In this document: piece after piece, positions 1 through 64,000 of the stretch
Layout: every line of letters starts with the position of its first letter
Numbering within the stretch: the first letter of the stretch is position 1
IMG/VR virus record: IMGVR_UViG_3300044675_007236
Reading direction: 5' to 3' (one strand)
Length of the DNA: 64,000 nucleotides
DNA from: a virus
Taxonomy: Duplodnaviria; Caudoviricetes
Notes under the pieces: generated by a model
What the model saw: the letters and a program-made list of their open reading frames with translations, nothing else
What the model was told of the DNA's origin: nothing
Database searches by the model: none
Translations under genes and position numbers: made by a program

Positions 1-238
1 CCACAGATAGTCACCAACTTTTACGTCTTTTGCGGCTATCGTTATTGTATAAGCCATTTCAAGTCTTCTTTCTTAGTATCGGGCTCCAGCCGAGATACTA
101 ACAGGTGGTTCTTTTCCTTTTTTCAATGCGTCTTTTTCCAGCCTGCGGAACTTACGTTTCGCTTGCTTGGTTTTCAACTTGACATTAGGCAAATGCTGAA
201 TGCATTTGTCCCACGCTTCTCGACACAACTTGTACGGA

Positions 239-496
239 CTAGGTATTGCGTTGCTTTTTCCTGTGTTCTTGGCAGCACTCGCCGCTGCAGTAAGCGTTGT
301 TGTGTTGCTTTTCTTTGCCGCAGTTAAGGCACGGCCTTTTAGTTATCTCCGGTTCGCCCCGCGGTTGTCCGCCCCACCCATACATGCCGTTGTAATTAAC
401 CAGCATTGCAGCTGCCATCGCTGAGTGCATTTGCAGCTTACTCCTTATTCCAAGTCTGTGGTATTTTTGTACTTCTGTTTCTTTGTTTTCATTCAT
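239..496 (-). CDS. Hypothetical protein with C-terminal Zn-finger-like motif
   Basis: CLNCG...YCSGECC motif; start taken at MNENK (496), adjacent to the upstream stop. Confidence 0.6.
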   Translation of the reverse strand: MNENKETEVQKYHRLGIRSKLQMHSAMAAAMLVNYNGMYGWGGQPRGEPEITKRPCLNCGKEKQHNNAYCSGECCQEHRKKQRNT

Positions 497-848
497 CTTT
501 TTTAGTTCCTGTTTCAGTTTCTGTTTCAATGTTCAAATCTTCGACACTAAACCTAGGCGTTCTGCATACAGTGTAAAAATAATCGTTGCCCAGGTTGGCT
601 AGTCGGGAAACTGCTAAAGCCGTAATTACGGATTTAGCAAACCATACCGCCAACCTGGTGTCTTGACAGCACATGACAAGAGTGCACAGGAGTGCAACCC
701 AGGGAGACAGGCAAAAACAGCAAACCAGGAGTTCTCCTAGTTTACTTGTCCAAGTTTCTACTATTGCGCGGGGTGTCGCAAACAGTAAGGAGTGATGCCA
801 TATCTCGACGATTTGCCATGTTGCCAAGGCTGCAACGATTAGTTCCAC
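489..848 (-). CDS. DUF1360-like membrane protein
   Basis: Hydrophobic helices with WQIVEIW and LLVCCFCLSPWVA (CxxCxSxW) motifs. Confidence 0.6.
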   Translation of the reverse strand: MELIVAALATWQIVEIWHHSLLFATPRAIVETWTSKLGELLVCCFCLSPWVALLCTLVMCCQDTRLAVWFAKSVITALAVSRLANLGNDYFYTVCRTPRFSVEDLNIETETETGTKKDE

Positions 849-852
849 GTGA

Positions 853-987
853 TTACCCGTTTACTATTTTTATAGAAGCAAATAGCAACAAAAATGCCAT
901 AATACCTAAACCGATTTGGCCTGAAAGCATCAGATACAAACCAGCACACAGTAAACCAAGAAACCAAACTGCAATCGCGTTATCCAT
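853..987 (-). CDS. Small two-helix membrane protein (not in ORF track)
   Basis: Hand-translated MDNAIAVWFLGLLCAGLYLMLSGQIGLGIMAFLLLFASIKIVNG*; GAGG 8 nt upstream of ATG. Confidence 0.6.
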   Translation of the reverse strand: MDNAIAVWFLGLLCAGLYLMLSGQIGLGIMAFLLLFASIKIVNG

Positions 988-1207
988 TGTTATCATCCTC
1001 TGAAATTGTCGGAGGAGACCAACTATTTAAGCTAACTCTATCAGAGGGAGGTGCTCCTTCGCCTGCTATTAACTCTTCCAGAGGTTTGCCGCTAGGCACC
1101 TCGGTTTGATTGACTAGCAACTGCGGTGGAGAAAATGAGGACGACGGCCAATTCAGCGGTCGCAATTGTTTTCTCCGGCTAAAGGCGAAAGAACTTCTGG
1201 TCGGCAT
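980..1207 (-). CDS. Hypothetical Pro/Ser-rich protein
   Basis: Strong GGGGAGG Shine-Dalgarno upstream of ATG; tiles with neighbours. Confidence 0.55.
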   Translation of the reverse strand: MPTRSSFAFSRRKQLRPLNWPSSSFSPPQLLVNQTEVPSGKPLEELIAGEGAPPSDRVSLNSWSPPTISEDDNNG

Positions 1208-1227
1208 TGTGGCCTCCCCTCTGTGGG

Positions 1228-1374
1228 TTACTCTTTGTTATCTTGTCCAAAAACCATATTATGGACGGCGGCGACGGTCATTAAAAGACCGGCACCTATC
1301 AAAATTACGGACTTGGCGGCAAACGATGCCACCCCGATTATTGCTTTGGCTGTGAGAGACAGCAAGTCAAACAC
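1228..1374 (-). CDS. Small membrane protein (not in ORF track)
   Basis: Hand-translated from GTG: VFDLLSLTAKAIIGVASFAAKSVILIGAGLLMTVAAVHNMVFGQDNKE*. Confidence 0.45.
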   Translation of the reverse strand: MFDLLSLTAKAIIGVASFAAKSVILIGAGLLMTVAAVHNMVFGQDNKE

Positions 1375-1393
1375 AGTATCACTTAGCTTAAAA

Positions 1394-4300
1394 ATGACAT
1401 CCTCCTACGATTTGATTAAAAATGCCAGAATGACCTCTAGCGAGGTCATGGCAGAAGAACAAGCACACGATCCTTACGTTATCAGCGAAACTAAGCTGGT
1501 AAACGTAGCTCGGCAGATGGGCTACAAGCCGTCTGCATCGACAAGCCTTGTGGAACGCAGATTACACTTGGCGGATTTTATGCTGAAATCGTCGGGATAC
1601 CCGACGCTTCAGCCACTTCTTCCGCTACTGCTTTCCATCAGGGGCAAGCCCTATCACTTACATGATCACTTTCCGTTTGCTCCTTTCTTTAGAACGAGAA
1701 TGGCACGGACGACGCTGCTAAAAACGGGCCGTCAAGTGAGTAAAAGTACTTCACTGGCAGCTCAAGGTGTTTTGTTCTCAAACTGCATACCGTACTTCAG
1801 TACGCTTTTTCTTACGCCTTTGTTTGAAATGATCCGGCGGTTTTCTCAAAACTACGTCGCAGAATTCATTACAACAAGCCCTGTAGGCCGACTGTTCACT
1901 GACGAAACTACCGTGAACAACGTACTACAACGTTCGTTTAAGAATAGATCTAAGATGATCTTTTCTTTTGCCTACCTGGACGCCGAGAGAACTCGAGGTA
2001 TCTCTGCCGACAAAAACTGCCTCGTCGGAAATACCATGTTGGAGCTTTCTGACGGTAACTTTGTCGCCATAAAAAATGCTAAACCAGGCATGGCTGTACT
2101 TTCTACGGATAAGAATGGTACAATCAGTACCGATGTAATAACTGAGGTGCTGTATCACGGCGTGCAGCCTGTTTTTGAGGTTAAGTTTTCCGGCGGTGAA
2201 GTTGTACGGTGTACTGCAGATGAGCGATTTAGAACAGCCAGCACAAAACAGTGGAAATATTTGGCAGAGCTTGTACCAGAACTGCTCGAATTCCAAAACG
2301 GACAAGCGAAAGCGGAACCAGGACAAACCTTTAAGCTACCCGCAGAAACAAATGCTACTAGGTTGCTTACTAGGCGATTCCGGAATAGCTCAAGCTTCAA
2401 AAACCTCAAATTACCGAATATATTTCAGACACGGACTGAAACAAAAACAGTACTGTCAGGACAAAGCCGACACTTTGGCCGAGTTTGTTTCAACCCAACC
2501 GAAAGAAGTGCTCAACCGAGGCTACGGAAAAAAGTCGGTAATATTTGCTACTGTTTCAAGTCCTGCGTTTCTGGAAATAGCTCGAACTGTCACCGTCGAA
2601 GGCAAAAAAACGGTAACTACAACTTGGGCAAATCAACTGGATTGGGCGGCAATAGCTTATTGGTACATGGACGACGGAAGCTGCGGTGCTCGAAGAAGCA
2701 ATTGTGTTTTTCATACACAAGGGTTTTCAAAAGCCGAGTGCGAAATACTTTCAAGCCGATTAAAAGAGCTGGGCATCTACAACAAGGTGACGCCTGTAAA
2801 AAACAAAAATCAAGCCAGGCCGTATTACGTGCTTTGTCTAACTGCCGAGAGTTCTCGAAAATTAGCGCTAAATATTGCACCTTGGGTGCATCCGTCTATG
2901 CGTTACAAAATCCCAAGACAAAAAGAAACAGTAATCTGTTCAATGTGTGGATCGATTTTTTCGGGTCGAAAAGACCAGCTGGAGGCAAAAGAAGCTATTT
3001 GCAAAAAAGAAAATTGCAAAAAACTTCGACACAGAAAGTTGAATTTGGAATATCGCGAAAGAAAGAGAGCTGCGAAAGTTCGGTTATAACTTGTGTAACC
3101 TATGTCGGCTTACGTCCAACTTGGGATATAAACACAGCGAAGTATCATTCATTTTTTGCTAACGGTGTAAATTGCCATAACTGTATAGACGAGATCCAGG
3201 ACATGGATATCTCGTTTCTACCTGTTATTCACGAGACTATTTCTGCCTCACGCTCTTGGGGAATCAAGCAATATGCTGGAACTCCCAAGACACTTGACAA
3301 CACAATCGAGCGGCTTTGGATAGATAGTTCCATGGCCGAGTGGATTATCAAATGCCCTCACGGAGGCTGCGGTCACTGGAATATTCCTTCACTAGATCAC
3401 GATCTTCTCAAAATGATCGGACCGGTTCACGACGGCATTAGCGACACGTGTCCAGGTGTTATTTGTGCTAAGTGTGCAAAACCAATCAATCCAAGACCAC
3501 CCTACCAGGGCGGAACTGGACGGTGGTTGCACCGGCATCCCGATAAGCGTTGGAGCTTTGCTGGCTACCATGTGCCTCAGCTTATCATGCCTATGCACTA
3601 CGCTAGCCGCGAGAAGTGGCAAACGCTAGTCGATAAACGAGATGGCAAAGGTAACACACCTATCCACGTTTTTTACAACGAAGTATGCGGCGAGTCGTGG
3701 GACTCAGGTAGCAAGCTTGTAACCATTACAGATCTCAAACGTGCTGCGTGCCTGCCGTGGAAAAATACCATGGAGACAGCTCGAAATAACATCGACGGCT
3801 ATTTGTACCGCTTTGTGGCCGTTGACTGGGGTGGAGGTGGCGTTAGCAACGGTAAAAGCGATCTTGCGTTGCAGTCTTACACTTCGATTGCGGTATGCGG
3901 TCTTTGTCCTGATGGTCGCGTGGACGTTATTTACGGGTACCGAAGTATGACACCGCACGAGCACGAACGCGAAGCCGGTTTGATTTTGAACATCATGGGA
4001 GCTTTCAAGTGTTCTCACGTTGTTCACGATTACACAGGAGCCGGTACAGTGCGAGAAACGCTGCTAGTGCAGGCTAGGCTTCCTCGAGAAAGGATTCTTC
4101 CTGTGGCCTACACTGGGCCTGCCAAGGGTGGTTTGATAGGTTACAAACCTGCAAACCCGAAACACCCTCGAGATCACTATGTAATGGACAGAAATCGAGC
4201 TTTGAATTACTGCTGTCAATTCATCAAAGGTGGGGTTATTAGATTCTTCGAATACGACTACAAAGGATCAGATGATGTCGGTCTTTTGCACGACTTTTTG

Positions 4301-4525
4301 AATTTAATCGAAGACAAAGCCGAGTCTGGATCCGGCAGGGACACTTACAAGATTTTGCGAGATCCTGCCGGACCTGATGACTTTGCACAAGCTGTTACCA
4401 TGGGCTCAATGATGCTGTTCCAAATGGCAGGTAGGTTTCCAGACCTATCAGCCTACAAGGACATAGAGATAAGCGACGATGTGCTACTCTCTACCCAGGG
4501 TATTAAGGACATGGATTGGTACTAG
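1394..4525 (+). CDS. terL: Terminase large subunit (gpA-like), intein-containing
   Basis: Walker A-like LLKTGRQVSKST; Walker B reconstituted after intein removal (GISADKN|CIDEIQD); Cys-rich zinc ribbon CPHGGCGH...CAKC; nuclease motif VAVDWGG. Start moved to ATG 1394 (1430 and 1448 also possible) because 1166-1374 overlaps minus-strand genes. Confidence 0.9.
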   Translation: MTSSYDLIKNARMTSSEVMAEEQAHDPYVISETKLVNVARQMGYKPSASTSLVERRLHLADFMLKSSGYPTLQPLLPLLLSIRGKPYHLHDHFPFAPFFRTRMARTTLLKTGRQVSKSTSLAAQGVLFSNCIPYFSTLFLTPLFEMIRRFSQNYVAEFITTSPVGRLFTDETTVNNVLQRSFKNRSKMIFSFAYLDAERTRGISADKNCLVGNTMLELSDGNFVAIKNAKPGMAVLSTDKNGTISTDVITEVLYHGVQPVFEVKFSGGEVVRCTADERFRTASTKQWKYLAELVPELLEFQNGQAKAEPGQTFKLPAETNATRLLTRRFRNSSSFKNLKLPNIFQTRTETKTVLSGQSRHFGRVCFNPTERSAQPRLRKKVGNICYCFKSCVSGNSSNCHRRRQKNGNYNLGKSTGLGGNSLLVHGRRKLRCSKKQLCFSYTRVFKSRVRNTFKPIKRAGHLQQGDACKKQKSSQAVLRALSNCREFSKISAKYCTLGASVYALQNPKTKRNSNLFNVWIDFFGSKRPAGGKRSYLQKRKLQKTSTQKVEFGISRKKESCESSVITCVTYVGLRPTWDINTAKYHSFFANGVNCHNCIDEIQDMDISFLPVIHETISASRSWGIKQYAGTPKTLDNTIERLWIDSSMAEWIIKCPHGGCGHWNIPSLDHDLLKMIGPVHDGISDTCPGVICAKCAKPINPRPPYQGGTGRWLHRHPDKRWSFAGYHVPQLIMPMHYASREKWQTLVDKRDGKGNTPIHVFYNEVCGESWDSGSKLVTITDLKRAACLPWKNTMETARNNIDGYLYRFVAVDWGGGGVSNGKSDLALQSYTSIAVCGLCPDGRVDVIYGYRSMTPHEHEREAGLILNIMGAFKCSHVVHDYTGAGTVRETLLVQARLPRERILPVAYTGPAKGGLIGYKPANPKHPRDHYVMDRNRALNYCCQFIKGGVIRFFEYDYKGSDDVGLLHDFLNLIEDKAESGSGRDTYKILRDPAGPDDFAQAVTMGSMMLFQMAGRFPDLSAYKDIEISDDVLLSTQGIKDMDWY
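2018..3181 (+). mobile_element. Intein (388 aa) in terminase, inserted just before the Walker B motif
   Basis: Block A CLVGNTMLELSDG at 2018; block B-like VRCTADERF; block F TYVGLRPTWDI; block G FFANGVNCHN followed by Cys+1 at 3182. Confidence 0.9.
2220..3089 (+). CDS. LAGLIDADG homing endonuclease nested out of frame inside the intein
   Basis: Two LAGLIDADG helices (MLLGCLLGDSGI; IAYWYMDDGS), FHTQGFS motif, C-terminal CxxC...CxxxxC. Frame differs from terL. ATG 2220 has GGTG 8 nt upstream; TAA at 3087-3089. Confidence 0.88.
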   Translation: MSDLEQPAQNSGNIWQSLYQNCSNSKTDKRKRNQDKPLSYPQKQMLLGCLLGDSGIAQASKTSNYRIYFRHGLKQKQYCQDKADTLAEFVSTQPKEVLNRGYGKKSVIFATVSSPAFLEIARTVTVEGKKTVTTTWANQLDWAAIAYWYMDDGSCGARRSNCVFHTQGFSKAECEILSSRLKELGIYNKVTPVKNKNQARPYYVLCLTAESSRKLALNIAPWVHPSMRYKIPRQKETVICSMCGSIFSGRKDQLEAKEAICKKENCKKLRHRKLNLEYRERKRAAKVRL

Positions 4526-4540
4526 CTTTACGATTTCTCG

Positions 4541-5044
4541 TTACTCTATTTCAATCCCGTTAGCAGTGACAGTAAGAATCCTACCGTTGGGCAGCAGAAT
4601 TCTATCGTTAGGCTTAGCAACAAGATCAGCGGCTGGCTTTGTTTGCTCCTGCTTGCGTCGGTACCAGATAGCTTCGAGTTGCTCGCCGGTCAACTTTGTC
4701 GATGCAACCCACTTAACACCGTCCCACCACTCGTCGTTGGCTTCTAGAGTCTCGTGCGGATATTTTCCGAGCAGCGTGTAGCCTTTACCCGGCTCAGGCT
4801 TTTTGAGCCACCAGGACTGCGGCTCGTAGACTTGGCATTGAGACCAACACATGCCTCCGTCGCACTTGAAGTGGCCTCGTTCCCATCCAACAAGCATCAG
4901 GTCGTACCCGTCACCGTCGAGGCAGACCCAGTTTTGAGTTTTGTCATCCCTAAATCTAGCCACTTTTCCGTTGTTGGTTCTTACGATCTCCGCAACATCC
5001 ATATCCGTCGCGTCTCTGTAAAACGCTTCAATCTTTGTAGTCAT
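4541..5044 (-). CDS. Hypothetical protein (Trp-rich)
   Basis: ORF; AGGAG upstream of MTTKIEAF. Confidence 0.65.
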   Translation of the reverse strand: MTTKIEAFYRDATDMDVAEIVRTNNGKVARFRDDKTQNWVCLDGDGYDLMLVGWERGHFKCDGGMCWSQCQVYEPQSWWLKKPEPGKGYTLLGKYPHETLEANDEWWDGVKWVASTKLTGEQLEAIWYRRKQEQTKPAADLVAKPNDRILLPNGRILTVTANGIEIE

Positions 5045-5088
5045 CGTGATAATTCTCCTTATCGGCGATTGCCGAAAATAAATTTGAA

Positions 5089-5538
5089 CTAACGCATACC
5101 GACTTCTTTTCGGCTCGCGCAAGAACGCTCGTAGTCTCGTTTTTCAACACTAGACATTAAACCTAGTTTGTAGCGTAAGCGTTTAGATAAATCTTGCTTG
5201 CAGTATTTACAACCGTACTTAGAACCTATGCGAGCTCTAATGCTAGCAAGAACAGCCATGTACGGTTTTACATCTGGCAATAGACTGTACTTACGCAAAC
5301 AAAAGAAAGCGGCGTCCAAGTGGTTAATAACGCGTATTTGGTGGTAAAATCTAGCACTAGCTTTTTCAGCCTCTAAAGCTAGTTTTATATGTTTAATGAA
5401 CAATTTTTTAGCTTCTTTTAACGCTGTTTGCCGATCCAGCGATGCTTTAAAACTATCAGAATTACTCGAATCAATTTCAAGTTTAGTCAGGTTCACAGAT
5501 ACGCCAATCTCCAGAAAGGTTTTCGATATTACACTCAC
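5089..5538 (-). CDS. Hypothetical protein
   Basis: 149-aa ORF tiling the minus strand; CKYC motif. Confidence 0.55.
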   Translation of the reverse strand: MSVISKTFLEIGVSVNLTKLEIDSSNSDSFKASLDRQTALKEAKKLFIKHIKLALEAEKASARFYHQIRVINHLDAAFFCLRKYSLLPDVKPYMAVLASIRARIGSKYGCKYCKQDLSKRLRYKLGLMSSVEKRDYERSCASRKEVGMR

Positions 5539-5992
5539 ACCATTCAGCAGTTGCTTTTTCTTCGTTTAAATCAAAAGCTTCGCCGTATTTTTCCCATGCA
5601 ACATCTTCACATGTGCTCGGATCATCAGTTACAGCTACCAGCCGACAAAGTGCTAATCTCTCTGCCAATGCGCGACGACGGCTGCTAGGTACAGTTTCAG
5701 GTACGTATATTTCTACGATACCTTTAAACGAAACGTGCACCTTGATTTGCTCTGAAGGTTTTGGTTCGAACTCAATCAAATCTTCGAATTCAAATGTTCT
5801 TCGTTGAACTGTGGATTCTACGAACGCAGCGATGTATCCGCGTCGCAACGCTTCGACATGCGGTCCGGTTAGGTACCTGGAAAATACCAGCGAGATTGCT
5901 GCCTGGTAAACCATTGCCGGTTCTTGTTGCAGTAAGTCGGCAAGACCCAGCTTTGTGAAAATCTTAATTTCGTTGGTTGAAAAGTTACTCAT
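5483..5992 (-). CDS. Hypothetical protein
   Basis: ORF; start MSNFSTNE overlaps the upstream stop. Confidence 0.6.
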   Translation of the reverse strand: MSNFSTNEIKIFTKLGLADLLQQEPAMVYQAAISLVFSRYLTGPHVEALRRGYIAAFVESTVQRRTFEFEDLIEFEPKPSEQIKVHVSFKGIVEIYVPETVPSSRRRALAERLALCRLVAVTDDPSTCEDVAWEKYGEAFDLNEEKATAEWCECNIENLSGDWRICEPD

Positions 5993-6180
5993 GCTTTGTA
6001 AGTAATGCAAAAAGCAAGGAAGTAGCATAGAAACACTAACACGGACGCCATGCTGCCGATTGCGACACCCTTTAAAAATTCACCACGGTAAGCGTATAGC
6101 GTGGTGTTACCTATAAAAACACCAAAAGATAAGCCAAAACCGTATAAGTATTCATTCATATTTTTTTCATGTTTTTTCAT
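5989..6180 (-). CDS. Small two-TM membrane protein
   Basis: Two hydrophobic segments. Confidence 0.55.
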   Translation of the reverse strand: MKKHEKNMNEYLYGFGLSFGVFIGNTTLYAYRGEFLKGVAIGSMASVLVFLCYFLAFCITYKA

Positions 6181-6187
6181 TAGAGGT

Positions 6188-6472
6188 TTACTTTACTTCA
6201 ACTCCGTTTGCCGTTGCAGTTGCGAGTTGATATGTTTCATCAGACACATAGGAAAGAGAGCTGAAACCGCTCAGTGAATAGCCGATCAACTGTGCGAACT
6301 GTTCGCGGTCTTCGTTTGACCAGTTCATATAGCCTAGTTGATTCATATCAAAAGGACCGGCATCTAGTAAGAACTTTACAATCGCGTTTTTCTTGAAACG
6401 TAAAGTACCGTCAGTATCTTTTTCTAGCGGTTGAACCGGGTGTCTTGCAGTTTTGGCGGAAGAGTTACTCAT
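6188..6472 (-). CDS. Conserved phage hypothetical protein
   Basis: RFKKNAIVKFLLD...EQFAQLIGYSLSG, a motif recalled from small phage proteins. Confidence 0.65.
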   Translation of the reverse strand: MSNSSAKTARHPVQPLEKDTDGTLRFKKNAIVKFLLDAGPFDMNQLGYMNWSNEDREQFAQLIGYSLSGFSSLSYVSDETYQLATATANGVEVK

Positions 6473-7098
6473 GACGATACCTCCATCATTCTAATAACCC
6501 GGTCTTCACCTACGTATACACGTTGTTTTTCAAAATGTTCAGGGCTAGGTTTGATACCATTTAGAGCTAGTAGTTTTGAAAAAACTTTCACAGCTTCAGC
6601 TTTGTTTTTGCAAAGCTTAGCTTGCCCATCTAAACCATCTTTGCTGATTTCCAACACCACCCAAGCTTTGTTTTCTTCAACGTTTTTAGCAACTGAAACC
6701 TTGGTTTCTTCGATTTCTTGCGGCTTGCCCCAGACAGGATTTTTTACAATCTGAAAGCCAAGCTTTCGAAAAGCTTGCTCGCAATCAGTCTTTTTCATTT
6801 TAGGCGACAGTTTGTGTTCTTCGCATTCGTAGAAGCCAGGAATGTTAAAACCCAAACAGGTGTCCGGAATGAAACCATTAGCTGCCCAGAATGGTTTAGG
6901 TGCAACGCTCCACACTTCTTCTACCCAGTCTGACTCTTCGCCGTCCTCTGCATCGTAGTTAAAGTCATCTTCGGCGGAAAATATAGCCACCCATTTTGTG
7001 AAATCAGGCTTCCAATTTTTTTGTTTAACCCAATCGCCAGCTTTGTTTTTACGCAGCCCGTAAAATTCCGAAAACTGTTCTTCCGTAAGCTCAATCAT
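6469..7098 (-). CDS. Hypothetical protein
   Basis: 209-aa ORF, AGGAG upstream, ATGA-coupled to the next gene. Confidence 0.7.
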   Translation of the reverse strand: MIELTEEQFSEFYGLRKNKAGDWVKQKNWKPDFTKWVAIFSAEDDFNYDAEDGEESDWVEEVWSVAPKPFWAANGFIPDTCLGFNIPGFYECEEHKLSPKMKKTDCEQAFRKLGFQIVKNPVWGKPQEIEETKVSVAKNVEENKAWVVLEISKDGLDGQAKLCKNKAEAVKVFSKLLALNGIKPSPEHFEKQRVYVGEDRVIRMMEVSS

Positions 7099-7123
7099 GA
7101 TTTACTCCTGGTTTGTGTGATTA

Positions 7124-7480
7124 TCAACGGCTAACTGAAACGTCGGCTTCTGGATAAGCCAGACAAGCTCCAATATAAGATTTGATGAAAGGTATGAAAT
7201 CTTTGTACGTACCCCAACCATTTGTCGCATTAAAGGTTTCAAATCTAGCACGATCGCTCTGCATTAAAGCTAAACCGGCTGTTAGTGGTTCGATTAGCTG
7301 CTTCGCTTTTTCGATACCAATTTCTTCAGGCCGCCAAAGATGCTCGTATATTCCAGCTTCTTTGGCCATTTTTCCTAGGTTGTGCGTGATGTTTGAAGTA
7401 TACAGCTCCATAGTTTCTGCTGAGACATTGGCAGTGGATTGACCGGGTTTCGGTACGGTTAAACTAACATCTAAACTCAT
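7124..7480 (-). CDS. Conserved phage hypothetical protein
   Basis: MSLDVSL...NITHNLGKMAKEAGIY...NGWG motif; GAGGAG upstream. Confidence 0.7.
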   Translation of the reverse strand: MSLDVSLTVPKPGQSTANVSAETMELYTSNITHNLGKMAKEAGIYEHLWRPEEIGIEKAKQLIEPLTAGLALMQSDRARFETFNATNGWGTYKDFIPFIKSYIGACLAYPEADVSVSR

Positions 7481-7483
7481 GTT

Positions 7484-7669
7484 TTACTCCTCAGGTAAAT
7501 GTAAATTTGCTGTTTCAACTTCTTGTTGTGAGTCTAGCTTAAGTTCGATGTTGAAAACTTCGTCATCGCTTACTAAATGTCGATTATAGTAGTCGACGTT
7601 AATTAGTTTGCAGAGTTTTTCCCATGCAAATAGCATGTCTAACTCTTTTAGTGTGCCCGTTATTTTCAT
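7484..7669 (-). CDS. Small hypothetical protein (MKITGTL...)
   Basis: True start at the GGAGGTGGGCGAATG junction, not 7978. Confidence 0.65.
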   Translation of the reverse strand: MKITGTLKELDMLFAWEKLCKLINVDYYNRHLVSDDEVFNIELKLDSQQEVETANLHLPEE

Positions 7670-7827
7670 TCGCCCACCTCCTTTCTTGCCTTGGTTATTC
7701 TGCATTGCTGTCGGAAAAAAGCAGATTCCGCTTTGCCCCGAGTCGAATCGCGCAGTGTTCGGTAGTCCAGTTTTTTTCGGTATAGACTGAGCCTTTCGAC
7801 TATCTTCCCGGCTTGCCTGATCTTCAT
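7666..7827 (-). CDS. Small basic protein (MKIRQAG...RKEVGE), paralog B (not in ORF track)
   Basis: Hand-translated 53 aa; GGAGG SD and ATGA coupling at both ends. Confidence 0.65.
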   Translation of the reverse strand: MKIRQAGKIVERLSLYRKKLDYRTLRDSTRGKAESAFFRQQCRITKARKEVGE

Positions 7828-8012
7828 TCGCCCACCTCCTTTCGTCGCTTGCGAAAAATCCCCATCGCTTCTGCGTACCTATAATCAACAGCCTTGACGT
7901 AATAATCAACAGCCTTGACGTAAGTTGCTTTTTTGATTCGGTAAAAATAGCTATCTGATTTTCGCTCTCGATGCGCACGCTTCCAGATTTTTCTTGCTTG
8001 CCTGATTTTCAT
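7824..8012 (-). CDS. Small basic protein (MKIRQAR...RKEVGE), paralog A
   Basis: 62 aa; contains a 21-bp tandem duplication (YVKAVDY x2). Confidence 0.65.
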   Translation of the reverse strand: MKIRQARKIWKRAHRERKSDSYFYRIKKATYVKAVDYYVKAVDYRYAEAMGIFRKRRKEVGE

Positions 8013-8551
8013 TCGCCCACCCACTTGTGTTTTTCCCAAACGAGACGCTGTGGCGCGTGACCGCCGGTACCGTCTTCGTCCGTGTCCGGAGAATCCGAAC
8101 AACCGTAGTCACCGTCCGCTGTTGACCAGTCCGGACAACCTCCGCCAACTAGAAGATCAACATAAATAGTTTCGCCGCAGTGCTTGCACGTTGATTCTGC
8201 CCCTTCTACATTAGACAGAAAGCTGTCAAGAAACTTTTCGGCACCATATTCCTGCAGCCAACTCAACCAGTTTTGTTTGTCTTGTTTCAACCTGTTCAGT
8301 TTTTCGGTCTCAATGACTTGTGCTTTATTTTCGTTTTCCTGGCAGTAATCTTTAGCTACGTGCAGTGAATCAAAAACAGTTGCAGATGACAACAACGTTG
8401 GCCTTGGTATGTGTCGTTCGATACCGATCGGAAACACTACGGCGAATCGACCTTTTTCAGTCATCAAAATATGCCAATAACACTCGGGTTTATCTCGTTC
8501 TGCGAACCAATTCCCGCGATCAAAACTCCACACTAATTGTTTTTCAGTCAA
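8009..8551 (-). CDS. Hypothetical protein with C-terminal Cys motif
   Basis: CKHCGE...GGGCPDW...YGCSDSP; ends VGE* at the shared junction. Confidence 0.65.
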   Translation of the reverse strand: MTEKQLVWSFDRGNWFAERDKPECYWHILMTEKGRFAVVFPIGIERHIPRPTLLSSATVFDSLHVAKDYCQENENKAQVIETEKLNRLKQDKQNWLSWLQEYGAEKFLDSFLSNVEGAESTCKHCGETIYVDLLVGGGCPDWSTADGDYGCSDSPDTDEDGTGGHAPQRLVWEKHKWVGE

Positions 8552-8999
8552 GTTTATTCTCCTGATTTTCTGTGCCGTTTAACAACTGCGGCGGCATAAT
8601 TTGGTTGAACAGATTACCGTCCTCTTGCAGTTTCGCTCGTACAAATTTAAAGGTAGTATCAAATACAGCACCTTCAGTGAAAGTAGCCAATAAAATATTC
8701 GGCCTATTTGCAGCTAGCCAATTAAGTAAATCGTATGAATCTACCTCGCACTCAAAACCGTTTGTATCCCCAGAAAAAGGTTGACGCGTTACAATTTTCA
8801 AAAATTCAAATAACGCTGCAGCTTTTTCGTCGCCGTTGTCTGCCATGAACATAACAACGTCGTCTGCAGGGTAATCGCCGCGAAACCCGCACGCACCTAG
8901 TGCGATTATCGCTTCATCACTAGCCCGCTGTGCCCACAGAGTAGCGTCAAATTCGATTTCAAATTGACGGCAGTCGCTCCAGGCTTTTGCATGAATCAT
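8544..8999 (-). CDS. Conserved phage hypothetical protein
   Basis: MIHAKAWSD...EFDATLW...GFRGDYPADDV. Confidence 0.65.
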   Translation of the reverse strand: MIHAKAWSDCRQFEIEFDATLWAQRASDEAIIALGACGFRGDYPADDVVMFMADNGDEKAAALFEFLKIVTRQPFSGDTNGFECEVDSYDLLNWLAANRPNILLATFTEGAVFDTTFKFVRAKLQEDGNLFNQIMPPQLLNGTENQENKLD

Positions 9000-9011
9000 T
9001 TTTGCTCCTAA

Positions 9012-9431
9012 TCAAATACGAAGTGCCATTTTTTGTTCAACAGTCAGTTGTGCCAATGTTTCCTGTTTGATTTGGTTTTGCGACTTACCGATCAAATCAG
9101 GGTACAGTTTATTGTCAAAAGCGATCACAAAATTCTGGATAGCTTTCGGAACGTCTGGGTCCATAGTCTGGTGGTCGTTCCAAGTTATTTTGACCTCGCT
9201 TCTACCTTCAAAGTAGAAGATACCGTAGCCTGTATCGCGGTAACCTGGAGCGTATCTAACCGTGTCAACCACCAGCCCACGGCTAAGGTTTGGAAACTTA
9301 CGGTAGATTGCTTTTATAACAGGGCAAAATTCTCTGTTGCGAACTTCTCCGGTTATACCGTACACTCGACAGTAATCCGCAACTTCGTCGGTTGTGTTGC
9401 CCATTGACGCAAGAAACTCTGAAATTTTCAT
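9012..9431 (-). CDS. Hypothetical protein
   Basis: 139-aa ORF, GGAG-type context. Confidence 0.65.
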   Translation of the reverse strand: MKISEFLASMGNTTDEVADYCRVYGITGEVRNREFCPVIKAIYRKFPNLSRGLVVDTVRYAPGYRDTGYGIFYFEGRSEVKITWNDHQTMDPDVPKAIQNFVIAFDNKLYPDLIGKSQNQIKQETLAQLTVEQKMALRI

Positions 9432-9467
9432 TTTTTTCCTTTTGAGTTAAATGCTGTTACCAAGCAG

Positions 9468-9779
9468 CTAGCCGCCGTGTTTTTCGAGTAGCTTATAGGC
9501 CTCCGTGTGAGCCGCTTCCGCTTCATCGAGCGTCAACCAGCTTTGATCGATGTGCGAATACTCAAGCACCTGTCTAAGCACCTTGAGCAACCTTGGAGCG
9601 TCTGCCCAAAGTTCCGCGTTGGCCTTGGTCTCTTCGGCGGTAGTTCCATTCCCAGACTCTAGACGCCCAACCGCCGCTCCTAAAAACACGTCTCTAGCCT
9701 TGACCCGGTACGTGTTTTTGAAGTTGGTAGACTTCTCAACCCGCCACGGCCCCTTAGTAAATTTCGATTTCGTCATCAT
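9468..9779 (-). CDS. TxGPW/AAP-motif small phage protein, paralog 1
   Basis: FTKGPWRV...ANAELWADAPRLL. Confidence 0.7.
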   Translation of the reverse strand: MMTKSKFTKGPWRVEKSTNFKNTYRVKARDVFLGAAVGRLESGNGTTAEETKANAELWADAPRLLKVLRQVLEYSHIDQSWLTLDEAEAAHTEAYKLLEKHGG

Positions 9780-9806
9780 GTTTCCTTTCGAGTTAAACCG
9801 CCTGAA

Positions 9807-10115
9807 TTAGCCGCCGAGTCTTTCGAGTACCGCCCTGGCATCTGCAAACGCTTGCTCGGATTCCGCTGCAAGCTCTCTGTCTCGCAATGGTAAAGCGAAA
9901 TCGTGAAGCGTTCGCAGCACTTCCAGCATTCTTGGAGCTTCGGCCATTAGGTTTGCGATAGCCTCGATCTCCTCGGGCTTGAGTAAGTGACTCGACACGA
10001 CGGCAAGGCATAAATCCGCAGATGCTATCCGCTTTGAATTAGGGATGTCCCTTGCTCCTAAAACCCGCCACGTACCCTTAGTAAACTTCGATTTTGCCAT
10101 TTCATTTCCTTTCAA
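9807..10115 (-). CDS. TxGPW/AAP-motif small phage protein, paralog 2
   Basis: FTKGTWRV...AIANLMAEAPRML; tandem paralog of 9468-9779. Confidence 0.7.
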   Translation of the reverse strand: MKGNEMAKSKFTKGTWRVLGARDIPNSKRIASADLCLAVVSSHLLKPEEIEAIANLMAEAPRMLEVLRTLHDFALPLRDRELAAESEQAFADARAVLERLGG

Positions 10116-12346
10116 GTGTTAACTTTCAGTCTCGCGTAAGCTTTGTCCAGCATTTCTGCCGGTACAAAATCAAAAACCTCGCCTAAGTTTTTGCGTGTAA
10201 AATCAAGCCAACCTTTGTACATACGAATACCTTTTGGAATTTCAAGCTGTGTAAAGTGTTTAAGATAGTTCATGGCTATCTTGTCAGCACTGTGCGACAG
10301 TAGTCTTGGCTCTAGGTCTTCGTCTGTAACGTCGACTTCAACTACTTCAATAGCGTTCGGTTTGTCGTTAAACGCTATGAAGTAATTGTCAGCGCACTTA
10401 CGAACAGCTGTACTTAGTTTTTCAAGCTTTCTCGGCCAGTGATGCTTCCAACCGGTCAGCGGTCCCTCTTTCAAATCGAACCTAACGAAAAGCTGATGCA
10501 AAAAAGCATCGTATTCGTCGCGGGTAAGTGATATGCCGTATGGAGTTTTTTTACCGACTTGAGCCGTAATTTGAGCACACATAGCAATAGCCAACGCCCA
10601 CATAATTTCCATTTCGGGACCGGTTTTTTGCAGTGCCTCTTTGACGTCTTCCGTCATTTTGCAGTAGCTTTGTCGCGGACCTGGCGCGTCCTCGGGAAAA
10701 GCGTATTTAGGTGTGTCTCTAAATACGCTTTTAACCAGCTTGGCGTTGAAAAACTGAAATCCTTCTGGATCCCAACCAATTCGGTCGAGACCTTTAACAA
10801 CGCTTGGCTCTTCAAACTTACAAGCTACAAACAGTGGATCAAATTTTTCCATGCTTTTTTTGCCCCAGGTGTTTGCCTCGTGCGACAAAAAGACAGGAAT
10901 TTCATTAGCTAAGGCGAGTTCTACAAAGTACCTGAGCGTTCCTTTTTTTTCTTCAACCCTAAAAGGTATTTCATGACCTTTGATAATAAATTTTCCAATG
11001 TACTCGTGTTTGTTATCTGGTCTTACAACGATGTGACTTACACGCAATACACCTGGAAAACGTATTACGCCCTCTAAGTTAAACCACTTGCCGTCTCGCT
11101 CTACGACAACAACATGACCAAAATTGAAAATTTTGCCTGAACTAATGTCGGTTGGAACCTTAACACGCCTCGAGAAACCGGCTTTGACTTTAGGATCTAT
11201 GTGTTTTCGGACTAACTGCGAAACGCTTTCATTGTAATTGTCGCAGTCACTAAGTAGCTGTGCTTTCTTGTCGAACGACGTTGTTTTAAGCCAGTCTGAC
11301 AAAGCTTTCTCGTAAGGTTTGGCGTTGTCTGCTATACGTCTAACAATGTCTAGTGGCGGATCGTGTCTCAGCCAACTGTGCCAGTTACTAGGAGTAACTT
11401 GGACATTCTGTTGACGTAAAGATTCAGGCCCGACAAATGACAATTTGGCGTCCAGCATCATAGCTTGATGTAAAATAAGCGGCGTCGGATACTTTTCCCA
11501 AAAGATAGGCAACCGACCTTCTGCAATAGACCACTGGCGTTTGCAAAACGACCTTGGCGGTCTTTTCCAACCGAACATAGGAAGAGGTACGTCGCTGGTA
11601 AGAAAGTTCAAATTCTGCAATTGCAGGTAGTTGAGCATCATAGACGTTACTACTACAAACGGAGACTGAAACCTGTGCATAAGTTGCAAACCGGAAAAAG
11701 CAATGTTGCTCATGCAAAGTTTCATACCAGGAGCTATTTCCTCGTCCTGCGTTGTCAGCGTCACGTAACCTATGTCGACAGGGTTACGGTAACAGGGCAC
11801 AACTAGAAGCGACCTATCGCGGGTTTTAAACTGCGGCTCGTTGAAAAGATTGCGTATTTCTCTATCGCTGATTGTACCGTACAAAGCACCAGGGCCAGCC
11901 ATAAACCGTTCTCGGCTCATTCGATCAGGACGTAAGCCGTAGCGGTTTAGTAGCTCTGTACCCTGAACTGTAGGTTTAATCATTTCCTGTTGTGCAGTAT
12001 GCCAGATTTTGTTTATGCGGGCTTGTCGCTCGGTTACACGCTTAAAATCCTCAAAAACGGTGTCTGGCATTTTGCATTCTATTTTAGAATACAAGTACCT
12101 AACAGCCTCGGTCTGGGACATCTTCAGGCGTTCAGCCGCCAGGCTAAATACTGTTCCTGCCTTTTTGCACTCGAAACAGTAGTGCGATTCTTCTAAATAT
12201 TTGTTATCCTGGTGTATAGTCCAGGCGTTTTCGCCGCAATATGGACACGTTCCCGACGCCGTGTAGATATCGAAGGGTTCTAGCCCTATGTAAGGGGCTA
12301 TAACGGAATACGGCAAACTGGCGTGAATTTCGAGGAGACTAGACAC
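10112..12346 (-). CDS. DNA primase-like protein (CHC2-type Zn finger, possibly degenerate TOPRIM)
   Basis: CPYCGE...HYCFECKKAGTVFSLAAERLKMSQTEAVRYL resembles the primase Zn-binding domain; start set at GTG 12346. Confidence 0.55.
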   Translation of the reverse strand: MSSLLEIHASLPYSVIAPYIGLEPFDIYTASGTCPYCGENAWTIHQDNKYLEESHYCFECKKAGTVFSLAAERLKMSQTEAVRYLYSKIECKMPDTVFEDFKRVTERQARINKIWHTAQQEMIKPTVQGTELLNRYGLRPDRMSRERFMAGPGALYGTISDREIRNLFNEPQFKTRDRSLLVVPCYRNPVDIGYVTLTTQDEEIAPGMKLCMSNIAFSGLQLMHRFQSPFVVVTSMMLNYLQLQNLNFLTSDVPLPMFGWKRPPRSFCKRQWSIAEGRLPIFWEKYPTPLILHQAMMLDAKLSFVGPESLRQQNVQVTPSNWHSWLRHDPPLDIVRRIADNAKPYEKALSDWLKTTSFDKKAQLLSDCDNYNESVSQLVRKHIDPKVKAGFSRRVKVPTDISSGKIFNFGHVVVVERDGKWFNLEGVIRFPGVLRVSHIVVRPDNKHEYIGKFIIKGHEIPFRVEEKKGTLRYFVELALANEIPVFLSHEANTWGKKSMEKFDPLFVACKFEEPSVVKGLDRIGWDPEGFQFFNAKLVKSVFRDTPKYAFPEDAPGPRQSYCKMTEDVKEALQKTGPEMEIMWALAIAMCAQITAQVGKKTPYGISLTRDEYDAFLHQLFVRFDLKEGPLTGWKHHWPRKLEKLSTAVRKCADNYFIAFNDKPNAIEVVEVDVTDEDLEPRLLSHSADKIAMNYLKHFTQLEIPKGIRMYKGWLDFTRKNLGEVFDFVPAEMLDKAYARLKVNT

Positions 12347-12347
12347 A

Positions 12348-13502
12348 ATGACTAACCCTGTACTTGACCCTATCAATGATAAAAATAAGTCCGGCCTGTT
12401 CAAAGTCGCAGAGGCTTTTGAGCTCCCTGACTTTGTCAAGACAGCGAATATGGACGCTACGCTGCATCCGGTAAACATTGCAAAAACTGCGTTTGCGGAT
12501 TTCCCTAGTAGTTTAAGATATCCTTGCCATACTGCAGCTGCAACGTGGATGTCTACTGCCTATTTTCAGCTCAAAAAAGCTTCTTTCAATACTGCGGAGC
12601 AGAAAAGAATTAAGGATAACCTGCAAAAAGCAGCCGCGTATTTCGGAATAAGACCCGCTTGCGACAAAGTTTTGTCACACGAAGTGCACGTTGAGAAGCT
12701 GGCTGACAGCGACTATGCGTATGTCTACCGGTCAGATACAGGCGATGTTGAACGACATTTTCCAATCACCAACGCAGAGGAAATCAAAGTCGCCGCAGAT
12801 TGGCTCGAAGAAAATAAACAGCACTTCATTTTCGAAGATCGCTGCATTGTAGCCGAGAAGATTCTGCGTAAAGCCGCGTCGGTCGGTGTTCGACTGGACG
12901 ACGAACTGGCCAGCAAACTAGAAAAGCAAGCCGGTTACGGGCTTCCAGATCTTACGTTAGTACAATTGGCTTTGAGTAATAGAGCTTTGCTTACCCGAGA
13001 CAGTAAACACCGAGCTAGCATTGAGAAGCTTGCTGAAGAAATAAAAGACAAGCCTGAGCTTTTCCTAAGTCGGGAAACCTCGCTGAAGCTGGCCTCGGCT
13101 ATCGACCAGCTTGATCACGCTATCGGGCTTAACGGAAAGTACACAGCCCTTATTCCCAGTCCCGAAGACATTGTTTTCACGGTTTCGCTCGTTAAAGCAG
13201 CCGCAGCTTGCGGCGATATGTGCGAGCTGCAGACAGGTAACGTTTATGAAAAAGATCAACTTGCCAAACTAGCACGACAAGACCTTGTTGAAATTTTTGG
13301 TGACGATTTCGCCAAGGAGGCTTGCGTGGGTTTGGCAGTTGATCCCGAGAAGTTGGCTACTATTGCTCACACGCTACCTAAGCCCGACGCGGAGCTGCTT
13401 GAAAAACTTCTTAAAGAAGCAGGACAATCGCCTGCCAGATTTAAAGTGGCAAGCAGTCCGCTTGATGAAATGGACTTAGATAGTATTGCAGCTAGTTACT
13501 AA
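12348..13502 (+). CDS. Putative head assembly/structural protein, isolated plus-strand gene
   Basis: GAGGAG SD; two internal repeats RYPCHTAAATWMS and HFPITNAEEIKVA resembling DUF6582-like repeats of phage head proteins. Confidence 0.55.
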   Translation: MTNPVLDPINDKNKSGLFKVAEAFELPDFVKTANMDATLHPVNIAKTAFADFPSSLRYPCHTAAATWMSTAYFQLKKASFNTAEQKRIKDNLQKAAAYFGIRPACDKVLSHEVHVEKLADSDYAYVYRSDTGDVERHFPITNAEEIKVAADWLEENKQHFIFEDRCIVAEKILRKAASVGVRLDDELASKLEKQAGYGLPDLTLVQLALSNRALLTRDSKHRASIEKLAEEIKDKPELFLSRETSLKLASAIDQLDHAIGLNGKYTALIPSPEDIVFTVSLVKAAAACGDMCELQTGNVYEKDQLAKLARQDLVEIFGDDFAKEACVGLAVDPEKLATIAHTLPKPDAELLEKLLKEAGQSPARFKVASSPLDEMDLDSIAASY

Positions 13503-13918
13503 CTGCGAGCTAGCGGTCGAAGTGGTTTTCGTACACCTATACCCTTGAAGCCGTGCTCGGAAGCGACAGACTTAAGTAAGTCGCGATCGGAGCAGAAGCT
13601 ATTTACGTTGTCGGTATTTCGACAGCCTTCGCACTTTCCGCAGCGGTGGTGTACAAGTGCTCGAACCAGTTCTTTTCGGGTTTTAATACCCCAAAGTAAC
13701 TGGATAACGTAAGGCATTTCTTCGACCTGTTTACACACACGTTGCGATACCGGTCGCTGCGGTAGGTCGATTAGTTCAGCCATGTATTTCCAACGCTCGA
13801 GTTCAGCCGTGGCAATTGCACCAAACTTGCCGTCTTCGTCGTAGTAACGAGCCTGCATTTCATCGCGAAGCCAGTTTTTCGATTTGCTGTAAACGGCAAT
13901 TAGCCTGCCGTCAAGCAT
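13499..13918 (-). CDS. Hypothetical protein with CxxCxxC motif
   Basis: HRCGKCEGC; start at MLDG avoids a long overlap. Confidence 0.55.
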   Translation of the reverse strand: MLDGRLIAVYSKSKNWLRDEMQARYYDEDGKFGAIATAELERWKYMAELIDLPQRPVSQRVCKQVEEMPYVIQLLWGIKTRKELVRALVHHRCGKCEGCRNTDNVNSFCSDRDLLKSVASEHGFKGIGVRKPLRPLARS

Positions 13919-14792
13919 GTAGACTTTTACGTTCGGCTTTGACCGATTTAGGTTTTGACCTTGAGTGTTTTGATTTCTGCTTTGACTTACTGTTGCAGTT
14001 TCGTTTCGCATTCTTTGCTACTTTCTGTTTAAAATTCTGTTGCAATTCGTGGCTAGCTTTAAAAGCGGAATTAGCGTTGCCACTTACGCTGTTTTCCGAG
14101 TTACTTCTGACAATTTTGGCGTTTACCCTGTGTAACAATGCCGGGGTATAGCACAGCTTACAAGCACTACACGTTGTCTTTGTAGTGCCGTTTTCTACCG
14201 GGCAGACTATTGTGCTCCTGACTTGTTTGACGACGCTCTTACGCTTATTGCGAAAGAATAAGTCGACACTGTAATCAGGAATATCGTCGTCGCTGCCCTG
14301 TAGGTAGCATCGCATCACGTGCGAAGTCGACGGAGGTTCACCGGTGTTCTTGTCACAAGAATACCAAAGACGTGCGTTAGGTAACGCAGCAAATTTGGAA
14401 AAGGCTTGCACCATAGAATCATTGATAGAACCATCCCTATTCCGCCAGCTACGGGTGTAGGCGTAGAACGTTACGTCCGGCCTTCGCGTAGCAATTTCTG
14501 TCCACTTTTCAACATATTCCGGGCTGTAGAAATCACCTGCGGCGTGGATACGGACAGTGCGGATTTTAAAAAGAAGCAAACAACCTAGTATGAAACCGAC
14601 AAAGAAGTCAGTTAAAGATAGTTTGTAGTTGTTGGCTAGACTTGTTTTTACTGTCTTGTGGTTGTAATGGCTTTGCATTGCATAACATATTGCAAGACAA
14701 GCAACTGTAGCCCCAATACAAATGTGACCTAGTCCTGCAGGTAAACTCCACTGCCAGATAAATCTTCCAAGTTTACGATTGCCTCGTTTCAC
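13911..14792 (-). CDS. GP88-like protein (radical-SAM-like fold)
   Basis: WSLPAG..CIGATVACLAICYA; RIHAAGDFYSPEY; FYAYTRSW; CPV...CSACKLC. Confidence 0.75.
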   Translation of the reverse strand: MKRGNRKLGRFIWQWSLPAGLGHICIGATVACLAICYAMQSHYNHKTVKTSLANNYKLSLTDFFVGFILGCLLLFKIRTVRIHAAGDFYSPEYVEKWTEIATRRPDVTFYAYTRSWRNRDGSINDSMVQAFSKFAALPNARLWYSCDKNTGEPPSTSHVMRCYLQGSDDDIPDYSVDLFFRNKRKSVVKQVRSTIVCPVENGTTKTTCSACKLCYTPALLHRVNAKIVRSNSENSVSGNANSAFKASHELQQNFKQKVAKNAKRNCNSKSKQKSKHSRSKPKSVKAERKSLHA

Positions 14793-15013
14793 TCGTCATC
14801 CTCGTCGTCTATGAGTTCGTTTTTCTCTGCTAACCAGTGTGGAACAACGAAGTAACCTTCGTCACCCTTCGCAAGACAGTCCGTGTCTTTTAGCTGGCTA
14901 AGAGGTATCCAGATTTCACTGACTTTTGGTGCGGTTAAAGTTACAAGCATCGCTTTGGGTGTAAGATGTTTGACTTTACCTTCTAGTGTGACGTCATCTT
15001 TATCGGGCATCAA
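14789..15013 (-). CDS. Conserved small phage protein
   Basis: TPKAMLV...EIWIPLSQL...VPHWLAEK. Confidence 0.65.
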   Translation of the reverse strand: MMPDKDDVTLEGKVKHLTPKAMLVTLTAPKVSEIWIPLSQLKDTDCLAKGDEGYFVVPHWLAEKNELIDDEDDE

Positions 15014-15302
15014 AACTCTCCCGAGACAAAACAGCTACAATCGAATAAGTAGAACCTCTGTCTGCATACGGACGAACGAGACCGTTGTCGGGGACTTCTT
15101 TAAACGTGTTGCTAGGCCCGTAGGGCAAAATGACTTTATTGCCTAATCTCGACGAACACATGTCGTGACATTCGCTTAGAAACCAGCCTGCAGGATTGAA
15201 TTTGCGTGTCTGCTCGAGAAGTATCTCAGCCAGTTTTTCTGTTGTTGATTCTTGTGTTTCGCAATAACTATCTGCAAATTCCTTGAAGTTAATCTTTTCC
15301 AT
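15000..15302 (-). CDS. Hypothetical protein
   Basis: ORF from MEKINF. Confidence 0.55.
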   Translation of the reverse strand: MEKINFKEFADSYCETQESTTEKLAEILLEQTRKFNPAGWFLSECHDMCSSRLGNKVILPYGPSNTFKEVPDNGLVRPYADRGSTYSIVAVLSRESFDAR

Positions 15303-15504
15303 TTTCCACTTTACAAAAAAGCTGCTCGCTAGCACCTGGCGAGCAGCTACCATAACTTGTCCGTGGTACAAAGTTAGTACATGATTCGGGTAGCGAGGTT
15401 GGCGGTTGCAACTTCTTATTCTTGGTTTTCACCTTAGGCTGATACCGCTTGCAGTGCTCTCTGAAAATGCAGTTAACACCAGAACATAACTCGCTACTTT
15501 TCAT
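15289..15504 (-). CDS. Small Cys-containing hypothetical protein
   Basis: CSGVNC..REHCKRY motif. Confidence 0.5.
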   Translation of the reverse strand: MKSSELCSGVNCIFREHCKRYQPKVKTKNKKLQPPTSLPESCTNFVPRTSYGSCSPGASEQLFCKVENGKD

Positions 15505-15506
15505 CG

Positions 15507-15998
15507 TTACTTGCCTCTAGGTGAACGCTTGGCTACAACGGTTTCTGGTCGAACGCTGATAGTGCCGTTGACGGTAGTGTTGCCTTCCTTTGGCTTTTTG
15601 CTCTGCTGGTTTTGGAAGCTTAGCTTGCACTTTTCAACTTCGCTTTCAAAATGCGATCGAATTTCATTGTTGACCGCTGCAGATTTATTAGCTCTGATAA
15701 GTTTACCCATAACACCCTGGTCGCCAAAGAGACTATCAATCCAGGCAAGGCTTTCTTCAGGTTTCTTTTTGTTGCTGTCGAGCGATTGCGCGTACATCAA
15801 AATTGTCTCAACGAGGAAATCACCGACTTTAAATTGCGGATAAGCCTCACCGGCTTCCGCTTTAACAAGTGCATAAGTTACGTCGAGCGTCAGATCGCCG
15901 CTGTATGCACCGGCTTCAAACTTTTTAGTTTCAAGCTTTTCTTTTTCTTTCTCGAGTAGTTTGATTGTGGCAGTAACATCCGCTAAAGACAGAGTCAT
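15507..15998 (-). CDS. Hypothetical protein
   Basis: 163-aa ORF coupled to the upstream gene. Confidence 0.65.
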   Translation of the reverse strand: MTLSLADVTATIKLLEKEKEKLETKKFEAGAYSGDLTLDVTYALVKAEAGEAYPQFKVGDFLVETILMYAQSLDSNKKKPEESLAWIDSLFGDQGVMGKLIRANKSAAVNNEIRSHFESEVEKCKLSFQNQQSKKPKEGNTTVNGTISVRPETVVAKRSPRGK

Positions 15999-16309
15999 GT
16001 GGTTTCTCCAAGTAGTTGTTGTTCAATGAATTCTATCTCGGCGTCGATAGCTTTTTGCCGAGAATCGTACGGACCTAGCACCGGTCCATCAAAAATGCGG
16101 GCTTGCCAGCGACAAGTCCAAGTTCTAGTCCAGCACGCAAGCTTTGAATCGTCGCTGACACGCTTTCTAATCGCACGGAAAATAGATTGCAAAACCGGGT
16201 TTACCGGTTCAACACGACTGACCCGCCTTTTGCAGGTCAGCCCCAGGTCCCGTGTTATCTCATTCTCCAGGCTTTCGATGTTACCATTTGGGTGAATGAT
16301 TATGCGCAT
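15995..16309 (-). CDS. Small protein typical of the AAA+/DUF1257/DUF2997 module
   Basis: IHPNGNIESL...RRVSRVEP...DGPVLGPYDSRQKAIDAEIEF. Confidence 0.65.
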   Translation of the reverse strand: MRIIIHPNGNIESLENEITRDLGLTCKRRVSRVEPVNPVLQSIFRAIRKRVSDDSKLACWTRTWTCRWQARIFDGPVLGPYDSRQKAIDAEIEFIEQQLLGETT

Positions 16310-17550
16310 GCTTTATCGATCTTGCGACCGACCTTTTGAATTTTTCTAATCTCGATCTCTTGCGTAGAGATTTTTTGAAGCAAATTGTTGAACGTGGTGT
16401 GTGCAGACTTGCGAGCAAAGCCGCTGTTTTTGATTTCTCGCGTGATGGAGTCTGCCGAATTGCCCATATTTGAAAGAGCATCCTGCACTTCCTTAGCCAA
16501 GTCAATTACAGGCTTGCCCTCTTCGCCTAGCATATTTTGGACCGACGCGATTTTTTGTGCTAACCATTGCAAGTTGCTAAAACCACTTTGCGTTAGCGAT
16601 TTGTATTCGTCAGTTTCGTAGGGTTTCAGCTCGAGATACTCCTGCTCTGTAAGTAGCAGGCTTTTTTCTTTTCCAACTTGCTTGAAACCATTTTTACCGG
16701 CAGGTACACATTCTTGTGCGATGATTTGTACGTAACCTGCTGGTATCTCATCGTTATCGCTGTGTCGAATAATCTCACGCACTTCGGCATCTCGCAAGTT
16801 GTAGTACGGATTATCAAGTCCAGGAATAAGCCGTATTCGCTTGCCGCAGTTTCTAGCTACAGTAGCTACCATTTCCTTGAGCTCGTAAACAAGCTCACCA
16901 ACTGCACCGTTTACAGACGCTTCAAGCCGCTGTTCTGCTTGTTTACGTATTTTTTCGGAAGTGGCTGGAGCTAAATTTGCTATAGTAAATGTGGCGTTGT
17001 ACGGCTCAATCCTAGGTACGTCGCAAGTAATGGCGTCTGCTAACTCTTGCGATGTCGGATATTTGCGTTCAACGACCACCCAGTCTTTGCCCAGCTTTAT
17101 TTTGTCGCTTTCTTTGATCTTGTTGTAGTTTTCCTCGGAGGATACACGCTTGCCCCAGTCCAGGTACTGATCCCTTGCCGCGTTAAATCGGGTTAGAAAT
17201 TCATCGAGCTTTGCAGCCTCGATCAGATGGGAGCCTGGAACCTTTTCTGGTTTAAGATTTTCCGTATCCGCAGCCGTACCGACAAGCGTGTACTCTGGGA
17301 TGGTATACTCGTCTCGTATGATGCCCAGCAGCCTACGAAGGTTTGTACCTTCTTTGATCAGATCGTCGTTTGACGCACCGAGAATCGCATAGGATCCTCG
17401 GAGAACTTTAGAGTCCACGCCTTGCTCTCTGGCAAGAACAGCTTTAGATTGTTCAGTAAGTGCTATCGACGATGGCAGCCAGCCTACTGTGTATTTGATA
17501 GTCAAATACTCGACTTTGTTTTCTTCTTGGTTATTGGGTTGGTTTTCCAC
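16300..17550 (-). CDS. DUF3150-like helical protein
   Basis: Helical 416 aa directly downstream of the AAA+ ATPase; position and general features recall DUF3150. Confidence 0.5.
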   Translation of the reverse strand: MENQPNNQEENKVEYLTIKYTVGWLPSSIALTEQSKAVLAREQGVDSKVLRGSYAILGASNDDLIKEGTNLRRLLGIIRDEYTIPEYTLVGTAADTENLKPEKVPGSHLIEAAKLDEFLTRFNAARDQYLDWGKRVSSEENYNKIKESDKIKLGKDWVVVERKYPTSQELADAITCDVPRIEPYNATFTIANLAPATSEKIRKQAEQRLEASVNGAVGELVYELKEMVATVARNCGKRIRLIPGLDNPYYNLRDAEVREIIRHSDNDEIPAGYVQIIAQECVPAGKNGFKQVGKEKSLLLTEQEYLELKPYETDEYKSLTQSGFSNLQWLAQKIASVQNMLGEEGKPVIDLAKEVQDALSNMGNSADSITREIKNSGFARKSAHTTFNNLLQKISTQEIEIRKIQKVGRKIDKACA

Positions 17551-17554
17551 TAGA

Positions 17555-19351
17555 TTACTCCTTTGCTCGAGTTACTTTACGAACGACACGTTTTGGGGCT
17601 GACACTGCGTCTATTGCATTTTTTGCTTTGAAGCGGTCTCCGGTTTCTGCACAAATGCAACCGGCAGCTTCTGCCCATTCCAGCAGATTATCCATCTGCT
17701 CTTTATTCTTCTCGTAAGACGGTGTTATCCACTTTGATGCTGTCTTGATATCTACTCGCTGCATTTCTGCCAGACGACAGCACGAAGCGATGTCAGCCGG
17801 AGTCCAGTACTGATCAGTTGGTAGATCTTGGTCTGCAAGATCGTGTCGCTGCATATACATTTCCCAGGCGTGGCTCTTTGCATCGCTGCCTGGAAACCCA
17901 ACAAAGAACAAGGCGTCGACACGCCCAGAACGTGTAATCTCGTCTGGCAAGTTTGCGATGTTATTTGCAGCCGACAAAATCACCGTGCTTTTTTGATCGT
18001 TAAACCAAGTTAGCAAAGTGCCAAGCATACGGTTTTCTAGCCCGCCCGACTCACCGGATCCGCCCTGCGGCAAGAATCGCTGAAATTCGTCGATACCCAG
18101 GATGCCGCCAATTTCTTCGACTGTACGAAGCATGTTAGCTAGAATCTTGTCAGTGTCGCCAACCCACTTTGAATACAGGTTGCTAGCTTGCATCGAAGAA
18201 AGCGGAAGACCGAACTCACCTGAACAGCACTTCATAGTCATTGACTTACCGGTACCTGGAACACCAAGCATCAGCACGTGTCGTAACTTAGATCGGTCTG
18301 GAACGTCAGGGCTAAAACCGTTTTTAAGGTAAGACTTAAGCCCGTTTAGTCCGATGATCGAATCGAATGTATAGAAGTTACGCTCGGGTCGGTAGAGTTT
18401 GTTGAAGCTGTCAACTGGCATTGGCTCAAGCCACTGCTCAATCTTTTTGCCGTTTTGCATGAAACTGATACGAGCTCTAATCTCGTCTTGGTTCACATAC
18501 TCTTCTGAAAGCATTGTTACGTCGACAGCTTCGCGTAACTCTTCTATCGTTTCTTCGGGCCATAGTTTGATCGCTTGCTGAAAAGCGGGCGACCAAACAT
18601 CTAGCTTAGAGCTACGAGACAGGTGTTTGGCTTTTCGGTGAAAAAGGAAACCAGGATCAAACGAACCTTTTTCCGACAAGGACTCGGCACCGTACTGGTT
18701 CACCTTTGCTCGAGACAAACCCGCGGTGGCTTCAATAGACTTATCGCTTACCTCAGATTCGCTGTCAAGATTTGACAAAAGCGCTTGACGTTCTTCTTCG
18801 TCCGGCAAGTTGTGATGAAGAACTTCGAAGTGCTCGACAAGCTCGTAAGGTAATTCGACGTCCGGTGCAGTCTGTGCGATCAAAAATACACGAGCGTTTT
18901 GACCTTCTAAAATTAGCTTCTGGGTTTGAGCCAGAAGAAACGCATCGACTTGACCCCCGGCAGTGCCGTTTGGAAAAAGAAATCGGTCGTAATTCCTAAC
19001 CAGAACAACAAACTTTTTGACAGACTCGTCCTGCATGTTTTCTAGCGAAACACCGCTCTGCTCGATTGCAATACGATTACGTGCGTTATTGATCGCAAAA
19101 TCCATTGCAGCGTACAGTGTAGCTTTTTGTTTGCCAAATGCATCTTCACTTACTGCCACCGTTTCGCCTTTTATGTCGGTCAGGCCGTCAACCGGATCCC
19201 AGTTAAGTAGAATGATACCGTCCGGGCCAGTCGTGTCGACGTTGTCAATTGCATAGTTAAGAAGTTCAATGTGAACATCTTCTGGCTCCAGTGATGTTAC
19301 ACATAGCCCGGCTTGACCCGATGCAAGATATTTCAAAATCGTCTTAAGCAT
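17555..19351 (-). CDS. AAA+ ATPase (Ycf46-like)
   Basis: Walker A GVPGTGKS, Walker B LGIDEFQR, sensor SAANN, arginine finger TRSGRVD; degenerate N-terminal AAA domain. Confidence 0.9.
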   Translation of the reverse strand: MLKTILKYLASGQAGLCVTSLEPEDVHIELLNYAIDNVDTTGPDGIILLNWDPVDGLTDIKGETVAVSEDAFGKQKATLYAAMDFAINNARNRIAIEQSGVSLENMQDESVKKFVVLVRNYDRFLFPNGTAGGQVDAFLLAQTQKLILEGQNARVFLIAQTAPDVELPYELVEHFEVLHHNLPDEEERQALLSNLDSESEVSDKSIEATAGLSRAKVNQYGAESLSEKGSFDPGFLFHRKAKHLSRSSKLDVWSPAFQQAIKLWPEETIEELREAVDVTMLSEEYVNQDEIRARISFMQNGKKIEQWLEPMPVDSFNKLYRPERNFYTFDSIIGLNGLKSYLKNGFSPDVPDRSKLRHVLMLGVPGTGKSMTMKCCSGEFGLPLSSMQASNLYSKWVGDTDKILANMLRTVEEIGGILGIDEFQRFLPQGGSGESGGLENRMLGTLLTWFNDQKSTVILSAANNIANLPDEITRSGRVDALFFVGFPGSDAKSHAWEMYMQRHDLADQDLPTDQYWTPADIASCCRLAEMQRVDIKTASKWITPSYEKNKEQMDNLLEWAEAAGCICAETGDRFKAKNAIDAVSAPKRVVRKVTRAKE

Positions 19352-19665
19352 TATTCTTCTTCTTTCTGTTTAAATTCACCGCAAAAATCTGTTTTCCACT
19401 TTACTTTTGTACTGGGGTAACGAGTACAGCGTATTTGCTGTTCGTGTTTGTTCATTGCTTCCAGCCAGTTTGATCTCAGTATGTTGTGCACAACTCTATC
19501 GAAATTATGCGGCTCAGTCTGCCAACTAAAACACAAAAATCTGTGTGTAGTTTTTTCCGGAGTATCTGGCGGCTGCTCGCCGCTTGGCGGCGGTATAGTT
19601 CTGGCATAACAGCAGTTCTTACACATCTGTCGCATAGGTTTTGGTTTGTCTTCCTTTAATTTCAT
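19351..19665 (-). CDS. Cys-rich hypothetical protein
   Basis: CKNCCY...RCTRYP...FCGEF. Confidence 0.6.
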   Translation of the reverse strand: MKLKEDKPKPMRQMCKNCCYARTIPPPSGEQPPDTPEKTTHRFLCFSWQTEPHNFDRVVHNILRSNWLEAMNKHEQQIRCTRYPSTKVKWKTDFCGEFKQKEEE

Positions 19666-19828
19666 AGTAAACGGATTTTGTCATCTCTTCAGCTAGTTTT
19701 TCAATTTCTTGGTGATCCCGTGACCAACAAGAAGTATTTTCCCGTTTTGGAAAGCCAGAATTCCACCATTCTTCGTTTGTGTCTACGCAAGGTGTTTCCG
19801 ATAGCCCGTCGATTACCACCTGCGTCAT
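19619..19828 (-). CDS. Hypothetical protein
   Basis: 69-aa ORF tiling the minus strand. Confidence 0.5.
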   Translation of the reverse strand: MTQVVIDGLSETPCVDTNEEWWNSGFPKRENTSCWSRDHQEIEKLAEEMTKSVYYEIKGRQTKTYATDV

Positions 19829-19846
19829 TTCGTTGACGATTACTTT

Positions 19847-20041
19847 TCACCAATGCAGCGAGAAATTGTCAATGTGATTTACCTGAGCTGTTAGAATAAC
19901 TTTGTTATCGTTTAGAAAACGTTGACGTATGTCCGGTAAGGCTAAAAGCAACTTTTGTCGTAACGGTGCGTCTATAGTTTTTTCTTTGACCGCTGCTTGC
20001 CTTTTTGCAAGCAGCGGGTAGAACTGATTGTTGTGCGACAC
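19847..20041 (-). CDS. Hypothetical protein
   Basis: 64-aa ORF following the Gly-rich gene. Confidence 0.5.
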   Translation of the reverse strand: MSHNNQFYPLLAKRQAAVKEKTIDAPLRQKLLLALPDIRQRFLNDNKVILTAQVNHIDNFSLHW

Positions 20042-20043
20042 TG

Positions 20044-20295
20044 TTAAACTCTTCTTCCGCGGCCAGAGACAGTAGCACAGCCGTAGCCGCCGCCATCGCC
20101 GTGGCCGTCGCCGTCGCCGTAGCCGTGGCCGTCGCCGTCGCCGTAGCCGTATCCGTCGCCGTTGCCGTCGCCGTTGCCGTTGCCGTAGCCGTTGCCGTAG
20201 CCCCAGCCGTAGCCCCAGCCGTAGCCGTAGCCGTAGCCGTTGCCGTAGCCGTCGCCACGACCTACTGGTTTAAAACTTTGTTCAACGTTTGGCAT
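20044..20295 (-). CDS. Gly/Tyr/Asp/Asn low-complexity protein 1
   Basis: MPNVEQSFKPVGR leader, (GY/GD/GN/GW)n core, ATVSGRGRRV tail; TAATG coupling to the DUF2997-like gene. Confidence 0.75.
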   Translation of the reverse strand: MPNVEQSFKPVGRGDGYGNGYGYGYGWGYGWGYGNGYGNGNGDGNGDGYGYGDGDGHGYGDGDGHGDGGGYGCATVSGRGRRV

Positions 20296-20492
20296 TACTG
20301 TCTAACTCCTACAGCCGCCTTAATTTCAGGTAGGTTATACTCTGGCTTTAGCGTCTGCTTGTCAGGTTGTTCGCCAATCAACGCGTCTTTTAGCGGTTGC
20401 GTTGCCTTGACACAGCTGCCGCCGGTGTAGCCGTTTGCTTCGATGGTTGTGTTACCGTCGACAGCTACAATGATTGTGATTATCTTTTCCAT
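20295..20492 (-). CDS. DUF2997-like protein
   Basis: ITIIVAVDGNTTIEANGYTGGSCVKATQPL...KPEY. Confidence 0.75.
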   Translation of the reverse strand: MEKIITIIVAVDGNTTIEANGYTGGSCVKATQPLKDALIGEQPDKQTLKPEYNLPEIKAAVGVRQ

Positions 20493-20493
20493 A

Positions 20494-21192
20494 CTATCTT
20501 CCTCTCACTTGGTAAACGATTCGACCGTCAGGTAATTTTTGCTTGCTGACTTGCCCGTAAGCTGGATTTTGCATTGATTGTTGCCGTTCAATAGCTCTTT
20601 CAGTGGCCCTCGCGGCGTAGCTTTGTTTGAGCTCGTTTGCCCAGGCATCTACCCCACCTTTGCTAGTATGCTGGCCGACGCCCTTCGCCCGAAGCAAACC
20701 GTTTCCTTGCGAATAAAAATCAGTCATCATGATGTATTCGCCCTTTTGGAAAGGATGCGGTACTAGCCCTATCTCGTAGGCTTGTGGCTTATTTTCCGAA
20801 GCTTTGTATCGGATGACATACTGACTATCTTTACTCATGCGATTCTTAACGATGTTTTCGTATTCGTTACGCACAGAAGAGTTATTGAGGAGCTTTTTTT
20901 GAGTCACCAAATCCCAAGGATTGTTCTCGAGATCGCGAGTGTTGACGGGAAGTGTGACGCCCAGCTCAGCTGCAATCTTAACTAAATCCAAGCCCTTTGC
21001 TTTAAGGTTTTCGGCTAGAATTGTTTGGTATACGCCTGGAATCGGGTAGTCTCCAGCAAGCCGCCCGTGATCGGTAATCCAGGTGCGATACTTTGTACCT
21101 TCGACTAACTCGAGTTGAGGACACTGTTTTTCCACAACCTGCTTCAGTGCAGTAATATCCTTAACGCAGAAACCATTAACTAAGTGACTCAT
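20494..21192 (-). CDS. DUF1257 (Ycf35)-like protein with insertion
   Basis: MSHL...DITAL...YEIGL...DFY...LKQSYA...LPDGRIVYQV. Confidence 0.7.
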   Translation of the reverse strand: MSHLVNGFCVKDITALKQVVEKQCPQLELVEGTKYRTWITDHGRLAGDYPIPGVYQTILAENLKAKGLDLVKIAAELGVTLPVNTRDLENNPWDLVTQKKLLNNSSVRNEYENIVKNRMSKDSQYVIRYKASENKPQAYEIGLVPHPFQKGEYIMMTDFYSQGNGLLRAKGVGQHTSKGGVDAWANELKQSYAARATERAIERQQSMQNPAYGQVSKQKLPDGRIVYQVRGR

Positions 21193-21403
21193 TTTCGCTC
21201 TCCAAACAAAACCTACGGGATAAAAAACACTTATTTTCTTCGTCGCCCCAAAACCCCAAGTGACTGAGCCTAGACTTATCTGGTTCTCTGACTTTTTCTG
21301 GATTTGCTAGAATCCTAAGAACGCCTGATTCGCAGGCAATCGGATAGTTTAAGTGGTCGGCGTATTTCGAAAATATGAACAACGCTTCAAGCAGCTCAGA
21401 CAT
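21176..21403 (-). CDS. Conserved small phage protein
   Basis: LLEALFIFSKY...YPIACE..VL...RLSHLGF motif. Confidence 0.65.
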   Translation of the reverse strand: MSELLEALFIFSKYADHLNYPIACESGVLRILANPEKVREPDKSRLSHLGFWGDEENKCFLSRRFCLESENESLS

Positions 21404-21414
21404 GTTTACTCCAT

Positions 21415-21451
21415 AAAAAAACCACCCGGCCAGAAACTCCAGCCGGGTGGT
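21415..21451 (-). terminator. Intrinsic terminator
   Basis: 10-bp stem ACCACCCGGC/GCCGGGTGGT followed by T7 on the minus strand. Confidence 0.75.
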
Positions 21452-21470
21452 ACACCTGCGGAAATAAAAA

Positions 21471-21731
21471 CTAGCGACAGCAACGTGTTCGACGAGCAAA
21501 CACGCGTTTTGCTGGCTGCGTTGTGGCTGCAACTGCCTTTCGTGTACTACAAGCTGCAAGCTGCACAGTTTGCTCTGCTACGCCTACAACAGCCTCGGTA
21601 ACACCGACAACCTGAGTTGCTGCGACAGCGACTACACTGCGAACCGGTCGCTGACAAGTGCCTGTGCTGCAATCTTGAGCCGACGCGAAACCTGCACTAA
21701 GGGCAGCCAATACGAACACAAACTTCTTCAT
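21471..21731 (-). CDS. Secreted small protein of Planctomycete style
   Basis: Signal peptide MKKFVFVLAALSAGFASA, then DCSTGTCQRPVR, basic C-terminus RRTRCCR. Confidence 0.65.
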   Translation of the reverse strand: MKKFVFVLAALSAGFASAQDCSTGTCQRPVRSVVAVAATQVVGVTEAVVGVAEQTVQLAACSTRKAVAATTQPAKRVFARRTRCCR

Positions 21732-22495
21732 TCTTCTGCTCCTGATAAGTATACTATTTGTTGCAGCTGACGAACCACAACTTCTGTCGAACCGTTGCTC
21801 AATGGTAGCATACGCAGCTGGTCCATCAAGCCCTGCATGTTTTCCAGGTACATCGTACGCAGATCACCTGTTTTTTCCTGCTGCATTTCGTAGATAGCCG
21901 AATACATTTCCGGGTCGTCGGCATACTCTGCGTCTACTTTGCTTGCACTGTCGTCACTCATTGCAAATTTCAGGACATCGAAGGGTTTTAGTATACCCTC
22001 CTCACGGAGTACTTGTCTGATGTACTCCTGAATTTCTGCCGAAAACTCGGTGTCCTCTGGATCCTCGTTAGGAGGGTACAGCAGTAATGCTTCCGTGATT
22101 CCTAGAAGCATTTCACCGGCATCAGCAGGTTCAAACTCGTCTGGTTGAAAATCATCGCCAGAAAGGATGTTGCAGATCTCGACAAACCGAGTTACGTCTT
22201 TGTAGAAGTAATTCGTTGTCAAAATCGTTATAGCTGCCATAATTTTGTCCAACGTGATCTTAGGCAGCTTCAATTGAAAATCCTGCTCTAATTCCAGCCT
22301 GATTGTAGCCGGTGCCCAAGAGAGTACGTCTGTTCCGTACTTGTCTAAGACAAGTAGTATCAAAGGCGTTGCGTAAGCTTCTTCGGCTGCAAGCAGCGTA
22401 CGCTGGGCTAGCTTTGCAGCTTGTGGCTGACTAATCGAACTGTTGGCCCGCTTTATTAGCGATTGCATTAACGCTGACGCTGCTTTTTGATCCAT
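21728..22495 (-). CDS. Conserved phage protein, probably structural or assembly
   Basis: 255-aa acidic helical ORF; no function recognised. Confidence 0.6.
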   Translation of the reverse strand: MDQKAASALMQSLIKRANSSISQPQAAKLAQRTLLAAEEAYATPLILLVLDKYGTDVLSWAPATIRLELEQDFQLKLPKITLDKIMAAITILTTNYFYKDVTRFVEICNILSGDDFQPDEFEPADAGEMLLGITEALLLYPPNEDPEDTEFSAEIQEYIRQVLREEGILKPFDVLKFAMSDDSASKVDAEYADDPEMYSAIYEMQQEKTGDLRTMYLENMQGLMDQLRMLPLSNGSTEVVVRQLQQIVYLSGAEE

Positions 22496-22850
22496 GTTTT
22501 TTTCTCTGTATTAGTGCCAGGCAGTCGCAAGTTATGAATGTGATTGCAGGCTGAGGTAAGCGTTCAACTTCTTCGGCAGTCGCCGTATCCCAAAAAGAAT
22601 CATCAGTCCAAGATGGGATCCACCTGCTGTCGCATATAACCAAATTGAAAAGTCGTACGCTTTTTGCAGACAACGTCGATATCTCGATCGCGGTTATGTT
22701 GTCTGTATTTAGGAATTTGATTATATCGTAAATCTGCGACTCAGAGAACATATTTAGATGCTCAAGCCATTCCACAAGCCAAACGACTTGGTCGTGGCAA
22801 GAACCTGTAGCGTGTTTCAACCGTTTGATTTTGTTTGAATCCATAGTCAA
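22431..22850 (-). CDS. Hypothetical protein
   Basis: 139-aa ORF. Confidence 0.55.
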   Translation of the reverse strand: MTMDSNKIKRLKHATGSCHDQVVWLVEWLEHLNMFSESQIYDIIKFLNTDNITAIEISTLSAKSVRLFNLVICDSRWIPSWTDDSFWDTATAEEVERLPQPAITFITCDCLALIQRKKHGSKSSVSVNAIANKAGQQFD

Positions 22851-22896
22851 TAGCTAAAAAAAAGTCACACAAACCGTAACAAAAGTAAAGAAACAA

Positions 22897-22948
22897 AGTC
22901 GCAAGAGGGCTTGTTTATTTTAGGGATAAACAAGCCGCTCCTGCGACT
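22897..22948 (-). terminator. Long-stem hairpin, terminator or processing site
   Basis: About 22-bp stem with one bulge; the A.C mismatch on plus is a G.U pair on minus; T-rich tract follows on minus. Confidence 0.65.
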
Positions 22949-22982
22949 AATAGTTTGTTACCTGGTACGAGCCTTCGGCGGT

Positions 22983-23576
22983 TTACGCCGATTTGTGTTC
23001 TTGGTCTTTTTCAATCGTCGCTTTGAAGCCGAAGTTTCCAGCAACGTGATAGCAGATGATGCCTTCGGGCCGCATGAATCCGACTCTTGCGTGGCTACCT
23101 CCCATTTGTAGTTCTTTAAGAGCTTCGTACACTCGGGCAGTGTCGAACAAGCCCTGATACAAAATAGGAACCAAACCGCAGCACGAAGGCAACCGCTGTT
23201 GGTACTTCTCAATTCGAGGGTCTGCGGTTGCAATTCGTTTTGGCTCTTGACCAGGTAAACACCACCTTGCCACGTTGAAAAGACTCCATCGCTTTTCTCC
23301 GTTGGTCAAGCCATACCCTCGCTGGATTCCACTGCCCCACCATTCTCCGAAGTGCGTACCAGGGCCTAGTTGCATCAATTCATCGCGGTGGGCCTCGGCC
23401 CACCCTGCGAATCCGAAATTGTCGTCTTGGGGCGTGATCCATCGCGACCGGCTACCGGTCAAAAACTGACCGTCCTCGGTGATGCAGACACAGGCGTTGG
23501 TCCCGTCGATCTTTTCCGTAATGATGCACTCTCGAAACATTCGAGGCATTTTCGGAAACGCTACAAACTCTTTCAT
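22983..23576 (-). CDS. RNA ligase (Rnl2-like adenylyltransferase domain)
   Basis: Motif I ITEKIDGTN; FGEWWG; LFNV; VPILY; PEGII; FKATI. N-terminal FPKMPR typical of Rnl2. Confidence 0.85.
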   Translation of the reverse strand: MKEFVAFPKMPRMFRECIITEKIDGTNACVCITEDGQFLTGSRSRWITPQDDNFGFAGWAEAHRDELMQLGPGTHFGEWWGSGIQRGYGLTNGEKRWSLFNVARWCLPGQEPKRIATADPRIEKYQQRLPSCCGLVPILYQGLFDTARVYEALKELQMGGSHARVGFMRPEGIICYHVAGNFGFKATIEKDQEHKSA

Positions 23577-23610
23577 TGTGATTCTCCTAAAGTAAAAGTA
23601 AAAGTAAAAA

Positions 23611-23730
23611 GGATCGGGCAGGTTTGGTTACCTGCTTACGGCTCGCAATCACAATCCAGCCATCGAGTGTATCTGGGATTGCTACTTTCATATCCGCTAT
23701 CTGTCGTAGTTACCGCCACGCCGCCGATCC
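23611..23730 (-). ncRNA. Structured tRNA-like RNA, unit 1
   Basis: Closing stem GGATCGG/CCGATCC; D-like hairpin CGTGG-CGGTAA-CTACG; internal stems GCAATC/GATTGC and CCAG/CTGG; T-like hairpin GCAGG-TAACCAAA-CCTGC. Confidence 0.7.
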
Positions 23731-23736
23731 AAAAAA

Positions 23737-23818
23737 TTAGCAGAGGTTGGAACCCGACTCCAACACGCACAGGCACTATCTCAGCCCAGTTGTTCTTCCT
23801 CTTAAACTACTCTGCTAA
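23737..23818 (-). ncRNA. Degenerate tRNA-like RNA, unit 2
   Basis: Closing stem TTAGCAGAG/CTCTGCTAA; TA + GTTT-AAGAGGAA-GAAC D-arm; T-like arm GTTGGA-GTCGGGT-TCCAAC; non-canonical anticodon arm. Confidence 0.65.
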
Positions 23819-23821
23819 TAA

Positions 23822-23949
23822 AAGACCTGGCAGGATTGGTTACCTGCTTAGGGATGGTTACGTGCCAGAACGCCCACCTAGGGTAAATTCTGTACTCATC
23901 ACTCCTATTTTAGTCTATGACTGTGTGTAACTTCCACACCGCTGGTCTT
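23822..23949 (-). ncRNA. Structured tRNA-like RNA, unit 3 (paralog of unit 1)
   Basis: Closing stem AAGACCAG/CAGGTCTT (one mismatch); GTGTG-GAAGTTA-CACAC; TAAGCAGG-TAACCAAT-CCTGC nearly identical to unit 1. Confidence 0.7.
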
Positions 23950-24033
23950 AAGTTGATTAGGTCAACCACTCCCTTTCCAATTCACTTCGCATACTTGTTA
24001 CCAAATAATTCGTGAAATTAAGTCCGTCAACTT
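23950..24033 (-). ncRNA. Structured RNA, unit 4
   Basis: Closing stem AAGTTGA/TCAACTT; internal long hairpin TTCAC...GTGAA capped by TATTTG-GTAA-CAAGTA (GNRA loop on minus strand). Confidence 0.45.
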
Positions 24034-24090
24034 TCGCGAGAGCCGCCAGACACAGGAAATAGAAAAACTAGCTTTTAAAGTAAAGTTAAA

Positions 24091-24180
24091 GGACCGGCCA
24101 GGAATTACCACAATAACCTGCAGGTTCTCTTCTGGGTCACGACCTCCCAAAAGGAACACCTAGCCGTTAGACACCGATCC
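24091..24180 (-). ncRNA. Structured RNA, unit 5
   Basis: 5' GGATCGG identical to unit 1, pairing with 3' CCGGTCC (G.U only on minus strand); terminal CAGG...CCTG hairpin. Confidence 0.6.
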
Positions 24181-24210
24181 TTTTAACTTAGGCAATCACA
24201 GCCGTAGTGG

Positions 24211-24510
24211 CTAGACGCCCCAGTTAGCGTCAACCGGGATGCTGAAGATTTCCGCGTTTTGCGGGATATCGACAGGCTGGTCCAGTTTCTTCAATGTAAC
24301 CTTACTGCTCTTTGGATCTTTCAGCATCCCGTCGAACCCAATCTGCTCCCACTTGAAAACGTGTACGGCATTTTGAAGCAAAAGTCTACCGTTTTCTCGT
24401 GTCAGATCTCCAGCGAAAATCCATCCGCGATCAACTACGACCACGTGCCGGTTTCCGGTAGTTTCCCGAACAAACTTTACACCATCAACAATTACAGAAT
24501 CATTAGCCAC
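24211..24510 (-). CDS. Conserved phage beta-rich protein (DUF6948-like)
   Basis: VVVVDRGWIFAG...LLLQNAVHVFKW; family often found beside Gly/Tyr-repeat genes, from recall. Confidence 0.6.
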   Translation of the reverse strand: MANDSVIVDGVKFVRETTGNRHVVVVDRGWIFAGDLTRENGRLLLQNAVHVFKWEQIGFDGMLKDPKSSKVTLKKLDQPVDIPQNAEIFSIPVDANWGV

Positions 24511-24612
24511 AATAAAACCCTTTCAAAAGACTAAACCACTCTGACAACACCGGAAACATTCTCAGTGTCGCTGCCCGCCGGTTTAAAGCAGGCAGAATAA
24601 AATCTTACTAAA

Positions 24613-24885
24613 CTAACGTCTGCCGCTTCCAGAGACAGTAGCAAAGCCGTAGCCGCAGCCGTCGCCGTCGCCGTTACCGTCGCCGTCGCCGTAACCGTAG
24701 CCGTTGCCGTTGCCGTTGCCGTTGCCGCCACCGTTGCCGTCGCTGGTGCCGTAGCCGTAGCCGTAGCTGCCGCCACCGTAGCCGTTACCGTCGCCGTAGC
24801 CGTAGCCGTAGCTGCCGCCACCGTAGCCGTTACCGTCGCCGTAGCCACGACCTACTGGTTTAAAACTTTGTTCAACGTTTGGCAT
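24613..24885 (-). CDS. Gly/Tyr low-complexity protein 2
   Basis: Same MPNVEQSFKPVGR leader; FATVSGSGRR tail; GGAG SD. Confidence 0.75.
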   Translation of the reverse strand: MPNVEQSFKPVGRGYGDGNGYGGGSYGYGYGDGNGYGGGSYGYGYGTSDGNGGGNGNGNGNGYGYGDGDGNGDGDGCGYGFATVSGSGRR

Positions 24886-24887
24886 AG

Positions 24888-25166
24888 CTAACTCCTTCTT
24901 CCACTGCCAGAAACAGTAGCAAAGCCGTAGCCGTAGCCATCACCGTAGCCGCAGCCGTAGCAATAAGCGGCACCGTTGCCGTAGCCAGAGCCGTAGCCGT
25001 CGTCAGAGCCGTAGCCGTAGCCGTAGCCGTAGCCGTTGCCGTAGCCGTAGCCGTTGCCGTCGCCAGAGCCGTAGCCGTAGCCGTTGCCGTCGCCAGAGCC
25101 GTTGCCGTGGCCGTAGCCGTAGCCATAGCCAGAGCCGTTGCCTACTGGTTTAAACGTATTTGGCAT
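24888..25166 (-). CDS. Gly/Tyr low-complexity protein 3
   Basis: MPNTFKPVG leader; FATVSGSGRRS tail. Confidence 0.75.
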   Translation of the reverse strand: MPNTFKPVGNGSGYGYGYGHGNGSGDGNGYGYGSGDGNGYGYGNGYGYGYGYGSDDGYGSGYGNGAAYCYGCGYGDGYGYGFATVSGSGRRS

Positions 25167-25168
25167 CG

Positions 25169-25510
25169 CTACACCTTAGCCGTTATCTCAAACCCCACCT
25201 GATAATAAGCAGGCTTGACGTCCGGATGGTCGAACGGCAGTGGTTTACCGTCGGCGTCACGAAGGTCTTCAAGAGCTTTACCTTCTTTGTTTCGCGGATG
25301 GATAGCCTGGGCAAGTCCAGATATACCCGGACTACCCTTAATACCAGCGGCACTGGCAGCTTTTAACGCCTCATTCCTCGCGGCAGCCGAAGATAGCTCG
25401 TCGATTTGCTGCGGGAAAGTCTTAGCGTTTGACCTGACGGTAACAACCGCACGCGTGCCGCCGTTCCCCAGGATGCACTCGATAACCTCAATCATTGTAT
25501 GACCTTTCAA
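25169..25510 (-). CDS. Hypothetical protein
   Basis: 113-aa ORF (start possibly 25498). Confidence 0.65.
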   Translation of the reverse strand: MKGHTMIEVIECILGNGGTRAVVTVRSNAKTFPQQIDELSSAAARNEALKAASAAGIKGSPGISGLAQAIHPRNKEGKALEDLRDADGKPLPFDHPDVKPAYYQVGFEITAKV

Positions 25511-25517
25511 AATGAAA

Positions 25518-25733
25518 CTAATCTACCTGCCAACCTGCGGCTAGCACTTCTTGTTCAGACGAATATGAGATAGTGTTCCCGTTTCCTCCGTCCCAAATGT
25601 AGCCTAGAAATACATCCTAGCTGTTTTCTAACAGAAAACCATGCTCTCGGTTACCCTCACGTTCGCGAATAACGCACAAGTAACGTGAACCGTCTGAAGC
25701 TTTAGGCCATTCTTTAAGCTCAAGTAAACCCAT
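25518..25733 (-). pseudogene. Small gene interrupted by an in-frame TAG (25617-25619)
   Basis: Hand-translated MGLLELKEWPK...FLLENS*DVFLGYIWDG...EQEVLAAGWQVD*; GAGGG SD. Confidence 0.5.
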
Positions 25734-25757
25734 ACTACCCTCACTTTAGTTTGAATT

Positions 25758-26180
25758 CTACTGCGGAAATAAAACTTCAACAAGTTCTGCGTATTTGCCT
25801 TCAACCTGTCGGGCTGTCGACTTTTCTTCTTGGGATTTTCGAACAACCTTTCGGTCAATCGCAACATCTTTCGGAGCCTGAAAAGCCATTCTCACGACTT
25901 TTGAGCTGCTTGATACCAAGTTGATCACGCTTTGCCCGTAACTGACAGGCTTGTCGTACGTGATATTCCTAGTAAAAGCAGCCTTGCCTAACGGCATAAA
26001 TCTAAACCTAGCAAAACCTTTTTCCGCGGCGAAAACTTGGATTTCGGTTTTACCAATAAAGAAACAACTTTCGTCGCTTGGGTTTTCGATGTTAGCGTCA
26101 ACCTTCACCGCGAAAGACAAGCCTCCAAATTGCTTAGACACTGATATTTTCCTTTCCGAAGTTTTCAAACTTCCACTCAA
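25758..26180 (-). CDS. Hypothetical protein with CsrA-like C-terminal motif
   Basis: VRMAFQAPKDVAIDRKVV resembles the VRxGxxAPxxVxIxRxE motif of CsrA-like folds; weak. Confidence 0.5.
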   Translation of the reverse strand: MSGSLKTSERKISVSKQFGGLSFAVKVDANIENPSDESCFFIGKTEIQVFAAEKGFARFRFMPLGKAAFTRNITYDKPVSYGQSVINLVSSSSKVVRMAFQAPKDVAIDRKVVRKSQEEKSTARQVEGKYAELVEVLFPQ

Positions 26181-26526
26181 GCCGTCGTTCTGAAGCTAAA
26201 TTTTTCAGCCTTTTTTTCCAGCTAGATTCGAGAGCGTTGTCGTGAATGCATTGCAAGTTCGAAATAAGTCCTCTGTGTGCAAAGGGTACAATGACACGAT
26301 GACTTAACCTAGACCAGGTATCGCCTTCAAATTTAGCAGAGTAAGCCTTATCTGGTATTAGACAGCCTGCAGCGCACTTCCTACCCTGCTCATCACGATA
26401 AACGCAGTTTTCCTCTTGGTCTACTGACCGGCAGTTTTGCGTAAGCAGATGTTCAGCAACGCGGTCAAAACATTCTTGTTCAGTTTTGGGAAAATCTTCC
26501 CAAAGTTTCGGGTCGTAAGACATCAT
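26134..26526 (-). CDS. Conserved phage hypothetical protein
   Basis: QECFDRVAEHLLTQ...CVYR...KCAAGCLIPD...LQCIHD. Confidence 0.7.
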   Translation of the reverse strand: MMSYDPKLWEDFPKTEQECFDRVAEHLLTQNCRSVDQEENCVYRDEQGRKCAAGCLIPDKAYSAKFEGDTWSRLSHRVIVPFAHRGLISNLQCIHDNALESSWKKRLKNLASERRLEWKFENFGKENISV

Positions 26527-26813
26527 TCACTCCACAATATTAAAGGTTCAGTCTTTTGGTGCAGCTCAGCCAAGTCGCACGCGGTGAAGTACTCTAGCTG
26601 TCGCATCAGTTCCTCGGGCTCGAGGTGATCGTGATCACCGTCCATACCTACGAGGTGCGGTTGTTGCGGTTCAGGTTGGAAGCCATCAACCTCTTTTTGA
26701 GCGATCACGATATAGCCCCTGGCTACATAGGATCTCATTTTGCGAGCAAACTTTTGTCGAGGTTTTGCAACTTGAGGTACGGAACTCATGTTGAGAATCT
26801 TTCTTTTTACCAA
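26523..26813 (-). CDS. Hypothetical protein
   Basis: 96-aa ORF. Confidence 0.55.
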   Translation of the reverse strand: MVKRKILNMSSVPQVAKPRQKFARKMRSYVARGYIVIAQKEVDGFQPEPQQPHLVGMDGDHDHLEPEELMRQLEYFTACDLAELHQKTEPLILWSE

Positions 26814-26968
26814 ACCGACGAATAAGAAACTGCGACGTTGCCGTTTCCGGAAATTTTGCTGTCGTAGACCTCTACATTATGCATGTAAACATCTACCTTC
26901 AGCATTTGTTGTCTAGGAGCAGTACAACCACATACTAAAACAATAGAAAGCAAAATCCATTTAATCAT
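26807..26968 (-). CDS. Small putative lipoprotein
   Basis: MIKWILLSIVLVCGC lipobox-like; GGAGG SD. Confidence 0.55.
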   Translation of the reverse strand: MIKWILLSIVLVCGCTAPRQQMLKVDVYMHNVEVYDSKISGNGNVAVSYSSVW

Positions 26969-26981
26969 TATTTCCTCCTTG

Positions 26982-27019
26982 AAAAAGCCGCCCACCTAAG
27001 AAGGCAGGCGGCTTAAAAA
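26982..27019. terminator. Intrinsic terminator, possibly bidirectional
   Basis: AAGCCGCC...GGCGGCTT stem flanked by A tracts. Confidence 0.7.
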
Positions 27020-27035
27020 CGCTTTTAGCCTGTGG

Positions 27036-27452
27036 CTAGCGGCTGTTAGCTGTATCCAGTACCGCTTGAGCCGCAGAAACCACCTTGAGCACATGCAGAT
27101 TTACTTGTTCAGGTTGTGCGGTTTCTGTGGGCTGTTCTGGTTCGATCCCAAGCATAGCACATGTCTCCAAGTACTTCTGCGCATGCGGAGTTACTTGTTC
27201 AGGTTGTGCGGTTTCTGCGGGCGGTTCCGGTTTGAACGGATACACAAAAAGTGTATCTGCTGCATTCGTGTTGTTGCGGATTGCGAACTTCACGCTGCGA
27301 GACCTGAGCTCGTGGCGGATCTCTTCTTGCGAAGCTCCGTCTTTCCGCAACGCAAATTCCAGCCCGATTGAATCAGCTGGCAGACTGTGGGCCTGCCTTG
27401 CGATTCTATCGAACCACTCCTTGCGATTCTTTTTCCTCATTGAACCTATCAT
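27036..27452 (-). CDS. Hypothetical protein with internal ETAQPEQV duplication
   Basis: 26-bp direct repeat about 90 bp apart; AAGGA SD. Confidence 0.6.
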   Translation of the reverse strand: MIGSMRKKNRKEWFDRIARQAHSLPADSIGLEFALRKDGASQEEIRHELRSRSVKFAIRNNTNAADTLFVYPFKPEPPAETAQPEQVTPHAQKYLETCAMLGIEPEQPTETAQPEQVNLHVLKVVSAAQAVLDTANSR

Positions 27453-27509
27453 ACTCAATTCCTTTGAAAAAGGTTTAACGAACAAAGCAACATCAAAGAT
27501 GTCACACAA

Positions 27510-27583
27510 TGGGACTGCCCGGACTTGAACCGAGAACCGAGAGATTATGAGTCTCCTGCTCTAACCTATTGAGCTACAGTCCC
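27510..27583 (-). tRNA. tRNA with CAU anticodon (Ile2 more likely than Met)
   Basis: GGGACTGTAGCTCAATAGGTTAGAGCAGGAGACTCATAATCTCTCGGTTCTCGGTTCAAGTCCGGGCAGTCCCA folds as a canonical cloverleaf; no encoded CCA. Confidence 0.92.
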
Positions 27584-27591
27584 AATCGAAA

Positions 27592-27852
27592 CTAGATGTC
27601 TAGCTCTTTAAGAACAGCAAGGACTTCTTCTTTAGTACGTTCAGGATCATCATTCCAGTCAATTACTCTCATCCCCAAATGTTCTTTGAGTTTAGGGTAG
27701 TTCAAGTCCAAAGTACCAGTAGCTTTCAGTAACCCTACTGCGCAAAAGCTACAAGCTTGAGGATCATTAACTTCTACCCAGTGATCGAATGCGTTTCTTG
27801 CTAACGCTCCTTGACACCAGTCTTTTTCTTCTAACAGTTGCCAAGCTTTCAT
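27592..27852 (-). CDS. WCQ/WND-motif paralog A1 (DUF6197-like)
   Basis: MKAW...WCQG...FCAVG...WND.P.RTKEEV...KELDI. Confidence 0.8.
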   Translation of the reverse strand: MKAWQLLEEKDWCQGALARNAFDHWVEVNDPQACSFCAVGLLKATGTLDLNYPKLKEHLGMRVIDWNDDPERTKEEVLAVLKELDI

Positions 27853-28121
27853 ATGTCTAGCTCCTTAAGTAAAGCGATGACTTCTTCCTTAGTGCGGTCG
27901 GGATGGTCGTTCCATTCCGTAATTTGCAAAGTGGAGTAAAGCGAGAGGTGATGTTCTAATTTTTTAAGTGCAGGGCTACCCGCACCTACCCGTTCTAAAG
28001 CTCCGCGGGTGCAAAAACTACAAGCCATAGCACTATCAATAGGAGCCGGAAGGCCTTCTGCATTTCTTGCCCATGCGTATTGACACCAGCCTTTTTCTTC
28101 TAACAATTCCCAAGCTTTCAT
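27849..28121 (-). CDS. WCQ/WND-motif paralog B1 (DUF6197-like)
   Basis: Same terminal motifs; ATGA coupling. Confidence 0.8.
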   Translation of the reverse strand: MKAWELLEEKGWCQYAWARNAEGLPAPIDSAMACSFCTRGALERVGAGSPALKKLEHHLSLYSTLQITEWNDHPDRTKEEVIALLKELDI

Positions 28122-28423
28122 ATATCAAGCTCCTTAAGCAAAGCGATGACTTCTTCTTTGGTACGTTCAGGATGGTCGTTCCAAACTGAAATTAACGCAT
28201 GTTGATCTGTTGCCTGCAATTTATCTTGCACGCTATTAACATCGTCATACACACCAATGGCGTCTACAGCTCCGTATTTCGATGTGTGTTTTCTGTCTAT
28301 CGCTCCGAAAATACAAAAGCTAACGGCTTTGTCGCTAATCGGGGAACAAGACCGCCCTTTGTCGCTTCTTGCGTTAACCTTTTGACACCAGCCGTTTTGC
28401 TCGATGATTTGCCAAGCCTTCAT
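28118..28423 (-). CDS. WCQ/WND-motif paralog C1 (DUF6197-like)
   Basis: Same terminal motifs; ATGA coupling. Confidence 0.8.
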   Translation of the reverse strand: MKAWQIIEQNGWCQKVNARSDKGRSCSPISDKAVSFCIFGAIDRKHTSKYGAVDAIGVYDDVNSVQDKLQATDQHALISVWNDHPERTKEEVIALLKELDI

Positions 28424-28454
28424 AAGCTAAACTCCTTAAGTAAAAAGAAAACAA

Positions 28455-28754
28455 TTAGCTACAGAAATGATGTTCAGTAAGTGAATGCCGCTTCATCATG
28501 TCTTGTTCGACCATTTCTGCCCACTTTTCAAATTCACCGTTATCAAACGAATCTTCAACATCCAGAAAAGGAAAAACCCAACCCAGTTTATTGAAATTAG
28601 AACTGCAAATTTGAGGACCAAGATGACTTGGTCTTGCTGACGTGAATGGGCATTCGCAGTATTCACCGAGCAAGAACATGTATTCTGACAAGTACTGGTG
28701 TGGTAGATTTGGAACTACTGTCCTTGCCCAAAAGATATTATCCGATTTTCTCAT
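28455..28754 (-). CDS. Hypothetical protein
   Basis: 99-aa ORF. Confidence 0.55.
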   Translation of the reverse strand: MRKSDNIFWARTVVPNLPHQYLSEYMFLLGEYCECPFTSARPSHLGPQICSSNFNKLGWVFPFLDVEDSFDNGEFEKWAEMVEQDMMKRHSLTEHHFCS

Positions 28755-28771
28755 TTTGACACGTTATCCGT

Positions 28772-29122
28772 TTAGAATCCGTTTAGAATCGCCTTGTCGA
28801 TGTTAGCTGCGGCAGCCGCTTCAGCGGCGATACAATCGGCGTTCGCTTGTTCCGACCACTCGCTGAAATCTTTCATCTTTTGCGTGTGATCAGTTTCTGT
28901 CTCTTGCTCGCGGATACAATCAGTATAGTCCGCAATAAATTCTTTAGCCCTTTCAAGTAAAAAAGCTGCTTCTTCAAGCGTACTGAGCATTTGCGAAAAC
29001 CCAGACACGTCATCGTAATCGTTGTCAACAAACCAGTTACGAACGTCTTCAATTGATGCTATATCTTTTCTCAAGGCGTATTGTTGACGACGTAGCAGAA
29101 TTTTCAGAGTATCTTTAGACAT
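28772..29122 (-). CDS. Hypothetical coiled-coil protein
   Basis: 116-aa ORF; AAGGA SD. Confidence 0.6.
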   Translation of the reverse strand: MSKDTLKILLRRQQYALRKDIASIEDVRNWFVDNDYDDVSGFSQMLSTLEEAAFLLERAKEFIADYTDCIREQETETDHTQKMKDFSEWSEQANADCIAAEAAAAANIDKAILNGF

Positions 29123-29183
29123 AGAAATATTCCTTAACAGAAAGAAAAAAACCGGAGCCTATCCCGACATGGTTGGGGTGGGT

Positions 29184-29750
29184 TTACTCGGACTCGCAAG
29201 AGGTTTGCTCGGCCTGCCGATTGATTTGGCAGCGTAACCACGATCGACCACAGGCGTCGAGGAAATAAATCAAACTTGGCTCTCCGGCGTAGGCTAGTCG
29301 GAACCCGATCAATTCTACCTGCGACCACGGATCTGTCGGGAAATTCTTAACCCTAGCTTCGACCGGCTTGTGCGTCTTGACAATCGAATGTGTGATCTTG
29401 ACAAGATCGTCGAGGTTTAGGTCCTCCCAGCAAGATTTCGTAACTTGATCCACCAGCGGAGCCAATGCCCTTTCTGCTGCTCCTTGTCCGTTGTCACGGT
29501 CATACAGCTGCGGATTTAACGTATCTTTTCCTAGATCTACTTTCATCACACGACCCCTTAAATAGTCTTAATACTGGCCGCCTCTGTTGACTGTGCTAAT
29601 GCCGCTGGTGTACTGTCTTGCGTCTTCCACCGTCATGGGGACCGCACCGGACTCATCCAAAAAACCCATTCCCTGTTGCTTGCTTGCGTTAAACAGTGCC
29701 GCTAGTACTTCCGCTTTGTCCAACTTGCTAATATCAATTGTGTTGCTCAT
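29184..29750 (-). pseudogene. Conserved phage/giant-virus protein split by one in-frame TAA (29568-29570)
   Basis: ORFs 29568-29750 and 29184-29549 are in one frame; they read GGQY*DYLRGRVMKVDL...LYDRDNGQGAA, matching the recalled family motif YFDYLxGRVMKVDL. Confidence 0.75.
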
Positions 29751-29816
29751 TTTATAGTTCCCAAAAAAGTGTTAGTAAACCGGAGCCTATACCGGCAGAA
29801 GGCAGTTAGAACTAGA

Positions 29817-30077
29817 CTAGATGTCTAGCTCTTTAAGAACAGCAAGGACTTCTTCCTTAGTACGTTCAGGATGGTCGTTCCAGTCAACTACATTCATCCC
29901 TAAATGTTCTTTGAGTTTAGGGTAGTTCAAGTCACAAGTACCAGTAGCTTCCAGTAACCCTACCACGCAAAATCTACGAGCCTGAGGATCGTGAACTCTT
30001 ACACTTTGACCGCTTGCGTTTCTTGCGTAATCTCCTTGACACCAGTCTTTTTCTTCTAACAATTCCCAAGCTTTCAT
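29817..30077 (-). CDS. WCQ/WND-motif paralog A2 (DUF6197-like)
   Basis: Very similar to A1 along its length. Confidence 0.8.
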   Translation of the reverse strand: MKAWELLEEKDWCQGDYARNASGQSVRVHDPQARRFCVVGLLEATGTCDLNYPKLKEHLGMNVVDWNDHPERTKEEVLAVLKELDI

Positions 30078-30394
30078 ATATCAAGCTCCTTAAGCAAAGC
30101 GATGACTTCTTCTTTGGTACGTTCAAGCTCGTCGTTCCAATTTATCAAACAGTCGTCGCGACCTAGAAACTCCAACTTTTCCTCGGCTTTGCCGATGTCA
30201 AAATATGCCGCTAAGTTTGCAGTATCGGTTTCCCACGGACCAAAAGTTTTAGCTGAGTGCTTTCGAAGAATGGCTCCGACGGCACAAAAGCTAATGGCAG
30301 TCGTATCGACAGGCCTACAAGTTAAGTCTAGTTCGTTTTTTGCCATGCGACCTTGGCACCAGCCGTACTTTTCAAGTATTTCAAAGGCTTTCAT
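30074..30394 (-). CDS. WCQ/WND-motif paralog B2 (DUF6197-like)
   Basis: Same terminal motifs. Confidence 0.8.
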   Translation of the reverse strand: MKAFEILEKYGWCQGRMAKNELDLTCRPVDTTAISFCAVGAILRKHSAKTFGPWETDTANLAAYFDIGKAEEKLEFLGRDDCLINWNDELERTKEEVIALLKELDI

Positions 30395-30678
30395 ATGTCA
30401 AGCTCCTTGAGTAACGCAACAACTTCTTCTTTGGTACGGCTAGAATGATCGTTCCAAACTGAAAGGCTTGCACTGCTTCCAAAACCAAGTTTACGGCAGG
30501 CTTTAGCAAGGTCTTCCGTTAGAGTAGTGCGTGAGCATCGATTCTTTCGATATATCGCACCTATTAAACAAAAGTTAGCTGCAGTTTTGTCGTTAATACT
30601 ACAGCCAACCCCTGTTTCGTCTGTTGCCAGGTTTTCTTGGCACCAGCCGTACTTTTCAAGTAGCTCGAAGGCTTTCAT
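30391..30678 (-). CDS. WCQ/WND-motif paralog C2 (DUF6197-like)
   Basis: Same terminal motifs. Confidence 0.8.
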   Translation of the reverse strand: MKAFELLEKYGWCQENLATDETGVGCSINDKTAANFCLIGAIYRKNRCSRTTLTEDLAKACRKLGFGSSASLSVWNDHSSRTKEEVVALLKELDI

Positions 30679-30679
30679 A

Positions 30680-31198
30680 TCAGTCTCCGTAGATAGGTAA
30701 AAGTAAACTGTCGCTGTCGCGAAGAGTATATTTTTGGCAAATGGCGATAACCCATTTAAAGTCTCGCTTAGAAATTAAAAGCACCTCGCCGCGACCAGTC
30801 ATACCGACAGCTGTCCAGCCTTTGTTAAGGTACAGTCGCAAAGAAGTTTCGTCCGCTTCAGGCCACAAGGCCTGAAAGTAGCTCAAAACAATCTTAGACT
30901 GCACTGGGTCTTCGGTTGAAAACATCATCAGGTACCTAACAGGATTTTTCATATCTTCCCAGTAGGATCCATGAATTGGAATTTTGAAATTTTGAGGCTT
31001 CTCCTGATAGTCAGAATTGAGACGGATCGCTTTTTCCCTTAGCTCGCAGATATCGTTTCGTCGCATTTCGGGATCAAGTGTTTCTACGATCACGTCTACA
31101 AATTTCTTGTAGCGATCTACTGTGCATTTCAAACACGGTAGACCGCTGATTTTGTCGCAACAGTTAGAGCAAAGATTTCTAAAACTAGCGTCGTTCAT
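30680..31198 (-). CDS. Hypothetical protein with N-terminal Cys cluster
   Basis: CSNCCDK...CLKC. Confidence 0.6.
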   Translation of the reverse strand: MNDASFRNLCSNCCDKISGLPCLKCTVDRYKKFVDVIVETLDPEMRRNDICELREKAIRLNSDYQEKPQNFKIPIHGSYWEDMKNPVRYLMMFSTEDPVQSKIVLSYFQALWPEADETSLRLYLNKGWTAVGMTGRGEVLLISKRDFKWVIAICQKYTLRDSDSLLLPIYGD

Positions 31199-31478
31199 TT
31201 CTTTTTTCCCCTTTTATTACCACGTCTTTAGCGACACCAAATCCGCACAGTTTGGCAAACATTTCCTGCCAATCGAAAGCTTTTTCGTTCCACTCTCCGT
31301 CGATTTGTAATGGATGCGGGTTTAGAAGCTCTTCAAAATGGGCAAAAAGGTCGTGTTTGTCCGGTGCTTTCGACTTGCCGACTAGCTCCGCCGCTTTTTC
31401 AAGCGTCATTGTCGTTTTCATTTCTTTTTCCTCCATGGAACTTGAATTTCTGCAACTCTGCGGTTGGCTTCTGCACAT
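31185..31478 (-). CDS. Hypothetical protein
   Basis: ORF; start probably at MKTTM. Confidence 0.5.
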   Translation of the reverse strand: MCRSQPQSCRNSSSMEEKEMKTTMTLEKAAELVGKSKAPDKHDLFAHFEELLNPHPLQIDGEWNEKAFDWQEMFAKLCGFGVAKDVVIKGEKRNERR

Positions 31479-31645
31479 TGTTTGTCGATACCGTCAAGCT
31501 CGGCAATAAGCCTTTCAGCAATATCGCCAAAATAAATTCGTATAAGCCTTTTGAGAATCTGGCGATCTCCGTGAGGCCAAACCAGACCGGCCTGCTTTAA
31601 GCTGTTTATGACAGCTTCGAGAACGATTGAATCTGTACTTTCCAT
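31418..31645 (-). CDS. Hypothetical protein
   Basis: 75-aa ORF. Confidence 0.55.
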   Translation of the reverse strand: MESTDSIVLEAVINSLKQAGLVWPHGDRQILKRLIRIYFGDIAERLIAELDGIDKQCAEANRRVAEIQVPWRKKK

Positions 31646-31646
31646 G

Positions 31647-32201
31647 TCATTTGCTTTCTAAGTATTGATAGGCGGGACTAAGCTCGCGATCGTTCCAGTA
31701 GGTACCTACGATCATGCGATGCTGATCAACTGGTGTTTCGACTTTTATCGAAAGACCAGCTGCAATTTTTTCTTCAACAGCTGCGTTAAGTTTTTCAGAA
31801 CGCAAACGGTATGAATCCCAACAAAAGCGGCGATAGTCCTCTAGGGGTAGAGATCCAGCATAAACTGCTGTTATCGATTTACAGTTACGGGCAACCCTTT
31901 TGACAACCAAATGCGTCCAGTCAGCGGGAGGTATTTCGTCTACGAAAACGATAATACCAATTGGTTTTCGAAGCCGATTCCAGACAGTCGCTTCAAATAG
32001 CCAGTTGGAGATAAATTCCAATCTAACCATGTAGTTTCCCTTGTCCGTTTGGACAAAAGGAACTTCGGCAACACAAATACCTTCGGTCGTGTGAACGGCA
32101 AAATCCCGCCACAGGCAGGTGCCAGGCTTTAACCTGGACACCAGCTCTTCTAAGTTTTGTAGTTTTTCCACGTTATTTCTTTGGGTCCATGAAAATGACA
32201 A
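31647..32201 (-). CDS. Hypothetical protein
   Basis: 184-aa ORF. Confidence 0.65.
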   Translation of the reverse strand: MSFSWTQRNNVEKLQNLEELVSRLKPGTCLWRDFAVHTTEGICVAEVPFVQTDKGNYMVRLEFISNWLFEATVWNRLRKPIGIIVFVDEIPPADWTHLVVKRVARNCKSITAVYAGSLPLEDYRRFCWDSYRLRSEKLNAAVEEKIAAGLSIKVETPVDQHRMIVGTYWNDRELSPAYQYLESK

Positions 32202-32550
32202 TGAAAAAAACTTCTAGTGACATGCGGGATTCAAACTTTGCAACCCACTCAAGCTCCTCGGCTGACAAAGTTTCCTTTGTCTTATTGAGGATAGTAATCT
32301 CGCTGTCTTTAAGTTCTCGAAGTTTGCGATCCAGAATCTTGTTCATCGATCTGCGAAAGACAGGGCCTGGTTCGCCTCTCTGAATAACAAATCCCAACCA
32401 GAAAGCGTCCTGAAACGCGTGCACTGTGTTAGTGACGAGCTTTTCGTTGCGAACTTCTTTAACCGGTGCTCCCGGCTTGTCCTGGACCTGCATCGCAGAA
32501 AGCGTGAAAAGACTAGACAAAGTAAACAGAATCAAAATGATCGTACGCAT
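32173..32550 (-). CDS. Secreted or membrane hypothetical protein
   Basis: MRTIILILFTLSSLFTLSA signal-like N-terminus; AAGGA SD. Confidence 0.6.
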   Translation of the reverse strand: MRTIILILFTLSSLFTLSAMQVQDKPGAPVKEVRNEKLVTNTVHAFQDAFWLGFVIQRGEPGPVFRRSMNKILDRKLRELKDSEITILNKTKETLSAEELEWVAKFESRMSLEVFFIVIFMDPKK

Positions 32551-32579
32551 GATTTTTCCTTGTGAATGTAAATTAAAGA

Positions 32580-33367
32580 TTACCGCAGCATTCACTGAAT
32601 GCGGTAAGCTTGTGTCCTCTGCATTTGCCAGGGCTTGGAACCTGCCTCACCGTGAGGGCTGCATTACACGCCGCAACTCTGCAAAGATCCTCACTGATCT
32701 TTACGCTTGCGGCAGGTCGGTCATGTAACTTGACCGGTGGTATAGAGTGAGCTATGCATTTTTCTACCTGTATGCTCAGGCTCTTAGCGTAGAAGTACGG
32801 GCAAGTTTCCGCTCTGCCTAGCGATCCGTTCTTCCACGGATTATTACTGGCCCCTTCGCGGTAGCTTTGCGTCGGACTCTCTCCGCGTGACTTGTCGTTA
32901 CTGATCAAGTCCACTGCTGACGTTTTTTAGTGTCGTCAGTACCACGTTACCTTTGGTTTAGCGAGAAGGTATTTCTCGGAACGTTTACTGCTTTTTAGCT
33001 CCGCCTTGAGATTGTTATAGACAACGCAAGACGCCAACATAAAAGCCCACAGAAATTTAGGGCTAGTTGTCGGAACAGTTTTCACTTTCTGGGGAATGCC
33101 CTTTCGGACTTTAGTTCAACCCCGAAACCGTGCCACGTGTACCTTTACACGCCACACAGTAATGCTTTACAAGACCCATAAAGAGAAGATCTTGGTAAGG
33201 ACGACACAAGTGCTAGCCGCCCGCAAATATCGCAAAGACAAAAGACGCTGTTACCCTCAGCTTGATTTTTACATCAAGCGAGTGCGGCCTTTGCGATACT
33301 CGACTTAAGCCAGTGAAAATACGTTTGCTTTTGTATTTCGACCGACTTGCAAACGATAAGTCGTCTG
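32580..33367 (-). ncRNA. Large highly structured ncRNA candidate (about 790 nt, GOLLD/ROOL size class)
   Basis: No credible ORF; more than 15 hairpins or long-range stems, e.g. TATCGCAAAG/CTTTGCGATA, GCTTGAT/ATCAAGC, CGTGTA/TACACG, CTGACG/CGTCAG, GACTTG/CAAGTC, ATCCGT/ACGGAT, GCCGCAA/TTGCGGC, AAAGATC/GATCTTT; terminal TTACCGCA/TGCGGTAA plus T-rich tract. Confidence 0.7.
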
Positions 33368-33404
33368 CATATTATTATGACTCGTTTTTAACGAAAATTA
33401 AGCA

Positions 33405-33701
33405 CTAAAAAGTATACTCTACAACCTTACCATTTTGGGCTACTCTCAGTCTAACCTTATCAGCACTAAGCATTTCTTTAAGTCGCTTCTTTTTCTCCAC
33501 ACCCATGTTGATGATAGATTGCTTGATCGTCTGCATGGTCTGCACACGTCTGGCTGCTGCCTTGTTACAAGGTTTACAACTTTTCTTCGCAACCGGTGCG
33601 GCACCGCTTGCGAGGAACGGAAACTCTCGTACGAAGTTAGGATTTGTAGCGAGCGTGAGCAACACCGTATCTTCAAGTGTAAGTAGCTTGTGTGTAGCCA
33701 T
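33405..33701 (-). CDS. Small basic protein with CKPC motif
   Basis: 98-aa ORF, TAATG coupling. Confidence 0.65.
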   Translation of the reverse strand: MATHKLLTLEDTVLLTLATNPNFVREFPFLASGAAPVAKKSCKPCNKAAARRVQTMQTIKQSIINMGVEKKKRLKEMLSADKVRLRVAQNGKVVEYTF

Positions 33702-34138
33702 TAGTTTGAGCTCGAGGTAGATGTGTCAGGAGCATCCGGTATCCAAACGACTTGTGTTGTTTTCAGTGTATCTAGACGGTTCATTGCTTTGATCAAAATT
33801 TCGACTTCGTGCTTGATCTCATCCCATATGGCCTGTGCCTGGGCCGACGAGGCAACGTCTAGCTCGACATAACTAAGACGGTAGTACGGCCAACCTTGAT
33901 CTGGGTCCGGGGCACCAGCAGGATAGTCGGCTAACTGGGGAGGTCCAGCTACCGCTTCAAATACGTCTGTACTTAGATCGGTGTACGGGCTAGGTGTGTT
34001 GTGTCTGTAGATAAAAACATTTCCGTCTATATCGTTGCCCTCGAAGTCTGTGACATCTATACGTAAACGATAAGCACCGTAGTTTGGAAAAACAACAGTG
34101 CCTGTTTCTGCTTTTGTAAGTTGTATTCGTCTAGCCAT
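33701..34138 (-). CDS. Hypothetical protein, possibly virion
   Basis: 145-aa ORF; GAGG SD. Confidence 0.65.
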   Translation of the reverse strand: MARRIQLTKAETGTVVFPNYGAYRLRIDVTDFEGNDIDGNVFIYRHNTPSPYTDLSTDVFEAVAGPPQLADYPAGAPDPDQGWPYYRLSYVELDVASSAQAQAIWDEIKHEVEILIKAMNRLDTLKTTQVVWIPDAPDTSTSSSN

Positions 34139-34153
34139 TGCCTCAGCCTCGGT

Positions 34154-34768
34154 TTAGATATCGAGCAACGATTTCATTATCTCTAGTTTTGGTTTTTTTG
34201 CAATATTGCAGGCTTGCGACGTACAGTGAATTAGTTGGTCGTACACCGGGTATTCTGCCACTGTAAATTTTTTGGTAAACGCAATAAGCCCAGTCGCCAG
34301 CATAATCATATCGGAAGTGTGGGGTCTATCGTGGATTTGAATAAAGTGCTCATACTGTGCGGCTAAGTTACAGAATTCGCGACAAACTCGCAGGTAGTTT
34401 TCTGCGGAGCCTGACACGGTGCAAGGTACGTGACCGCAGTGGACGACGAGTTCCGAGGATTCAAAAGCATCTGATTGTGTCAGCCCGGTGTTCACGACAT
34501 CATAGTCTATCATGACCCCACCTCCAATTTCAGCCATTGCCAACCATCGCATATAGCAATGATAGTCGTACTTGCCTGGATTTACAGTTGGTAGCCTGGA
34601 GACAGTATCGACATATTGTTGGTAGAAAGTAGATCTTCTTGCAACAGCTTCGCCTATAACTTCTAATTGCCAACCATTACGCTCCCAAGATTGGCGACAA
34701 ACTTCTATTTGGTCTGGTTGGCCTGTAAGTTGGCTTACAGGTTCGTAGTAGGTAAAAACACGTTTCAT
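34154..34768 (-). CDS. Putative GT-A glycosyltransferase-like protein
   Basis: CRQSWERNGW...CYMRWLAM...GGVMIDYDV (DxD). Confidence 0.55.
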   Translation of the reverse strand: MKRVFTYYEPVSQLTGQPDQIEVCRQSWERNGWQLEVIGEAVARRSTFYQQYVDTVSRLPTVNPGKYDYHCYMRWLAMAEIGGGVMIDYDVVNTGLTQSDAFESSELVVHCGHVPCTVSGSAENYLRVCREFCNLAAQYEHFIQIHDRPHTSDMIMLATGLIAFTKKFTVAEYPVYDQLIHCTSQACNIAKKPKLEIMKSLLDI

Positions 34769-34770
34769 AG

Positions 34771-36765
34771 CTATCTCTTAATCTGTGATATATCGAAGTC
34801 AGGATCCCACGGAAAACGCTGGCTTGCTCCGCGTCTACCGCCTTGTTCTCGAGAAGGACAAGCTATCAAACTTTTATTCTTGTTCCATTGTTTTATACCA
34901 AAACCGGCTTGGTGTACTTGTTCGCCAATTGTGATGTCTCCGCCGTTGTGTAGTAGCCTACAGTCAGGCACATCGGCCTGTCGCATAGCCTCCGTTTCCA
35001 GAGCCCAGCACCAGCCTACAGCAAAGTCGATCACAGAACCATTGGAAACTTCTTCTTTCCCCGTCTTTGTACGTAAGTGCTTGCCCTTATGCCACATAGC
35101 ATCCTTAAACCACTTGTCAGGACGATGCCCTGCCCCCGCATAAACGCTGAGATCGTGATACATAATATTACCATAAAGCCTAAATCCGCTTTTATGATTA
35201 GCTACTATTGTTGTACAAAGATCTCCCAACCAAGCGGGGTTAGCTACCCAAGTGTCATCGTCAAACCACATTAAATACTTAGTAGTAATAGGATGAGATT
35301 CGTCATAAAACATTTGACGCATTACGGGATACTTGAAGTCGTTAGTATCGTGCTTGTATATCTTAGTAACTGGCACTGTCTTTAGATAATCGAGTGTAGC
35401 TTTCGGTACTTGGTTTGTAGCAACTCTAAGATCTAATTGGTCGTTCGGTACTGTTCTAAGTATTCCGTTTATACATCTTGTAGCGAGCTGCGTATGCTGT
35501 CCGTAGCAAAGTACAAAAACTGTAATCTTTCCGCCTAGTATCGGATCGCTTAAACCTGGTACAGCCTTAAATATACTTCCAACTTGATTTGCTTTTAGTT
35601 CTAACGGATGAACTTTTTGATGTGTTTTTTGTGTTACATTAGGTCTAGATGGTTCTCTAACCATTTTTACATCGTGCGGCTTATGCTCTACGAGCTCTAC
35701 CGCAGGTATCACAATGTTATGTCTTACCTCTTCCTGTGCGGTAGTAGGTTGCAACACTCCAGATTGATAGTAAGACATGACCGCGGCTACAACTTCGTCA
35801 GAACTAAGCATATCGTGACAGCCTGCTACCGCGTGCGTAGTCGCGGGCTTAACTGGTTTCTGACATAGCAGATGTATTTTGCGACTGCGATCAGTCGGAT
35901 CAAGCGGCACTACTCTATTTTTCCAGCAACCGTAGCTCTCGCAGCACGGTAGCTTTCCAACGGTGTGCAAGTACTTGTGCGGTATAGTTACTGCTTCTGC
36001 GTTAGCTCCGAACGCCTGATACTCGTCAGTGTAAGCTTCAAACCAAGGTTCTTCTCTACCGCCCGCGTACACCACGCACGGTTTATCGAATGCGGCTGCG
36101 ATATGCATAGCACCTGTAATCCCGCATATAACGCCGTCGGAGTGCAGTATTATGTTCCACAGGTCTCTTACATTATCTGTCTGACCTACAAGGTTAAGCG
36201 TACGCTCGAGCGGCGGGTGTATATGATTGGTTTGAGTAGCACCAACCTGAACGCAATGTATGTTATCGTTTAACAGTTTATCTACGACTTCTTGCATGCG
36301 GTGAGAATGCCAGTGTTTAACAGTAGCGTCTAACTTACCGCCTGATACCACAACCCAATATCTACCTGTCAGCCTTCTAACCCTTTCATCGTCTGACAGG
36401 TGTAAGTCAGCTTTAGGTTTTGTCACGGGTACTTTTATACCGGTTTTGACTTCGAAATCATGATGGTACCAAGCCAGTATATGTCTTTTGTTGCCCTGTG
36501 AATCGATACCGTGCTGTTTAATTGCTTTACCCCAATCAAGGGTGACTAGCTTGGCTTTTGACCTTTGGCTTTCAGAAAACTTTACAACATACGGATTGTT
36601 CCACCATACGTTAGTAAAGTTGGTACTAACCTCAGTCTCGTACTTGCCCGGATAGGCCGCATGCAGATCACGTATAAGTGCCGTAAAAAGAACAGTGTCG
36701 CCCAGAGCGTGCGGGTGACCGTGCCTAACTATTAGTGGAATTTTGCCTTGCATTTTGCCTTGCAT
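34771..36765 (-). CDS. Two-domain glycosyltransferase: GT9 (heptosyltransferase-like) plus GT2-like
   Basis: LGDTVLFTALIRDL..AYP and DGVICGITGAMHIAAAFDKPCVV (GT9); ITVFVLCYG...YLMWFDDD (GT-A). Confidence 0.8.
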   Translation of the reverse strand: MQGKMQGKIPLIVRHGHPHALGDTVLFTALIRDLHAAYPGKYETEVSTNFTNVWWNNPYVVKFSESQRSKAKLVTLDWGKAIKQHGIDSQGNKRHILAWYHHDFEVKTGIKVPVTKPKADLHLSDDERVRRLTGRYWVVVSGGKLDATVKHWHSHRMQEVVDKLLNDNIHCVQVGATQTNHIHPPLERTLNLVGQTDNVRDLWNIILHSDGVICGITGAMHIAAAFDKPCVVYAGGREEPWFEAYTDEYQAFGANAEAVTIPHKYLHTVGKLPCCESYGCWKNRVVPLDPTDRSRKIHLLCQKPVKPATTHAVAGCHDMLSSDEVVAAVMSYYQSGVLQPTTAQEEVRHNIVIPAVELVEHKPHDVKMVREPSRPNVTQKTHQKVHPLELKANQVGSIFKAVPGLSDPILGGKITVFVLCYGQHTQLATRCINGILRTVPNDQLDLRVATNQVPKATLDYLKTVPVTKIYKHDTNDFKYPVMRQMFYDESHPITTKYLMWFDDDTWVANPAWLGDLCTTIVANHKSGFRLYGNIMYHDLSVYAGAGHRPDKWFKDAMWHKGKHLRTKTGKEEVSNGSVIDFAVGWCWALETEAMRQADVPDCRLLHNGGDITIGEQVHQAGFGIKQWNKNKSLIACPSREQGGRRGASQRFPWDPDFDISQIKR

Positions 36766-37075
36766 TTTGTTCTATCTTTGACTTTTTCTCGGGCTTTGAT
36801 AACAGCTGAACCAGTTCGCGGCAAATATTTTGCAAGTTTTCTGCGTGTTTGTCGATTGTAGCTCGCAAGAATTCGTCGGACTCCAATACAACAGGCAATA
36901 CCGCAAACGGCTTGCATTGTTGTTCGTAGGCCTGTTTACTTCGCCAACACGTAAAGACACAGCACACGTTTCCAGTATCAAGCTTAATGCTTAACTCGGT
37001 CATTAAGCAGTAAGCCTTAATGTCTCCAACATCTGTCGGATCGTGTAAGTTGACTTCCAGCACTAGTTCAGTCAT
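36725..37075 (-). CDS. Hypothetical protein
   Basis: 116-aa ORF. Confidence 0.55.
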   Translation of the reverse strand: MTELVLEVNLHDPTDVGDIKAYCLMTELSIKLDTGNVCCVFTCWRSKQAYEQQCKPFAVLPVVLESDEFLRATIDKHAENLQNICRELVQLLSKPEKKSKIEQNARQNARQNSTNS

Positions 37076-37098
37076 AGCTGCTCTTTCAAAAGTTTGGT

Positions 37099-37719
37099 TT
37101 ACTTAGGTAAGTACTTTAGCTTACCGTCGACACGTTGAATTTTAAAGTCGATGAATTTTTGCGATAGTCGCATAGACTGGTACACTGGAAAATTTTTAGG
37201 TGGTTTTTCTAAGTACTCCTCAACAAAAAAACCGTCTTCGTCTAGCCTGTAGTATTTGACCGGACTTCTGACTAGCGTGATACCGGACCTAAGCGGAGAA
37301 CACAACGCAAAAAGTCCAATATTTTGATTTTTACATTCTTCAGCGTAAGCACAGTCGCAAACAGACTGCGGCTCTTCACTGTGCGACATAGCCTGTCCTG
37401 AAGCAGCCGAACTTGTAAAATATATCGACTCGAATGCTTTACTGTTAAATATTTCATCTTCGTTGTAATAAAATCTGTAAGGTAAATTGTACGATTTTAT
37501 TACATCTAAATGTGACTTAGCGATAATAGGTGGTCGTGTACCAGGGTATGTTGTTAAAAACTCTGCGTCAGTTTCATTCGCAAACATATCAAAATAAGTT
37601 TTGATATCTGTTTGAATATTAGCCGGGTCGGTAAAATACATGAACAAAACAACTATCATGTTTTCTATGCGTTCGTATACAACCCAGTTTTTTTCGTCGA
37701 TGTAATACTTATTTATCAT
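37099..37719 (-). CDS. Hypothetical protein
   Basis: 206-aa ORF, AT-rich. Confidence 0.6.
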   Translation of the reverse strand: MINKYYIDEKNWVVYERIENMIVVLFMYFTDPANIQTDIKTYFDMFANETDAEFLTTYPGTRPPIIAKSHLDVIKSYNLPYRFYYNEDEIFNSKAFESIYFTSSAASGQAMSHSEEPQSVCDCAYAEECKNQNIGLFALCSPLRSGITLVRSPVKYYRLDEDGFFVEEYLEKPPKNFPVYQSMRLSQKFIDFKIQRVDGKLKYLPK

Positions 37720-38126
37720 GCTACGACCTGTACTGTAAATGTGTCTATAAGTGCGTTATTTGCATTGTTACGTACTTCTACTGTTTGCGGACTTACCTTA
37801 GCCGTCAAGGTGCTGTAACAAGTAAACTTAACCCACTGACCAGCTGTTACTGCGAACGTGCTGCCAGGGCTGTCGGCTACCTGTATCCATGGCGGCGTTG
37901 TTGGTTGCCCGTTTGGGTTTAAAGTTGCTTCAGAAGCTGCTACTTGATAGAAAAGTTGAATATTGGACGGGCTTGTCAAGTTTACAACTTTAAGTGTTAC
38001 ACCGTATGTAAGTAATTTACTGGTGATAGTGCCGCTTGTTGTGCCTAAACTCCACTGTATAGCTTCCCAGTCTGGGTTAACAACGCTTGGTGGTTGTACG
38101 TTAAACAGACCAGCAAATGGTAACAT
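37716..38126 (-). CDS. Beta-rich protein, possible fibre tip or accessory
   Basis: Start MLPFAG overlaps the collagen gene stop (TAATG). Confidence 0.6.
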   Translation of the reverse strand: MLPFAGLFNVQPPSVVNPDWEAIQWSLGTTSGTITSKLLTYGVTLKVVNLTSPSNIQLFYQVAASEATLNPNGQPTTPPWIQVADSPGSTFAVTAGQWVKFTCYSTLTAKVSPQTVEVRNNANNALIDTFTVQVVA

Positions 38127-40270
38127 TATATTGTTGTATCTCCAGCTAGTACAAAGTTGTTTGCACTTCTTTGGATCAGAGACACGACTGCCCATCTACC
38201 TGCTGTTTTAGTGTGACTTTGTCTGTTGTTTATGGTTGTACCCGACGCATTAAAAGTAACTTGACCTGTACCTGACTGTATCACAGTAACCGTAAAACCA
38301 ACTGGTAAGCCTGTAGGTACCGTTATCGTTATAGCGTTACTGCATTCCAAGACTACACCGTTATCACCGGCTCCAAGTGTTCGCGATGCGTTAGCCTCGG
38401 TTACAATTATACCTGTACCTGTAACATACTTATTGGAAGTGATACCACCGGTGCTAAGCATATTAGTGCTAGCGTTGTAACTAAGAGCTGGCGACGTTGT
38501 ATCGATGTTAGGCGTTTGATTACTCCCGCCCGCCGCCACAAATACAACGTAAAACAAAGAATCTGCGTCTGTGGCTGTTGCGTTTATAGCTGTGCTAGGA
38601 CCCGTCGCACCGGTAGAGCCAGTTACTCCTGTGGCTCCTGTAGTCCCGGCAGCTCCGTTAGCACCTGTTGGTCCGGTAGCACCTACCGTCCCACTTATGC
38701 CTGTGGCACCTTGCGAACCTGTAGCCTGTAACGATAAGACAACTTGGTCTGACGCGGTGTAAGTTCCGTTTGTAACAATACTCTCTACACTAAAATCAAA
38801 ATAGGTTGCTTCTTCAGTTACAGCGGTAATTCGATACAAGCCAAAGTTAGTCACGTTGTTTATCAACCACGTCTTTATAATGTCGCTAGCTTTAAACGTG
38901 TCTAACCATGCCGTCATATCTATGTCATTGTAATTTGACTTTTCAACGTAAATATGCTCGACAGCATCCAATACTGCGCTATCAAAATAAACTTGACCGT
39001 GGGAAGTTAACGCCATTATCTTGGCAGATTCTATCTCAGTGTCTGCGTAGAAATAGCTGTCGTCACCTGTGTGTTTTAAAGGAAATACAGGGGCCTCTGG
39101 TGAAAGGTTGCTGTTAAACTCCCAGCTCATCAGAAAATCATTTTCGTCGGGTGTAGGCGGGCCGGACGGGCCGGGTGGTCCTGTTGGCCCTGTTGGGCCT
39201 GTTGGTCCCGAAGGCCCGGTTGAACCTTCGCAACAAGGCCCTTGTGGCCCAACGGCACCTTGCGGACCTGCAGGACCTATAGGTCCTTGTGGGCCTACGT
39301 CACCCTGAGGTCCTTGATAGCCTTGAGGTCCCCGATAGCCTTGAGGTCCCCGATAGCCTTGAGGTCCGCGGTATCCCTGCGGCCCGCGATAACCGTAAGG
39401 TCCACGGTATCCCTGCGGACCGCGGTACCCGGTTGCTCCCCGACCACCTAGCGGTCCTTGAGGCCCTGTTGGGCCTTGGTTACCGTCTGGGCCTGGATTG
39501 CCGTCTGGGCCTGGATTACCGTCTGGGCCTGGGTTGCCATCTGGGCCTGGATTACCGTCTGGACCGCTAGGTCCGGCTGGGCCTTGTGGTCCTTCTGGCC
39601 CGCTTGGTCCCGCGGGTCCGGTGGGTCCGGCTGGGCCTTGTGGTCCGTTTGGTCCTACTGGTCCTTGTGGTCCTTCTGGCCCAACGGGTCCTTCCGGTCC
39701 GTCAGGCCCTTGCGGTCCGGCTGGGCCTTGTGGTCCTTCCGGACCTTCTGGACCTTCGGGTCCTTGCGGCCCCTGTGGGCCTTCTGGTCCTGTTGGACCC
39801 TGTGGACCTTGTGGGCCTAACTGCGGGCTGGGTATTCCAAGATTTAAATCAATAGAGAACGTACAATCGCCAGATTTTGTTACGTCAAGCGAGGCAAACG
39901 GAGCTCCGCCGGGGCCTACGGTACTTACAGTGGCACTTCCGCTAATTTCCGGGCAAGGAAAAGCAATATCCAGCGTAAAGGTGTAATCGCAGCATGCACC
40001 TTTAGTTATTATGAGACTAGCGTTTTCTCCACCAATTGGCACTACGGTGGTATCAACATCGCCCGCACCTATTACAGGACAAATAGGATCGGGATCTAGC
40101 ATCGGAACCGGCAGCGACGGGCAATCGAAAATATCAGTCGGTGCCTGCGGTACCTGTGGATTAAGCAGCCAATTACCGCCAGGTATAGGAAAAATACAAG
40201 GCACATCGCATTTGATAACATCAAATACAGGTGACTGAGGTCCTTGTGGACACGGAGTCGTCGGTGCCAT
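38126..40270 (-). CDS. Collagen-like tail fibre protein
   Basis: About 70 continuous G-X-Y triplets ([15 protein letters not shown] x5, GPQGYR repeats) plus a second short GAT run; Cys/Pro-rich N-terminus; C-terminal fibre domain ([13 protein letters not shown]...[10 protein letters not shown]). Confidence 0.85.
39319..39570 (-). repeat. 18-bp tandem repeats encoding GPQGYR and GPDGNP
   Basis: ccttgaggtccccgatag-type and gtctgggcctggattacc-type repeats visible on the plus strand. Confidence 0.85.
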
Positions 40271-40281
40271 TCGTTATTTCC

Positions 40282-41316
40282 TTATAACGATATCGAATTA
40301 AATGAAAAATCACATACGGACAAGTCATTTAGATTGATATCTACGATTAGTTTGTGGTTGACGATATCAGTCAGTATAGAGACACCGGACTCGCCGAAAA
40401 AGGTTAAAGTTGGTCCCTGCAACCCGTTGACAGACCTAAACACTTCGTTGCAATAAAAATCACCAGCCAGAAGTTCGTTTTCAGAACCTATTGGGGGTGT
40501 TTCACCTGGGAATATAGCAATCTCGTTACACGGTTGGCCGTCACCTGTCCCGACACCTGGAGCGAACACCAACGTAGAAGCCGTTACATCCTGGTTGATT
40601 GAAATATTGAAACCTGCCTTGAACTTTACGTTACCAAGCAAACACACGTCATACACGTACGTCTGACCGACAGGAAAATCCCATTGGTTTTGCGGGCAGT
40701 TTTCAGGACGCAAAGCTCGAGTTCTGTCAGAGTTAGCTATGTTCAACGAAACAACCTGGCTATCGCTTAGATTTTGAATTAAGCAAGGTTCGACTATCCC
40801 CGAGTAAACGTCGGATCTTGTTACGCTGTTGCCTGCGGCAATTCGGTTTGCAAGCAAAGGCATGTCACCGGAAACCATAAAACCAGACCATAAAGGTTCT
40901 CCGCAGTCCTCCGGGTAACCTGAATCAGACGCTGACGCTTCTAACGCTTCGGAAGCTGAAAGACTTATATCTGCTTGGTCGGCTGTTATGCTTTCAACAA
41001 ACTCGGTTTCAAACAAATCAGCATCAGCTGCCCTTGTGAAAATCAAAGGGGCGTGCAGTAAATTGCTCGCCGTGCATCGAAACTCAAATTCAAACAAGAA
41101 AGAGTTTACACGAGTTATACGGTATAGGAACACCTCATCAATGCTGGCGTCAAAACCCGACTCAGCACCCAGGATAAAACCGCAATCGACAACTACATTG
41201 TCCGGTAAACCTGGCATAGCAAATATGCCAGTTTCAGGCGTATTTACGCCGACGCTTCCTTCCCTGAAAGGATACGAACGATTCAAGTTGTCGTTAAAAA
41301 AATTAGGACGAGGCAT
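40282..41316 (-). CDS. Cys-rich virion protein, paralog 1
   Basis: N-terminal NxNLNRSYPF; C-terminal FRSVNGL. Confidence 0.6.
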   Translation of the reverse strand: MPRPNFFNDNLNRSYPFREGSVGVNTPETGIFAMPGLPDNVVVDCGFILGAESGFDASIDEVFLYRITRVNSFLFEFEFRCTASNLLHAPLIFTRAADADLFETEFVESITADQADISLSASEALEASASDSGYPEDCGEPLWSGFMVSGDMPLLANRIAAGNSVTRSDVYSGIVEPCLIQNLSDSQVVSLNIANSDRTRALRPENCPQNQWDFPVGQTYVYDVCLLGNVKFKAGFNISINQDVTASTLVFAPGVGTGDGQPCNEIAIFPGETPPIGSENELLAGDFYCNEVFRSVNGLQGPTLTFFGESGVSILTDIVNHKLIVDINLNDLSVCDFSFNSISL

Positions 41317-41317
41317 G

Positions 41318-42121
41318 TTATTTACTGATCAAAGATCCTTCTACAGAAAAAACTATGCCTGCGGGCGTCGTTCTTACACGTAAAGCTGGTTCTGACGTCA
41401 GGCTATCGTTCATTTGAATGTTGAAATTTCCTTGCTCGTCAGGGTAACAATCGTAAGTGCTTTCACCGTTTACGACACGTATAACTCGAATCGGATTGAC
41501 AGGCACAAATAGATCAGCCGGGTTGCATAATCTCTGTAAGTTCAACGGATCTCCTACAACGTCAACACGTATCACAGGCACTATTTGACCTTGCTTGTCT
41601 ACATAATTCTCAGTTCTAAGTACAACACCGTCTTCGCCTACTAGCCAAACCTTACCAGAAGCAATTTGACCGTCGGCAACTTGCAAACCTGTAACACCCG
41701 GATAAGCAGCAGGAACCTGGCAGTTTACGCAAAACTCAGTTTGACCTTGTTCAAAGGTATGCGTTCGAACTCCCCAAGTTGAAAGCAGTGCTAGTCTGTC
41801 TGGGCTAGACACAAGAATTCCACCAGGTCTACCGTAATCATCGACAAGTCGAACTACTGAATCTACAACAGGTAAAACCACTTCGCCATGCAATCTTGTC
41901 GGCAACTCACTGTCGCCCACATAAATTGTAAATTTGTCCGACTGAACTTTAACCTGGGATAAATAGTAACGACCACTACTTTCCGTAGAATAAATATGTG
42001 CATCTAAAAACGTGTCTTCCACAAAAAACACGTTACCGTTGCTTAGGCTTGCCGCAGGAACAAACGGATAATTTGTACTTCGTAAGGAGCGTAAGAGCTC
42101 GGGGTGTCTTATATGTGTCAC
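41318..42121 (-). CDS. Virion protein, paralog 2
   Basis: RSTNYPF; IRVVNG...PDEQGNF. Confidence 0.6.
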   Translation of the reverse strand: MTHIRHPELLRSLRSTNYPFVPAASLSNGNVFFVEDTFLDAHIYSTESSGRYYLSQVKVQSDKFTIYVGDSELPTRLHGEVVLPVVDSVVRLVDDYGRPGGILVSSPDRLALLSTWGVRTHTFEQGQTEFCVNCQVPAAYPGVTGLQVADGQIASGKVWLVGEDGVVLRTENYVDKQGQIVPVIRVDVVGDPLNLQRLCNPADLFVPVNPIRVIRVVNGESTYDCYPDEQGNFNIQMNDSLTSEPALRVRTTPAGIVFSVEGSLISK

Positions 42122-43827
42122 GCTACTGCCTCGTCAATTCGCCAGTACGAAAAATAGCCTGCAGATCTTTTTGTGTAGAAGCCTGCGTTACCGGCGTCAG
42201 TTTCCCATAACGTTCCAGGCAAACTTGTAGATATTGCAACATCTACAAGTGCAGTATCCACGCTCTTAAGAACAGCCTGCAAATTAACGCTTGTCCTGGT
42301 TATCTCGTTGGGTGTAACCGTAAGCTCGAGATGATACCATTGATCTATAGCCGCCGACGGTACCGCTATTGTCGACAACGGTACTGCGTTTATACCGTTG
42401 AAGTAATACACTCCGAAAATTAAGTTATCGATGTCTAACAAAGCAAACACATACGTATACAGGTCGGCACTATTTAGTCGATAATTTACAATGATTCCGG
42501 CGTTATTTTTGCTGGCTGTACTTAGAGATATCACCTTCAAGTCTGTCGTGTATCTTCTGTAAAGCGATTGCGAATCCAATGTAAACAAGGATATGTTTGT
42601 TCTGGATAGGCTAGGAAGATTCGCTGTACCGTAGCTGTACGAAAAAAGACTAACGGAAGCAGACTGACTGTCGCTGATCGACGACTCACAACCGAAAGCG
42701 GTATTGTTAGGCGGCGGCCCAACGCAACAGAATGCTTCTTCCGGGCTGTCATCAGGAGACATTCCCCAAGTAGCCAAATCCATCGGCGAAAAACTGTATG
42801 CAAAACCGTCATCGAACGTGTCGCAGTATGGTAAAGACAAAAGCGTACTCATAGAATCGCTTATGCTTATGTCAGGTTGTACTGGTGGTTCTGGTGGGTC
42901 TGGATCTGGTATCACAGCTGCCGGTACTTCAGACGGAAGTTTACCGGTGTCCAGCTCAGGCAGGAACGGCGGAGCACATGTGTCCGACAATCCATACTCG
43001 CAGTCTACAACTACACCGCAATCGGCTGCAGTTTTACCTACAATCGCACAGCCTTGAAACTCTAATGTAAGTGTACCGTCACAATCTGGCGACAATCCGT
43101 TAATGCTCTCAATTGGTTGCGGATCGACGCAAGATCGAGACCCGACGCGTCTACCGCATGGCCCAGCAAATTGCGAAAATACTGATTCCGTGTTCTGCGT
43201 TGCAGTCGCTGCTGGCGGCTCTTTTAACCTGAAAACAATAACGTTGTCGTACACGACTCCGCCAATGCTTCTAGCTTCCTTCACTATCTCTAACGGTTGC
43301 TCTGCGTTCAGTCTAACTAAACCAGATACGGCCTTTTCTATGTTGGCAATACCTAGCGTTTCTAATGGAGGTTTACGGATAGGCCTAGCTGCTTTTGCGG
43401 TGAGGCGAGTCTGCAAAGGCGAACTGAACACGCCTCTAAAAAGCTCGTCTGTATTACTTCCAAAAGTGATAAACCCAGCCACGCCACGTTCAAAAGTTTC
43501 TAACCTGTACGTGCGATACGGTGTCAAACTGGCTTTTTCTAAGCTGATGCCCGCTATCAGTTTACTTTGTTGGTTGGTGTTATCTAGTTGATCTGTAACC
43601 TCGATAAGTAGCGTTACAATAAATTCGCTACATGTCACAGCGCTTATAAAAGCGTATTTACCCAGATCCCGGTTCCAACGCAACTGCATGTCTGCGATCA
43701 AAGAGGACGATAGCCGGTGACCTTCGTTTGAGAGGCACGAAGCTGTATCGTCGATCGGATACGCATTTTGTTCGTTGATGTTGTACCAGTGATTGTTGCG
43801 TATCACTATTCTTCCTCTGGGGCACAA
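42118..43827 (-). CDS. Cys-rich virion protein, paralog 3 (possible C-terminal beta-sandwich)
   Basis: WYNINEQNAYPI; IESINGLSPDCDG. Confidence 0.6.
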   Translation of the reverse strand: MCPRGRIVIRNNHWYNINEQNAYPIDDTASCLSNEGHRLSSSLIADMQLRWNRDLGKYAFISAVTCSEFIVTLLIEVTDQLDNTNQQSKLIAGISLEKASLTPYRTYRLETFERGVAGFITFGSNTDELFRGVFSSPLQTRLTAKAARPIRKPPLETLGIANIEKAVSGLVRLNAEQPLEIVKEARSIGGVVYDNVIVFRLKEPPAATATQNTESVFSQFAGPCGRRVGSRSCVDPQPIESINGLSPDCDGTLTLEFQGCAIVGKTAADCGVVVDCEYGLSDTCAPPFLPELDTGKLPSEVPAAVIPDPDPPEPPVQPDISISDSMSTLLSLPYCDTFDDGFAYSFSPMDLATWGMSPDDSPEEAFCCVGPPPNNTAFGCESSISDSQSASVSLFSYSYGTANLPSLSRTNISLFTLDSQSLYRRYTTDLKVISLSTASKNNAGIIVNYRLNSADLYTYVFALLDIDNLIFGVYYFNGINAVPLSTIAVPSAAIDQWYHLELTVTPNEITRTSVNLQAVLKSVDTALVDVAISTSLPGTLWETDAGNAGFYTKRSAGYFSYWRIDEAVA

Positions 43828-45452
43828 TTACACGACAAACAACTTGTACTTCCACTCATAGTCTGTCGCTCAGATATAGTGTTACCATAAACAACATCAG
43901 GCACAGTTATACCCGCAACTCCGCAAAAAGAAACTATGTCTCCGATAAGATCGCTAGCAATATTTGTCTTAGGCTGACATTGTCCGCTTTCGGCTACTTG
44001 GTTTTCCCAGTACGCGACTACGCCAATAGATACCGAATAAGCCCCAGGACCAGCTGCAAAACAGTCAGGTAGGCACTGTTTACCGTAGAGTGTAGTTACC
44101 GACTGTGGATCAGCGTAATCAACGGTAAAAAGCAATATGTGATTCTCTGCGTCTACGGCTTGAGCCGCCACAGGCTCTGGTTTGTAACAGGTGGTTGGAC
44201 CCTCTAAATACGTGTTCGGACAACTGAAAGCATCTGTGCCATACGTTATCGCACCGAACAGCCTTGGTATAAAGAAAATTTGTATTTTCAAATTGATAAG
44301 ACAACAGTTTGTCGGGTTACAAACGGCGACACCCCAGCGTACTTTGCAGTCGGTGTCCGTGGCAATGTTAACGCGAATAAAGTCACTTTCCCGCAATTGC
44401 TTTTCAGCCAGCCAACGATCTTTATTAGCCCTGTAAAAGTCTCTAGCATCCTCAGCTGTGTGCGCTATGTCTCGATAAAGAAGCCACTGTCGCTTTATGC
44501 CTTGGTAGGTCCTGGCGTAGTATTCACAGTCGCAGCAGTTTCTACAATCATTACCAAATTTAACGGTAGCTCTAGCTTGATTAGGCGACAGAATGCCAGA
44601 AGAGTAGTTAAACGTTCTAGGGGTTGAACTAGAAAGCGAAAGCGGTCGCTGCGTTCTTATACACCCTTCACTGTCTAACGTAAAGTTGTTATGACTGTCG
44701 CTTCGAACTTTGTTGACCGTTCTTAAGACTGTAGCTGTATCCACACAACCTGGAAATACGCCCAGACCTGAACCGGGCTCAGCTGACAGTTGAAGCTTAG
44801 TCGATTTCCTGACGCCGTCCACTAATCCAACCGAACCAAACAGGTTTAACGTCGGAGAGTCAGCCACTATAGGTTCCGGCAACTCTATCGTGAAATTATA
44901 GCCGTTCTGAAGCGTTAAAGCCTTGGCGGCAACTGTCTCATTGCCAATTTTAATCGACTTAATCCTGGACGGTAATTCGTAGCCGCATTCCACGTACAAC
45001 TCACCGTTAACTGGTTCTATGTTGTTATCGTACGTTAGAATCAGACTATCGGTCACATCTTCCGGAGTCCATTGTGTGTGTATCACACAACGACACACAG
45101 CGTCCTGTGTTGCCCATTCAATTACCCTTAAACGGCTGTTCCATTCTTTTACTGTGTAATTAGTTGCAATCGTCGAGTCGAAAACCACGTTACCTTCAGT
45201 ATCTTCGACAACTAGATCGTAGGCGTGCGTTGGTGTAGGTCGATCCGGGAAAGCCGGTACGGAATTTGTCCCAAACCCGTAAAGCCAAGCCAACTTAAGC
45301 GGATACTTTACCTGGTTATTGTTCTCGAAAGAGACAAAAAAGTCCGTAAACAGACGATAGATATCACTGGACGGGGATATAAAAGGATAGAGGTTCCCAC
45401 TATTGGGCGGTTGATTAAGTCCTATCGGTTGTCTACCGCGTGGATGCGTCAT
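43806..45452 (-). CDS. Cys-rich virion protein, paralog 4
   Basis: NSGNLYPF; LRTVNKVRSD..NNFTL; NDCRNCCDCEY. Confidence 0.6.
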   Translation of the reverse strand: MTHPRGRQPIGLNQPPNSGNLYPFISPSSDIYRLFTDFFVSFENNNQVKYPLKLAWLYGFGTNSVPAFPDRPTPTHAYDLVVEDTEGNVVFDSTIATNYTVKEWNSRLRVIEWATQDAVCRCVIHTQWTPEDVTDSLILTYDNNIEPVNGELYVECGYELPSRIKSIKIGNETVAAKALTLQNGYNFTIELPEPIVADSPTLNLFGSVGLVDGVRKSTKLQLSAEPGSGLGVFPGCVDTATVLRTVNKVRSDSHNNFTLDSEGCIRTQRPLSLSSSTPRTFNYSSGILSPNQARATVKFGNDCRNCCDCEYYARTYQGIKRQWLLYRDIAHTAEDARDFYRANKDRWLAEKQLRESDFIRVNIATDTDCKVRWGVAVCNPTNCCLINLKIQIFFIPRLFGAITYGTDAFSCPNTYLEGPTTCYKPEPVAAQAVDAENHILLFTVDYADPQSVTTLYGKQCLPDCFAAGPGAYSVSIGVVAYWENQVAESGQCQPKTNIASDLIGDIVSFCGVAGITVPDVVYGNTISERQTMSGSTSCLSCNCAPEEE

Positions 45453-45453
45453 A

Positions 45454-46410
45454 TTAGTCCTCGCAGTTTATACAACGTCGATCACCCAATCTTGCACCCA
45501 GTACCGTAGCGTTAAACGCAGAATTCTCGGCTGACAGCCGGTCTACAAACTGCTGCAACGATATGCGTTGCGAATTGAAGAGCTCGAGATTTTGTGTAAT
45601 TGCCTCTAGTTCAGGGCAACCGCAGCACGGAGCACAGCAAGAATCCGTCAGCTGCAAGCCGTTTGCTACGCTGGAAAACGTCAAGCAGTCGTCGCCGACT
45701 AAATTAAAATTGCCATCCGGAGCGGGCGCAATACCGTTGATTGTTTTGATGCAAGGAGCGTTCGAGGCTTCGCCGGTGCAGGTGCAGTCCGAGATAGTAC
45801 CTTCGCCGCTGATTGCACTTATGACCACCTTAGTCTCTAAGAGCGTATTTATAGTAGTCAGCTGTATGTTTCGGCCTGCAACAAGCTCGATATCGCCGTA
45901 CAGTCTATCCCCTAAAATACCGTTGGAGCTAGCGACACGGATAGAAGATATGCCTCTAATCATCGGACGAATACACTGAGGCTCGATCCGAGTGTCCGCC
46001 AGATTAAAGTTGAAAAGACCTGTTGGTTGTAGCTGGATAGTATCAAGCCTGCTTACAACGACTTTGCCTGTAACGTCGTCAAACGGGTCGATTCCGCCAA
46101 GCGTAAACACTTTGTTGCGTGTAAACTGGTATGAAGGTATCAATGTGGAAGCCACATCTACGATACCCACACCGGAATCGCACGACATAATTAGCTGTAC
46201 ACCTGAGGCATATAAACCTATCTGCCGTATAAAAAAAGTTCCGGTCGACATATCCATTGCTGGAGATATCGGAAGATCTAACCCAACTAAAAAGTCGTCT
46301 GGAATTACAAACGAACCTGTAGTATCCGTTTTCGTAGCGTCTGCTGCTAACGGGTAACTTCGCTGCGAGTTGTGATTTAGGAATTCTAGATTCCAGTTTG
46401 CTAGTGGCAT
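45454..46410 (-). CDS. Cys-rich virion protein, paralog 5
   Basis: FLNHNSQRSYPL; IKTINGIAPAPDGNF; DSCCAPCCGCPE. Confidence 0.6.
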   Translation of the reverse strand: MPLANWNLEFLNHNSQRSYPLAADATKTDTTGSFVIPDDFLVGLDLPISPAMDMSTGTFFIRQIGLYASGVQLIMSCDSGVGIVDVASTLIPSYQFTRNKVFTLGGIDPFDDVTGKVVVSRLDTIQLQPTGLFNFNLADTRIEPQCIRPMIRGISSIRVASSNGILGDRLYGDIELVAGRNIQLTTINTLLETKVVISAISGEGTISDCTCTGEASNAPCIKTINGIAPAPDGNFNLVGDDCLTFSSVANGLQLTDSCCAPCCGCPELEAITQNLELFNSQRISLQQFVDRLSAENSAFNATVLGARLGDRRCINCED

Positions 46411-46418
46411 CTAAGCTC

Positions 46419-48233
46419 CTAGGAGGTCAGAACTCCAATCTGCTGCATTATACCTACTTCACCTGCATAATTGTCACTAGGATCAGCTGGATTACGCAGA
46501 ACTTTGATGTACACAATGTCACCTGGATTCACAGCAATTGCAGAACTTAAAGCTTCGACGGCTTGATTGGTAGCCACGGTAGCGACAGTTACTATCGTAA
46601 GCGATGTGTAGCTCTGCGTTACTGTAACTGGCGTAGTCAAACCAGCAGGCGGTCTTGCTGTTTTAAAAAAGCTTACAGTTAATTGTGGCAACGTGCCTGT
46701 CGACTTGCCTAAAATACGCGGTCTAAACCGTAGATTGGAATTAGCTGGAGCGTCTCCTGGTACTTCAAACTTTACAACGTAGCTTGTCTGCGTGTCGTTA
46801 GGCATACCAAGGTACATGACCGGGAAACTTTCTTCAGTCACACCCTCGAGACGTACAAGCTGACTTGAAAGCTCCTGTGACGGTTGGCTGAGCACGCCAA
46901 CGCCTATCCTTCCTTGATGGTACGTCGTAGCTCCGACTACAAAAGTCGAATCACTACTCAGTAGGACGTTGTTTGAAGTAGCGTAGACACCCTCTACGAC
47001 CTTACCGCTATTGAATTTGTTTTCGACAGGATCGAATGCCTTGATAACGGTAAAGCCAGAAGTGTTCGTTGCTCCGTTCATCAAAGCTAAATCTAAGTCG
47101 ATATCCAGGTCACCCGTAGAGGCCACATCTGCCTTACCGGAACAAAGTACTTTTAGTCTAGGATCTAAAGACCTAAGGCTGGTAACCGAGCTATTATCAG
47201 TGGCGAAACCAACTTTTGTGAAGTACAGCTTAATAATTATAGGTTTAGATGCCGGGTCGCACTCCGAGTAACCGCTACTCATGGAAACAGAAGTATCGAG
47301 ATCTGTAGCCCAAGGTACTTCGTCGTAACAATCGCTCATCCACCAAATACCGTCGCGATTAACAACGACGAGATCAGACAGAAGTTGTTGACCGTACCAT
47401 TTACGCTCTGCCGATGTATCCCATATGCTAGGCCGCTGCATGATTACCGAGGCTGATTGCAAGGGTATGGGCGGAAAAACATTTTGTAACGAAACATCCG
47501 CAGTCAAGTTATAGCCAAACTTCGCCCCTGACGGTGCCTTATCGTCGAACACGGGATCGTCAGCCGGTAGCCATCCCGGAAGATCGGAGTCGGGCGATGT
47601 GATCACATGCGGGTCGCCTGAGCTAGGTGGTGTGACTTGACCGGCGGGTGCAGCCACGAGGTCAAACACATAGTGTCTGTGATTCTCAAGAAAATCAACA
47701 AATGACGGATTTACAAAAACATTACCGTCGTTGTCGGTCTTACAAACAGGAATTGACAGCGGTGGTGACTGTCGAACAAGTTTACCTGTGCTTACGCTTG
47801 ACAGATACCAAAGTCCCGCAGGTACGTTGTTATCGTTATCTAAGTCGTTCCCAACAGCAGCAGTCAGATCTATTTTTGCGTAACCGAAAAGTAAGATGTC
47901 GGCAAGTGTTGCGTTTAGCTTTTCAGCAACGATTCCCCACACCTGAGACTGGTTAGGTACAACAAGATAACCGGTCGCTTCGTCGGACTCGCTAGTAGCG
48001 AACGCCGGTTCAAATCTAGAAGTCGAGGGATTGAAAAATACAGGCTGACCAACCTGCAACGTCGAAATAACTGTCTGCGACCTGGCATAAACCGTCGATC
48101 CAATGTTAGCAGCTTCAAGCAAGCTTAAAACATACTTTAGATTCTGGTCTAGCTGGCTAAGCGGACGGTTAGCAGTGCCAGGAGCTACAGGCTCGTTTTC
48201 TTTGATATACTGAATAAAACGTGTTAAGCCCAT
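46419..48233 (-). CDS. Putative baseplate or tail-associated virion protein
   Basis: 604-aa beta-rich ORF in the tail module; N-terminal EPV...NRPLSQL. Confidence 0.55.
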   Translation of the reverse strand: MGLTRFIQYIKENEPVAPGTANRPLSQLDQNLKYVLSLLEAANIGSTVYARSQTVISTLQVGQPVFFNPSTSRFEPAFATSESDEATGYLVVPNQSQVWGIVAEKLNATLADILLFGYAKIDLTAAVGNDLDNDNNVPAGLWYLSSVSTGKLVRQSPPLSIPVCKTDNDGNVFVNPSFVDFLENHRHYVFDLVAAPAGQVTPPSSGDPHVITSPDSDLPGWLPADDPVFDDKAPSGAKFGYNLTADVSLQNVFPPIPLQSASVIMQRPSIWDTSAERKWYGQQLLSDLVVVNRDGIWWMSDCYDEVPWATDLDTSVSMSSGYSECDPASKPIIIKLYFTKVGFATDNSSVTSLRSLDPRLKVLCSGKADVASTGDLDIDLDLALMNGATNTSGFTVIKAFDPVENKFNSGKVVEGVYATSNNVLLSSDSTFVVGATTYHQGRIGVGVLSQPSQELSSQLVRLEGVTEESFPVMYLGMPNDTQTSYVVKFEVPGDAPANSNLRFRPRILGKSTGTLPQLTVSFFKTARPPAGLTTPVTVTQSYTSLTIVTVATVATNQAVEALSSAIAVNPGDIVYIKVLRNPADPSDNYAGEVGIMQQIGVLTS

Positions 48234-48242
48234 TTGCTACTC

Positions 48243-48845
48243 CTAGCTCAAAGTGGTTTCCCATTCGATTCCGATCTGACTAGACGGCAGCTTTTGTTGC
48301 TGGTCAGCCGGTTCATAGTACCAACTGCTGTATATCAAGTCTTGAGTTGCGTCAGTATCGTCTACAATCGCAACTAAACTACCGCCGAAAACAACCGAAT
48401 TGGCCGCAGCTGAGAACGATTTACCGTGAACACCGACCGAGCCGCTACTTCTTGCAAAGTACGACATCTTGTTATTTATAAGACCGTTGCCTTCGGAACT
48501 GAGCTCAGCCGCTGTAACTGGAACACGTAGATAATCTCGGTTAGAGCTTAACGCCAAACTGTTATAGTAGTTTACATCGCGAGTTCGATCAAAAACTGGA
48601 GGGCTCACTGGGTCACCCGGATTGTCGGTGTTTTCGAATTCCAAATACATACCACTAATGCGATAACGGCTATCGCCGCTAGTCAACAGCTTCGCGACAA
48701 TAGTCGCCCATTGGTATACGATCAAGTTGTGCTTAAACTCGGTTACCGGCTTCCAGATTAGCTCAGTTGCGATAAGATCTTCGGCGGTATATGCGCGAAC
48801 ACGTCCTGATACCTTTATTGCCGTGGCTTCTATCATTAAATGCAC
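48243..48845 (-). CDS. Putative baseplate protein
   Basis: 200 aa; position in the baseplate block. Confidence 0.5.
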   Translation of the reverse strand: MHLMIEATAIKVSGRVRAYTAEDLIATELIWKPVTEFKHNLIVYQWATIVAKLLTSGDSRYRISGMYLEFENTDNPGDPVSPPVFDRTRDVNYYNSLALSSNRDYLRVPVTAAELSSEGNGLINNKMSYFARSSGSVGVHGKSFSAAANSVVFGGSLVAIVDDTDATQDLIYSSWYYEPADQQQKLPSSQIGIEWETTLS

Positions 48846-50395
48846 CTTCCACCTATAGTTTTAACTTTTGAAGTTTCTGTTACGTAAACGTCTGAGTTTA
48901 ACGACTCTGAGACAGTTAAGCACTGGAAACTTTCAAAACTTTCAGAGTAACCTGGAGCTATTTCCGTACCTGCAGTTTCCATGACAATCGGGCTATCAGC
49001 GTAAACCAAGTCTACCAGCAGTAGCATCAGGGTATGCGGCGGCATAATTTTTCTAAGCTGGGTTACCGGAACAAATTCTAGCCGATTTTGCAATTTGCTT
49101 CCAGGTTTAACTTTGACAATGAAAAGGTTAAACTTTAACAGATTGTCGATCAAAAACTTTAGAGGGTTGATCTCCACGGGAAGCGAAGACGCTGTTGGTT
49201 GACCGATCGGGTTTTCACGTACATCCAGTAGCATGGCAAGTGTCTCGTTTTTTGCAATGCCGCTCGTATGCACGTCGTGCCAGAACTTGGTTACATCGTT
49301 CGGAAATCCGCCTATTTCCCAGGTGACCTTCGTATAACCATCCTCGGCTAATTCCACATTTAGCGGAACATTTTTGTTAGAAAACACAAGGCCGTCGTAG
49401 AAGCCTTTGGTCAGCATGTTGGTATCTATTGTCAAAGCATCTACGCCGCAATTGATGTCAAACCCTCTGTTGAATTCAACAACCTCGAAAGTGTCGGTGA
49501 GTGCCTGTCCCGCGTAAACAGTTTGACCGATTGAAACTACTGCGTTTGCTGTAGCTGGAAACGTGTAAACGTGTGCGTCTGTGATAATCTGCAAACCGTT
49601 TGTGTCGTTAGCTACTAACTCCACGATTTCTTCGCCGTTAATTACTAACGGAACACCAAACGCTGCGGCTAAAGCTTGTTGCTGCGATCTTACGCTTGTA
49701 CCTTCGTTAAAACTATCGAGTATCGCATTTACAAACGACTTGTAACCAGGGCTAGAACGCATAGGCAGTGAAAGAACGTAACCGAATTGATCGTAAATGT
49801 AGTCCCAATCCCATTTGCTGCGATAGAGCCACAGCGTTATTTCTCTGTCGACAATTTCGCCAACGTTGTTTAACACTTCTCTCTTAGGGATATCTGGGTT
49901 ATCAAACGGATTGCTACGTAAAACTACAGTGCTGTCTTCCAGCCAGAAATCAATACCGTTAATTAGTTGAACAGCTGAATCTGTAATTCTTTCAAAGATA
50001 ACGCCACACTCTTTTAGTTCTTTTGGCTTGCTTACTGCGTAATAATTAGAGTCTGGTATCTGCCCGTAAAACAATTCAGCCTGACTCTTGTAACTGTACT
50101 GAGTACCCGTTTTGTACACGGCCAGTAGACTTGTGTCCGTATTCAGCTCGGATTGCCTTACTTTAATCGCATACCAGTCGTCTTGATGATAAACAGGCAC
50201 GTTTTTACGTGAAACGCTGTTCACAAGCTCTAAGAATTGAGAATTAGCCTGTTGTGAAAGCTGACCGACTACTGAGCCTATGTCTTTAACCAGTGCGTTA
50301 CCCTGGTACAAAGTAGCCCAGAAGCTACCTAGCAGCCCTAGCAGCGAATCCGGCTTGTCGAAATCATTCTGCGGGTACCGGTAAAGTTTCGTCAT
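48836..50395 (-). CDS. Putative baseplate wedge protein
   Basis: 519 aa; LLGSFW...FG(Y)VL...MPPHT features recalling wedge proteins. Confidence 0.5.
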   Translation of the reverse strand: MTKLYRYPQNDFDKPDSLLGLLGSFWATLYQGNALVKDIGSVVGQLSQQANSQFLELVNSVSRKNVPVYHQDDWYAIKVRQSELNTDTSLLAVYKTGTQYSYKSQAELFYGQIPDSNYYAVSKPKELKECGVIFERITDSAVQLINGIDFWLEDSTVVLRSNPFDNPDIPKREVLNNVGEIVDREITLWLYRSKWDWDYIYDQFGYVLSLPMRSSPGYKSFVNAILDSFNEGTSVRSQQQALAAAFGVPLVINGEEIVELVANDTNGLQIITDAHVYTFPATANAVVSIGQTVYAGQALTDTFEVVEFNRGFDINCGVDALTIDTNMLTKGFYDGLVFSNKNVPLNVELAEDGYTKVTWEIGGFPNDVTKFWHDVHTSGIAKNETLAMLLDVRENPIGQPTASSLPVEINPLKFLIDNLLKFNLFIVKVKPGSKLQNRLEFVPVTQLRKIMPPHTLMLLLVDLVYADSPIVMETAGTEIAPGYSESFESFQCLTVSESLNSDVYVTETSKVKTIGGRCI

Positions 50396-50744
50396 CGGCC
50401 TTTTCGCTAAATATCTTGTCTAGGAAATAGTCTATAGCAAGCTTCATTGTAGCCGATAGCAGCACTTGCAGTAATAGTGTTAGAAGTACTCCACCTGTTA
50501 CGAACTTATAAGCTTTACGCTGCATTTGTTCGCGGGACGCTCGCGGATTTTCTTGCCACGCGTGTTTTACGGCTTCCATCGCCCTTGTAGCGTCTTTACG
50601 TTTCTTTTCGATTCTCAACAGTGCCCGCTGGTCGTTCTTGCTAACGGCCTGCATATAGGTAATTGCACTTATTCCGTTTTCATCGCAGAACTGTTCGCAC
50701 AACACGCTCCAATCCATGTTAATTCTCCGGTTTAAGCAGCACAT
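50364..50744 (-). CDS. Membrane protein with one C-terminal TM segment
   Basis: GGVLLTLLLQVLLS. Confidence 0.55.
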   Translation of the reverse strand: MCCLNRRINMDWSVLCEQFCDENGISAITYMQAVSKNDQRALLRIEKKRKDATRAMEAVKHAWQENPRASREQMQRKAYKFVTGGVLLTLLLQVLLSATMKLAIDYFLDKIFSEKADDETLPVPAE

Positions 50745-51006
50745 CTACGGGCGAGTTATCTATTTCAACTTTGAGCCCGTTTCCAATATTCTTTATTGTC
50801 GAAATCGTAGTCTGAACAGACATCGGCCCTACTTTCAGTTTGATTTTAACGGGAGGTTCAAACTTCATTATTCCTCCGCTGATTGTAATCTTTTGCAGTT
50901 TTGAAAAGTCTACGCTCTTTCCGTCAAAGTTTACGCAGCCTGTTTCCAGCAACTTTGTAACCGCTTCGTGCAGCTTTTCAGGTATCTCAATCGGGTAGTT
51001 GAACAT
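50719..51006 (-). CDS. Hypothetical protein
   Basis: 95-aa ORF. Confidence 0.6.
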   Translation of the reverse strand: MFNYPIEIPEKLHEAVTKLLETGCVNFDGKSVDFSKLQKITISGGIMKFEPPVKIKLKVGPMSVQTTISTIKNIGNGLKVEIDNSPVDVLLKPEN

Positions 51007-51605
51007 TATTGGGGACAGACCTGACCTGGTGGGCAGGTGCTATAGCTGCGAGCTCGCCGAAATATAGTTGTAGGTTGTCTTGGTACGTAGTACTGAGCTG
51101 GAGCTACAACCGAAGATGACCTAGCTGGAGCACCGTAAGCGGAATAACCGTTATGTAGATTATCGTGCATAGTCTGTAGCTCTTGCATAGTTTTACCGTC
51201 TACATTCAAGCCGTGTACGCTTCTCAGGTGATTTGCCAGTTCGACAAGCGTATAATTCCAGTTGCCCTCAACATTCCAGCTAGATCCCGGCATCCGTGTT
51301 ACGCCTTTTTCCACAGCCGTAACGGCAGCAACTTCCGTTTTAACGCTTTCAAGCGTTGACTTTTTCTCTTTAGCCTTAGCTTGAAGCTCAGTAACAGCCT
51401 GCTCTATGCGGTCAAGTGTGGACCGGTAACCTTGCAACTCTGTCATCGTCTCAGCGTGAGACTTTTGTACCGAGTCTGCGACTGCTAGGTTAAACCTTTC
51501 AAGCATGTCATCGTTAAGTGGTTTTGACTGTGGTACGCAACCTACAAGACAAAGCAACGCTAAAACTAAAAAGCTATTCAGCAATTTCATCGTCAAAGTC
51601 CTCAA
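51006..51605 (-). CDS. Putative lipoprotein with coiled coil
   Basis: LALLCLVGC lipobox; coiled coil; HLRSVH...HDNLH. Confidence 0.65.
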   Translation of the reverse strand: MRTLTMKLLNSFLVLALLCLVGCVPQSKPLNDDMLERFNLAVADSVQKSHAETMTELQGYRSTLDRIEQAVTELQAKAKEKKSTLESVKTEVAAVTAVEKGVTRMPGSSWNVEGNWNYTLVELANHLRSVHGLNVDGKTMQELQTMHDNLHNGYSAYGAPARSSSVVAPAQYYVPRQPTTIFRRARSYSTCPPGQVCPQ

Positions 51606-52527
51606 GCTCGGAGTTATCGTCCAGTTCGGCCCAGTTTTCAGTTACCTCTTTTTCGATTTCCGGTTCTGTTTGTTTTTCTTCCGGCTTCATGGTGATCTTA
51701 AAATATGGGGAGTTTTGATACCAGTCAACAGGAACCGGTTCTTTTGACCCCATAAGACCTATTGCCGTAGTCCAGCTGTGCGACAACATCTGTTGCCAAG
51801 CTGTAGGTGTAATAAGATACGTGCCATCGCCGTGTGAGTTCATTGCACGCAAATCACCGTCACGCGTGTAACCTAGAATGCACATAGCATGCCCGCCTCT
51901 ACCGGGAATGAACCTCCGTATCACGCGATTAGACGGAATGGTCGAATTACCGTAAGCTATACCAAAATTGATAGCACCTCCACCACCGATAAAATTCAAC
52001 GTTTCTTCGTGATCTCTAGTACACTGCCACGCAGACAAGGCTTTATAAGGTGCGCCTGCCTTATAGTTGGCTTCACTCAAAATCTTGTTGCGAGCGTCGC
52101 GGCCTGGATACGAAGTTGGATAACCAGTCATGCTTTCAGGCGGACAACCAGTTTCCAAGGCTAGTTTAGCTCCGCCGGATATCGTTGAACCGTTATCGGA
52201 CCCAAGCAGCCCGTCGATTCTTTGCGTAGCTAGGTAGGCAAATATACGAGATAACTGCACCTTTATGCCGGTAACAAGAGCACAACGCTCAAGCACAGAC
52301 GAAAGTGAATTGCCCTGGCAACTTCCAATTTGCAGTTGATTTTCGTCGCGGTGCCAATCTAGCGTAACCTCTGCAGGACGGCTGAAAACTCGCCAGGCAG
52401 CGTTATGCATTGGAAGAATAGGAAGCGATTTTAGAAAATTTCGGTCTTCTCGTTCGTAGTTGTAACTGTTACCTAGCATTATTTCGTGTAACTCCTCAGC
52501 AAGGATTCGTGAGCTTCTTTCGACCAA
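51574..52527 (-). CDS. Papain-like (C1) cysteine peptidase
   Basis: QLQIGSCQGNS (Gln and catalytic Cys), GHAMCILGY (His), MNSHG (Asn). Confidence 0.8.
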   Translation of the reverse strand: MVERSSRILAEELHEIMLGNSYNYEREDRNFLKSLPILPMHNAAWRVFSRPAEVTLDWHRDENQLQIGSCQGNSLSSVLERCALVTGIKVQLSRIFAYLATQRIDGLLGSDNGSTISGGAKLALETGCPPESMTGYPTSYPGRDARNKILSEANYKAGAPYKALSAWQCTRDHEETLNFIGGGGAINFGIAYGNSTIPSNRVIRRFIPGRGGHAMCILGYTRDGDLRAMNSHGDGTYLITPTAWQQMLSHSWTTAIGLMGSKEPVPVDWYQNSPYFKITMKPEEKQTEPEIEKEVTENWAELDDNSELEDFDDEIAE

Positions 52528-52865
52528 CCGCCTTTCGTCTTAAAATACTCAGCCTCAGACTTTGCTAGCTTTTCAAAAGCTAATTTTCTAGCTGGTTCCT
52601 GCCCGGCTGCTTGAAACTCCCACGCCGCCTTTTCTGTGTCGAGCTCACCGGAAGCGAGCTTGTCCGCAGTAGTAATCTGGTGAACACGCCATAGCTGTTC
52701 ATATGTTTTGAAAGCGTCGGCGGCTAAATCTGCTTTTAGTTGCGAGGACCTAGTTGTAAACCAATTTGTCGGAACTAAAAGAAAAACGCCCAGCAAACCG
52801 CAGATCAAAAGAGACCACGGAAAGCCAGGCGTAGCTTTGTTATCTGCTGTCCATGCAGTTGACAT
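52479..52865 (-). CDS. Membrane-anchored helical protein
   Basis: N-terminal TM WSLLICGLLGVFLL. Confidence 0.6.
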   Translation of the reverse strand: MSTAWTADNKATPGFPWSLLICGLLGVFLLVPTNWFTTRSSQLKADLAADAFKTYEQLWRVHQITTADKLASGELDTEKAAWEFQAAGQEPARKLAFEKLAKSEAEYFKTKGGWSKEAHESLLRSYTK

Positions 52866-52876
52866 TAAAAATACCT

Positions 52877-53245
52877 CTATTGTTTGTTGTGATTGGCCAA
52901 CTTGGCTTCCGCAATAGCAACCTCTGCTTCAGTCAGTTCAGACTTCGCATAATTCCACCATACCTCGGGGCCAGCGTTAGGTGCTGTTTTTTCGATTATC
53001 TGAAGATGTTCGGCAAAGCCAACTGGTGGCGGAGCGTCGCTGCTACGCCCGGATTCTTTTCGTTTGTGTTCGTCGGCAGGTAAGTTTGCTGCCATCAATC
53101 TACTTTTCGGCATCAAGTATCGGTAGCCGTTAAAACCAGCAAAACTAAGCAAACTGACAGCTGCAAGTCCTTTCACGGCATTAACGATAGTTTCCATGTC
53201 CAGTGTAAGTTCGGCTAACATAGTATTCCTTTCAATTGGTAACAA
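52877..53245 (-). CDS. Membrane-anchored protein
   Basis: TM GLAAVSLLSFAGFNGY. Confidence 0.6.
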   Translation of the reverse strand: MLPIERNTMLAELTLDMETIVNAVKGLAAVSLLSFAGFNGYRYLMPKSRLMAANLPADEHKRKESGRSSDAPPPVGFAEHLQIIEKTAPNAGPEVWWNYAKSELTEAEVAIAEAKLANHNKQ

Positions 53246-54155
53246 TTAACTTTTGACCTGGCTTCAATTTAACTTTTATCGTGTCCTTGGTTTGGCTTAC
53301 GTTAGACACTAACTTTGCCGGGTTTTGGTTTAAACCGTAAAGCTTTTGGATTCTAGGAATGTCGTCAACTGGCTGCGGGGTAGCCACAAACGGGTTGTAG
53401 TAAGGAGCCATCAACGCTTGCTTTTTGTCGGAATGTGCCAACCCCAACAAGTGACCAAACTCATGACACGCTACGTTTGATAACAGTATACCTCGTTCTC
53501 CTTTGTTCGCCACCCACGTTTCGTCTAAATCAAATCGCATCAAAAGCTTTTCGTTTTTGCCTCTAGGCATGTAAGCCCAGGCCAAGGTGCCGCCTTTACC
53601 GTCGAATTGATGCGTGACACCTTTACCTGTAGTGATAACGATATCGGCAAGTTTAGCATCTTTAGCCTCAGTGATGTTTAAACCGCAAGCATCATCCCAA
53701 GCCTTAAAAGCTTCTTGGAAAATACGTTTTTGTTCAGTTTTTGAAACTTTGCCTGTCACGTAATTGGCAATAGTATACGTAAGTCCAGTTTTGTTCCACC
53801 TGTCACGTTTTTCAGCTACAACCTCAGCTGCGCGTAAAAATTCAACGTGTTTCTCGTTAGACTTGTCCAATTTGTCAGGGCACCCGCATCTAGGCGTATG
53901 CATAGCCTTAAGCGTCTCCTCGGTCAGCACGCCGTCAGCTTTTATGCCGAAATAACGTTGAAAAAGCTTAATTCCAGCGTGAATGTCGTCTACGCTTATA
54001 TTTTTCAGCAGTTCAACGGTCAAGTAGCCAAAAAACACAAGATAGTCAGTGGCAAACGTGATTGCTTGCGGTGTTTGCTTGTTTTTCGTTGCAGCTAGGT
54101 TGGATTTTGCAAGAATACGTACAACTTCGGCTTTACCACTTGTTTTCTTTGGCAT
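53232..54155 (-). CDS. Matrixin (M10) zinc metallopeptidase with pro-domain and cysteine switch
   Basis: FQRYFGI..DG.L...T..AM (PG-binding-like pro-domain), PRCGCPD, HEFGHLLGLAHS, Met-turn ALMAP. Confidence 0.9.
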   Translation of the reverse strand: MPKKTSGKAEVVRILAKSNLAATKNKQTPQAITFATDYLVFFGYLTVELLKNISVDDIHAGIKLFQRYFGIKADGVLTEETLKAMHTPRCGCPDKLDKSNEKHVEFLRAAEVVAEKRDRWNKTGLTYTIANYVTGKVSKTEQKRIFQEAFKAWDDACGLNITEAKDAKLADIVITTGKGVTHQFDGKGGTLAWAYMPRGKNEKLLMRFDLDETWVANKGERGILLSNVACHEFGHLLGLAHSDKKQALMAPYYNPFVATPQPVDDIPRIQKLYGLNQNPAKLVSNVSQTKDTIKVKLKPGQKLIVTN

Positions 54156-55823
54156 TTAGGTTGCAACCGGTATGGAAGAAACAATGTTCAGATTCACGTT
54201 TGACGTTTCGGCGAAAAACTGAACTGTCTTAGAAGTTACCATTTTTTCAGGTAGTTCTGGAATTAGCAAGGCGTCATCACTTCTGACGTACTTAATTGTA
54301 CCGTCCGGCATGCGAATTCGACCTAGGATATCAAGTTCAGTTACGTTTAGTCTGCCCTGCAAGAAATTATGAACTGTATCGACAATCGCCGAACCAGGTA
54401 AAACACCTTGGAAATCTATCGCGTTAATTTCATCAATAATCGCTGCACGAATAGGATCTAGCAAGGGGGCTACGTCGTCCGCAGCTTTGTTTATAGTGAG
54501 CGTGACGCTGACAAAACAAGGAACAGGTGCTTTAATCAGAGCGTCAGCTCCGTAATGTCTGATGTCCCGGCTAGAAACTAAATCCTGCAGTTCTTTGATG
54601 TAAGGTACACCGGTTATCTCGTAAATGTAATCGGCAGCCTGGCCTACAGCCAAGTCTGCAACGGGAGTAACCGTGTCTTCGAATCGGACTATAGCGTTTT
54701 GAAAAGCCGTATAAGCCCCTTCTTCAACTGTGGCGATGTCTGGAAGAAAACCAGCTCCGGTTAAATCGATAGACCGAGTATCGGAAACAATGTTAAAACC
54801 TGACACAACAAAAGCAGCATCAGATCTACGAATCTTGTCTATCTCATAAAAACCAGGTAACACTGAAGCGGGTACAGTAAACTGCCACTGGCTTGTACCT
54901 GTAACCGTTGACACGCTAATGCAAGTAGCTGACGCGACAGCCGTTTTCCTTTGTATTGCAGACTGCCCTCTGATATACCAATCAACCCTACCGCCAGTAA
55001 GCGTCGGAAAAATTGTGTGCTTATCTCGCAGCATTTCCGGGTCACCACAACCAACTATAGACTGGTTTGTAATCGAAGCAAATTGCGGCAAGCTCCGAAG
55101 GTAGGCCCGCATGTTTGTTCGGTTAGATAAAGCTTTTGCTGAAATACCCAGCTGCAATTCGTTCAGCAGTTCTTCGTTTGTTTCGGTATTCGTTCCGTCT
55201 TCAAACGAAGAAGTCGCGTAGCTTGTCGCGTAATTGACAATTGACCGATTAGGTACAATCAGGTCGCCTGCGTTGAGTTTGCGGTCAGCACCAATATCCG
55301 CGGCTTCTACTTCAATCGTAAAAGCGTAATTACCGTTGCTAAGCGGTGTTAGCAGTCGGTCGTTTTCGCTTAAAATCTGAGCAGATGCAATACGGCCTAC
55401 AAATGTTGCTGTTGTTAGATATTGAAAACCATTGGCTTCGAAAATACTGTTTTGAGGTATAGTGAGCGGTCTTAGTTCTGAGAGCTCTATGGTAACCGGG
55501 CCAACAGCTTTTGTTCCGGGCTTACGTACAATACCCCAGTTAGAAAGCACCTCGCTGACGACTGTATCATCGGCCAACGTTGGATCTTCCTGAATTTTTT
55601 GAAGGCTTCTGGCGGACTGATAGCGTTCTAAATTGGCACGAATAGCCGCGTCTAATACAGCGTGATAGTAAGCCAATGTATCTTTGAAAACGCCACGACG
55701 TAAATCCAATGCCGGATTAAGCTCTTGTAGCTGCGAGACAAGCCTGTCAAGCGTCTGCTGAACATCTGCGGAGTCAAGTTGAGTGAGATCAGCTATTTCA
55801 AAGTCAGAGTAAGTTAAAGTCAT
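54156..55823 (-). CDS. Baseplate J-like (wedge) protein
   Basis: LDLRRG...WGIVRKPGTKAVG...DGTNTETNEEL...GGRVDWYI. Confidence 0.8.
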   Translation of the reverse strand: MTLTYSDFEIADLTQLDSADVQQTLDRLVSQLQELNPALDLRRGVFKDTLAYYHAVLDAAIRANLERYQSARSLQKIQEDPTLADDTVVSEVLSNWGIVRKPGTKAVGPVTIELSELRPLTIPQNSIFEANGFQYLTTATFVGRIASAQILSENDRLLTPLSNGNYAFTIEVEAADIGADRKLNAGDLIVPNRSIVNYATSYATSSFEDGTNTETNEELLNELQLGISAKALSNRTNMRAYLRSLPQFASITNQSIVGCGDPEMLRDKHTIFPTLTGGRVDWYIRGQSAIQRKTAVASATCISVSTVTGTSQWQFTVPASVLPGFYEIDKIRRSDAAFVVSGFNIVSDTRSIDLTGAGFLPDIATVEEGAYTAFQNAIVRFEDTVTPVADLAVGQAADYIYEITGVPYIKELQDLVSSRDIRHYGADALIKAPVPCFVSVTLTINKAADDVAPLLDPIRAAIIDEINAIDFQGVLPGSAIVDTVHNFLQGRLNVTELDILGRIRMPDGTIKYVRSDDALLIPELPEKMVTSKTVQFFAETSNVNLNIVSSIPVAT

Positions 55824-55825
55824 GG

Positions 55826-56311
55826 TTATACTGCTGGTATCCGTAATGGGAATAAAACTTCGCGGGATTCACCGGCTACGCTGTTTAGCTGTATCCTAAG
55901 GTTAACGGTATCACCTATGAAAGATGCCTCTAGCAATTCAGACGAATCATATCTTTCGTCAGCCGGAAAAGACGGGTCATCTTCCAGCCGTAAATTAGTG
56001 CGTAAATCAAGCTCGCTGGAAGCGAAAATTTGAAACAAATCAGCGGATGTTCTAGCTATACCGTGCCTAAGCTGTGTCATGAAAAAGGTGCCACGGTTTA
56101 TGTCGTAGACCAAAGAACCTTTTTCCGTAAGAAGTTCTAGTAGGAATCTCTGGGCTAGTTTAGCTGGTCCTGCAATGAGCGCTCCGCTTAAGCCTTCCTG
56201 CACCAAGGCAGGAACAACCTGTGTGTCACCGGCAGGCTGAGCTCCGTCGTATAACAGAAAATCAACAAGTTTTCCTTTATACTGTTGGATACTACTTGAA
56301 AAGTATTTCAT
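55826..56311 (-). CDS. Baseplate wedge protein, gp25-like
   Basis: KLAQRFLLELLTEKGS...GT.F motif immediately upstream of baseplate J. Confidence 0.65.
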   Translation of the reverse strand: MKYFSSSIQQYKGKLVDFLLYDGAQPAGDTQVVPALVQEGLSGALIAGPAKLAQRFLLELLTEKGSLVYDINRGTFFMTQLRHGIARTSADLFQIFASSELDLRTNLRLEDDPSFPADERYDSSELLEASFIGDTVNLRIQLNSVAGESREVLFPLRIPAV

Positions 56312-56772
56312 ACAGCACCTCCGTCGCCGGTTGAACCTTGAGCAATCAGTTCTGTAAAGTATCTAATAGGCAATCCCGCAATAACGCCGTTGTCGCTGCC
56401 GTGACCCAGCTCTCGCCCGGCTAAATGTGCGACAGCTCGCGGAAACGTTTGAAATCTAGCGCGATAAGCACGTTCGAGTTGTTGCATGTAATCGATTTGC
56501 GACGGTAGCACAATGAGGTCGGATGAATTACCTATACTCCCGGCTGTCGCCGCTTTTATAAGCGCATCTTCAGCCTTGTCAGAATTAAACAGCTTATGAA
56601 TGTTCTTTAAACCTTCTTGCGTGGTGACGTCCACGTTAATGCTGCCTATCTCTGGTCGCAGCCATTTTATGGGTTTGTTTTGTCGACGAGCCGTAGCTGC
56701 CTGCTTTTTTAGTTGTGCTAATCTAACCAAAACCTTGCTTAGATTAGGGTCTATGAGACTTTGCTGTGGCAT
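56308..56772 (-). CDS. Hypothetical protein
   Basis: 154-aa ORF. Confidence 0.6.
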   Translation of the reverse strand: MPQQSLIDPNLSKVLVRLAQLKKQAATARRQNKPIKWLRPEIGSINVDVTTQEGLKNIHKLFNSDKAEDALIKAATAGSIGNSSDLIVLPSQIDYMQQLERAYRARFQTFPRAVAHLAGRELGHGSDNGVIAGLPIRYFTELIAQGSTGDGGAV

Positions 56773-56773
56773 A

Positions 56774-57514
56774 CTATTGCGATATAAAAGGTGATAGGGC
56801 TTGTTCTTGATCTAGCAACTTTTGTATTTTCATTTTACGTTGAGTTATTGCCGCCGGAGTCCTATTCAGTGCTTTTGCGATGTCCAAGTTAGACATTTTT
56901 CGACGGTTATTCATACCCAGCGTCATTTCTAGAATTTGCTGGTCCGTAGGCTCCAGGTCTTGATACACAATTTGTAACCATAGATCCTCAGCTCCCGTGT
57001 CACCAGGAAGCCTACCCGCTATACCGCCAGAGTTGGGGTCAAGGCTCTCGGCCTGACCTGTACTGAAACCCGGCTGATACTTCCGAATCTTAGCAATTCT
57101 AGGGATAGATATTCGCATAAAGTCTGACAATTCTGCATCTGTGGGTTCTCGACCTATTTCGTCAGCAAGTTCTTGTGTTGCCGCTCTTAGCTTCTGACTC
57201 TCGAGTATCACCCGTTCAGGTGCGTTGATGACCTGCCCTTGCTGTCTGGATATTCGTCGCAAACCTTGCATATTAGTTACGATATGCGATCGAAGTCTGG
57301 ACCGCTTTGGATCGTACTTATTGGCAGCTTCCAAAGCCAGAAGCCGAGCCCTGCTGCGTAAAAGCGGGCTGTCGTTACCGTAAGCCTGCAAACCCTGGTT
57401 AATCACCGGGTCTATAGTCTTCAGAAAAGCTGCGTTGCCCTCCGGTGTTTTATTTGCTTGCCAGGTTTCATAAGCTGGCCGAAACTCATCTTCTAAATAA
57501 TCGGTTGGCATCAC
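56774..57514 (-). CDS. Sigma-70-family RNA polymerase sigma factor
   Basis: Region 2 AANKYDPKRSRLRSHI; region 3 LGREPT-like IGREPTDAELS; region 4 HTH MSNLDIAKALNRTPAAITQ. Confidence 0.8.
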   Translation of the reverse strand: MMPTDYLEDEFRPAYETWQANKTPEGNAAFLKTIDPVINQGLQAYGNDSPLLRSRARLLALEAANKYDPKRSRLRSHIVTNMQGLRRISRQQGQVINAPERVILESQKLRAATQELADEIGREPTDAELSDFMRISIPRIAKIRKYQPGFSTGQAESLDPNSGGIAGRLPGDTGAEDLWLQIVYQDLEPTDQQILEMTLGMNNRRKMSNLDIAKALNRTPAAITQRKMKIQKLLDQEQALSPFISQ

Positions 57515-57526
57515 GATAGTTTACTT

Positions 57527-59239
57527 CTACTTGTTTAAGGCTTTACGTTCGACTTCGGTAAGCGATTCAAAACCAGGGATAAGCGGAGCGTAATTAAAGT
57601 ATTTTACACCATAAAAAGGGTGCGAAGACATCGAAAAGCGAGATAGTTTGTTTTCTTCGTCTGTTCGTAAGTTAGTTAAATTAAACGATGTTGTCGCACT
57701 TGCTTCTTGTGCGTTTATAGTGACGGTAACGCGATTTACAAAACCGTAAATGTCTGTGGCGAAATCGTCTATACCTGCAGTTTTAGTTGCAGTATCGGCT
57801 TTAATGATAACTGTGCTACCCGGAGCAATGTCAAAACGAAGCTTGCCTGTTATTGTTCCGCCGCGATCCTGTAACGCGTTTGCAGCGTAAATCATTTGAG
57901 CGTATTTGTTAGAAGCATCATTCCAGTTTACAACGTTATCTTCCGCTTTTTCGTCAACTGCTCGATTATTACTACCTACCGCCGTATTTACTACCTGTGT
58001 AAGAAGTTTGTTTACACTTCCGTTACCGTTTACAGCCTTGATATCAAGTATTTCCGTAGCCGACAGCCAGTCTGGAGCAGGGACGAATAACCACATACCA
58101 TCGACTACACCGTCTAAGCTTGCTGTGTAAGTACCGGCAACGCACTGTTTTTCGTTGATAGGTAGTGTACCCATGTGTTGCTCATGCATAACGCCTACGC
58201 CGAAAAGAGGTCGCTGCGATCGAACTGAAAGGTTGATATCAGCAGTGTCTGATGTCCAAATAACGGCCCCGGCTTCTCTTGACATATCAAAAGCAGGTAC
58301 AAGCAACGCCGAATTAGTTTGCGGAACTACAGCTAAGCCTATGTCGGTTATGAGCGATCCAATAAGCGCATGCCACATGCTTGTACCAGCAAAAGATGCG
58401 TTTAGACGGCCACCAATGCTTTTCGCTAAGGCTGTTTTAGAGTCTAAGTCGACCTCAAAAGGATAGTCTCGAATGTACGCCGGTTTAGCCGCGGCTAAGT
58501 TCGAAAAACCCTTCCACTCCAGCACACCGTTTAAAGCCTGCAGAGCTCGAGTATTTGCAAGCAAATTATCAACTAGTTGCGGTGGCGGCGAGCTGTCGCA
58601 CCAGGCCGACGAGGCCTGTAACAAATTGTCTGACGATATTTTTGTTAGTACGTCGAGCAACGCTTTGGACATGTCAAGAGTCATTGCAACCGGCAGACCG
58701 CTAATGTATCGGCTAGCTGCATCCATGTGGGTCTTACCTCCAGCACCTTCGTGCAAGATAGGAAGCATGAGATCGTGCGGCGCACCTGGTACCACATCTC
58801 GACTACCGCAGGAAGACAAAGCTAAATCGATCAAGGTGTTTGCAAAACTGAGCATCAAAGAAATGCTGCCGTTGTTTCTTCGATAAGAAACGCCGCTGAC
58901 ATAGCCGGTAAAAAGGATATGTTCACCAGCTGGAAATTGTTGTTTGGCTGAGCCTAAACCGCCAGTCGACCAGTCGCCTAAGGCACCTACTAGCTTAACA
59001 ACCACAGGTTCCATTTGCTTCAGTTCTTTAGCAACCTCGTAGACCGCAGACGGTTTACCAGTTCGTGCATCTCTACCTAACGGTACAGCAGCAGTTGCCG
59101 TTGGAATAGAGTTTAGAGCGTAATTCATTGAAAAAGTAGCTAAGGGTAATTGAACGCCCGCGACTTCTGCTACGACTTTTCCGCCGCCGCTTTTACCGGA
59201 TAAATCAACGACTGCGAACGTATTGGCTTTACCGCCCAT
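57527..59239 (-). CDS. Putative baseplate hub protein
   Basis: N-terminal YALNSIPTAT; LFTGYV; C-terminal GKLRFDIAPGSTV...GFVNRVTVTI as in gp27/GpD-like hubs. Confidence 0.55.
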   Translation of the reverse strand: MGGKANTFAVVDLSGKSGGGKVVAEVAGVQLPLATFSMNYALNSIPTATAAVPLGRDARTGKPSAVYEVAKELKQMEPVVVKLVGALGDWSTGGLGSAKQQFPAGEHILFTGYVSGVSYRRNNGSISLMLSFANTLIDLALSSCGSRDVVPGAPHDLMLPILHEGAGGKTHMDAASRYISGLPVAMTLDMSKALLDVLTKISSDNLLQASSAWCDSSPPPQLVDNLLANTRALQALNGVLEWKGFSNLAAAKPAYIRDYPFEVDLDSKTALAKSIGGRLNASFAGTSMWHALIGSLITDIGLAVVPQTNSALLVPAFDMSREAGAVIWTSDTADINLSVRSQRPLFGVGVMHEQHMGTLPINEKQCVAGTYTASLDGVVDGMWLFVPAPDWLSATEILDIKAVNGNGSVNKLLTQVVNTAVGSNNRAVDEKAEDNVVNWNDASNKYAQMIYAANALQDRGGTITGKLRFDIAPGSTVIIKADTATKTAGIDDFATDIYGFVNRVTVTINAQEASATTSFNLTNLRTDEENKLSRFSMSSHPFYGVKYFNYAPLIPGFESLTEVERKALNK

Positions 59240-60020
59240 TGCGAGTGTCCTCTGTGCGGTAAATATAGGCCATGACTATTCCACCTAGCCGATAAGCGAA
59301 CTCGGGATGATCTTTCCAACAATTGTAAAACGTCAAATAAGGTTCTGCAGGTGCAACGCCAAAAAGCTGAAGGACGTTATCCTGACCTATACTTCTAAGG
59401 GACGCATCTAGCGTGTGTAAGGCCTGACTAGGTCTGTAGTAGCCTTGAATACGCCAGCTTGAACCTTCGGACAACTCGTTTACTTTGATCGCATAATCCG
59501 AATACGGCAAACTTACTTCTTGACTAAGACCGTTGATAAATGTTAGTTCAGTAGTCGTATTAGCTTCAGGCATGATTGTTCTTTGTACAACCAAATCTCC
59601 ACCAGTCACTGAAACCAGGTAGGAATATTCACATCTTCCCGAAGCATCCGGTTCTATGTCTTTTCCGTTTAGATAGAGTTCAGAGCCAGAGTTTACTTTC
59701 CGCGGACTAATAGCTGGACGAAACAAATTATCAGCTATAAGCTGTCGGCTAAAAGCCTGATAAGTAATTCTTGAGTCAAGGGCTTCCACGTAAGACTGCA
59801 ATTCGGTGGCTCCCACAAGCCTTAAAAGTTGGCTGCTTCTGTAGTTGAGCATCATGCGGTCAGGACTAACACCAAAAAGCCTAGCTCTAACAATCTGCAA
59901 GTAAGTTGGCAACACCACAGGCTTGAAATCTTCCGGGATTAGCTCGTCGCCAGGATAAACTAACTGAGAGCCGCCCACGCCGGATTGGTTAAGAAGTAAA
60001 GTTCTTGCGTGATTATGCAT
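59229..60020 (-). CDS. Tail or baseplate-associated protein
   Basis: 263-aa ORF in the tail module. Confidence 0.5.
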   Translation of the reverse strand: MHNHARTLLLNQSGVGGSQLVYPGDELIPEDFKPVVLPTYLQIVRARLFGVSPDRMMLNYRSSQLLRLVGATELQSYVEALDSRITYQAFSRQLIADNLFRPAISPRKVNSGSELYLNGKDIEPDASGRCEYSYLVSVTGGDLVVQRTIMPEANTTTELTFINGLSQEVSLPYSDYAIKVNELSEGSSWRIQGYYRPSQALHTLDASLRSIGQDNVLQLFGVAPAEPYLTFYNCWKDHPEFAYRLGGIVMAYIYRTEDTRNGR

Positions 60021-60535
60021 TAGAAAACCGAATCGGGTAAAAGAGATATTGTCAGTTGAAAGTTGACTGTTCTATGCACTGGATCTTGTACACTACCTGA
60101 CAGCGATGTTATAAAACCGGCAAAAGCTTTACTTCGACCTATCGTTACAAAAACAGGGTCTTTACGCGCCGATATTCTGTTTTTCTCGTACCAGTTGATC
60201 ATTTCTTCGATACCGTGTTTAAAGTTGCGAAGACCAGGATTGAGCTGCGCGACTGTACCTCCGCTAATAGCACACTTGTCAGCAAAGCTGATACCATCTA
60301 TAACAACTTGACCCATGCGGTCGCCAAATACGTACATGTAAACGTCGTTAGCTATCGTATGCAGAAACTGGAAGTTACCACCAGCAGAAACACCTACACG
60401 TGTAAAAATACTGTTGTGCACCTGATAATTAACTCGAGTATTACCTACAAGCGATACCAGTGATAGTGAGCCAGCCGCCACAGCGTCATTGATTGCAGCA
60501 ACTCTTCCAGTGTTTTGTGCGAATATTAACGGCAT
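60020..60535 (-). CDS. Putative tail tube-initiator or baseplate protein
   Basis: Directly after the tape measure; NFQFLHT...YVFGDR. Confidence 0.5.
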   Translation of the reverse strand: MPLIFAQNTGRVAAINDAVAAGSLSLVSLVGNTRVNYQVHNSIFTRVGVSAGGNFQFLHTIANDVYMYVFGDRMGQVVIDGISFADKCAISGGTVAQLNPGLRNFKHGIEEMINWYEKNRISARKDPVFVTIGRSKAFAGFITSLSGSVQDPVHRTVNFQLTISLLPDSVF

Positions 60536-63500
60536 CTAGTTGACTCCCAGTGCACCGGTTGTGCTTTGAAATGTTCCGTTGCCGTTTACGACATCTCCAA
60601 CAATTTTTAAAACGCCGTCAATGGATACTGTCGATGTACTTTCACTAGCAGTTTCTGTGGCTATATCTCGGCTAGCAACAGCTGACATTTCTTTCGCCAG
60701 TTTGTCCGTAGTGTACGGATCCGTGCTTTCGGCCATTCCCAGAAATTCAGTTTGACGCATAGACTGTTCTAGATCGCCCACCGACATGTTGTATTCTTTA
60801 GCCAGAGCTTTCATCTTTTCTTTGTCGCCTTTAGCTGCGTTGTACTTATCGGTAAGTATATCAAGCTTTTCAATACCGCCTGTGCCGCCAACAGTTTTGT
60901 TTTTGTCTAGCCGTTTAAGAATACCGGAAAGCATTTTTTGATTAGCTGCCGACGTAGACTCGTCGCTTTTGTCTTTTAATTGCAGCTTATCTGCCAATGC
61001 CTTTCTTGATTCTGATGTATCTAGCCCGAAAGCATCGGCCAAAGTGTTTAGCTCAGCTGTAGCTAATACTTTGGCTTGTTCTTCAGCTTCCCTGGCTCTT
61101 GCTTCTTTTTCCAACACAACAGCTTCGTCGACTTTTTCTCTGGCTTCTTCCTCGCTCAAGCCCTTACCTCTTAATGTTTCCATACTAGTTCTGTAACCAG
61201 ACGCTCTATTTTCAAGTAGTCCAATCGCACCTTGGTTTGCTAGTTGCTTCTGATATTCAGTTTCGTCTTCAACATTGCCAGGCGTCAGACCCATGGCTCG
61301 CATGCCTGCATTTCTGTCCTGCATTGCCAAGTTGCGTTTAGCCTTTATCGCGGCAACTGAAGACTCGGCTCGACGTCTTACTTCCGGATCTTTAGACTGT
61401 AAGTCCGCGTTAAAACTAGATAGCTCGCGGTCTGTAGAAGAAATAATCGCTTCGGCATTTCTAGTGTTTTTAAGCACTTCCTTGTCGGAAATAGCTCTTA
61501 CCGACGATGGCATTTTACCTGACCTGACAGCATCAAGATACTGCTCAGGTGTCATACCGAGTTTTTTAGCTTCTTCAGAGTAATCGCCTAGTGTGAGTTT
61601 AGCCAGGTTCTGTGTTGCACCTAATCCGCTTGTTTCAATAGCGTTACCCGCAGCAGCAATCGCAGTGTCTAATTCCGTTTTTAGCTGCTGCGATCTTTCC
61701 TGTAGTCGTTGTCGTTCTTCAGGAGTTGTAGCTTCGGTAAATTGTGATTCAAGTTCCCTTGCTTGGTTGTACAACGACCTTACTCGCTCTAAAGGTCCGC
61801 CAATTGTCTGTTGTTCAGCGATGAACGTGTTTCCAAACAAATCTTGCAGTAAAGTATCCATGTTAACATCTTGGCCGCCTGCAGCTCGGTCTGCTTGCCG
61901 CATAATCGCAGAACCTATACGCCCTTGGATACCGCCAGCACCTTGCAACTTGGCCATGGAAGAGTTTGTCGCACTGCGAACAGCCGCAGCTTGCTGTGCG
62001 GCACCTCTGGCCTGAGAAACATGCTTACCATGTACCTGCGAGTAAGCGGTGAACGATTCAAATCCGTAATTTTGAATTGTCTGCTCCGCTTGCCCAAATT
62101 GGCCCGCAGCCATGGCACGTGCTTGCTCGTCAGACAAGTTAAGATTATACGTACCAGCTTCAGCTCTAATAGCTTCAGCCATCGCTCCGATACGTAGTTC
62201 CGGATTTTGCATTTCTGCTGGAGACAACGCGTTAAGTGCTCCAAGCCCGGCAGCACTAATTGATTTAGCTGCGGCAGCTCGCTGTGTGTTGTCTTGTATA
62301 CCTGTACGAAGTGCTGTCTCGCCTGCCAGCCTGAAACTCATAGTCTGGTTCAGTTTTTGGTTTATTTCTCTTCGCTGAAGCTGAAAAGCTGTGGCTTGCA
62401 TTTCCGGATTTTCTGACAACGCGCGGAAGTTTGAAGTTCTATCGTTTAACATCATGTTAAATGTATTAGCGTCACCTCCAGCTATACCGCCCTGGGCAGC
62501 AAGTGCTCTAAACTCAGTAAGCTTGGACGGCATCTGCATTGTCACACCGTTAAACGTGTAAGTCTCTTGACCGGCAGCTGCCGCAGCCATAATAGCTTGA
62601 AGCTGCCGCCCTGCGGAGTTGTTTGCAAAGCCACCGGCTTGCTGTACTCTGAGCAAAGCACCCATAGCCTGGGATGTTTCAGATCCTAGGCCGCGGCTGA
62701 ATAGACTCATTGTGCTTTGCTCAGCTTGCTGTCGATTAAGTGCACCGAATCCAGTTGCTCCGCCCGCTTGTGAGAATGCAATACCGCCAGCAATACCAGC
62801 TGACACAGTTGCAGGGTTAAAGTTCGCTGCGTGCGATCCCATGATTGACGTATTCATTGCATTAGCAGTCTGGCTCATCGCCATAATCTGGTCTATGCTT
62901 TTGCCCGACATCTGGCTCATAGCCTGCATATCTCTAACCATGTTTGCTAGGGATGCTGGATCAAACTTCTGCATCTGCCCGCCAGTTAAAGCTTTTAGAG
63001 CTCCAATAAGCTGCGGGACCGGTGCGTTTGGGTTACCGGCTTCGCCAAATACTTCTCGCATTGCCGAGATAGCTTCAACGTAGTCCTGCAACTGATTTGT
63101 AATTTGCTGTGCGTCTGCTTTAGTTAGTCGTTCCTGTATCGCGGAATCTTTACGTAGCTTTCCCAGTTGCTCGTTGCTTAGCTTATTAACGTCACCTGCA
63201 AGTAAACCTGAATTGATTCCGGTTCTAGCGGCTACTTCGTTCATATCGACGCCGGAACGTTGAGCGTTTAAAACGGCGTCTAAAGTACGATCTCGCAAGC
63301 TTGCAGTTGGTCCGGCTAAACCTTCTGAAGACAACGCACGATAGATTTGTCCTACGTCTCCAGCCCGCAATCCTTGCATTCTTGCGATGTTATCCTCAGC
63401 AAACATGTTACTAAAGACGTTTTTAATCATCGAGGTGTTTGCTTCAGCACCCATACCGTAACGACCCGTAGTAGGATCGATACGATAGCGGTTTGCTTCC

Positions 63501-64000
63501 ATCATTTGTGCCGCCATGGACTGCACACTACCGGCAGGTCCTGACATCACGTCCAGAAATTCAGATCCTCCTGGAACCGTCATAGAAATCAGCGGACTAT
63601 ACTGCGCAATATTGCTGGCCATTTGCTGTGCCGCAAAACGCTGACTAGCGTTCATTGGTATACCGGCAATTGCAGCACTGCCGCGAAAAAACTGATACAT
63701 GTTAGTAGCGTCTTGACTTGCTACGCCGCTCATTACGTTGAGCTGCGTCATTTGCATTTGCCTAGCGTCAATAGCCTGCTGCATTGACGCGGCGTTACCG
63801 ATTGACATAAGCCCGGCTTGTTGTAATCGGTTCGACAAGTAAGTGTTACCCGCCAGGTTAAGTAATTGGCCCGGCAGTCCGTAATTATTCAAGCCAAAGG
63901 GAGCCAACGGGGAAGTGTCCACAGTTCCAGCACCCGCTATAGCCGGGCCGTACATACCTGCCGTAGCAGCTAGGTTGTTCCCGCCGGGTCCCGGCACGCC
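60536..64000 (-). CDS. Tape measure protein (5' partial)
   Basis: More than 1150 aa, Ala/Gly/Gln/Met-rich helical, upstream of baseplate genes; frame is open to the window edge. Confidence 0.75.
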   Translation of the reverse strand, partial: GVPGPGGNNLAATAGMYGPAIAGAGTVDTSPLAPFGLNNYGLPGQLLNLAGNTYLSNRLQQAGLMSIGNAASMQQAIDARQMQMTQLNVMSGVASQDATNMYQFFRGSAAIAGIPMNASQRFAAQQMASNIAQYSPLISMTVPGGSEFLDVMSGPAGSVQSMAAQMMEANRYRIDPTTGRYGMGAEANTSMIKNVFSNMFAEDNIARMQGLRAGDVGQIYRALSSEGLAGPTASLRDRTLDAVLNAQRSGVDMNEVAARTGINSGLLAGDVNKLSNEQLGKLRKDSAIQERLTKADAQQITNQLQDYVEAISAMREVFGEAGNPNAPVPQLIGALKALTGGQMQKFDPASLANMVRDMQAMSQMSGKSIDQIMAMSQTANAMNTSIMGSHAANFNPATVSAGIAGGIAFSQAGGATGFGALNRQQAEQSTMSLFSRGLGSETSQAMGALLRVQQAGGFANNSAGRQLQAIMAAAAAGQETYTFNGVTMQMPSKLTEFRALAAQGGIAGGDANTFNMMLNDRTSNFRALSENPEMQATAFQLQRREINQKLNQTMSFRLAGETALRTGIQDNTQRAAAAKSISAAGLGALNALSPAEMQNPELRIGAMAEAIRAEAGTYNLNLSDEQARAMAAGQFGQAEQTIQNYGFESFTAYSQVHGKHVSQARGAAQQAAAVRSATNSSMAKLQGAGGIQGRIGSAIMRQADRAAGGQDVNMDTLLQDLFGNTFIAEQQTIGGPLERVRSLYNQARELESQFTEATTPEERQRLQERSQQLKTELDTAIAAAGNAIETSGLGATQNLAKLTLGDYSEEAKKLGMTPEQYLDAVRSGKMPSSVRAISDKEVLKNTRNAEAIISSTDRELSSFNADLQSKDPEVRRRAESSVAAIKAKRNLAMQDRNAGMRAMGLTPGNVEDETEYQKQLANQGAIGLLENRASGYRTSMETLRGKGLSEEEAREKVDEAVVLEKEARAREAEEQAKVLATAELNTLADAFGLDTSESRKALADKLQLKDKSDESTSAANQKMLSGILKRLDKNKTVGGTGGIEKLDILTDKYNAAKGDKEKMKALAKEYNMSVGDLEQSMRQTEFLGMAESTDPYTTDKLAKEMSAVASRDIATETASESTSTVSIDGVLKIVGDVVNGNGTFQSTTGALGVN

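Follow-up and report, generated by a model that had tools for sequence, protein, structure and literature searches.

How does a phage keep its terminase gene working when a homing endonuclease is written into it in a different reading frame? The question is raised by a 64,000-nucleotide stretch of DNA (the window) from an uncultivated lake-water phage of ~175 kb. Here, we report that its terL gene, encoding the terminase large subunit, very probably carries a mobile intein in the Walker B region, with the splicing domain in the terL frame and the homing endonuclease as an independent +1-frame gene in the same DNA (Table 1).

Table 1. Features of the terL locus, in positions of the window
Feature	Position	Strand	Remarks
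terL (terminase large subunit) precursor gene	1394..4525	+	ORF open from 1166; start likely ATG 1394
N-extein	1394..2017	+	Ends ...GISADKN, directly ahead of Walker B segment CIDE
Intein, 388 codons, terL frame	2018..3181	+	Cys1, block B Thr, block F Asp, terminal His-Asn
N-terminal splicing subdomain, terL frame	2018..2338	+	Blocks A and B; pLDDT 74-92 (AlphaFold2)
Passenger segment, 242 codons, terL frame	2339..3064	+	Stop-free, otherwise apparently unconstrained; Lys/Arg/Ser-rich
C-terminal splicing subdomain	3065..3181	+	Blocks F and G, ends VNCHN; pLDDT 85-90
Homing endonuclease gene, +1 frame, 289 aa	2220..3089	+	ATG 2220 to TAA 3087-3089
LAGLIDADG motif 1 (LLGCLLGD)	2355..2378	+	Catalytic Asp 2376-2378; G, L, G and D nearly invariant in 46 family members
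LAGLIDADG motif 2 (AYWYMDDG)	2655..2678	+	Asp-Asp 2670-2675; A, Y, W, M, D, D and G invariant in 46 family members
Zinc-ribbon-like C-terminal module of the endonuclease, CxxC...Cx4C	2937..3017	+	Followed by a basic helix; pLDDT 90-97
Natural T/C polymorphism	2843	+	terL frame, Cys to Arg; endonuclease frame, synonymous (ACT to ACC, Thr)

The terL frame contains no stops from 1166 to 4525 (1119 aa), and its product matched the terminase large subunit family PHROG 675 (E = 5e-36) and, weakly, the Pfam family GpA_ATPase. The exteins were 47-89% identical to those of 17 IMG/VR relatives. The intein was absent from all 18 IMG/VR relatives, which were usable solely as empty alleles; it was missing at the same site in TerL relatives of 87-89% identity, which points to mobility. 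In the intein-free alleles L001-L012 and L014 the N-extein adjoins the C-extein directly, and the sequence reads ...GACAAGAAT|TGTATCGAT... unbroken, so that the insertion is precise and in frame. The ligated extein that the earlier note had predicted (...ADKN|CIDEIQD...) is exactly the sequence encoded by these relatives, and the junction peptide predicted after extein ligation is ...ISADKNCIDEIQDM.... A blastn search of the terL region against 50,697 phage records returned zero matches.

The intein begins with a nucleophilic Cys (2018-2020) and ends in His-Asn (3176-3181, ...VNCHN), followed by a +1 Cys (3182-3184) that opens CIDEIQD; these are the terminal residues of a class 1 intein (Cys or Ser first; His-Asn, then Cys, Ser, or Thr at +1). 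Block B departs from the TxxH motif, with Thr present and Glu replacing His (CTADERF). The His is normally important for the first acyl shift. The same Glu occurs in L019 (written GAC-GAG, without an ATG there), L023, and L024, and His is retained in L025, L028, L029, and the cyanobacterial DnaX intein. The Asp and Asn of the C-terminal splicing subdomain were invariant in nine aligned inteins. In the AlphaFold2 model of the intein, residues 1-105 and 350-388 form a single Hint domain, which aligned (VIA-align) with the Ssp DnaB mini-intein 1mi8 (Z = 21.1; rmsd, 1.3 Å; 133/141 residues) and with 4o1r (Z = 20.8); the two ends are predicted to assemble a complete, mini-intein-like Hint fold. We infer that the intein is competent to splice itself out of terL, solely because terL is essential.

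Between the splicing subdomains, the host-frame insert is predicted to have no fold of its own. Its composition is 12% K, 11% R, and 11% S, and intein residues 108-349 were modeled with a pLDDT of 25-36, a value that counts as supportive only, because the AlphaFold2 alignment for the intein was shallow (9 rows). Its motif LLVHGRR is what the terL frame reads from the DNA that encodes AYWYMDDG in the endonuclease.

Positions 2175 to 3089 form an open +1 frame, and the endonuclease ORF, which has a start and a stop of its own, is contained entirely in the intein on the same strand. The intein blocks and the overprinted gene, with its own ATG and a TAA just ahead of block F, were all found as the earlier note had described them. 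The product matched Pfam PF03161, LAGLIDADG_2 (E = 6.5e-30; 104.7 bits; cutoff, 25), and PHROG 11023 (E = 5e-15). I-SceI and I-WcaI (PDB 1r7m and 6x1j) are intron-encoded monomeric LAGLIDADG endonucleases, and both were recovered by sequence (I-WcaI 6x1j, E = 6.5e-12; I-SceI, E of ~8e-10). The AlphaFold2 model of the endonuclease (mean pLDDT, 90.8) matched 6x1j, 3oor, and 1r7m (I-WcaI/I-SceI) in Foldseek (E = 1e-15 to 1e-14; TM score, 0.79-0.80 of target), and a monomeric two-domain alpha/beta fold like that of I-SceI and I-WcaI is predicted. The likeness extends over the full I-SceI chain and includes the two catalytic Asp motifs; the present enzyme differs in its lack of intron encoding, in its extra C-terminal zinc ribbon and basic helix, and in an identity of only ~25%. 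The zinc-ribbon-like module is conserved in L019 and occurs in 1-4 copies in L023-L030 and L035.

The terL frame has 0 stops over the overlap, against a mean of 21.4 expected (Poisson P of ~5e-10), and 0/1500 resamples, in which synonymous endonuclease codons were drawn by the codon usage of the exteins, were stop-free. The earlier note had roughly put the chance of two open frames at ~1e-6 or lower, and its view that they exceed chance stands. An endonuclease codon starting with AA, AG, or GA would create a terL-frame stop when preceded by T; none of the 87 such codons is (P of ~6e-16), and T precedes 33% of the remaining endonuclease codons. In the third frame, 19 stops interrupt the same stretch. 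Homologous loci agree, with zero host-frame stops in all 11 out-of-frame loci tested (overlap GC, 0.37-0.63). We conclude that selection keeps the terL frame open throughout the overlap.

The kind of constraint differs between the frames. In 1982-2221, and again from 3122 on, the differences from L019 are mainly at terL position 3, and across 2342-3001 they shift to terL position 1, the third position of the endonuclease codons (10-17 of the 20 sites in each bin); this comparison rests mainly on one divergent pair, the window and L019, and involves no site-wise model. The pattern indicates ordinary purifying selection on the endonuclease frame, with the terL frame across 2342-3001 only held stop-free. 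The selection on both frames that had been proposed stands, with a different kind of constraint on each. The one natural polymorphism, T2843C, which is synonymous in the endonuclease frame alone, is in keeping with purifying selection on that frame; its C variant was present in the cluster members P0014 and P0016 (C560R) and in run X8.

When the intein portion of terL was the query, a word-indexed protein search returned only the 90% cluster of the window itself, so intein homologues were reached via the endonuclease. The same out-of-frame layout was found in L019, whose endonuclease is only 50% identical, and in at least nine further inteins, located in terL, in a helicase-like gene, and in cyanobacterial DnaX (L073-L075, recovered by the same scan). 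All six of the endonucleases that lie closest to that of the window in the tree are intact and encoded out of frame. LAGLIDADG_2 inteins with the endonuclease in frame turned up as well (P0009, P0011, L058, L059, L068, L083, L090, L094, and L101), and in L041, a member of the same endonuclease clade, the N-intein and the endonuclease share one frame.

Internal initiation, yielding a free protein, is the most likely route to the endonuclease. Which ATG is used is uncertain, as ATG 2220 is preceded only by a weak GGTG and lacks a counterpart in L019, and the first 30 residues from it are of low confidence in the AlphaFold2 model; the alternative, ATG 2352, is the sole Met conserved in L019. An ATG lies 6-47 codons ahead of motif 1 in every out-of-frame relative (132 in DnaX). 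GGAG-like Shine-Dalgarno sequences stand upstream in L028, L029, and L019; in this phage, a crude first-ATG scan found a 5-mer Shine-Dalgarno in 8/42 long ORFs and any 4-mer in 18/42, and with so few of its long ORFs having one, the motif is uninformative for the start.

We propose that the endonuclease gene occupies the slot where canonical inteins hold an in-frame endonuclease domain. Ribosomes on terL would read through the overlap and produce an unstructured passenger of ~240 residues, and the Hint domain would then excise the entire 388-residue intein and join ...ADKN to CIDEIQD..., restoring the ATPase. A free endonuclease of ~33 kDa would be made from the terL mRNA by initiation at ATG 2220 or possibly ATG 2352. 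Its expected target is the ADKN|CIDE junction of terL alleles without the intein, and repair of the cut would copy the intein in. The cleavage activity, its target, and the start codon used are inferred.

The earlier note had left a +1 frameshift beside a free protein as the route to the endonuclease. A programmed +1 shift near 2290-2340 would yield N-extein, N-intein, and endonuclease in one chain, and a second shift near 3060-3090 would produce a canonical in-frame bifunctional intein. The endonuclease frame indeed opens 15 codons ahead of ATG 2220, conservation in it starts near 2280, upstream of the lone conserved Met at 2352, and L041 shows that an N-intein and the endonuclease can be in one frame. 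We nevertheless consider this route improbable: the endonuclease frames of L025, L026, and L028 open just 3-17 codons upstream of their ATG starts; the DnaX offset is opposite, so that no single shift mechanism suits the family; inspection of 2222-2345 by eye revealed no slippery or stop-triggered +1 motif; and a one-shift product would lack blocks F and G and so could not splice. A free protein is thus the better of the two routes. It is highly improbable that the arrangement is a decaying relic, in which two compensating indels put the endonuclease of a canonical intein out of frame, leaving a dead frame that has not yet gathered stops and a terL frame that alone matters. Such a course would suit the argument that out-of-frame endonuclease genes decay quickly once homing stops (bioRxiv 10.1101/2025.01.02.630785), and the local population is nearly clonal, so that polymorphism cannot reveal recent function; yet the layout is common to L019 despite 50% endonuclease identity, with substitutions concentrated on endonuclease third positions, the catalytic Asp is invariant in both motifs, the nearest relatives keep intact out-of-frame genes, and ATG starts are kept.

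We regard as close to negligible the chance that the two frames are a sequencing or assembly artefact, or that a group I intron with an endonuclease gene lies inside intein-like sequence. A lone metagenome-assembled contig could in principle hold compensating indels, but the 1100-aa protein of terL plus intein is unchanged on at least seven contigs, which stem from independent JGI, NCBI, and Logan assemblies, L021 and L022 do not differ in their DNA over the gene, and contigs from independent lake-water runs had no insertions or deletions over the stretch; the 5' frame junction is also crossed unchanged by a contig from an RNA library (such contigs may derive from DNA). As for an intron, PF03161 endonucleases are typically encoded in introns. 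However, an Rfam search over 1500-3800 with E values up to 10 gave neither a group I intron nor a credible RNA, a ribozyme core would find no space, as the endonuclease ORF takes up the entire insert, and selection against terL-frame stops would be senseless if an intron were spliced out.

The preferred reading, an intein with an independently encoded endonuclease, has precedents, contrary to the earlier note, which was aware of no characterization of this architecture. The same layout was proposed for the Synechocystis DnaX intein (Gorbalenya 1998), and a preprint by Phillips, DeSimone, and Gogarten (bioRxiv 10.64898/2026.09.14.751524) describes a cyanobacterial dnaX intein with an out-of-frame LAGLIDADG endonuclease and calls this intein class a rarity. 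The DnaX intein likewise has a same-strand, out-of-frame PF03161 LAGLIDADG_2 endonuclease in the slot between the splicing blocks, a host-frame insert predicted to be disordered, and an endonuclease frame under purifying selection. It differs in its host gene, bacterial dnaX instead of phage terL, and in its offset, with the host frame at +1 of the endonuclease frame, whereas here the endonuclease frame is at +1 of the host frame. Instead of a C-terminal zinc ribbon, its endonuclease bears a long CxCGC zinc-finger extension at the N terminus, and it groups with the free-standing L037 and L056 (SH-aLRT, 96), outside the clade of the window.

A survey of actinophage inteins from the Gogarten laboratory (bioRxiv 10.1101/2025.01.02.630785) lists four architectures and includes phage inteins, among them terL inteins, in which a separate endonuclease ORF overlaps a structureless host-frame insert; its authors propose the same origin, in which a free-standing endonuclease gene invades a mini-intein. 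None of the four has an out-of-frame LAGLIDADG gene on the same strand, and the hosts are cultivated actinophages, whereas the phage here is uncultivated and from lake water. Canonical bifunctional inteins such as PI-SceI have the same Hint domain and an endonuclease at the same position, and many phage inteins contain in-frame members of this endonuclease family; here, the endonuclease lies outside the intein polypeptide, and a passenger without a predicted fold takes its place. In fractured genes (Dassa et al. 2009, PMC2677866), a free-standing endonuclease gene lies between the halves of a split intein, an arrangement that L041 resembles, either as such or as an intermediate form; the host frame of the window is continuous, so cis-splicing rather than trans-splicing is expected. 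What is new is a same-strand out-of-frame LAGLIDADG gene in phage terL, within a clade in which six of the six sampled members are out of frame.

Phage terminase inteins with a same-strand out-of-frame LAGLIDADG gene thus join a known class. At this locus, ~870 nt of an essential gene are coding in two frames, each apparently under its own kind of constraint. Gene callers give just the long terL ORF and overlook the endonuclease, which is a caution for annotators. A mini-intein that tolerates an arbitrary insert of ~240 residues, together with a compact nuclease, may serve protein engineering. In several terL families and a helicase-like gene, the nearest relatives of the endonuclease consistently lie out of frame, which supports an origin of inteins in which the splicing domain comes first and the endonuclease invades later. 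A further reading is possible but rather doubtful: overprinting may be a stable, specialized lifestyle instead of a brief accident en route to an in-frame intein, with a clade of I-SceI-like endonucleases with zinc-ribbon tails living only out of frame in mini-inteins at the Walker B motifs of phage ATPases. If so, synonymous sites would be tuned to hold the host frame open, a potentially toxic nuclease would be expressed at a low, terL-coupled level, and the endonuclease gene would be shielded against deletion, given that most indels in it would destroy terL.

The parent IMG/VR virus record, of which the window is part, is 175,160 bases long, and window DNA was recovered again from lake-water or freshwater metagenomes, in at least 14 runs of 2016 to 2024. 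Both ends of the terminase large subunit (terL) open reading frame (ORF) match terminase profiles (PHROG 675, E 5e-36; GpA_ATPase, weakly). The insert in this ORF and the +1 frame were located at the coordinates in the earlier note, which had described them correctly. In a crude long-ORF scan of the window (1-64000), 38 of 42 ORFs of at least 150 amino acids lay on the minus strand; very few long genes, terL among them, lie on the plus strand, whose four ORFs of that size include the overprinted endonuclease.

Features of the interrupted terL gene (window positions)
Feature	Position	Strand	Remarks
terL ORF	1166-4525	+	Open; single ORF
Terminase-interrupting insert	2018-3181	+	ORF residues 285-672; starts Cys, ends His-Asn, then Cys
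+1 frame	2175-3089	+	Open; ATG 2220, TAA 3087-3089
LAGLIDADG motif 1, LLGCLLGD	2355-2378	+	Invariant or nearly so across family
LAGLIDADG motif 2, AYWYMDDG	2655-2678	+	Invariant or nearly so across family
Zinc-ribbon-like module, CxxC...Cx4C	2937-3017	+	Followed by basic helix; confidently modelled; kept in L019

By homology and modelling, the +1 frame encodes a complete endonuclease. It matched Pfam LAGLIDADG_2 (PF03161; 104.7 bits, cut-off 25) and, over essentially whole chains, I-WcaI (6x1j; E 6.5e-12) and I-SceI (E about 8e-10). Its AlphaFold2 model (46-row alignment; mean pLDDT 90.8, pTM 0.81) was uncertain only in the first ~30 residues, and Foldseek returned I-WcaI and I-SceI (E 1e-15 to 1e-14; TM 0.79-0.80 of target). 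Relatives carry one to four copies of the zinc-ribbon-like module, with two to four in tandem, joined by Lys/Arg-rich linkers, in L029 (2982-4349), L023 (1709-3070), and L024 (2329-3600), and one in the window; such tails may be a modular DNA-binding extension.

The insert itself is, on sequence comparison and structure prediction, a precisely placed intein that is predicted to splice. In all 17 IMG/VR terL relatives (C-extein identity, 47-89%), the N-extein adjoins the C-extein at the insertion point. Intein-free alleles read GACAAGAAT directly followed by TGTATCGAT, that is, ADKN/CIDE unbroken (slashes mark insertion points), so the predicted ligated product is a normal ATPase Walker B region. 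When the 388-residue terL-frame insert was folded from a nine-row alignment, residues 1-105 (pLDDT 74-92) and 350-388 (pLDDT 85-90) formed one beta-rich domain, and residues 108-349 scored 25-36. The folded part superposed on the Ssp DnaB mini-intein (1mi8; Z 21.1, rmsd 1.3 Å, 133 of its 141 residues) and the Npu DnaB intein (4o1r; Z 20.8). Glu replaces the canonical His of splicing block B (CTADERF, 2208-2228), as it does in L019, L023, and L024; the codons are GAT-GAG in the window, holding ATG 2220, versus GAC-GAG, without an ATG, in L019, so a role in creating ATG 2220 does not account for the Glu.

Other terL alleles vary around this site. One intein-free allele (L004:6001-6003) has GTA (Val) at the +1 position, versus TGT (Cys) in the others, and could not support splicing if invaded. 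A relative with 87% C-extein identity (L013:4470-5728) is without the Walker B intein; in its Walker A loop lies another intein, a canonical one with an in-frame LAGLIDADG (GRQVSK/T...ASHN/S), so two ATPase motifs are targets in this terL family. The terL of L023 (979-4449) holds two inteins, a Walker A mini-intein (...ASHN/S) and, following the Walker B Asp-Glu, one whose endonuclease is out of frame.

The earlier note had attributed the two open frames to selection rather than chance, and simulation bears this out. With the endonuclease protein fixed and synonymous codons drawn from the exteins' usage (1,500 draws), 21.4 terL-frame stops were expected on average and none is observed (stop-free draws, 0 of 1,500; Poisson P ~5e-10); codon shuffling gave 20.6. 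How stops are avoided can be read from the sequence itself: none of the 87 endonuclease codons beginning AA, AG, or GA, which would give a terL-frame stop after T, follows T, although T precedes 33% of other codons (P ~6e-16). In this stretch the third frame contains 19 stops.

Nor is the layout an artefact. The 1100-aa terL-plus-intein protein is unchanged on at least seven contigs of independent assemblies (JGI, NCBI, and Logan). Over the gene, L021 and L022 do not differ from the window. Contigs of independent runs placed on 1900-3300 contained no insertions or deletions, the disturbance for which the earlier note had proposed a check; one (X8) covers the whole interval, another (X11) both frame junctions, and a metatranscriptome library contig (X16, 2162-2499) crosses the 5' junction unchanged. 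RNA-library contigs cover 2111-2786, weak evidence of transcription, as DNA carry-over is possible. A group I intron was rejected, since an Rfam search of 1500-3800 at E up to 10 gave neither such an intron nor any other credible RNA.

Selection was located by aligning the window to L019, a Logan contig (GC content, 0.62) with an endonuclease 50% identical, and counting differences by codon position in 60-nt bins. Differences fall mainly at terL third positions in 1982-2221 and from 3122 onwards (10-15 of 20 per bin), shift in 2342-3001 to terL first positions, the third positions of the endonuclease (10-17 of 20), and are mixed in 2222-2341 and 3002-3121. Divergence is unusually low at 2282-2341, as would be predicted for a stretch in which both proteins function. 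T2843C, the sole natural polymorphism, changes Cys to Arg in terL and is synonymous in the endonuclease, and the one conserved motif of the terL-frame passenger, LLVHGRR, is AYWYMDDG read one base early. Together these indicate that the endonuclease functions as a protein, or did so until very recently. Across it, the terL frame is simply held stop-free. The proposed dual constraint thus stands in that both frames are held open; at the protein level, constraint lies in the endonuclease frame.

The layout recurs. In L019, at the same site, terL is open across the whole contig, with the endonuclease in +1 and its stop just before block F. Metagenome contigs were scanned with the endonuclease alignment and their frames then checked. 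Without exception, the closest relatives, L023-L030 and L035 (33-39% identity), lie inside long host ORFs, open one base out of register, in several terL families (intein after the Walker B Asp-Glu) and a DEGH-box helicase-like protein. IMG/VR supplied a further case (L137), and the cyanobacterial DnaX intein (L073-L075) likewise has an out-of-frame endonuclease, but with the opposite offset. Both frames stay open in homologues, as the earlier note's reading implied: host-frame stops numbered zero in 11 of 11 distinct loci (window plus ten relatives), versus 9-32 expected. Farther out in the family, the endonucleases are free-standing or lie in frame inside canonical inteins. The inteins of the window and L019 precede C-I-D-E; the next-closest endonucleases belong to inteins (L023, L024, L027, and L035) placed after Asp-Glu, four codons further along this Walker B motif, so that related elements occupy a pair of nearby sites.

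A quick maximum-likelihood tree places the window's endonuclease with five others, every one of the six being an out-of-frame terL case (SH-aLRT 91), and groups that of DnaX with free-standing genes having the same N-terminal zinc-finger repeats (SH-aLRT 96). The out-of-frame layout requires at least two origins on starred branches and four on the best tree; being unrooted and quick, the tree does not give the direction of change. The DnaX endonuclease (L073:1080-2096) shares N-terminal CxCGCG repeats with free-standing L037:3422-4606 and L056:3380-4630, which, with the grouping, fits capture of a free-standing gene. In L041 (1-2263; a single contig), from the clade of the window's endonuclease, one frame encodes N-extein, N-intein, and endonuclease (stop 1219-1221); the +1 frame, which overlaps it from 1175 and has an internal ATG, encodes C-intein and C-extein. 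This is a single-junction frameshift or else a natural split intein whose N-half is fused to the endonuclease.

We infer that translation of the endonuclease probably initiates independently at ATG 2220, which would yield a free protein. An ATG precedes motif 1 in each out-of-frame relative, and Shine-Dalgarno-like sequences occur in L028 (AAGGGGGA), L029 (GGAGAG), and L019 (GGGAG). Upstream of ATG 2220 there is only GGTG; strong Shine-Dalgarno sites are seldom used in the phage carrying the window. A start at ATG 2352, the sole Met conserved with L019, or at a near-cognate codon is an alternative; I-SceI homology begins at about nt 2286. Frameshifting from the terL frame is a minor rival: the two offsets in the family argue against a single such mechanism, and the open endonuclease frames of L025, L026, and L028 begin just 3-17 codons before their ATGs, leaving little room for it.

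The observation is genuine and rests on good evidence, and the earlier note's mechanistic reading, an intein with a separate +1 endonuclease, is largely right; its view that the architecture was uncharacterised does not hold, since this is already known and recently described. As cited in two preprints, Gorbalenya (1998) assigned the Synechocystis DnaX intein endonuclease to another ORF, given as antisense in one (2025) and alternative in the other (2026). The 2025 actinophage survey (bioRxiv 10.1101/2025.01.02.630785) proposes that free-standing endonuclease genes invaded mini-inteins, and the 2026 dnaX preprint (bioRxiv 10.64898/2026.09.14.751524) reports that the in-frame region is disordered, that the +2 ORF is confidently modelled with a LAGLIDADG fold, and that selection depends on the frame, calling the arrangement a rarity. 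New here are a same-strand, out-of-frame I-SceI-like LAGLIDADG endonuclease in a phage terL, evidence that its closest relatives, in several ATPase hosts, group together and are consistently out of frame, and stop avoidance made explicit as a synonymous-site signature.

What the first reader, a model, noticed from the sequence alone, without database searches (positions are those of the whole stretch)
23611..23949. Two RNA units share a conserved non-canonical T-arm: TAAGCAGG-TAACCAA(A/T)-CCTGC
Units 1 and 3 have different closing stems and different internal sequences, yet share a near-identical 21-nt element immediately before the 3' strand of the closing stem, the position of a tRNA T-arm. 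Both also have a 5-bp D-like hairpin right after the 5' strand, with different sequence but the same shape (CGTGG/CTACG versus GTGTG/CACAC). Conserved structure with divergent stems and a conserved loop suggests a protein-recognition element rather than a recent duplication.
Basis: seen in the sequence. Interest (0 to 1): 0.7.

Follow-up and report, generated by a model that had tools for sequence, protein, structure and literature searches.

The report
Alternative T-arm of phage tRNA-shaped RNAs
Two small RNA genes of a large lake-water phage keep the outer frame of a tRNA but carry the same odd hairpin where the tRNA T-loop should be; this hairpin marks a widespread family of phage RNAs, matched by no Rfam model, that cannot read codons, and it behaves as one of a few interchangeable 'elbow' modules whose job is still unknown.

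Summary
On the minus strand, units 1 (23823-23948) and 3 (23611-23730) each have a 7-bp closing stem, a 5-bp D-like hairpin and, directly before the 3' strand, the hairpin GCAGG-UAACCAA(A/U)-CCUGC.

It is not a local duplication. The same hairpin in the same slot occurs in about 33 IMG/VR phage loci. Their closing stems covary at 6 of 7 pairs. A third copy lies in this phage's tRNA array. No Rfam family or tRNA finder matches.

New here:
- On one shared frame, 88 distinct phage units carry a canonical UUCRANN loop, a UGNRANN loop or UARCCAAY. None of the 20 UARCCAAY units is a predicted tRNA.
- One orthologous ~140-nt RNA carries any of these loops. Its D and T loops change about 4 times faster than its body.
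- Non-canonical T loops go with D loops lacking the G18G19-type GG and with a U tract right after the stem.

Best reading: a modular alternative elbow on tRNA-framed, non-decoding RNAs, not shown to be a protein site. The RNA ligase next door is not a conserved partner. Function is unknown.

The scan had already noted tRNA-framed RNA arrays elsewhere in this genome (e1-5340695, e1-5340698).

The parts
23611..23730 (-). Unit 3: 120-nt tRNA-framed, non-decoding RNA and family member
   Evidence: Model R1 gives 70.2 bits, E 1e-12. Closing stem is 7 of 7 pairs. No tRNA call and no Rfam tRNA match at E<=10.
23618..23635 (-). Unit 3 T-slot hairpin GCAGG-UAACCAAA-CCUGC
   Evidence: Exact pattern match. 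It abuts the 3' strand of the closing stem.
23705..23720 (-). Unit 3 D-like hairpin CGUGG-CGGUAA-CUACG, with a G.U pair that exists only on this strand
   Evidence: Sequence. The same slot and loop type occur in frame-mates.
23823..23948 (-). Unit 1: 126-nt tRNA-framed RNA and family member; closing stem has one A.A mismatch
   Evidence: R1 gives 59.7 bits, E 2e-10. Sequence.
23830..23847 (-). Unit 1 T-slot hairpin GCAGG-UAACCAAU-CCUGC
   Evidence: Exact pattern match.
23923..23939 (-). Unit 1 D-like hairpin GUGUG-GAAGUUA-CACAC
   Evidence: Sequence.
23736..23819 (-). Unit 2: 84-nt RNA-like unit closed by a 10-bp stem. It lies between units 1 and 3, separated only by U3 and U5 spacers. Its T-slot loop is different, so it is not a member of this family.
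   Evidence: Sequence and fold. Not hit by R1. Weak plus-strand skipping-rope match at 20.7 bits against a gathering score of 36.7.
24091..24180 (-). Upstream frame-mate with closing stem GGAUCGG/CCGGUCC and a 4-bp T-slot stem with a 14-nt loop; not a family member
   Evidence: Not hit by R1.
23577..23610 (-). U-rich spacer holding three CUUUUA repeats and the ribosome-binding site of the ligase gene
   Evidence: Sequence.
22983..23576 (-). RNA ligase gene (PF09414) just downstream; a neighbour, not a conserved partner
   Evidence: Pfam E 5e-13 and PHROG 548. 77 homologue loci hold no family RNA. Only the gene itself is shared with L061, at 96.7% nucleotide identity.

Best explanation
Units 1 and 3 are genes for small, non-decoding RNAs built on a tRNA frame. 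The frame is a 7-bp acceptor-like stem, a D-like hairpin, a free-form middle domain, and a 5-bp hairpin in the T-arm slot that stacks on the closing stem.

The conserved hairpin GCAGG-UARCCAAU-CCUGC is a modular, non-canonical replacement of the tRNA T-loop. It comes together with a D-like loop that has lost the G18G19-type GG. The universal D-loop/T-loop elbow is therefore rebuilt rather than merely decayed.

Inferred, not shown:
- The units are made from one minus-strand precursor, because only 3-5 U separate them.
- They are released or ended at the closing stem, by tRNA-processing enzymes and/or at the U tract.
- The remodelled elbow keeps the stable acceptor/T minihelix while removing tRNA identity for translation and for factors that read the elbow.
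- The variable middle carries whatever the RNA does.
For: Family and frame:
- The exact 18-mer occurs in 57 IMG/VR loci. 33 of them give full-length R1 hits of 45 bits or more.
- The closing stem covaries at 6 of 7 pairs and is 98.9% paired; 0 of 500 shuffles reach the score. That stem was partly chosen by its pairing.
- G.U pairs and orientation fit an RNA on this strand. The RNA strand matches the dominant coding strand in 30 of 33 loci.
- Subtype B starts like a class II tRNA, with acceptor then UGGCGGAA..ACGC.
- The phage's predicted tRNA-Gln shares the acceptor and T stems of unit 3.

Modularity:
- On the fixed frame GCAGG-loop-CCUGC-CCGAUCC there are 88 distinct units: 36 canonical, 23 UGNRANN, 20 UARCCAAY-like and 9 other. 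ARAGORN and 0 of them tRNAs.
- One ~140-nt orthologue series carries UAGCCAAU, UGAAAAU, UGCGAUU or UUCGAAU.
- Pairwise differences in that series are 31% in the T loop, 27% in the D loop and 7.6% elsewhere.
- One genome can hold several loop types.
- The stem can covary while the loop is kept: GCGGG-UAACCAAA-CCCGC in L017.

Coupling:
- GGGA-type D loops occur in 9 of 30 canonical units and 0 of 39 non-canonical ones (p 2.5e-4).
- In subtype B, GG is in the D loop of 3 of 3 canonical tandem partners and 0 of 10 UAACCAAU units (p 0.0035).
- A U tract follows the stem in 42 of 43 non-canonical units and 13 of 36 canonical ones (p 9e-10).

Expression: the stretch is present at 100% identity in lake-water metatranscriptome contigs, and 24 RNA runs hold it.
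Against: - No transcript ends, strand, processing or CCA addition are shown; only contigs were available and they may include DNA.
- The counts come from related sequences, so the Fisher p-values overstate independence.
- The T stem looks invariant largely because the search patterns fixed it.
- A purely structural module does not by itself explain why this exact loop recurs on unrelated frames while other loops are also tolerated.
- The U tract right after the stem fits a terminator-type 3' end as well as tRNA-type processing.
Confidence: 0.5

Rival explanations
1. The hairpin is a sequence-specific binding site for one protein, of host or phage, which all family members recruit.
For: Both loop and stem are nearly invariant across RNAs whose other parts differ. 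The loop displays R-C-C-A, the sequence of a tRNA 3' end, which many conserved enzymes read; this last point is inference only. Hairpin-only copies on long perfect stems also exist, for example in L055 and L013.
Against: - No protein gene is shared by subtype B neighbourhoods. Subtype A neighbours are generic replication genes.
- Orthologues of the same RNA carry other loops, and several loop types coexist in one genome.
- Members occur in lytic-type large phages and in proviruses, whose records differ widely in size and neighbouring genes, so any partner would have to be very widespread.
Confidence: 0.2
2. The loop acts by base pairing in trans, for example as a kissing contact with another RNA. 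UAACCAAU is complementary to the common tRNA D-loop sequence UUGGUUA, and an mRNA is another possible target.
For: The loop is 8 nt, exposed and conserved in sequence. The complementarity to canonical D-loop sequence rests on general tRNA knowledge and was not tested here. Non-canonical units often lie beside canonical-elbow units.
Against: - No conserved complement lies inside the units or in tandem partners (inspection).
- Apart from self and family copies, unit 1 to 4 complementarity to the phage genome reaches at most 12 nt, and the remaining hits are not clearly above shuffled controls.
- D-loop GG of folded tRNAs is already engaged.
Confidence: 0.1
3. The closing stem with its coaxial T-slot hairpin and the U tract is mainly a compound intrinsic terminator or 3'-end stabiliser. 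The tRNA likeness would be ancestry only.
For: A U tract follows 42 of 43 non-canonical units against 13 of 36 canonical ones. The consensus scan lists the unit 1 hairpin with its tail as terminator-like. One RNA-library contig ends 1 nt after unit 3 (weak).
Against: - Units 1, 2 and 3 are separated by only U3 and U5, with no room for promoters. Efficient termination would silence units 2 and 3 and the ligase gene.
- The terminator scan found no more sites than in shuffles: 2 against 1.4.
- Subtype B units lack U tails.
Confidence: 0.12
4. The element works as DNA (operator, recombination or homing site), or the units are decaying tRNA pseudogenes.
For: The 18-mer is an inverted repeat. The frames clearly descend from tRNA genes.
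Against: - Orientation is strand-specific in 30 of 33 loci.
- G.U pairs would be A.C mismatches on the other strand.
- Compensatory changes keep a distant 7-bp stem.
- The hairpin is conserved across dissimilar contigs.
- Loop types are discrete and recurrent rather than random decay.
Confidence: 0.05

Closest known systems
Phage T4 stable RNA species 1 (rnaC, 139 nt) in the T4 tRNA cluster
   Same: A phage-encoded, non-decoding small RNA lying in line with tRNA genes. It is closed by an end-to-end stem with a T arm next to the 3' strand, and its function is unknown (record annotation, fold).
   Different: T4 rnaC has a canonical T arm, CCGGG-UUCGAAU-CCCGG. R1 finds nothing in the T4 tRNA region. 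T4 rnaD shows no such arm.
Class II tRNAs (Leu/Ser type), Rfam RF00005
   Same: 7-bp acceptor stem, two linker bases, a UGGCGGAA..ACGC D arm in subtype B, and a 5-bp T stem directly before the 3' acceptor strand. The predicted tRNA-Gln of this phage has identical acceptor and T stems.
   Different: No anticodon arm. The T loop is 8 nt, UARCCAAU, instead of UUCRANN. The D loop lacks G18G19. There is no ARAGORN or Rfam match.
C4 antisense RNA of P1/P7 and CI RNA of P4 (RF01695): phage regulatory RNAs cut out by RNase P
   Same: The idea of a tRNA-like closing helix serving as a processing handle for a small phage RNA. This rests on established knowledge and was not tested here.
   Different: No Rfam match at E<=10. 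No antisense target longer than 12 nt in the phage genome.
YrlA / bacterial Y RNAs (tRNA-mimicking module, Ro60 partner)
   Same: A non-decoding RNA with acceptor-, D- and T-like arms.
   Different: No Rfam family, YrlA included, matches the region at E<=10. No TROVE/Ro60 gene in the phage record. The published YrlA module keeps a canonical T loop (from memory).
Domain 1 hairpin of one lineage of bacterial group II introns (5' of the RF02005 region)
   Same: The identical 19-mer GCAGG-UARCCAAW-CCUGC-C forms a hairpin about 75 nt from the intron 5' end in about 10 bacterial genomes of several phyla, with the same A/G and A/U variants.
   Different: The context is unrelated, and the window holds no intron. 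The variants were fixed by the search pattern. The match may be chance or a shared autonomous hairpin motif. No conserved complement to the loop was found in the introns.

Membership tests
tRNA (RF00005) | Cloverleaf with an anticodon arm (5-bp stem, 7-nt loop) found by tRNA finders | tested here: not met
   ARAGORN finds only tRNA-Met in the window. There is no Rfam tRNA match in 23000-24800 at E<=10. 0 of 20 UARCCAAY units are called tRNA.
tRNA (RF00005) | 7-bp acceptor stem with a 5-bp T stem directly 5' of its 3' strand | tested here: met
tRNA (RF00005) | 7-nt T loop UUCRANN and D-loop G18G19 forming the elbow | tested here: not met
   The loop is 8 nt, UARCCAAU. The D-like loops are short, 5-8 nt (many of the CGNAA, CGNNAA or CGNNUA type), or lack GG.
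Phage tRNA-cluster stable RNAs (T4 rnaC type) | Non-decoding RNA with a tRNA-type closing stem and T arm, encoded in line with tRNA-like genes | tested here: met
   This is a descriptive class, not a sequence family (no R1 hit).
C4 / CI antisense RNAs (RF01695) | Match to the family model, and loops complementary to a target mRNA | tested here: not met
   No Rfam match. At most 12-nt complementarity, not clearly above shuffled controls once self and family copies are removed.
YrlA / Y RNA | Ro60 (TROVE) gene in the genome and a match to the family model | tested here: not met
   No TROVE match in the 175-kb record; the controls did match. No Rfam match. The record is 84% complete.
Intrinsic terminator | G+C-rich hairpin directly followed by a U tract, ending transcripts | tested here: inconclusive
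   A U tract follows the closing stem. U3 and U5 spacers precede further units. The site count is not above shuffles. Transcript ends were not measurable.
Group II intron | Domains 1-6 with the catalytic domain 5 | tested here: not met
   No intron family matches the window. Only the 19-nt hairpin is shared.
VIPR vrRNA | Alternating GGY/NN repeats (bioRxiv 10.64898/2026.04.26.720920, abstract) | tested here: not met
   By eye, the G-rich 5' part GGAUCGGCGGCGUGG has GG spacings of 3, 5 and 3, with no 5-nt period.

The most novel reading that the evidence does not exclude
UARCCAAU, together with a short D-like loop that lacks the G18G19-type GG, would be a previously undescribed, self-contained alternative to the universal D-loop/T-loop elbow of tRNA. 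Phages would switch between this, UGNRANN and canonical elbows under diversifying selection, because some host or rival factor reads or attacks tRNA elbows. Among orthologues the two elbow loops change about 4 times faster than the rest of the RNA. The same autonomous hairpin module would be reused in domain 1 of a group II intron lineage.
Probability: 0.2. Interest if true: 0.8.

Novelty: new variant of a known kind. Interest (0 to 1): 0.55.

Why it matters
The D-loop/T-loop elbow is among the most conserved RNA tertiary elements known. It is read by RNase P, the ribosome, T-box leaders and processing enzymes.

Here a large set of phage RNAs keeps the tRNA frame but exchanges the elbow among a few discrete versions. 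UARCCAAU is the commonest 8-nt version.

If the module folds on its own, several things follow:
- It is a new recurrent hairpin motif.
- It explains many 'intergenic' stretches of large phages that tRNA finders and Rfam miss.
- It gives a natural counterpart of the engineered tRNA scaffolds used to express RNAs.
- A 66-nt minimal member (L036:6340-6405) is small enough for structure determination.

If the fast turnover of the two loops reflects conflict with an elbow-reading factor, it points to an unrecognised layer of phage-host interplay.

Tried and rejected
- **RNA ligase as partner.** 77 loci with ligase homologues hold no UARCCAAU-type hairpin, no R1 hit and almost no tRNAs. L061 shares only the ligase gene.
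- **Known RNA families.** Rfam at gathering score and at E<=10 gives nothing on the minus strand.
- **Cultured phages.** The 701-nt region and a 70-nt member give no real match in the phage record collection.
- **Conserved protein neighbour.** There is none in subtype B. RecT, PD-(D/E)XK nuclease, DNA polymerase A and clamp loader lie near subtype A only.
- **Antisense targets in the phage genome.** At most 12 nt, not clearly above shuffled controls.
- **vrRNA-like GGY/NN periodicity.** Absent (abstracts).
- **Intron loop as a long kissing partner.** No conserved complement downstream.
- **Transcript ends from RNA libraries.** Only contigs were available. Cover is patchy, and one contig ends 1 nt after unit 3. 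This gives no verdict on ends, strand or CCA.
- **Terminator and promoter scans.** Not above shuffles.
- **T-stem covariation from collection scans.** The patterns had to fix the stem. Freeing it on the CCGAUCC frame added only one mismatched variant. One compensated variant came from the model search.
- **Bacterial genomes.** Of 53 matches, most are GltB coding sequence, group II introns or unclear. Only about 4 are family members, and at least 2 of those match viral contigs.
- **Literature.** No description of this loop was found. One survey notes tRNA-like candidates in IMG/VR in general (PMC10690425).

Full report
**Where and what.** The window is part of a 175-kb IMG/VR virus record, 84% complete. 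The finding lies on the minus strand in a 634-nt ORF-free gap, 23577-24210. The gap sits between an unassigned ORF and a 197-aa RNA ligase gene (PF09414).

Read 5' to 3' on the minus strand, the gap holds these units:
- A frame-mate at 24091-24180.
- Unit 1 at 23823-23948.
- Unit 2 at 23736-23819.
- Unit 3 at 23611-23730.

Units 1, 2 and 3 are separated only by UUU and UUUUU. After unit 3 come a U-rich spacer and the ligase start.

**Checking the observation.**
- Closing stems: AGACCAG/CAGGUCU (6 of 7 pairs) and GGAUCGG/CCGAUCC (7 of 7 pairs).
- Two linker bases, then a 5-bp D-like hairpin: GUGUG/CACAC and CGUGG/CUACG.
- A long middle domain.
- The hairpin GCAGG-UAACCAA(U/A)-CCUGC, directly followed by the 3' strand.

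The 18-mer occurs twice in the window against 0.07 expected. It occurs a third time, with loop UAGCCAAU, in a 72-nt unit inside the phage's tRNA array. That unit folds 4.3 sd better than shuffles. Neither ARAGORN nor Rfam, even at E<=10, recognises the units.

**A family, not a local repeat.** A scan of IMG/VR with the 18-mer (R and W allowed) gave 57 loci. In most, the hairpin is again followed by a 7-nt strand that pairs with a 7-mer 60-200 nt upstream. That 7-mer is itself followed by a recognisable 5' signature.

Two subtypes stand out.
- Subtype A, which includes this phage, starts GGAUCGG-CG-GCGUGG and ends CCGAUCC-UUUU.
- Subtype B has closing stems of quite different sequence. Each is followed by UGGCGGAA..ACGC, the acceptor-plus-D-arm pattern of class II tRNAs but without the GG of the D loop.

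On an alignment of 27 distinct units, the closing stem is 98.9% paired. 6 of its 7 pairs change on both sides, and the innermost G-C is invariant. No shuffle or slid register comes close. The stems were located partly by their pairing, so this overstates the test. The independent 5' signature argues that they are real.

A covariance model (R1) recovers 33 full-length hits of 45 bits or more in those loci. In the parts of this genome searched with the model (the window, 1-12000 and 58000-68000) it finds exactly three. A pattern search of the whole record finds the same three places.

The RNA strand matches the prevailing coding strand in 30 of 33 loci. Several stems contain G.U pairs. Both points argue for an RNA rather than a DNA site.

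**The hairpin is one of several interchangeable elbow modules.** I fixed only the T stem and the 3' acceptor strand and left the loop free. They give 88 distinct closable units with these loop classes:

| T-slot loop class | Units | Called tRNA by ARAGORN |
|---|---|---|
| Canonical UUCRANN | 36 | 8 |
| UGNRANN | 23 | 1 |
| UARCCAAY-like | 20 | 0 |
| Other | 9 | 0 |

A series of clear orthologues of one ~140-nt RNA has almost identical bodies but four different T loops: UAGCCAAU, UGAAAAU, UGCGAUU and UUCGAAU. Only the UUCGAAU version has a GGG-containing D loop.

Across these seven sequences, pairwise differences are 31% in the T loop, 27% in the D loop and 7.6% elsewhere. Single genomes carry several loop types. 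In L017 the stem has changed to GCGGG/CCCGC while the loop is kept.

**Coupled features.**
- GGGA-type D loops occur in 9 of 30 canonical-loop units and 0 of 39 non-canonical ones.
- In three subtype B proviruses, a UAACCAAU unit without D-loop GG lies just upstream of a partner with UUCGAAU or UUCGACU and a GG D loop.
- A U tract directly follows the closing stem in 42 of 43 non-canonical units but only 13 of 36 canonical ones.

The units are related to each other, so the p-values (2.5e-4, 0.0035 and 9e-10) are upper bounds on significance.

**What it is not.**
- The ligase link is local only. 77 loci with ligase homologues hold no such RNA, and a 96.7% identical ligase gene sits in unrelated flanks.
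- No protein is shared by subtype B neighbourhoods. Subtype A lies among replication and recombination genes.
- No Ro60 gene is present.
- No antisense target longer than 12 nt exists in the phage.
- There is no vrRNA-type periodicity.
- T4 rnaC, the classical tRNA-cluster stable RNA, has the same overall plan but a canonical T arm.

**Expression.** 24 lake-water metatranscriptome runs hold the stretch, and their contigs match it exactly. Contigs cannot show strand, ends or CCA, and DNA carry-over is possible. Transcription is therefore likely but not demonstrated.

**Interpretation.** Shown:
- A widespread RNA family on a tRNA frame that matches no Rfam model.
- The T-slot hairpin as its hallmark.
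- Its exchangeability with other loops.
- Its coupling to the D-like loop and to a 3' U tract.

Inferred: co-transcription of units 1-3, release at the closing stems, and a role of the remodelled elbow in keeping a stable acceptor/T minihelix while dropping tRNA identity.

The modular behaviour and the lack of a co-occurring gene speak against a dedicated partner. What the variable middles do is unknown.

**An unexpected echo.** The same 19-mer forms a hairpin in domain 1 of one lineage of bacterial group II introns. This could be chance, since one lineage counts as one event and the scan expected roughly ten random hits. It could also be a sign that the hairpin is an autonomous structural motif. 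I could not decide between these.

Noticed in passing
L147, L150, L159, L161, L163, L167, L176, L184, L190, L155 (bacterial genome contigs): The identical 19-mer GCAGG-UARCCAAW-CCUGC-C forms a hairpin about 75 nt from the 5' end of one lineage of group II introns. The Rfam RF02005 match starts inside its loop. The stem is invariant there too, and no conserved complement to the loop was found downstream.
   Followed up: partly
window 22983-23588 and L061:2989-3588: The RNA ligase gene alone is 96.7% identical to a gene in an otherwise unrelated 43-kb viral contig. The similarity starts 12 nt before the start codon and ends near the stop, so it looks like a recently exchanged single-gene cassette.
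   Followed up: partly
window 23736-23819: Unit 2 gives a sub-threshold match to the skipping-rope RNA (RF02924): 20.7 bits against a gathering score of 36.7, on the plus strand. Its 10-bp closing stem reads alike on both strands, so the strand of this unit is not settled.
   Followed up: no
L008, L023, L039, L226, L233, L235, L301 (coordinates): Orthologues of one ~140-nt tRNA-framed RNA differ mainly in the D-like and T-slot loops, at about 4 times the rate of the rest. This is the reverse of real tRNAs, where these loops are the most conserved parts.
   Followed up: partly
L058:4656-4902, L030:5732-6055, L012:5646-6034 (records classed as proviruses): Tandem pairs: a UAACCAAU unit without D-loop GG is followed by a ~115-nt tRNA-like unit with a canonical T loop and a GG D loop. 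ARAGORN calls neither a tRNA.
   Followed up: partly
L055:1512-1529, L013:1403-1420, L052/L057, L021: Hairpin-only copies: the same loop and 5-bp stem extended to 8-12 bp with no tRNA-like frame, one of them in a 219-kb viral contig.
   Followed up: no
genome G000:C1:1206-1278, minus strand (outside the window): ARAGORN calls a tRNA with anticodon CUA, which would read the UAG stop. This suggests suppression or recoding in this phage. ORFs in the window nevertheless look intact under table 11.
   Followed up: no
L151, L164, L172, L174, L179, L185: Six of the bacterial matches to the 19-mer are coding sequence, judged from the shared flanks to be a conserved glutamate synthase motif (…FAQVTNPAIDP…). 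It is a recurrent false positive for this pattern.
   Followed up: yes
window 23577-23610, minus strand: Three CUUUUA repeats lie between unit 3 and the ribosome-binding site of the ligase gene. A similar CUUUA-rich stretch follows the unit at 24091-24180.
   Followed up: no
L157:4706-4830 (Thermomonas fusca DSM 15424, 8-kb scaffold) and L042:1578-1727: A third frame subtype begins GGNGCGG-CACGCAUGAGC and ends in the same hairpin. One copy is in the genome of a cultured strain, which could serve for experiments. There the RNA lies opposite to most neighbouring ORFs.
   Followed up: partly

Follow-up and report, generated by a model that had tools for sequence, protein, structure and literature searches.

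The roles of self-cleaving ribozymes in bacteria and phages are largely elusive, and a part in the processing of polycistronic transcripts has been suggested (PMC6765202). In tailed phages, theta ribozymes have been proposed to trim the 3′ trailers of tRNAs (Kienbeck et al. 2024, PMC10879173), and 493 non-tRNA minimal HDV-like matches were reported in non-coding phage DNA with no role assigned (PMC10879173). Structured RNAs and several ribozyme classes also recur in the same phage-like neighbourhoods, as described for the RAGATH motifs (Weinberg et al. 2015/2017, PMC5737381; PMC6765202). The locus described here shares with the theta ribozymes a small ribozyme of a tailed phage, placed with its predicted cut site directly at the 3′ end of a structured RNA that it would release, and the P4-less HDV-like modules of its relatives are of the same kind. 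It differs from them in that the RNA is a non-coding RNA (ncRNA) of 0.43-0.95 kb and not a tRNA, in that the phages come from lake water and not from the gut, and in that a twister stands in place of the HDV-like ribozyme in the phage under study. Unlike in the RAGATH neighbourhoods, two classes are found here at the identical position of one orthologous RNA, which would point to a concrete role.

GOLLD, first seen in lake metagenomes, and ROOL are large ornate RNAs of phages and prophages, of unknown function (PMC12286853). The RNA described here resembles GOLLD (RF01998) and ROOL (RF03087) in its length of several hundred nt, its many conserved helices, its lack of an ORF and its being encoded by a phage (PMC12286853). 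It differs from both in having no sequence or structure match to them at E ≤ 10. We know of no report of ribozyme-made ends for GOLLD or ROOL. In R2 retrotransposons, the message is excised from its co-transcript with 28S rRNA by an HDV-like ribozyme. As in R2 (see PMC11331408 for its context), a ribozyme at a junction would here part an abundant upstream structural RNA from a message and stay on the 5′ end of the latter; R2 is a eukaryotic retrotransposon and its upstream RNA is host rRNA, whereas here the element is a phage and the upstream RNA a phage ncRNA. In the literature searched, the coverage of which is incomplete, we found no description of a twister at the end of a large ncRNA, nor of a large ncRNA with ribozyme-made ends or of an exchange between twister and HDV-like ribozymes at one locus.

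The locus, its relatives and its flanking elements

The DNA analysed is a stretch of 64,000 nt (hereafter the window) from an IMG/VR virus record (175 kb, 84% complete) that represents an uncultured lake phage, which is myovirus-like and encodes a Baseplate_J protein, a collagen-like fibre and a GT9 glycosyltransferase. All genes around the RNA locus lie on the minus strand, on which an 853-nt gap (32551-33404) separates the stop of a 98-aa gene at 33405 (33405-33701, minus strand) from the start of a 125-aa ORF, with its ATG at 32550 (32173-32550, minus strand), directly downstream. The first-pass annotation had put the locus at the boundary between two gene blocks, and the RNA indeed sits where the virion block ends. 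A tRNA gene lies 5 kb away on the same strand.

The small neighbouring genes have no match in Pfam or PHROGs. The protein encoded directly upstream of the RNA locus is basic, with one CxxC, and belongs to a family for which a profile search gives 577 representative clusters (50% identity), with E ≤ 1e-10 for 147 of these. We considered it as an RNA-binding partner; no Pfam or PHROG match was found for it, and its AlphaFold2 model is moderate (pLDDT 68.8), with no fold match in the PDB. In all contigs inspected, the gene of this large uncharacterised family closes the fibre/glycosyltransferase block. No relatives of the 125-aa protein were found, and the related contigs carry other, unrelated genes in its place. 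BLAST of the gap and the surrounding 14 kb against 50,697 phage records returned nothing useful and tblastn of the baseplate protein gave no match, thus no cultured relative was found. Scans with 20-mers in metagenome and genome collections yielded only two chance matches, on unrelated GC-rich contigs.

A search with the 98-aa protein recovered three IMG/VR contigs and then further lake, ENA and Logan contigs, with proteins 55-100% identical; three more pattern scans of IMG/VR returned the same three contigs and nothing else. In all relatives, the gene order is GT9, ~205 aa, ~147 aa and 98 aa, followed by a large gap, which in the RNA-bearing relatives measures 0.9-1.1 kb and has an alignable sequence. 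The orthologous RNA is present in at least seven related lake-phage contigs (L003/L004/L005/L011/L013/L015/L017/L024), always after the 98-aa gene. Between the window and L003/L004, the 5′ half of the RNA is ~93% identical, a value higher than expected from the 90% amino-acid identity of the adjoining protein; the 3′ half is more divergent, with many indels. When bounded in every lineage by a point ~6 nt past the -10-like box described below and by the predicted ribozyme cut, the mature RNA measures 703 nt in the window (33368 to 32666), 736 nt in L003, 737 nt in L004, 713 nt in L011, 799 nt in L013, 946 nt in L015 and 426 nt in L017. Contig L026 carries a more distant member of the 98-aa family in the same synteny, without the large RNA, and our models of the RNA (R1, R2 and R3) have no match in the distant loci L026-L028, which indicates that the large RNA is limited to a narrow clade, though the locus type is wider.

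A promoter-like element (CTTAATTT ... AAAAACGAGTCATAAT) occupies positions 33374-33402 on the minus strand, beginning two bases past the 98-aa stop codon. Its -10-like CATAAT at 33379-33374, which had been picked out as promoter-like from the sequence of the window, is kept in the relatives. The motif is present in all of them as ..CGTGTCATTAT.., ~5 nt ahead of the RNA's first hairpin, and has the general form CTTAATTT...AAAAACG(T/A)GTCAT(T/A)AT, followed ~5 nt later by GCAGA...ACUUA. With its leader, it occurs once in the 175-kb record; L017 has two copies and L026 three, each ahead of a separate unit, and in L026-L028 the motif recurs before protein-coding as well as non-coding units. A generic sigma-70 scan misses the element. 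Judged from its conservation, the element would be a promoter, and transcription of the large RNA would then start ~6 nt past the -10-like box, at the predicted 5′ end of the mature RNA.

In L017, the first of the two motifs precedes a short hairpin-plus-terminator unit of ~70-120 nt (L017:3326-3475). In L027, the motif is followed by ~800 nt without a called gene (L027:3590-4450), a region that contains, besides a GCGAAAGCTACC stretch resembling the core of the window's RNA, a tRNA of 34.4 bits at 4296-4375 and, near 3865, a T-arm-like GGTTCGAATCC hairpin. Positions 2804-5303 of L026 form a 2.5-kb ncRNA island with the promoter-plus-leader motif at 2826, 3475 and 4283; in it, a tRNA (2925-2997) is followed by a strong hairpin and two twisters (3036-3094 and 4927-4990), and small ORFs lie in between. 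We also observed a unit of ~30 nt, made of a 5-bp hairpin with a GAGC loop able to pair with GCUC just past a GUUAAAAGG spacer, in at least eight copies in L026 (3415-4935 and 5285-5303), in a single copy directly after the HDV-like ribozyme of L011 (L011:4100-4130), in L004 near 5706, and in the window's own genome near 54622 on the minus strand, outside the window.

At the other end of the locus, the first-pass annotation had proposed a terminator-like 3′ hairpin. It is present at 32580-32607 with a U-rich tail at 32570-32579 (together 32570-32607, minus strand), ahead of the leader and ribosome binding site (RBS) of the downstream gene, and it is kept in the relatives.

Folding and covariation of the large RNA

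The gap folds on the minus strand with a minimum free energy (MFE) of -291.8 kcal/mol, compared with -247.5 ± 7.0 for dinucleotide shuffles (z = -6.4); the plus strand gives z = -5.0, and the mature RNA of ~703 nt (32666-33368, minus strand) z = -8.0. With covariation and the absence of a conserved ORF, these values bear out the proposal, made from the letters of the window, of a large hairpin-dense non-coding region. The longest sense-strand open stretches shared in the relatives are of 46-56 codons or fewer, and the 113-aa ORF at 32573-32914, the coding alternative named with that proposal, is not conserved, the indels of the relatives not being multiples of three.

Pairing was scored as the fraction of alignment cells that form a pair, compared with that obtained with slid partners. 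The long-range 10-bp helix that had been placed at 33227-33236 and 33289-33298 exists, with its first arm shifted by one base to 33228-33237, and belongs to a longer helix of 17 pairs, in which pairing across the relatives is 98%. In a covariance-model alignment, nt 21-170 of the RNA pair in 98.0% of cells versus 35-43% with slid partners, with 15 compensatory pairs; none of these measures is attained by a single one of 500 shuffles. Likewise, nt 335-480 pair in 98.7% of cells versus 30-46%, with 5 compensatory pairs. As an out-of-sample test over the whole length, a structure derived from four close sequences was applied to the distant L013 and L015 in a plain MAFFT alignment: 57.8% of cells pair, versus 38-43% when slid, and 46 cells are doubly changed. 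The most conserved part is a core block of 68 nt (32805-32872, minus strand) with three short hairpins and conserved loops, common even to the 426-nt version of L017; its model R2 scores 72.3 bits in the window, 79.8 in L013 and 57.8 in L017. Note that RNAalifold favours a three-way junction for the core, whereas a reading by hand favours three independent hairpins, of which one shows a compensatory change.

Size and phage location had suggested to the first-pass annotation a member of the GOLLD or ROOL class. This assignment did not hold. At the Rfam gathering thresholds the gap has no match, and when a 1.15-kb region was searched by cmscan with relaxed filters, listing every match up to E = 10, only three chance-level small-RNA matches appeared besides a type-P1 twister; the models of GOLLD, ROOL, tmRNA, group I and II introns, RNase P RNA and OLE all gave no match at E ≤ 10. 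GOLLD (RF01998) and ROOL (RF03087) have no match at E ≤ 1 in five relatives, and the RAGATH families have none in the region or the window. Overall, the RNA falls outside the catalogued families and represents a new one, of large structured RNAs that are expressed and come from freshwater phages.

Ribozyme modules at the 3′ boundary

The first-pass annotation had noted neither the twister in the 3′ part of the gap nor the HDV-like ribozyme that takes its place in the relatives. The twister (32611-32670, minus strand) lies between the folded RNA and the terminator-like hairpin, and since the 3′ part of the gap is a twister, the mature RNA would end ~100 nt before that hairpin. The match scores E = 1.5e-11 for the region and 8.3e-10 when the whole 64-kb window is compared with all 4227 Rfam families, a search in which no other ribozyme was found at E ≤ 0.05, and it is the single occurrence in the 175-kb record. 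The described type-P1 twister (RF03160; Roth et al. 2014, as cited in PMC5737381) is matched in the type-P1 order of its helices P1-P2-P3-P4, both pseudoknots, the core letters and a cut site of U followed by AA; departures from it are the score (55.8 bits, below the gathering score of 67.2), a P1 of 3 pairs, a very short P3, the U-A pair in T1 and CAAA for UAAA.

In the cmscan alignment, P1 has 3 bp, P2 4 bp, P3, which is optional in this type, 5 bp and P4 3 bp. With the letters that form the pseudoknots T1 and T2 assigned after the published structures, T1 (UCC with GGA) and T2 (GC with GC) are 100% paired in all three sequences, that is the window and two copies in L026. T1 consists of U-A/C-G/C-G against three C-G pairs in the consensus, the change of the loop from CCC to UCC being offset by that of GGG to GGA. 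Of the core letters, UAA, GCC, GGU.CCAAGCCC, AAA and GAGG are present. Two departures occur, CAAA for UAAA and GAGGA for GAGGG, the second of which is offset inside T1; the CCAAGCCC loop and the A directly 3′ of the scissile bond are retained. Cleavage is predicted between U32666 and A32665, leaving only five ribozyme nucleotides with the upstream product; it would give 2′,3′-cyclic phosphate and 5′-OH ends. A pseudoknot-free MFE calculation does not reproduce the twister fold, as expected, and is uninformative.

The twister sequence is identical in every contig of the window's lineage, i.e. those with the window's exact 98-aa protein. Outside it, L026 carries two very similar matches, of 61.2 and 45.5 bits; with the window, these show pairing in 90.5% of cells versus 31-48% when slid, and 5 compensatory pairs, in P1, P3 and P4. 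Positions 32540-32672 of the window have a homologous counterpart in L026, a cassette made up of twister, hairpin, CAUUCACA, RBS and ATG, which suggests that the window's twister cassette was probably gained by recombination with such a unit.

In all relatives outside the window's lineage, an HDV-like module takes the place of the 60-nt twister; it is already present in the next lineage, whose 98-aa protein is 89% identical. The module is minimal and P4-less in five lineages and possesses P4 in the most distant one, L017, where it weakly matches RF02682 (HDV-F-prausnitzii; E = 0.41, with 25.9 bits where the gathering score is 44). The P4-less copies have no Rfam match at E ≤ 10, as expected because the HDV-type model includes P4. 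Among the six distinct sequences, the counted cells of P1, P3 and P1.1 are 100% paired versus 27-64% when slid, the G1.U wobble is invariant, and compensatory changes occur in P1 (G-C to A-U in L013) and in P1.1 (U-A to C-G in L011 and L013). P2 has 5-9 bp, with a wholly different sequence in L017. Each copy has a C-N-(A/G)-A run (CUAA, CCAA or CCGA) before the 3′ strand of P2, the place expected of the catalytic C, the register of J4/2 not being fixable by sequence without P4. In L017, at least 260 nt of hairpin-rich non-coding sequence follow the HDV-like ribozyme up to the contig end (L017:3976-4237). A descriptor scan of the 175-kb record for HDV-like ribozymes elsewhere returned 9 matches against ~3 per shuffled strand, which we discarded as chance level.

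Both flanks of the swapped module are homologous: upstream lies the closing hairpin of the RNA, followed in all lineages by 3-5 unpaired bases before the cut site, and downstream the terminator-like hairpin, kept 3′ of both the twister and the HDV-like modules, and the leader. The occurrence of an unrelated ribozyme at the same place in an orthologous RNA indicates that the precise self-made 3′ end matters, and not the class of the ribozyme. Two unrelated classes at one position are the strongest argument that the predicted cut would be the selected function.

Expression and competing explanations

Lake-water metagenomes contain the stretch that includes the locus, with six small lake metatranscriptomes covering 75-82% of its sequence words. 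Four metatranscriptomes were mapped to 30500-35500 as assembled contigs, which do not give exact ends, strand or level. In each of the four libraries we observed one discrete contig of 651-666 nt, from 32695/32706 to 33355/33360, which supports expression of the RNA proposed from the sequence. Its k-mer depth is 9.7-16.8, 3-5 times that of the neighbouring genes, which are patchily covered at 2-5. The glycosyltransferase genes (34174-35500) have essentially zero coverage, which argues against DNA carry-over. No contig crosses the cut-site region (32649-32694) in the four libraries. One contig (32425-32648) starts 17 nt past the predicted cut and runs through the terminator-like hairpin into the downstream gene, indicating that termination is incomplete. 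Likewise, no contig crosses 33361-33489, between the upstream gene and the RNA, and the depth falls from 10-17 in the RNA to 0-3 in the upstream gene. The contigs end inside the predicted RNA by 8-13 nt at the 5′ side and 29-40 nt at the 3′ side, which fits, though does not prove, thin coverage at the ends of the molecule with 31-mers. A circular RNA was considered and set aside: the contigs show neither loose ends nor back-joints, and we found no ribozyme at the 5′ side.

We regard it as likely that the locus encodes a separately promoted RNA of ~703 nt (33368 to 32666) with a 3′ end that results from ribozyme cleavage in cis, the same cut freeing the downstream mRNA. The gap would then be a transcription unit of its own, driven by the conserved promoter-like element just past the 98-aa gene and comprising, in this order, the ~700-nt multi-domain structured RNA, the twister, the terminator-like hairpin and the leader of the next gene. 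Self-cleavage of the twister at U32666/A32665 would free the large RNA as a discrete species, ending with its closing hairpin, a 5-nt tail and a 2′,3′-cyclic phosphate, and nearly the whole ribozyme would remain on the 5′-hydroxyl end of the downstream transcript; the cut would uncouple a stable, abundant ncRNA from the downstream message. As to what the mature RNA does, our guess is that it acts in trans, as a structural, scaffold or decoy RNA comparable to GOLLD/ROOL, rather than as an antisense or cis regulator. The RNA is much more widely conserved than the variable genes downstream of it, a point in favour of a role in trans; no antisense target, protein partner or known motif was found for it.

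The twister, hairpin and leader of L026 follow a tRNA or pseudoknot arrays, from which it could be argued that the ribozyme serves mainly the downstream message. The gap would in that case, which is the main alternative, be a long structured 5′ leader, the ribozyme providing the message with a 5′-hydroxyl, ribozyme-capped end and the 700 nt being a by-product or a cis regulator. Such a leader is in keeping with the homologous cassette of L026, which precedes a gene and follows a tRNA rather than the large RNA, with the conservation of the hairpin and leader in the HDV-bearing relatives too, and with the one contig that spans from just past the cut site into the gene. We nevertheless hold it to be unlikely, as conservation is highest in the upstream RNA, the downstream genes being unrelated among the relatives, as the upstream fragment reaches 3-5 times the depth of the gene in the four RNA libraries, and as covariation of the helices extends over 700 nt, a constraint not needed in a by-product. 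A second alternative is to see the gap as the structured 3′ UTR of the fibre/glycosyltransferase/98-aa operon, co-transcribed with it and trimmed by the ribozyme, without a promoter of its own. Here one can point to the common strand, to the mere 36 nt from the stop codon to the RNA's first hairpin, to the strict synteny with the 98-aa gene and to the failure to call a sigma-70-type promoter. The conserved motif before each RNA unit, duplicated in L017, L026 and L027 and in some cases far from 98-aa genes, is at odds with it, as are the lack of a contig bridging 33361-33489 and the drop in depth from 10-17 to 0-3 in the upstream gene, and we judge this explanation very improbable.

The cmscan results bear on the idea of a divergent GOLLD, ROOL or other catalogued large RNA (OLE, group I/II intron, RNase P): with only the twister-P1 and three chance-level matches up to E = 10, and likewise in the relatives, we give it hardly any credit, despite the size, the phage origin, the lake habitat, the many helices and the tRNA gene 5 kb off on the same strand. 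Finally, the diverged, indel-rich 3′ half, and signs of a recombination hot spot in the differing downstream genes and the swapped ribozyme, might be read as a decaying gene or a recombination scar without function, whose stable folding is incidental. Compensatory changes, a conservation above that of the neighbouring coding DNA, a high and specific expression, and the retention of two independent ribozyme classes at one and the same boundary make this the least credible of the explanations considered.

A protein with an RNA ligase domain (PF09414, E = 4.9e-13) is encoded at 22983-23576 on the minus strand, 9 kb downstream on the same strand, and its gene directly follows a 570-nt gene-free stretch; the cyclic-phosphate and 5′-OH ends of the ribozyme products make a link to RNA repair conceivable. 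Separately, a 140-aa ORF at 25758-26180 (minus strand) has a weak CsrA-like match (PF02599) that stays below threshold (19 bits, the cut-off being 27; E = 0.0012), possibly a mimic of an RNA-binding regulator, or a chance match.

One orthologous RNA associated with two ribozyme classes amounts to a natural swap experiment. The swap says that selection keeps the cut itself, the purpose of which would be the 3′ end of the ncRNA together with the freed downstream message, and the defined ends make the RNA a ready candidate for cleavage assays, cryo-EM and end-specific RNA-seq. More speculatively, and with a chance that we put well short of even, the orphan ribozymes of phages may be interchangeable end-makers for ncRNA genes: in this phage group, islands of ncRNAs (the large RNA, tRNAs and pseudoknot arrays) under a dedicated promoter would be cut into units by twister or HDV-like ribozymes, and the 700-nt RNA would represent a new ornate class acting in trans that needs an exact 3′ end with a cyclic phosphate. 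If this is true, such an end might serve the assembly of the RNA into a higher-order particle or feed the RNA-repair enzymes of the phage.
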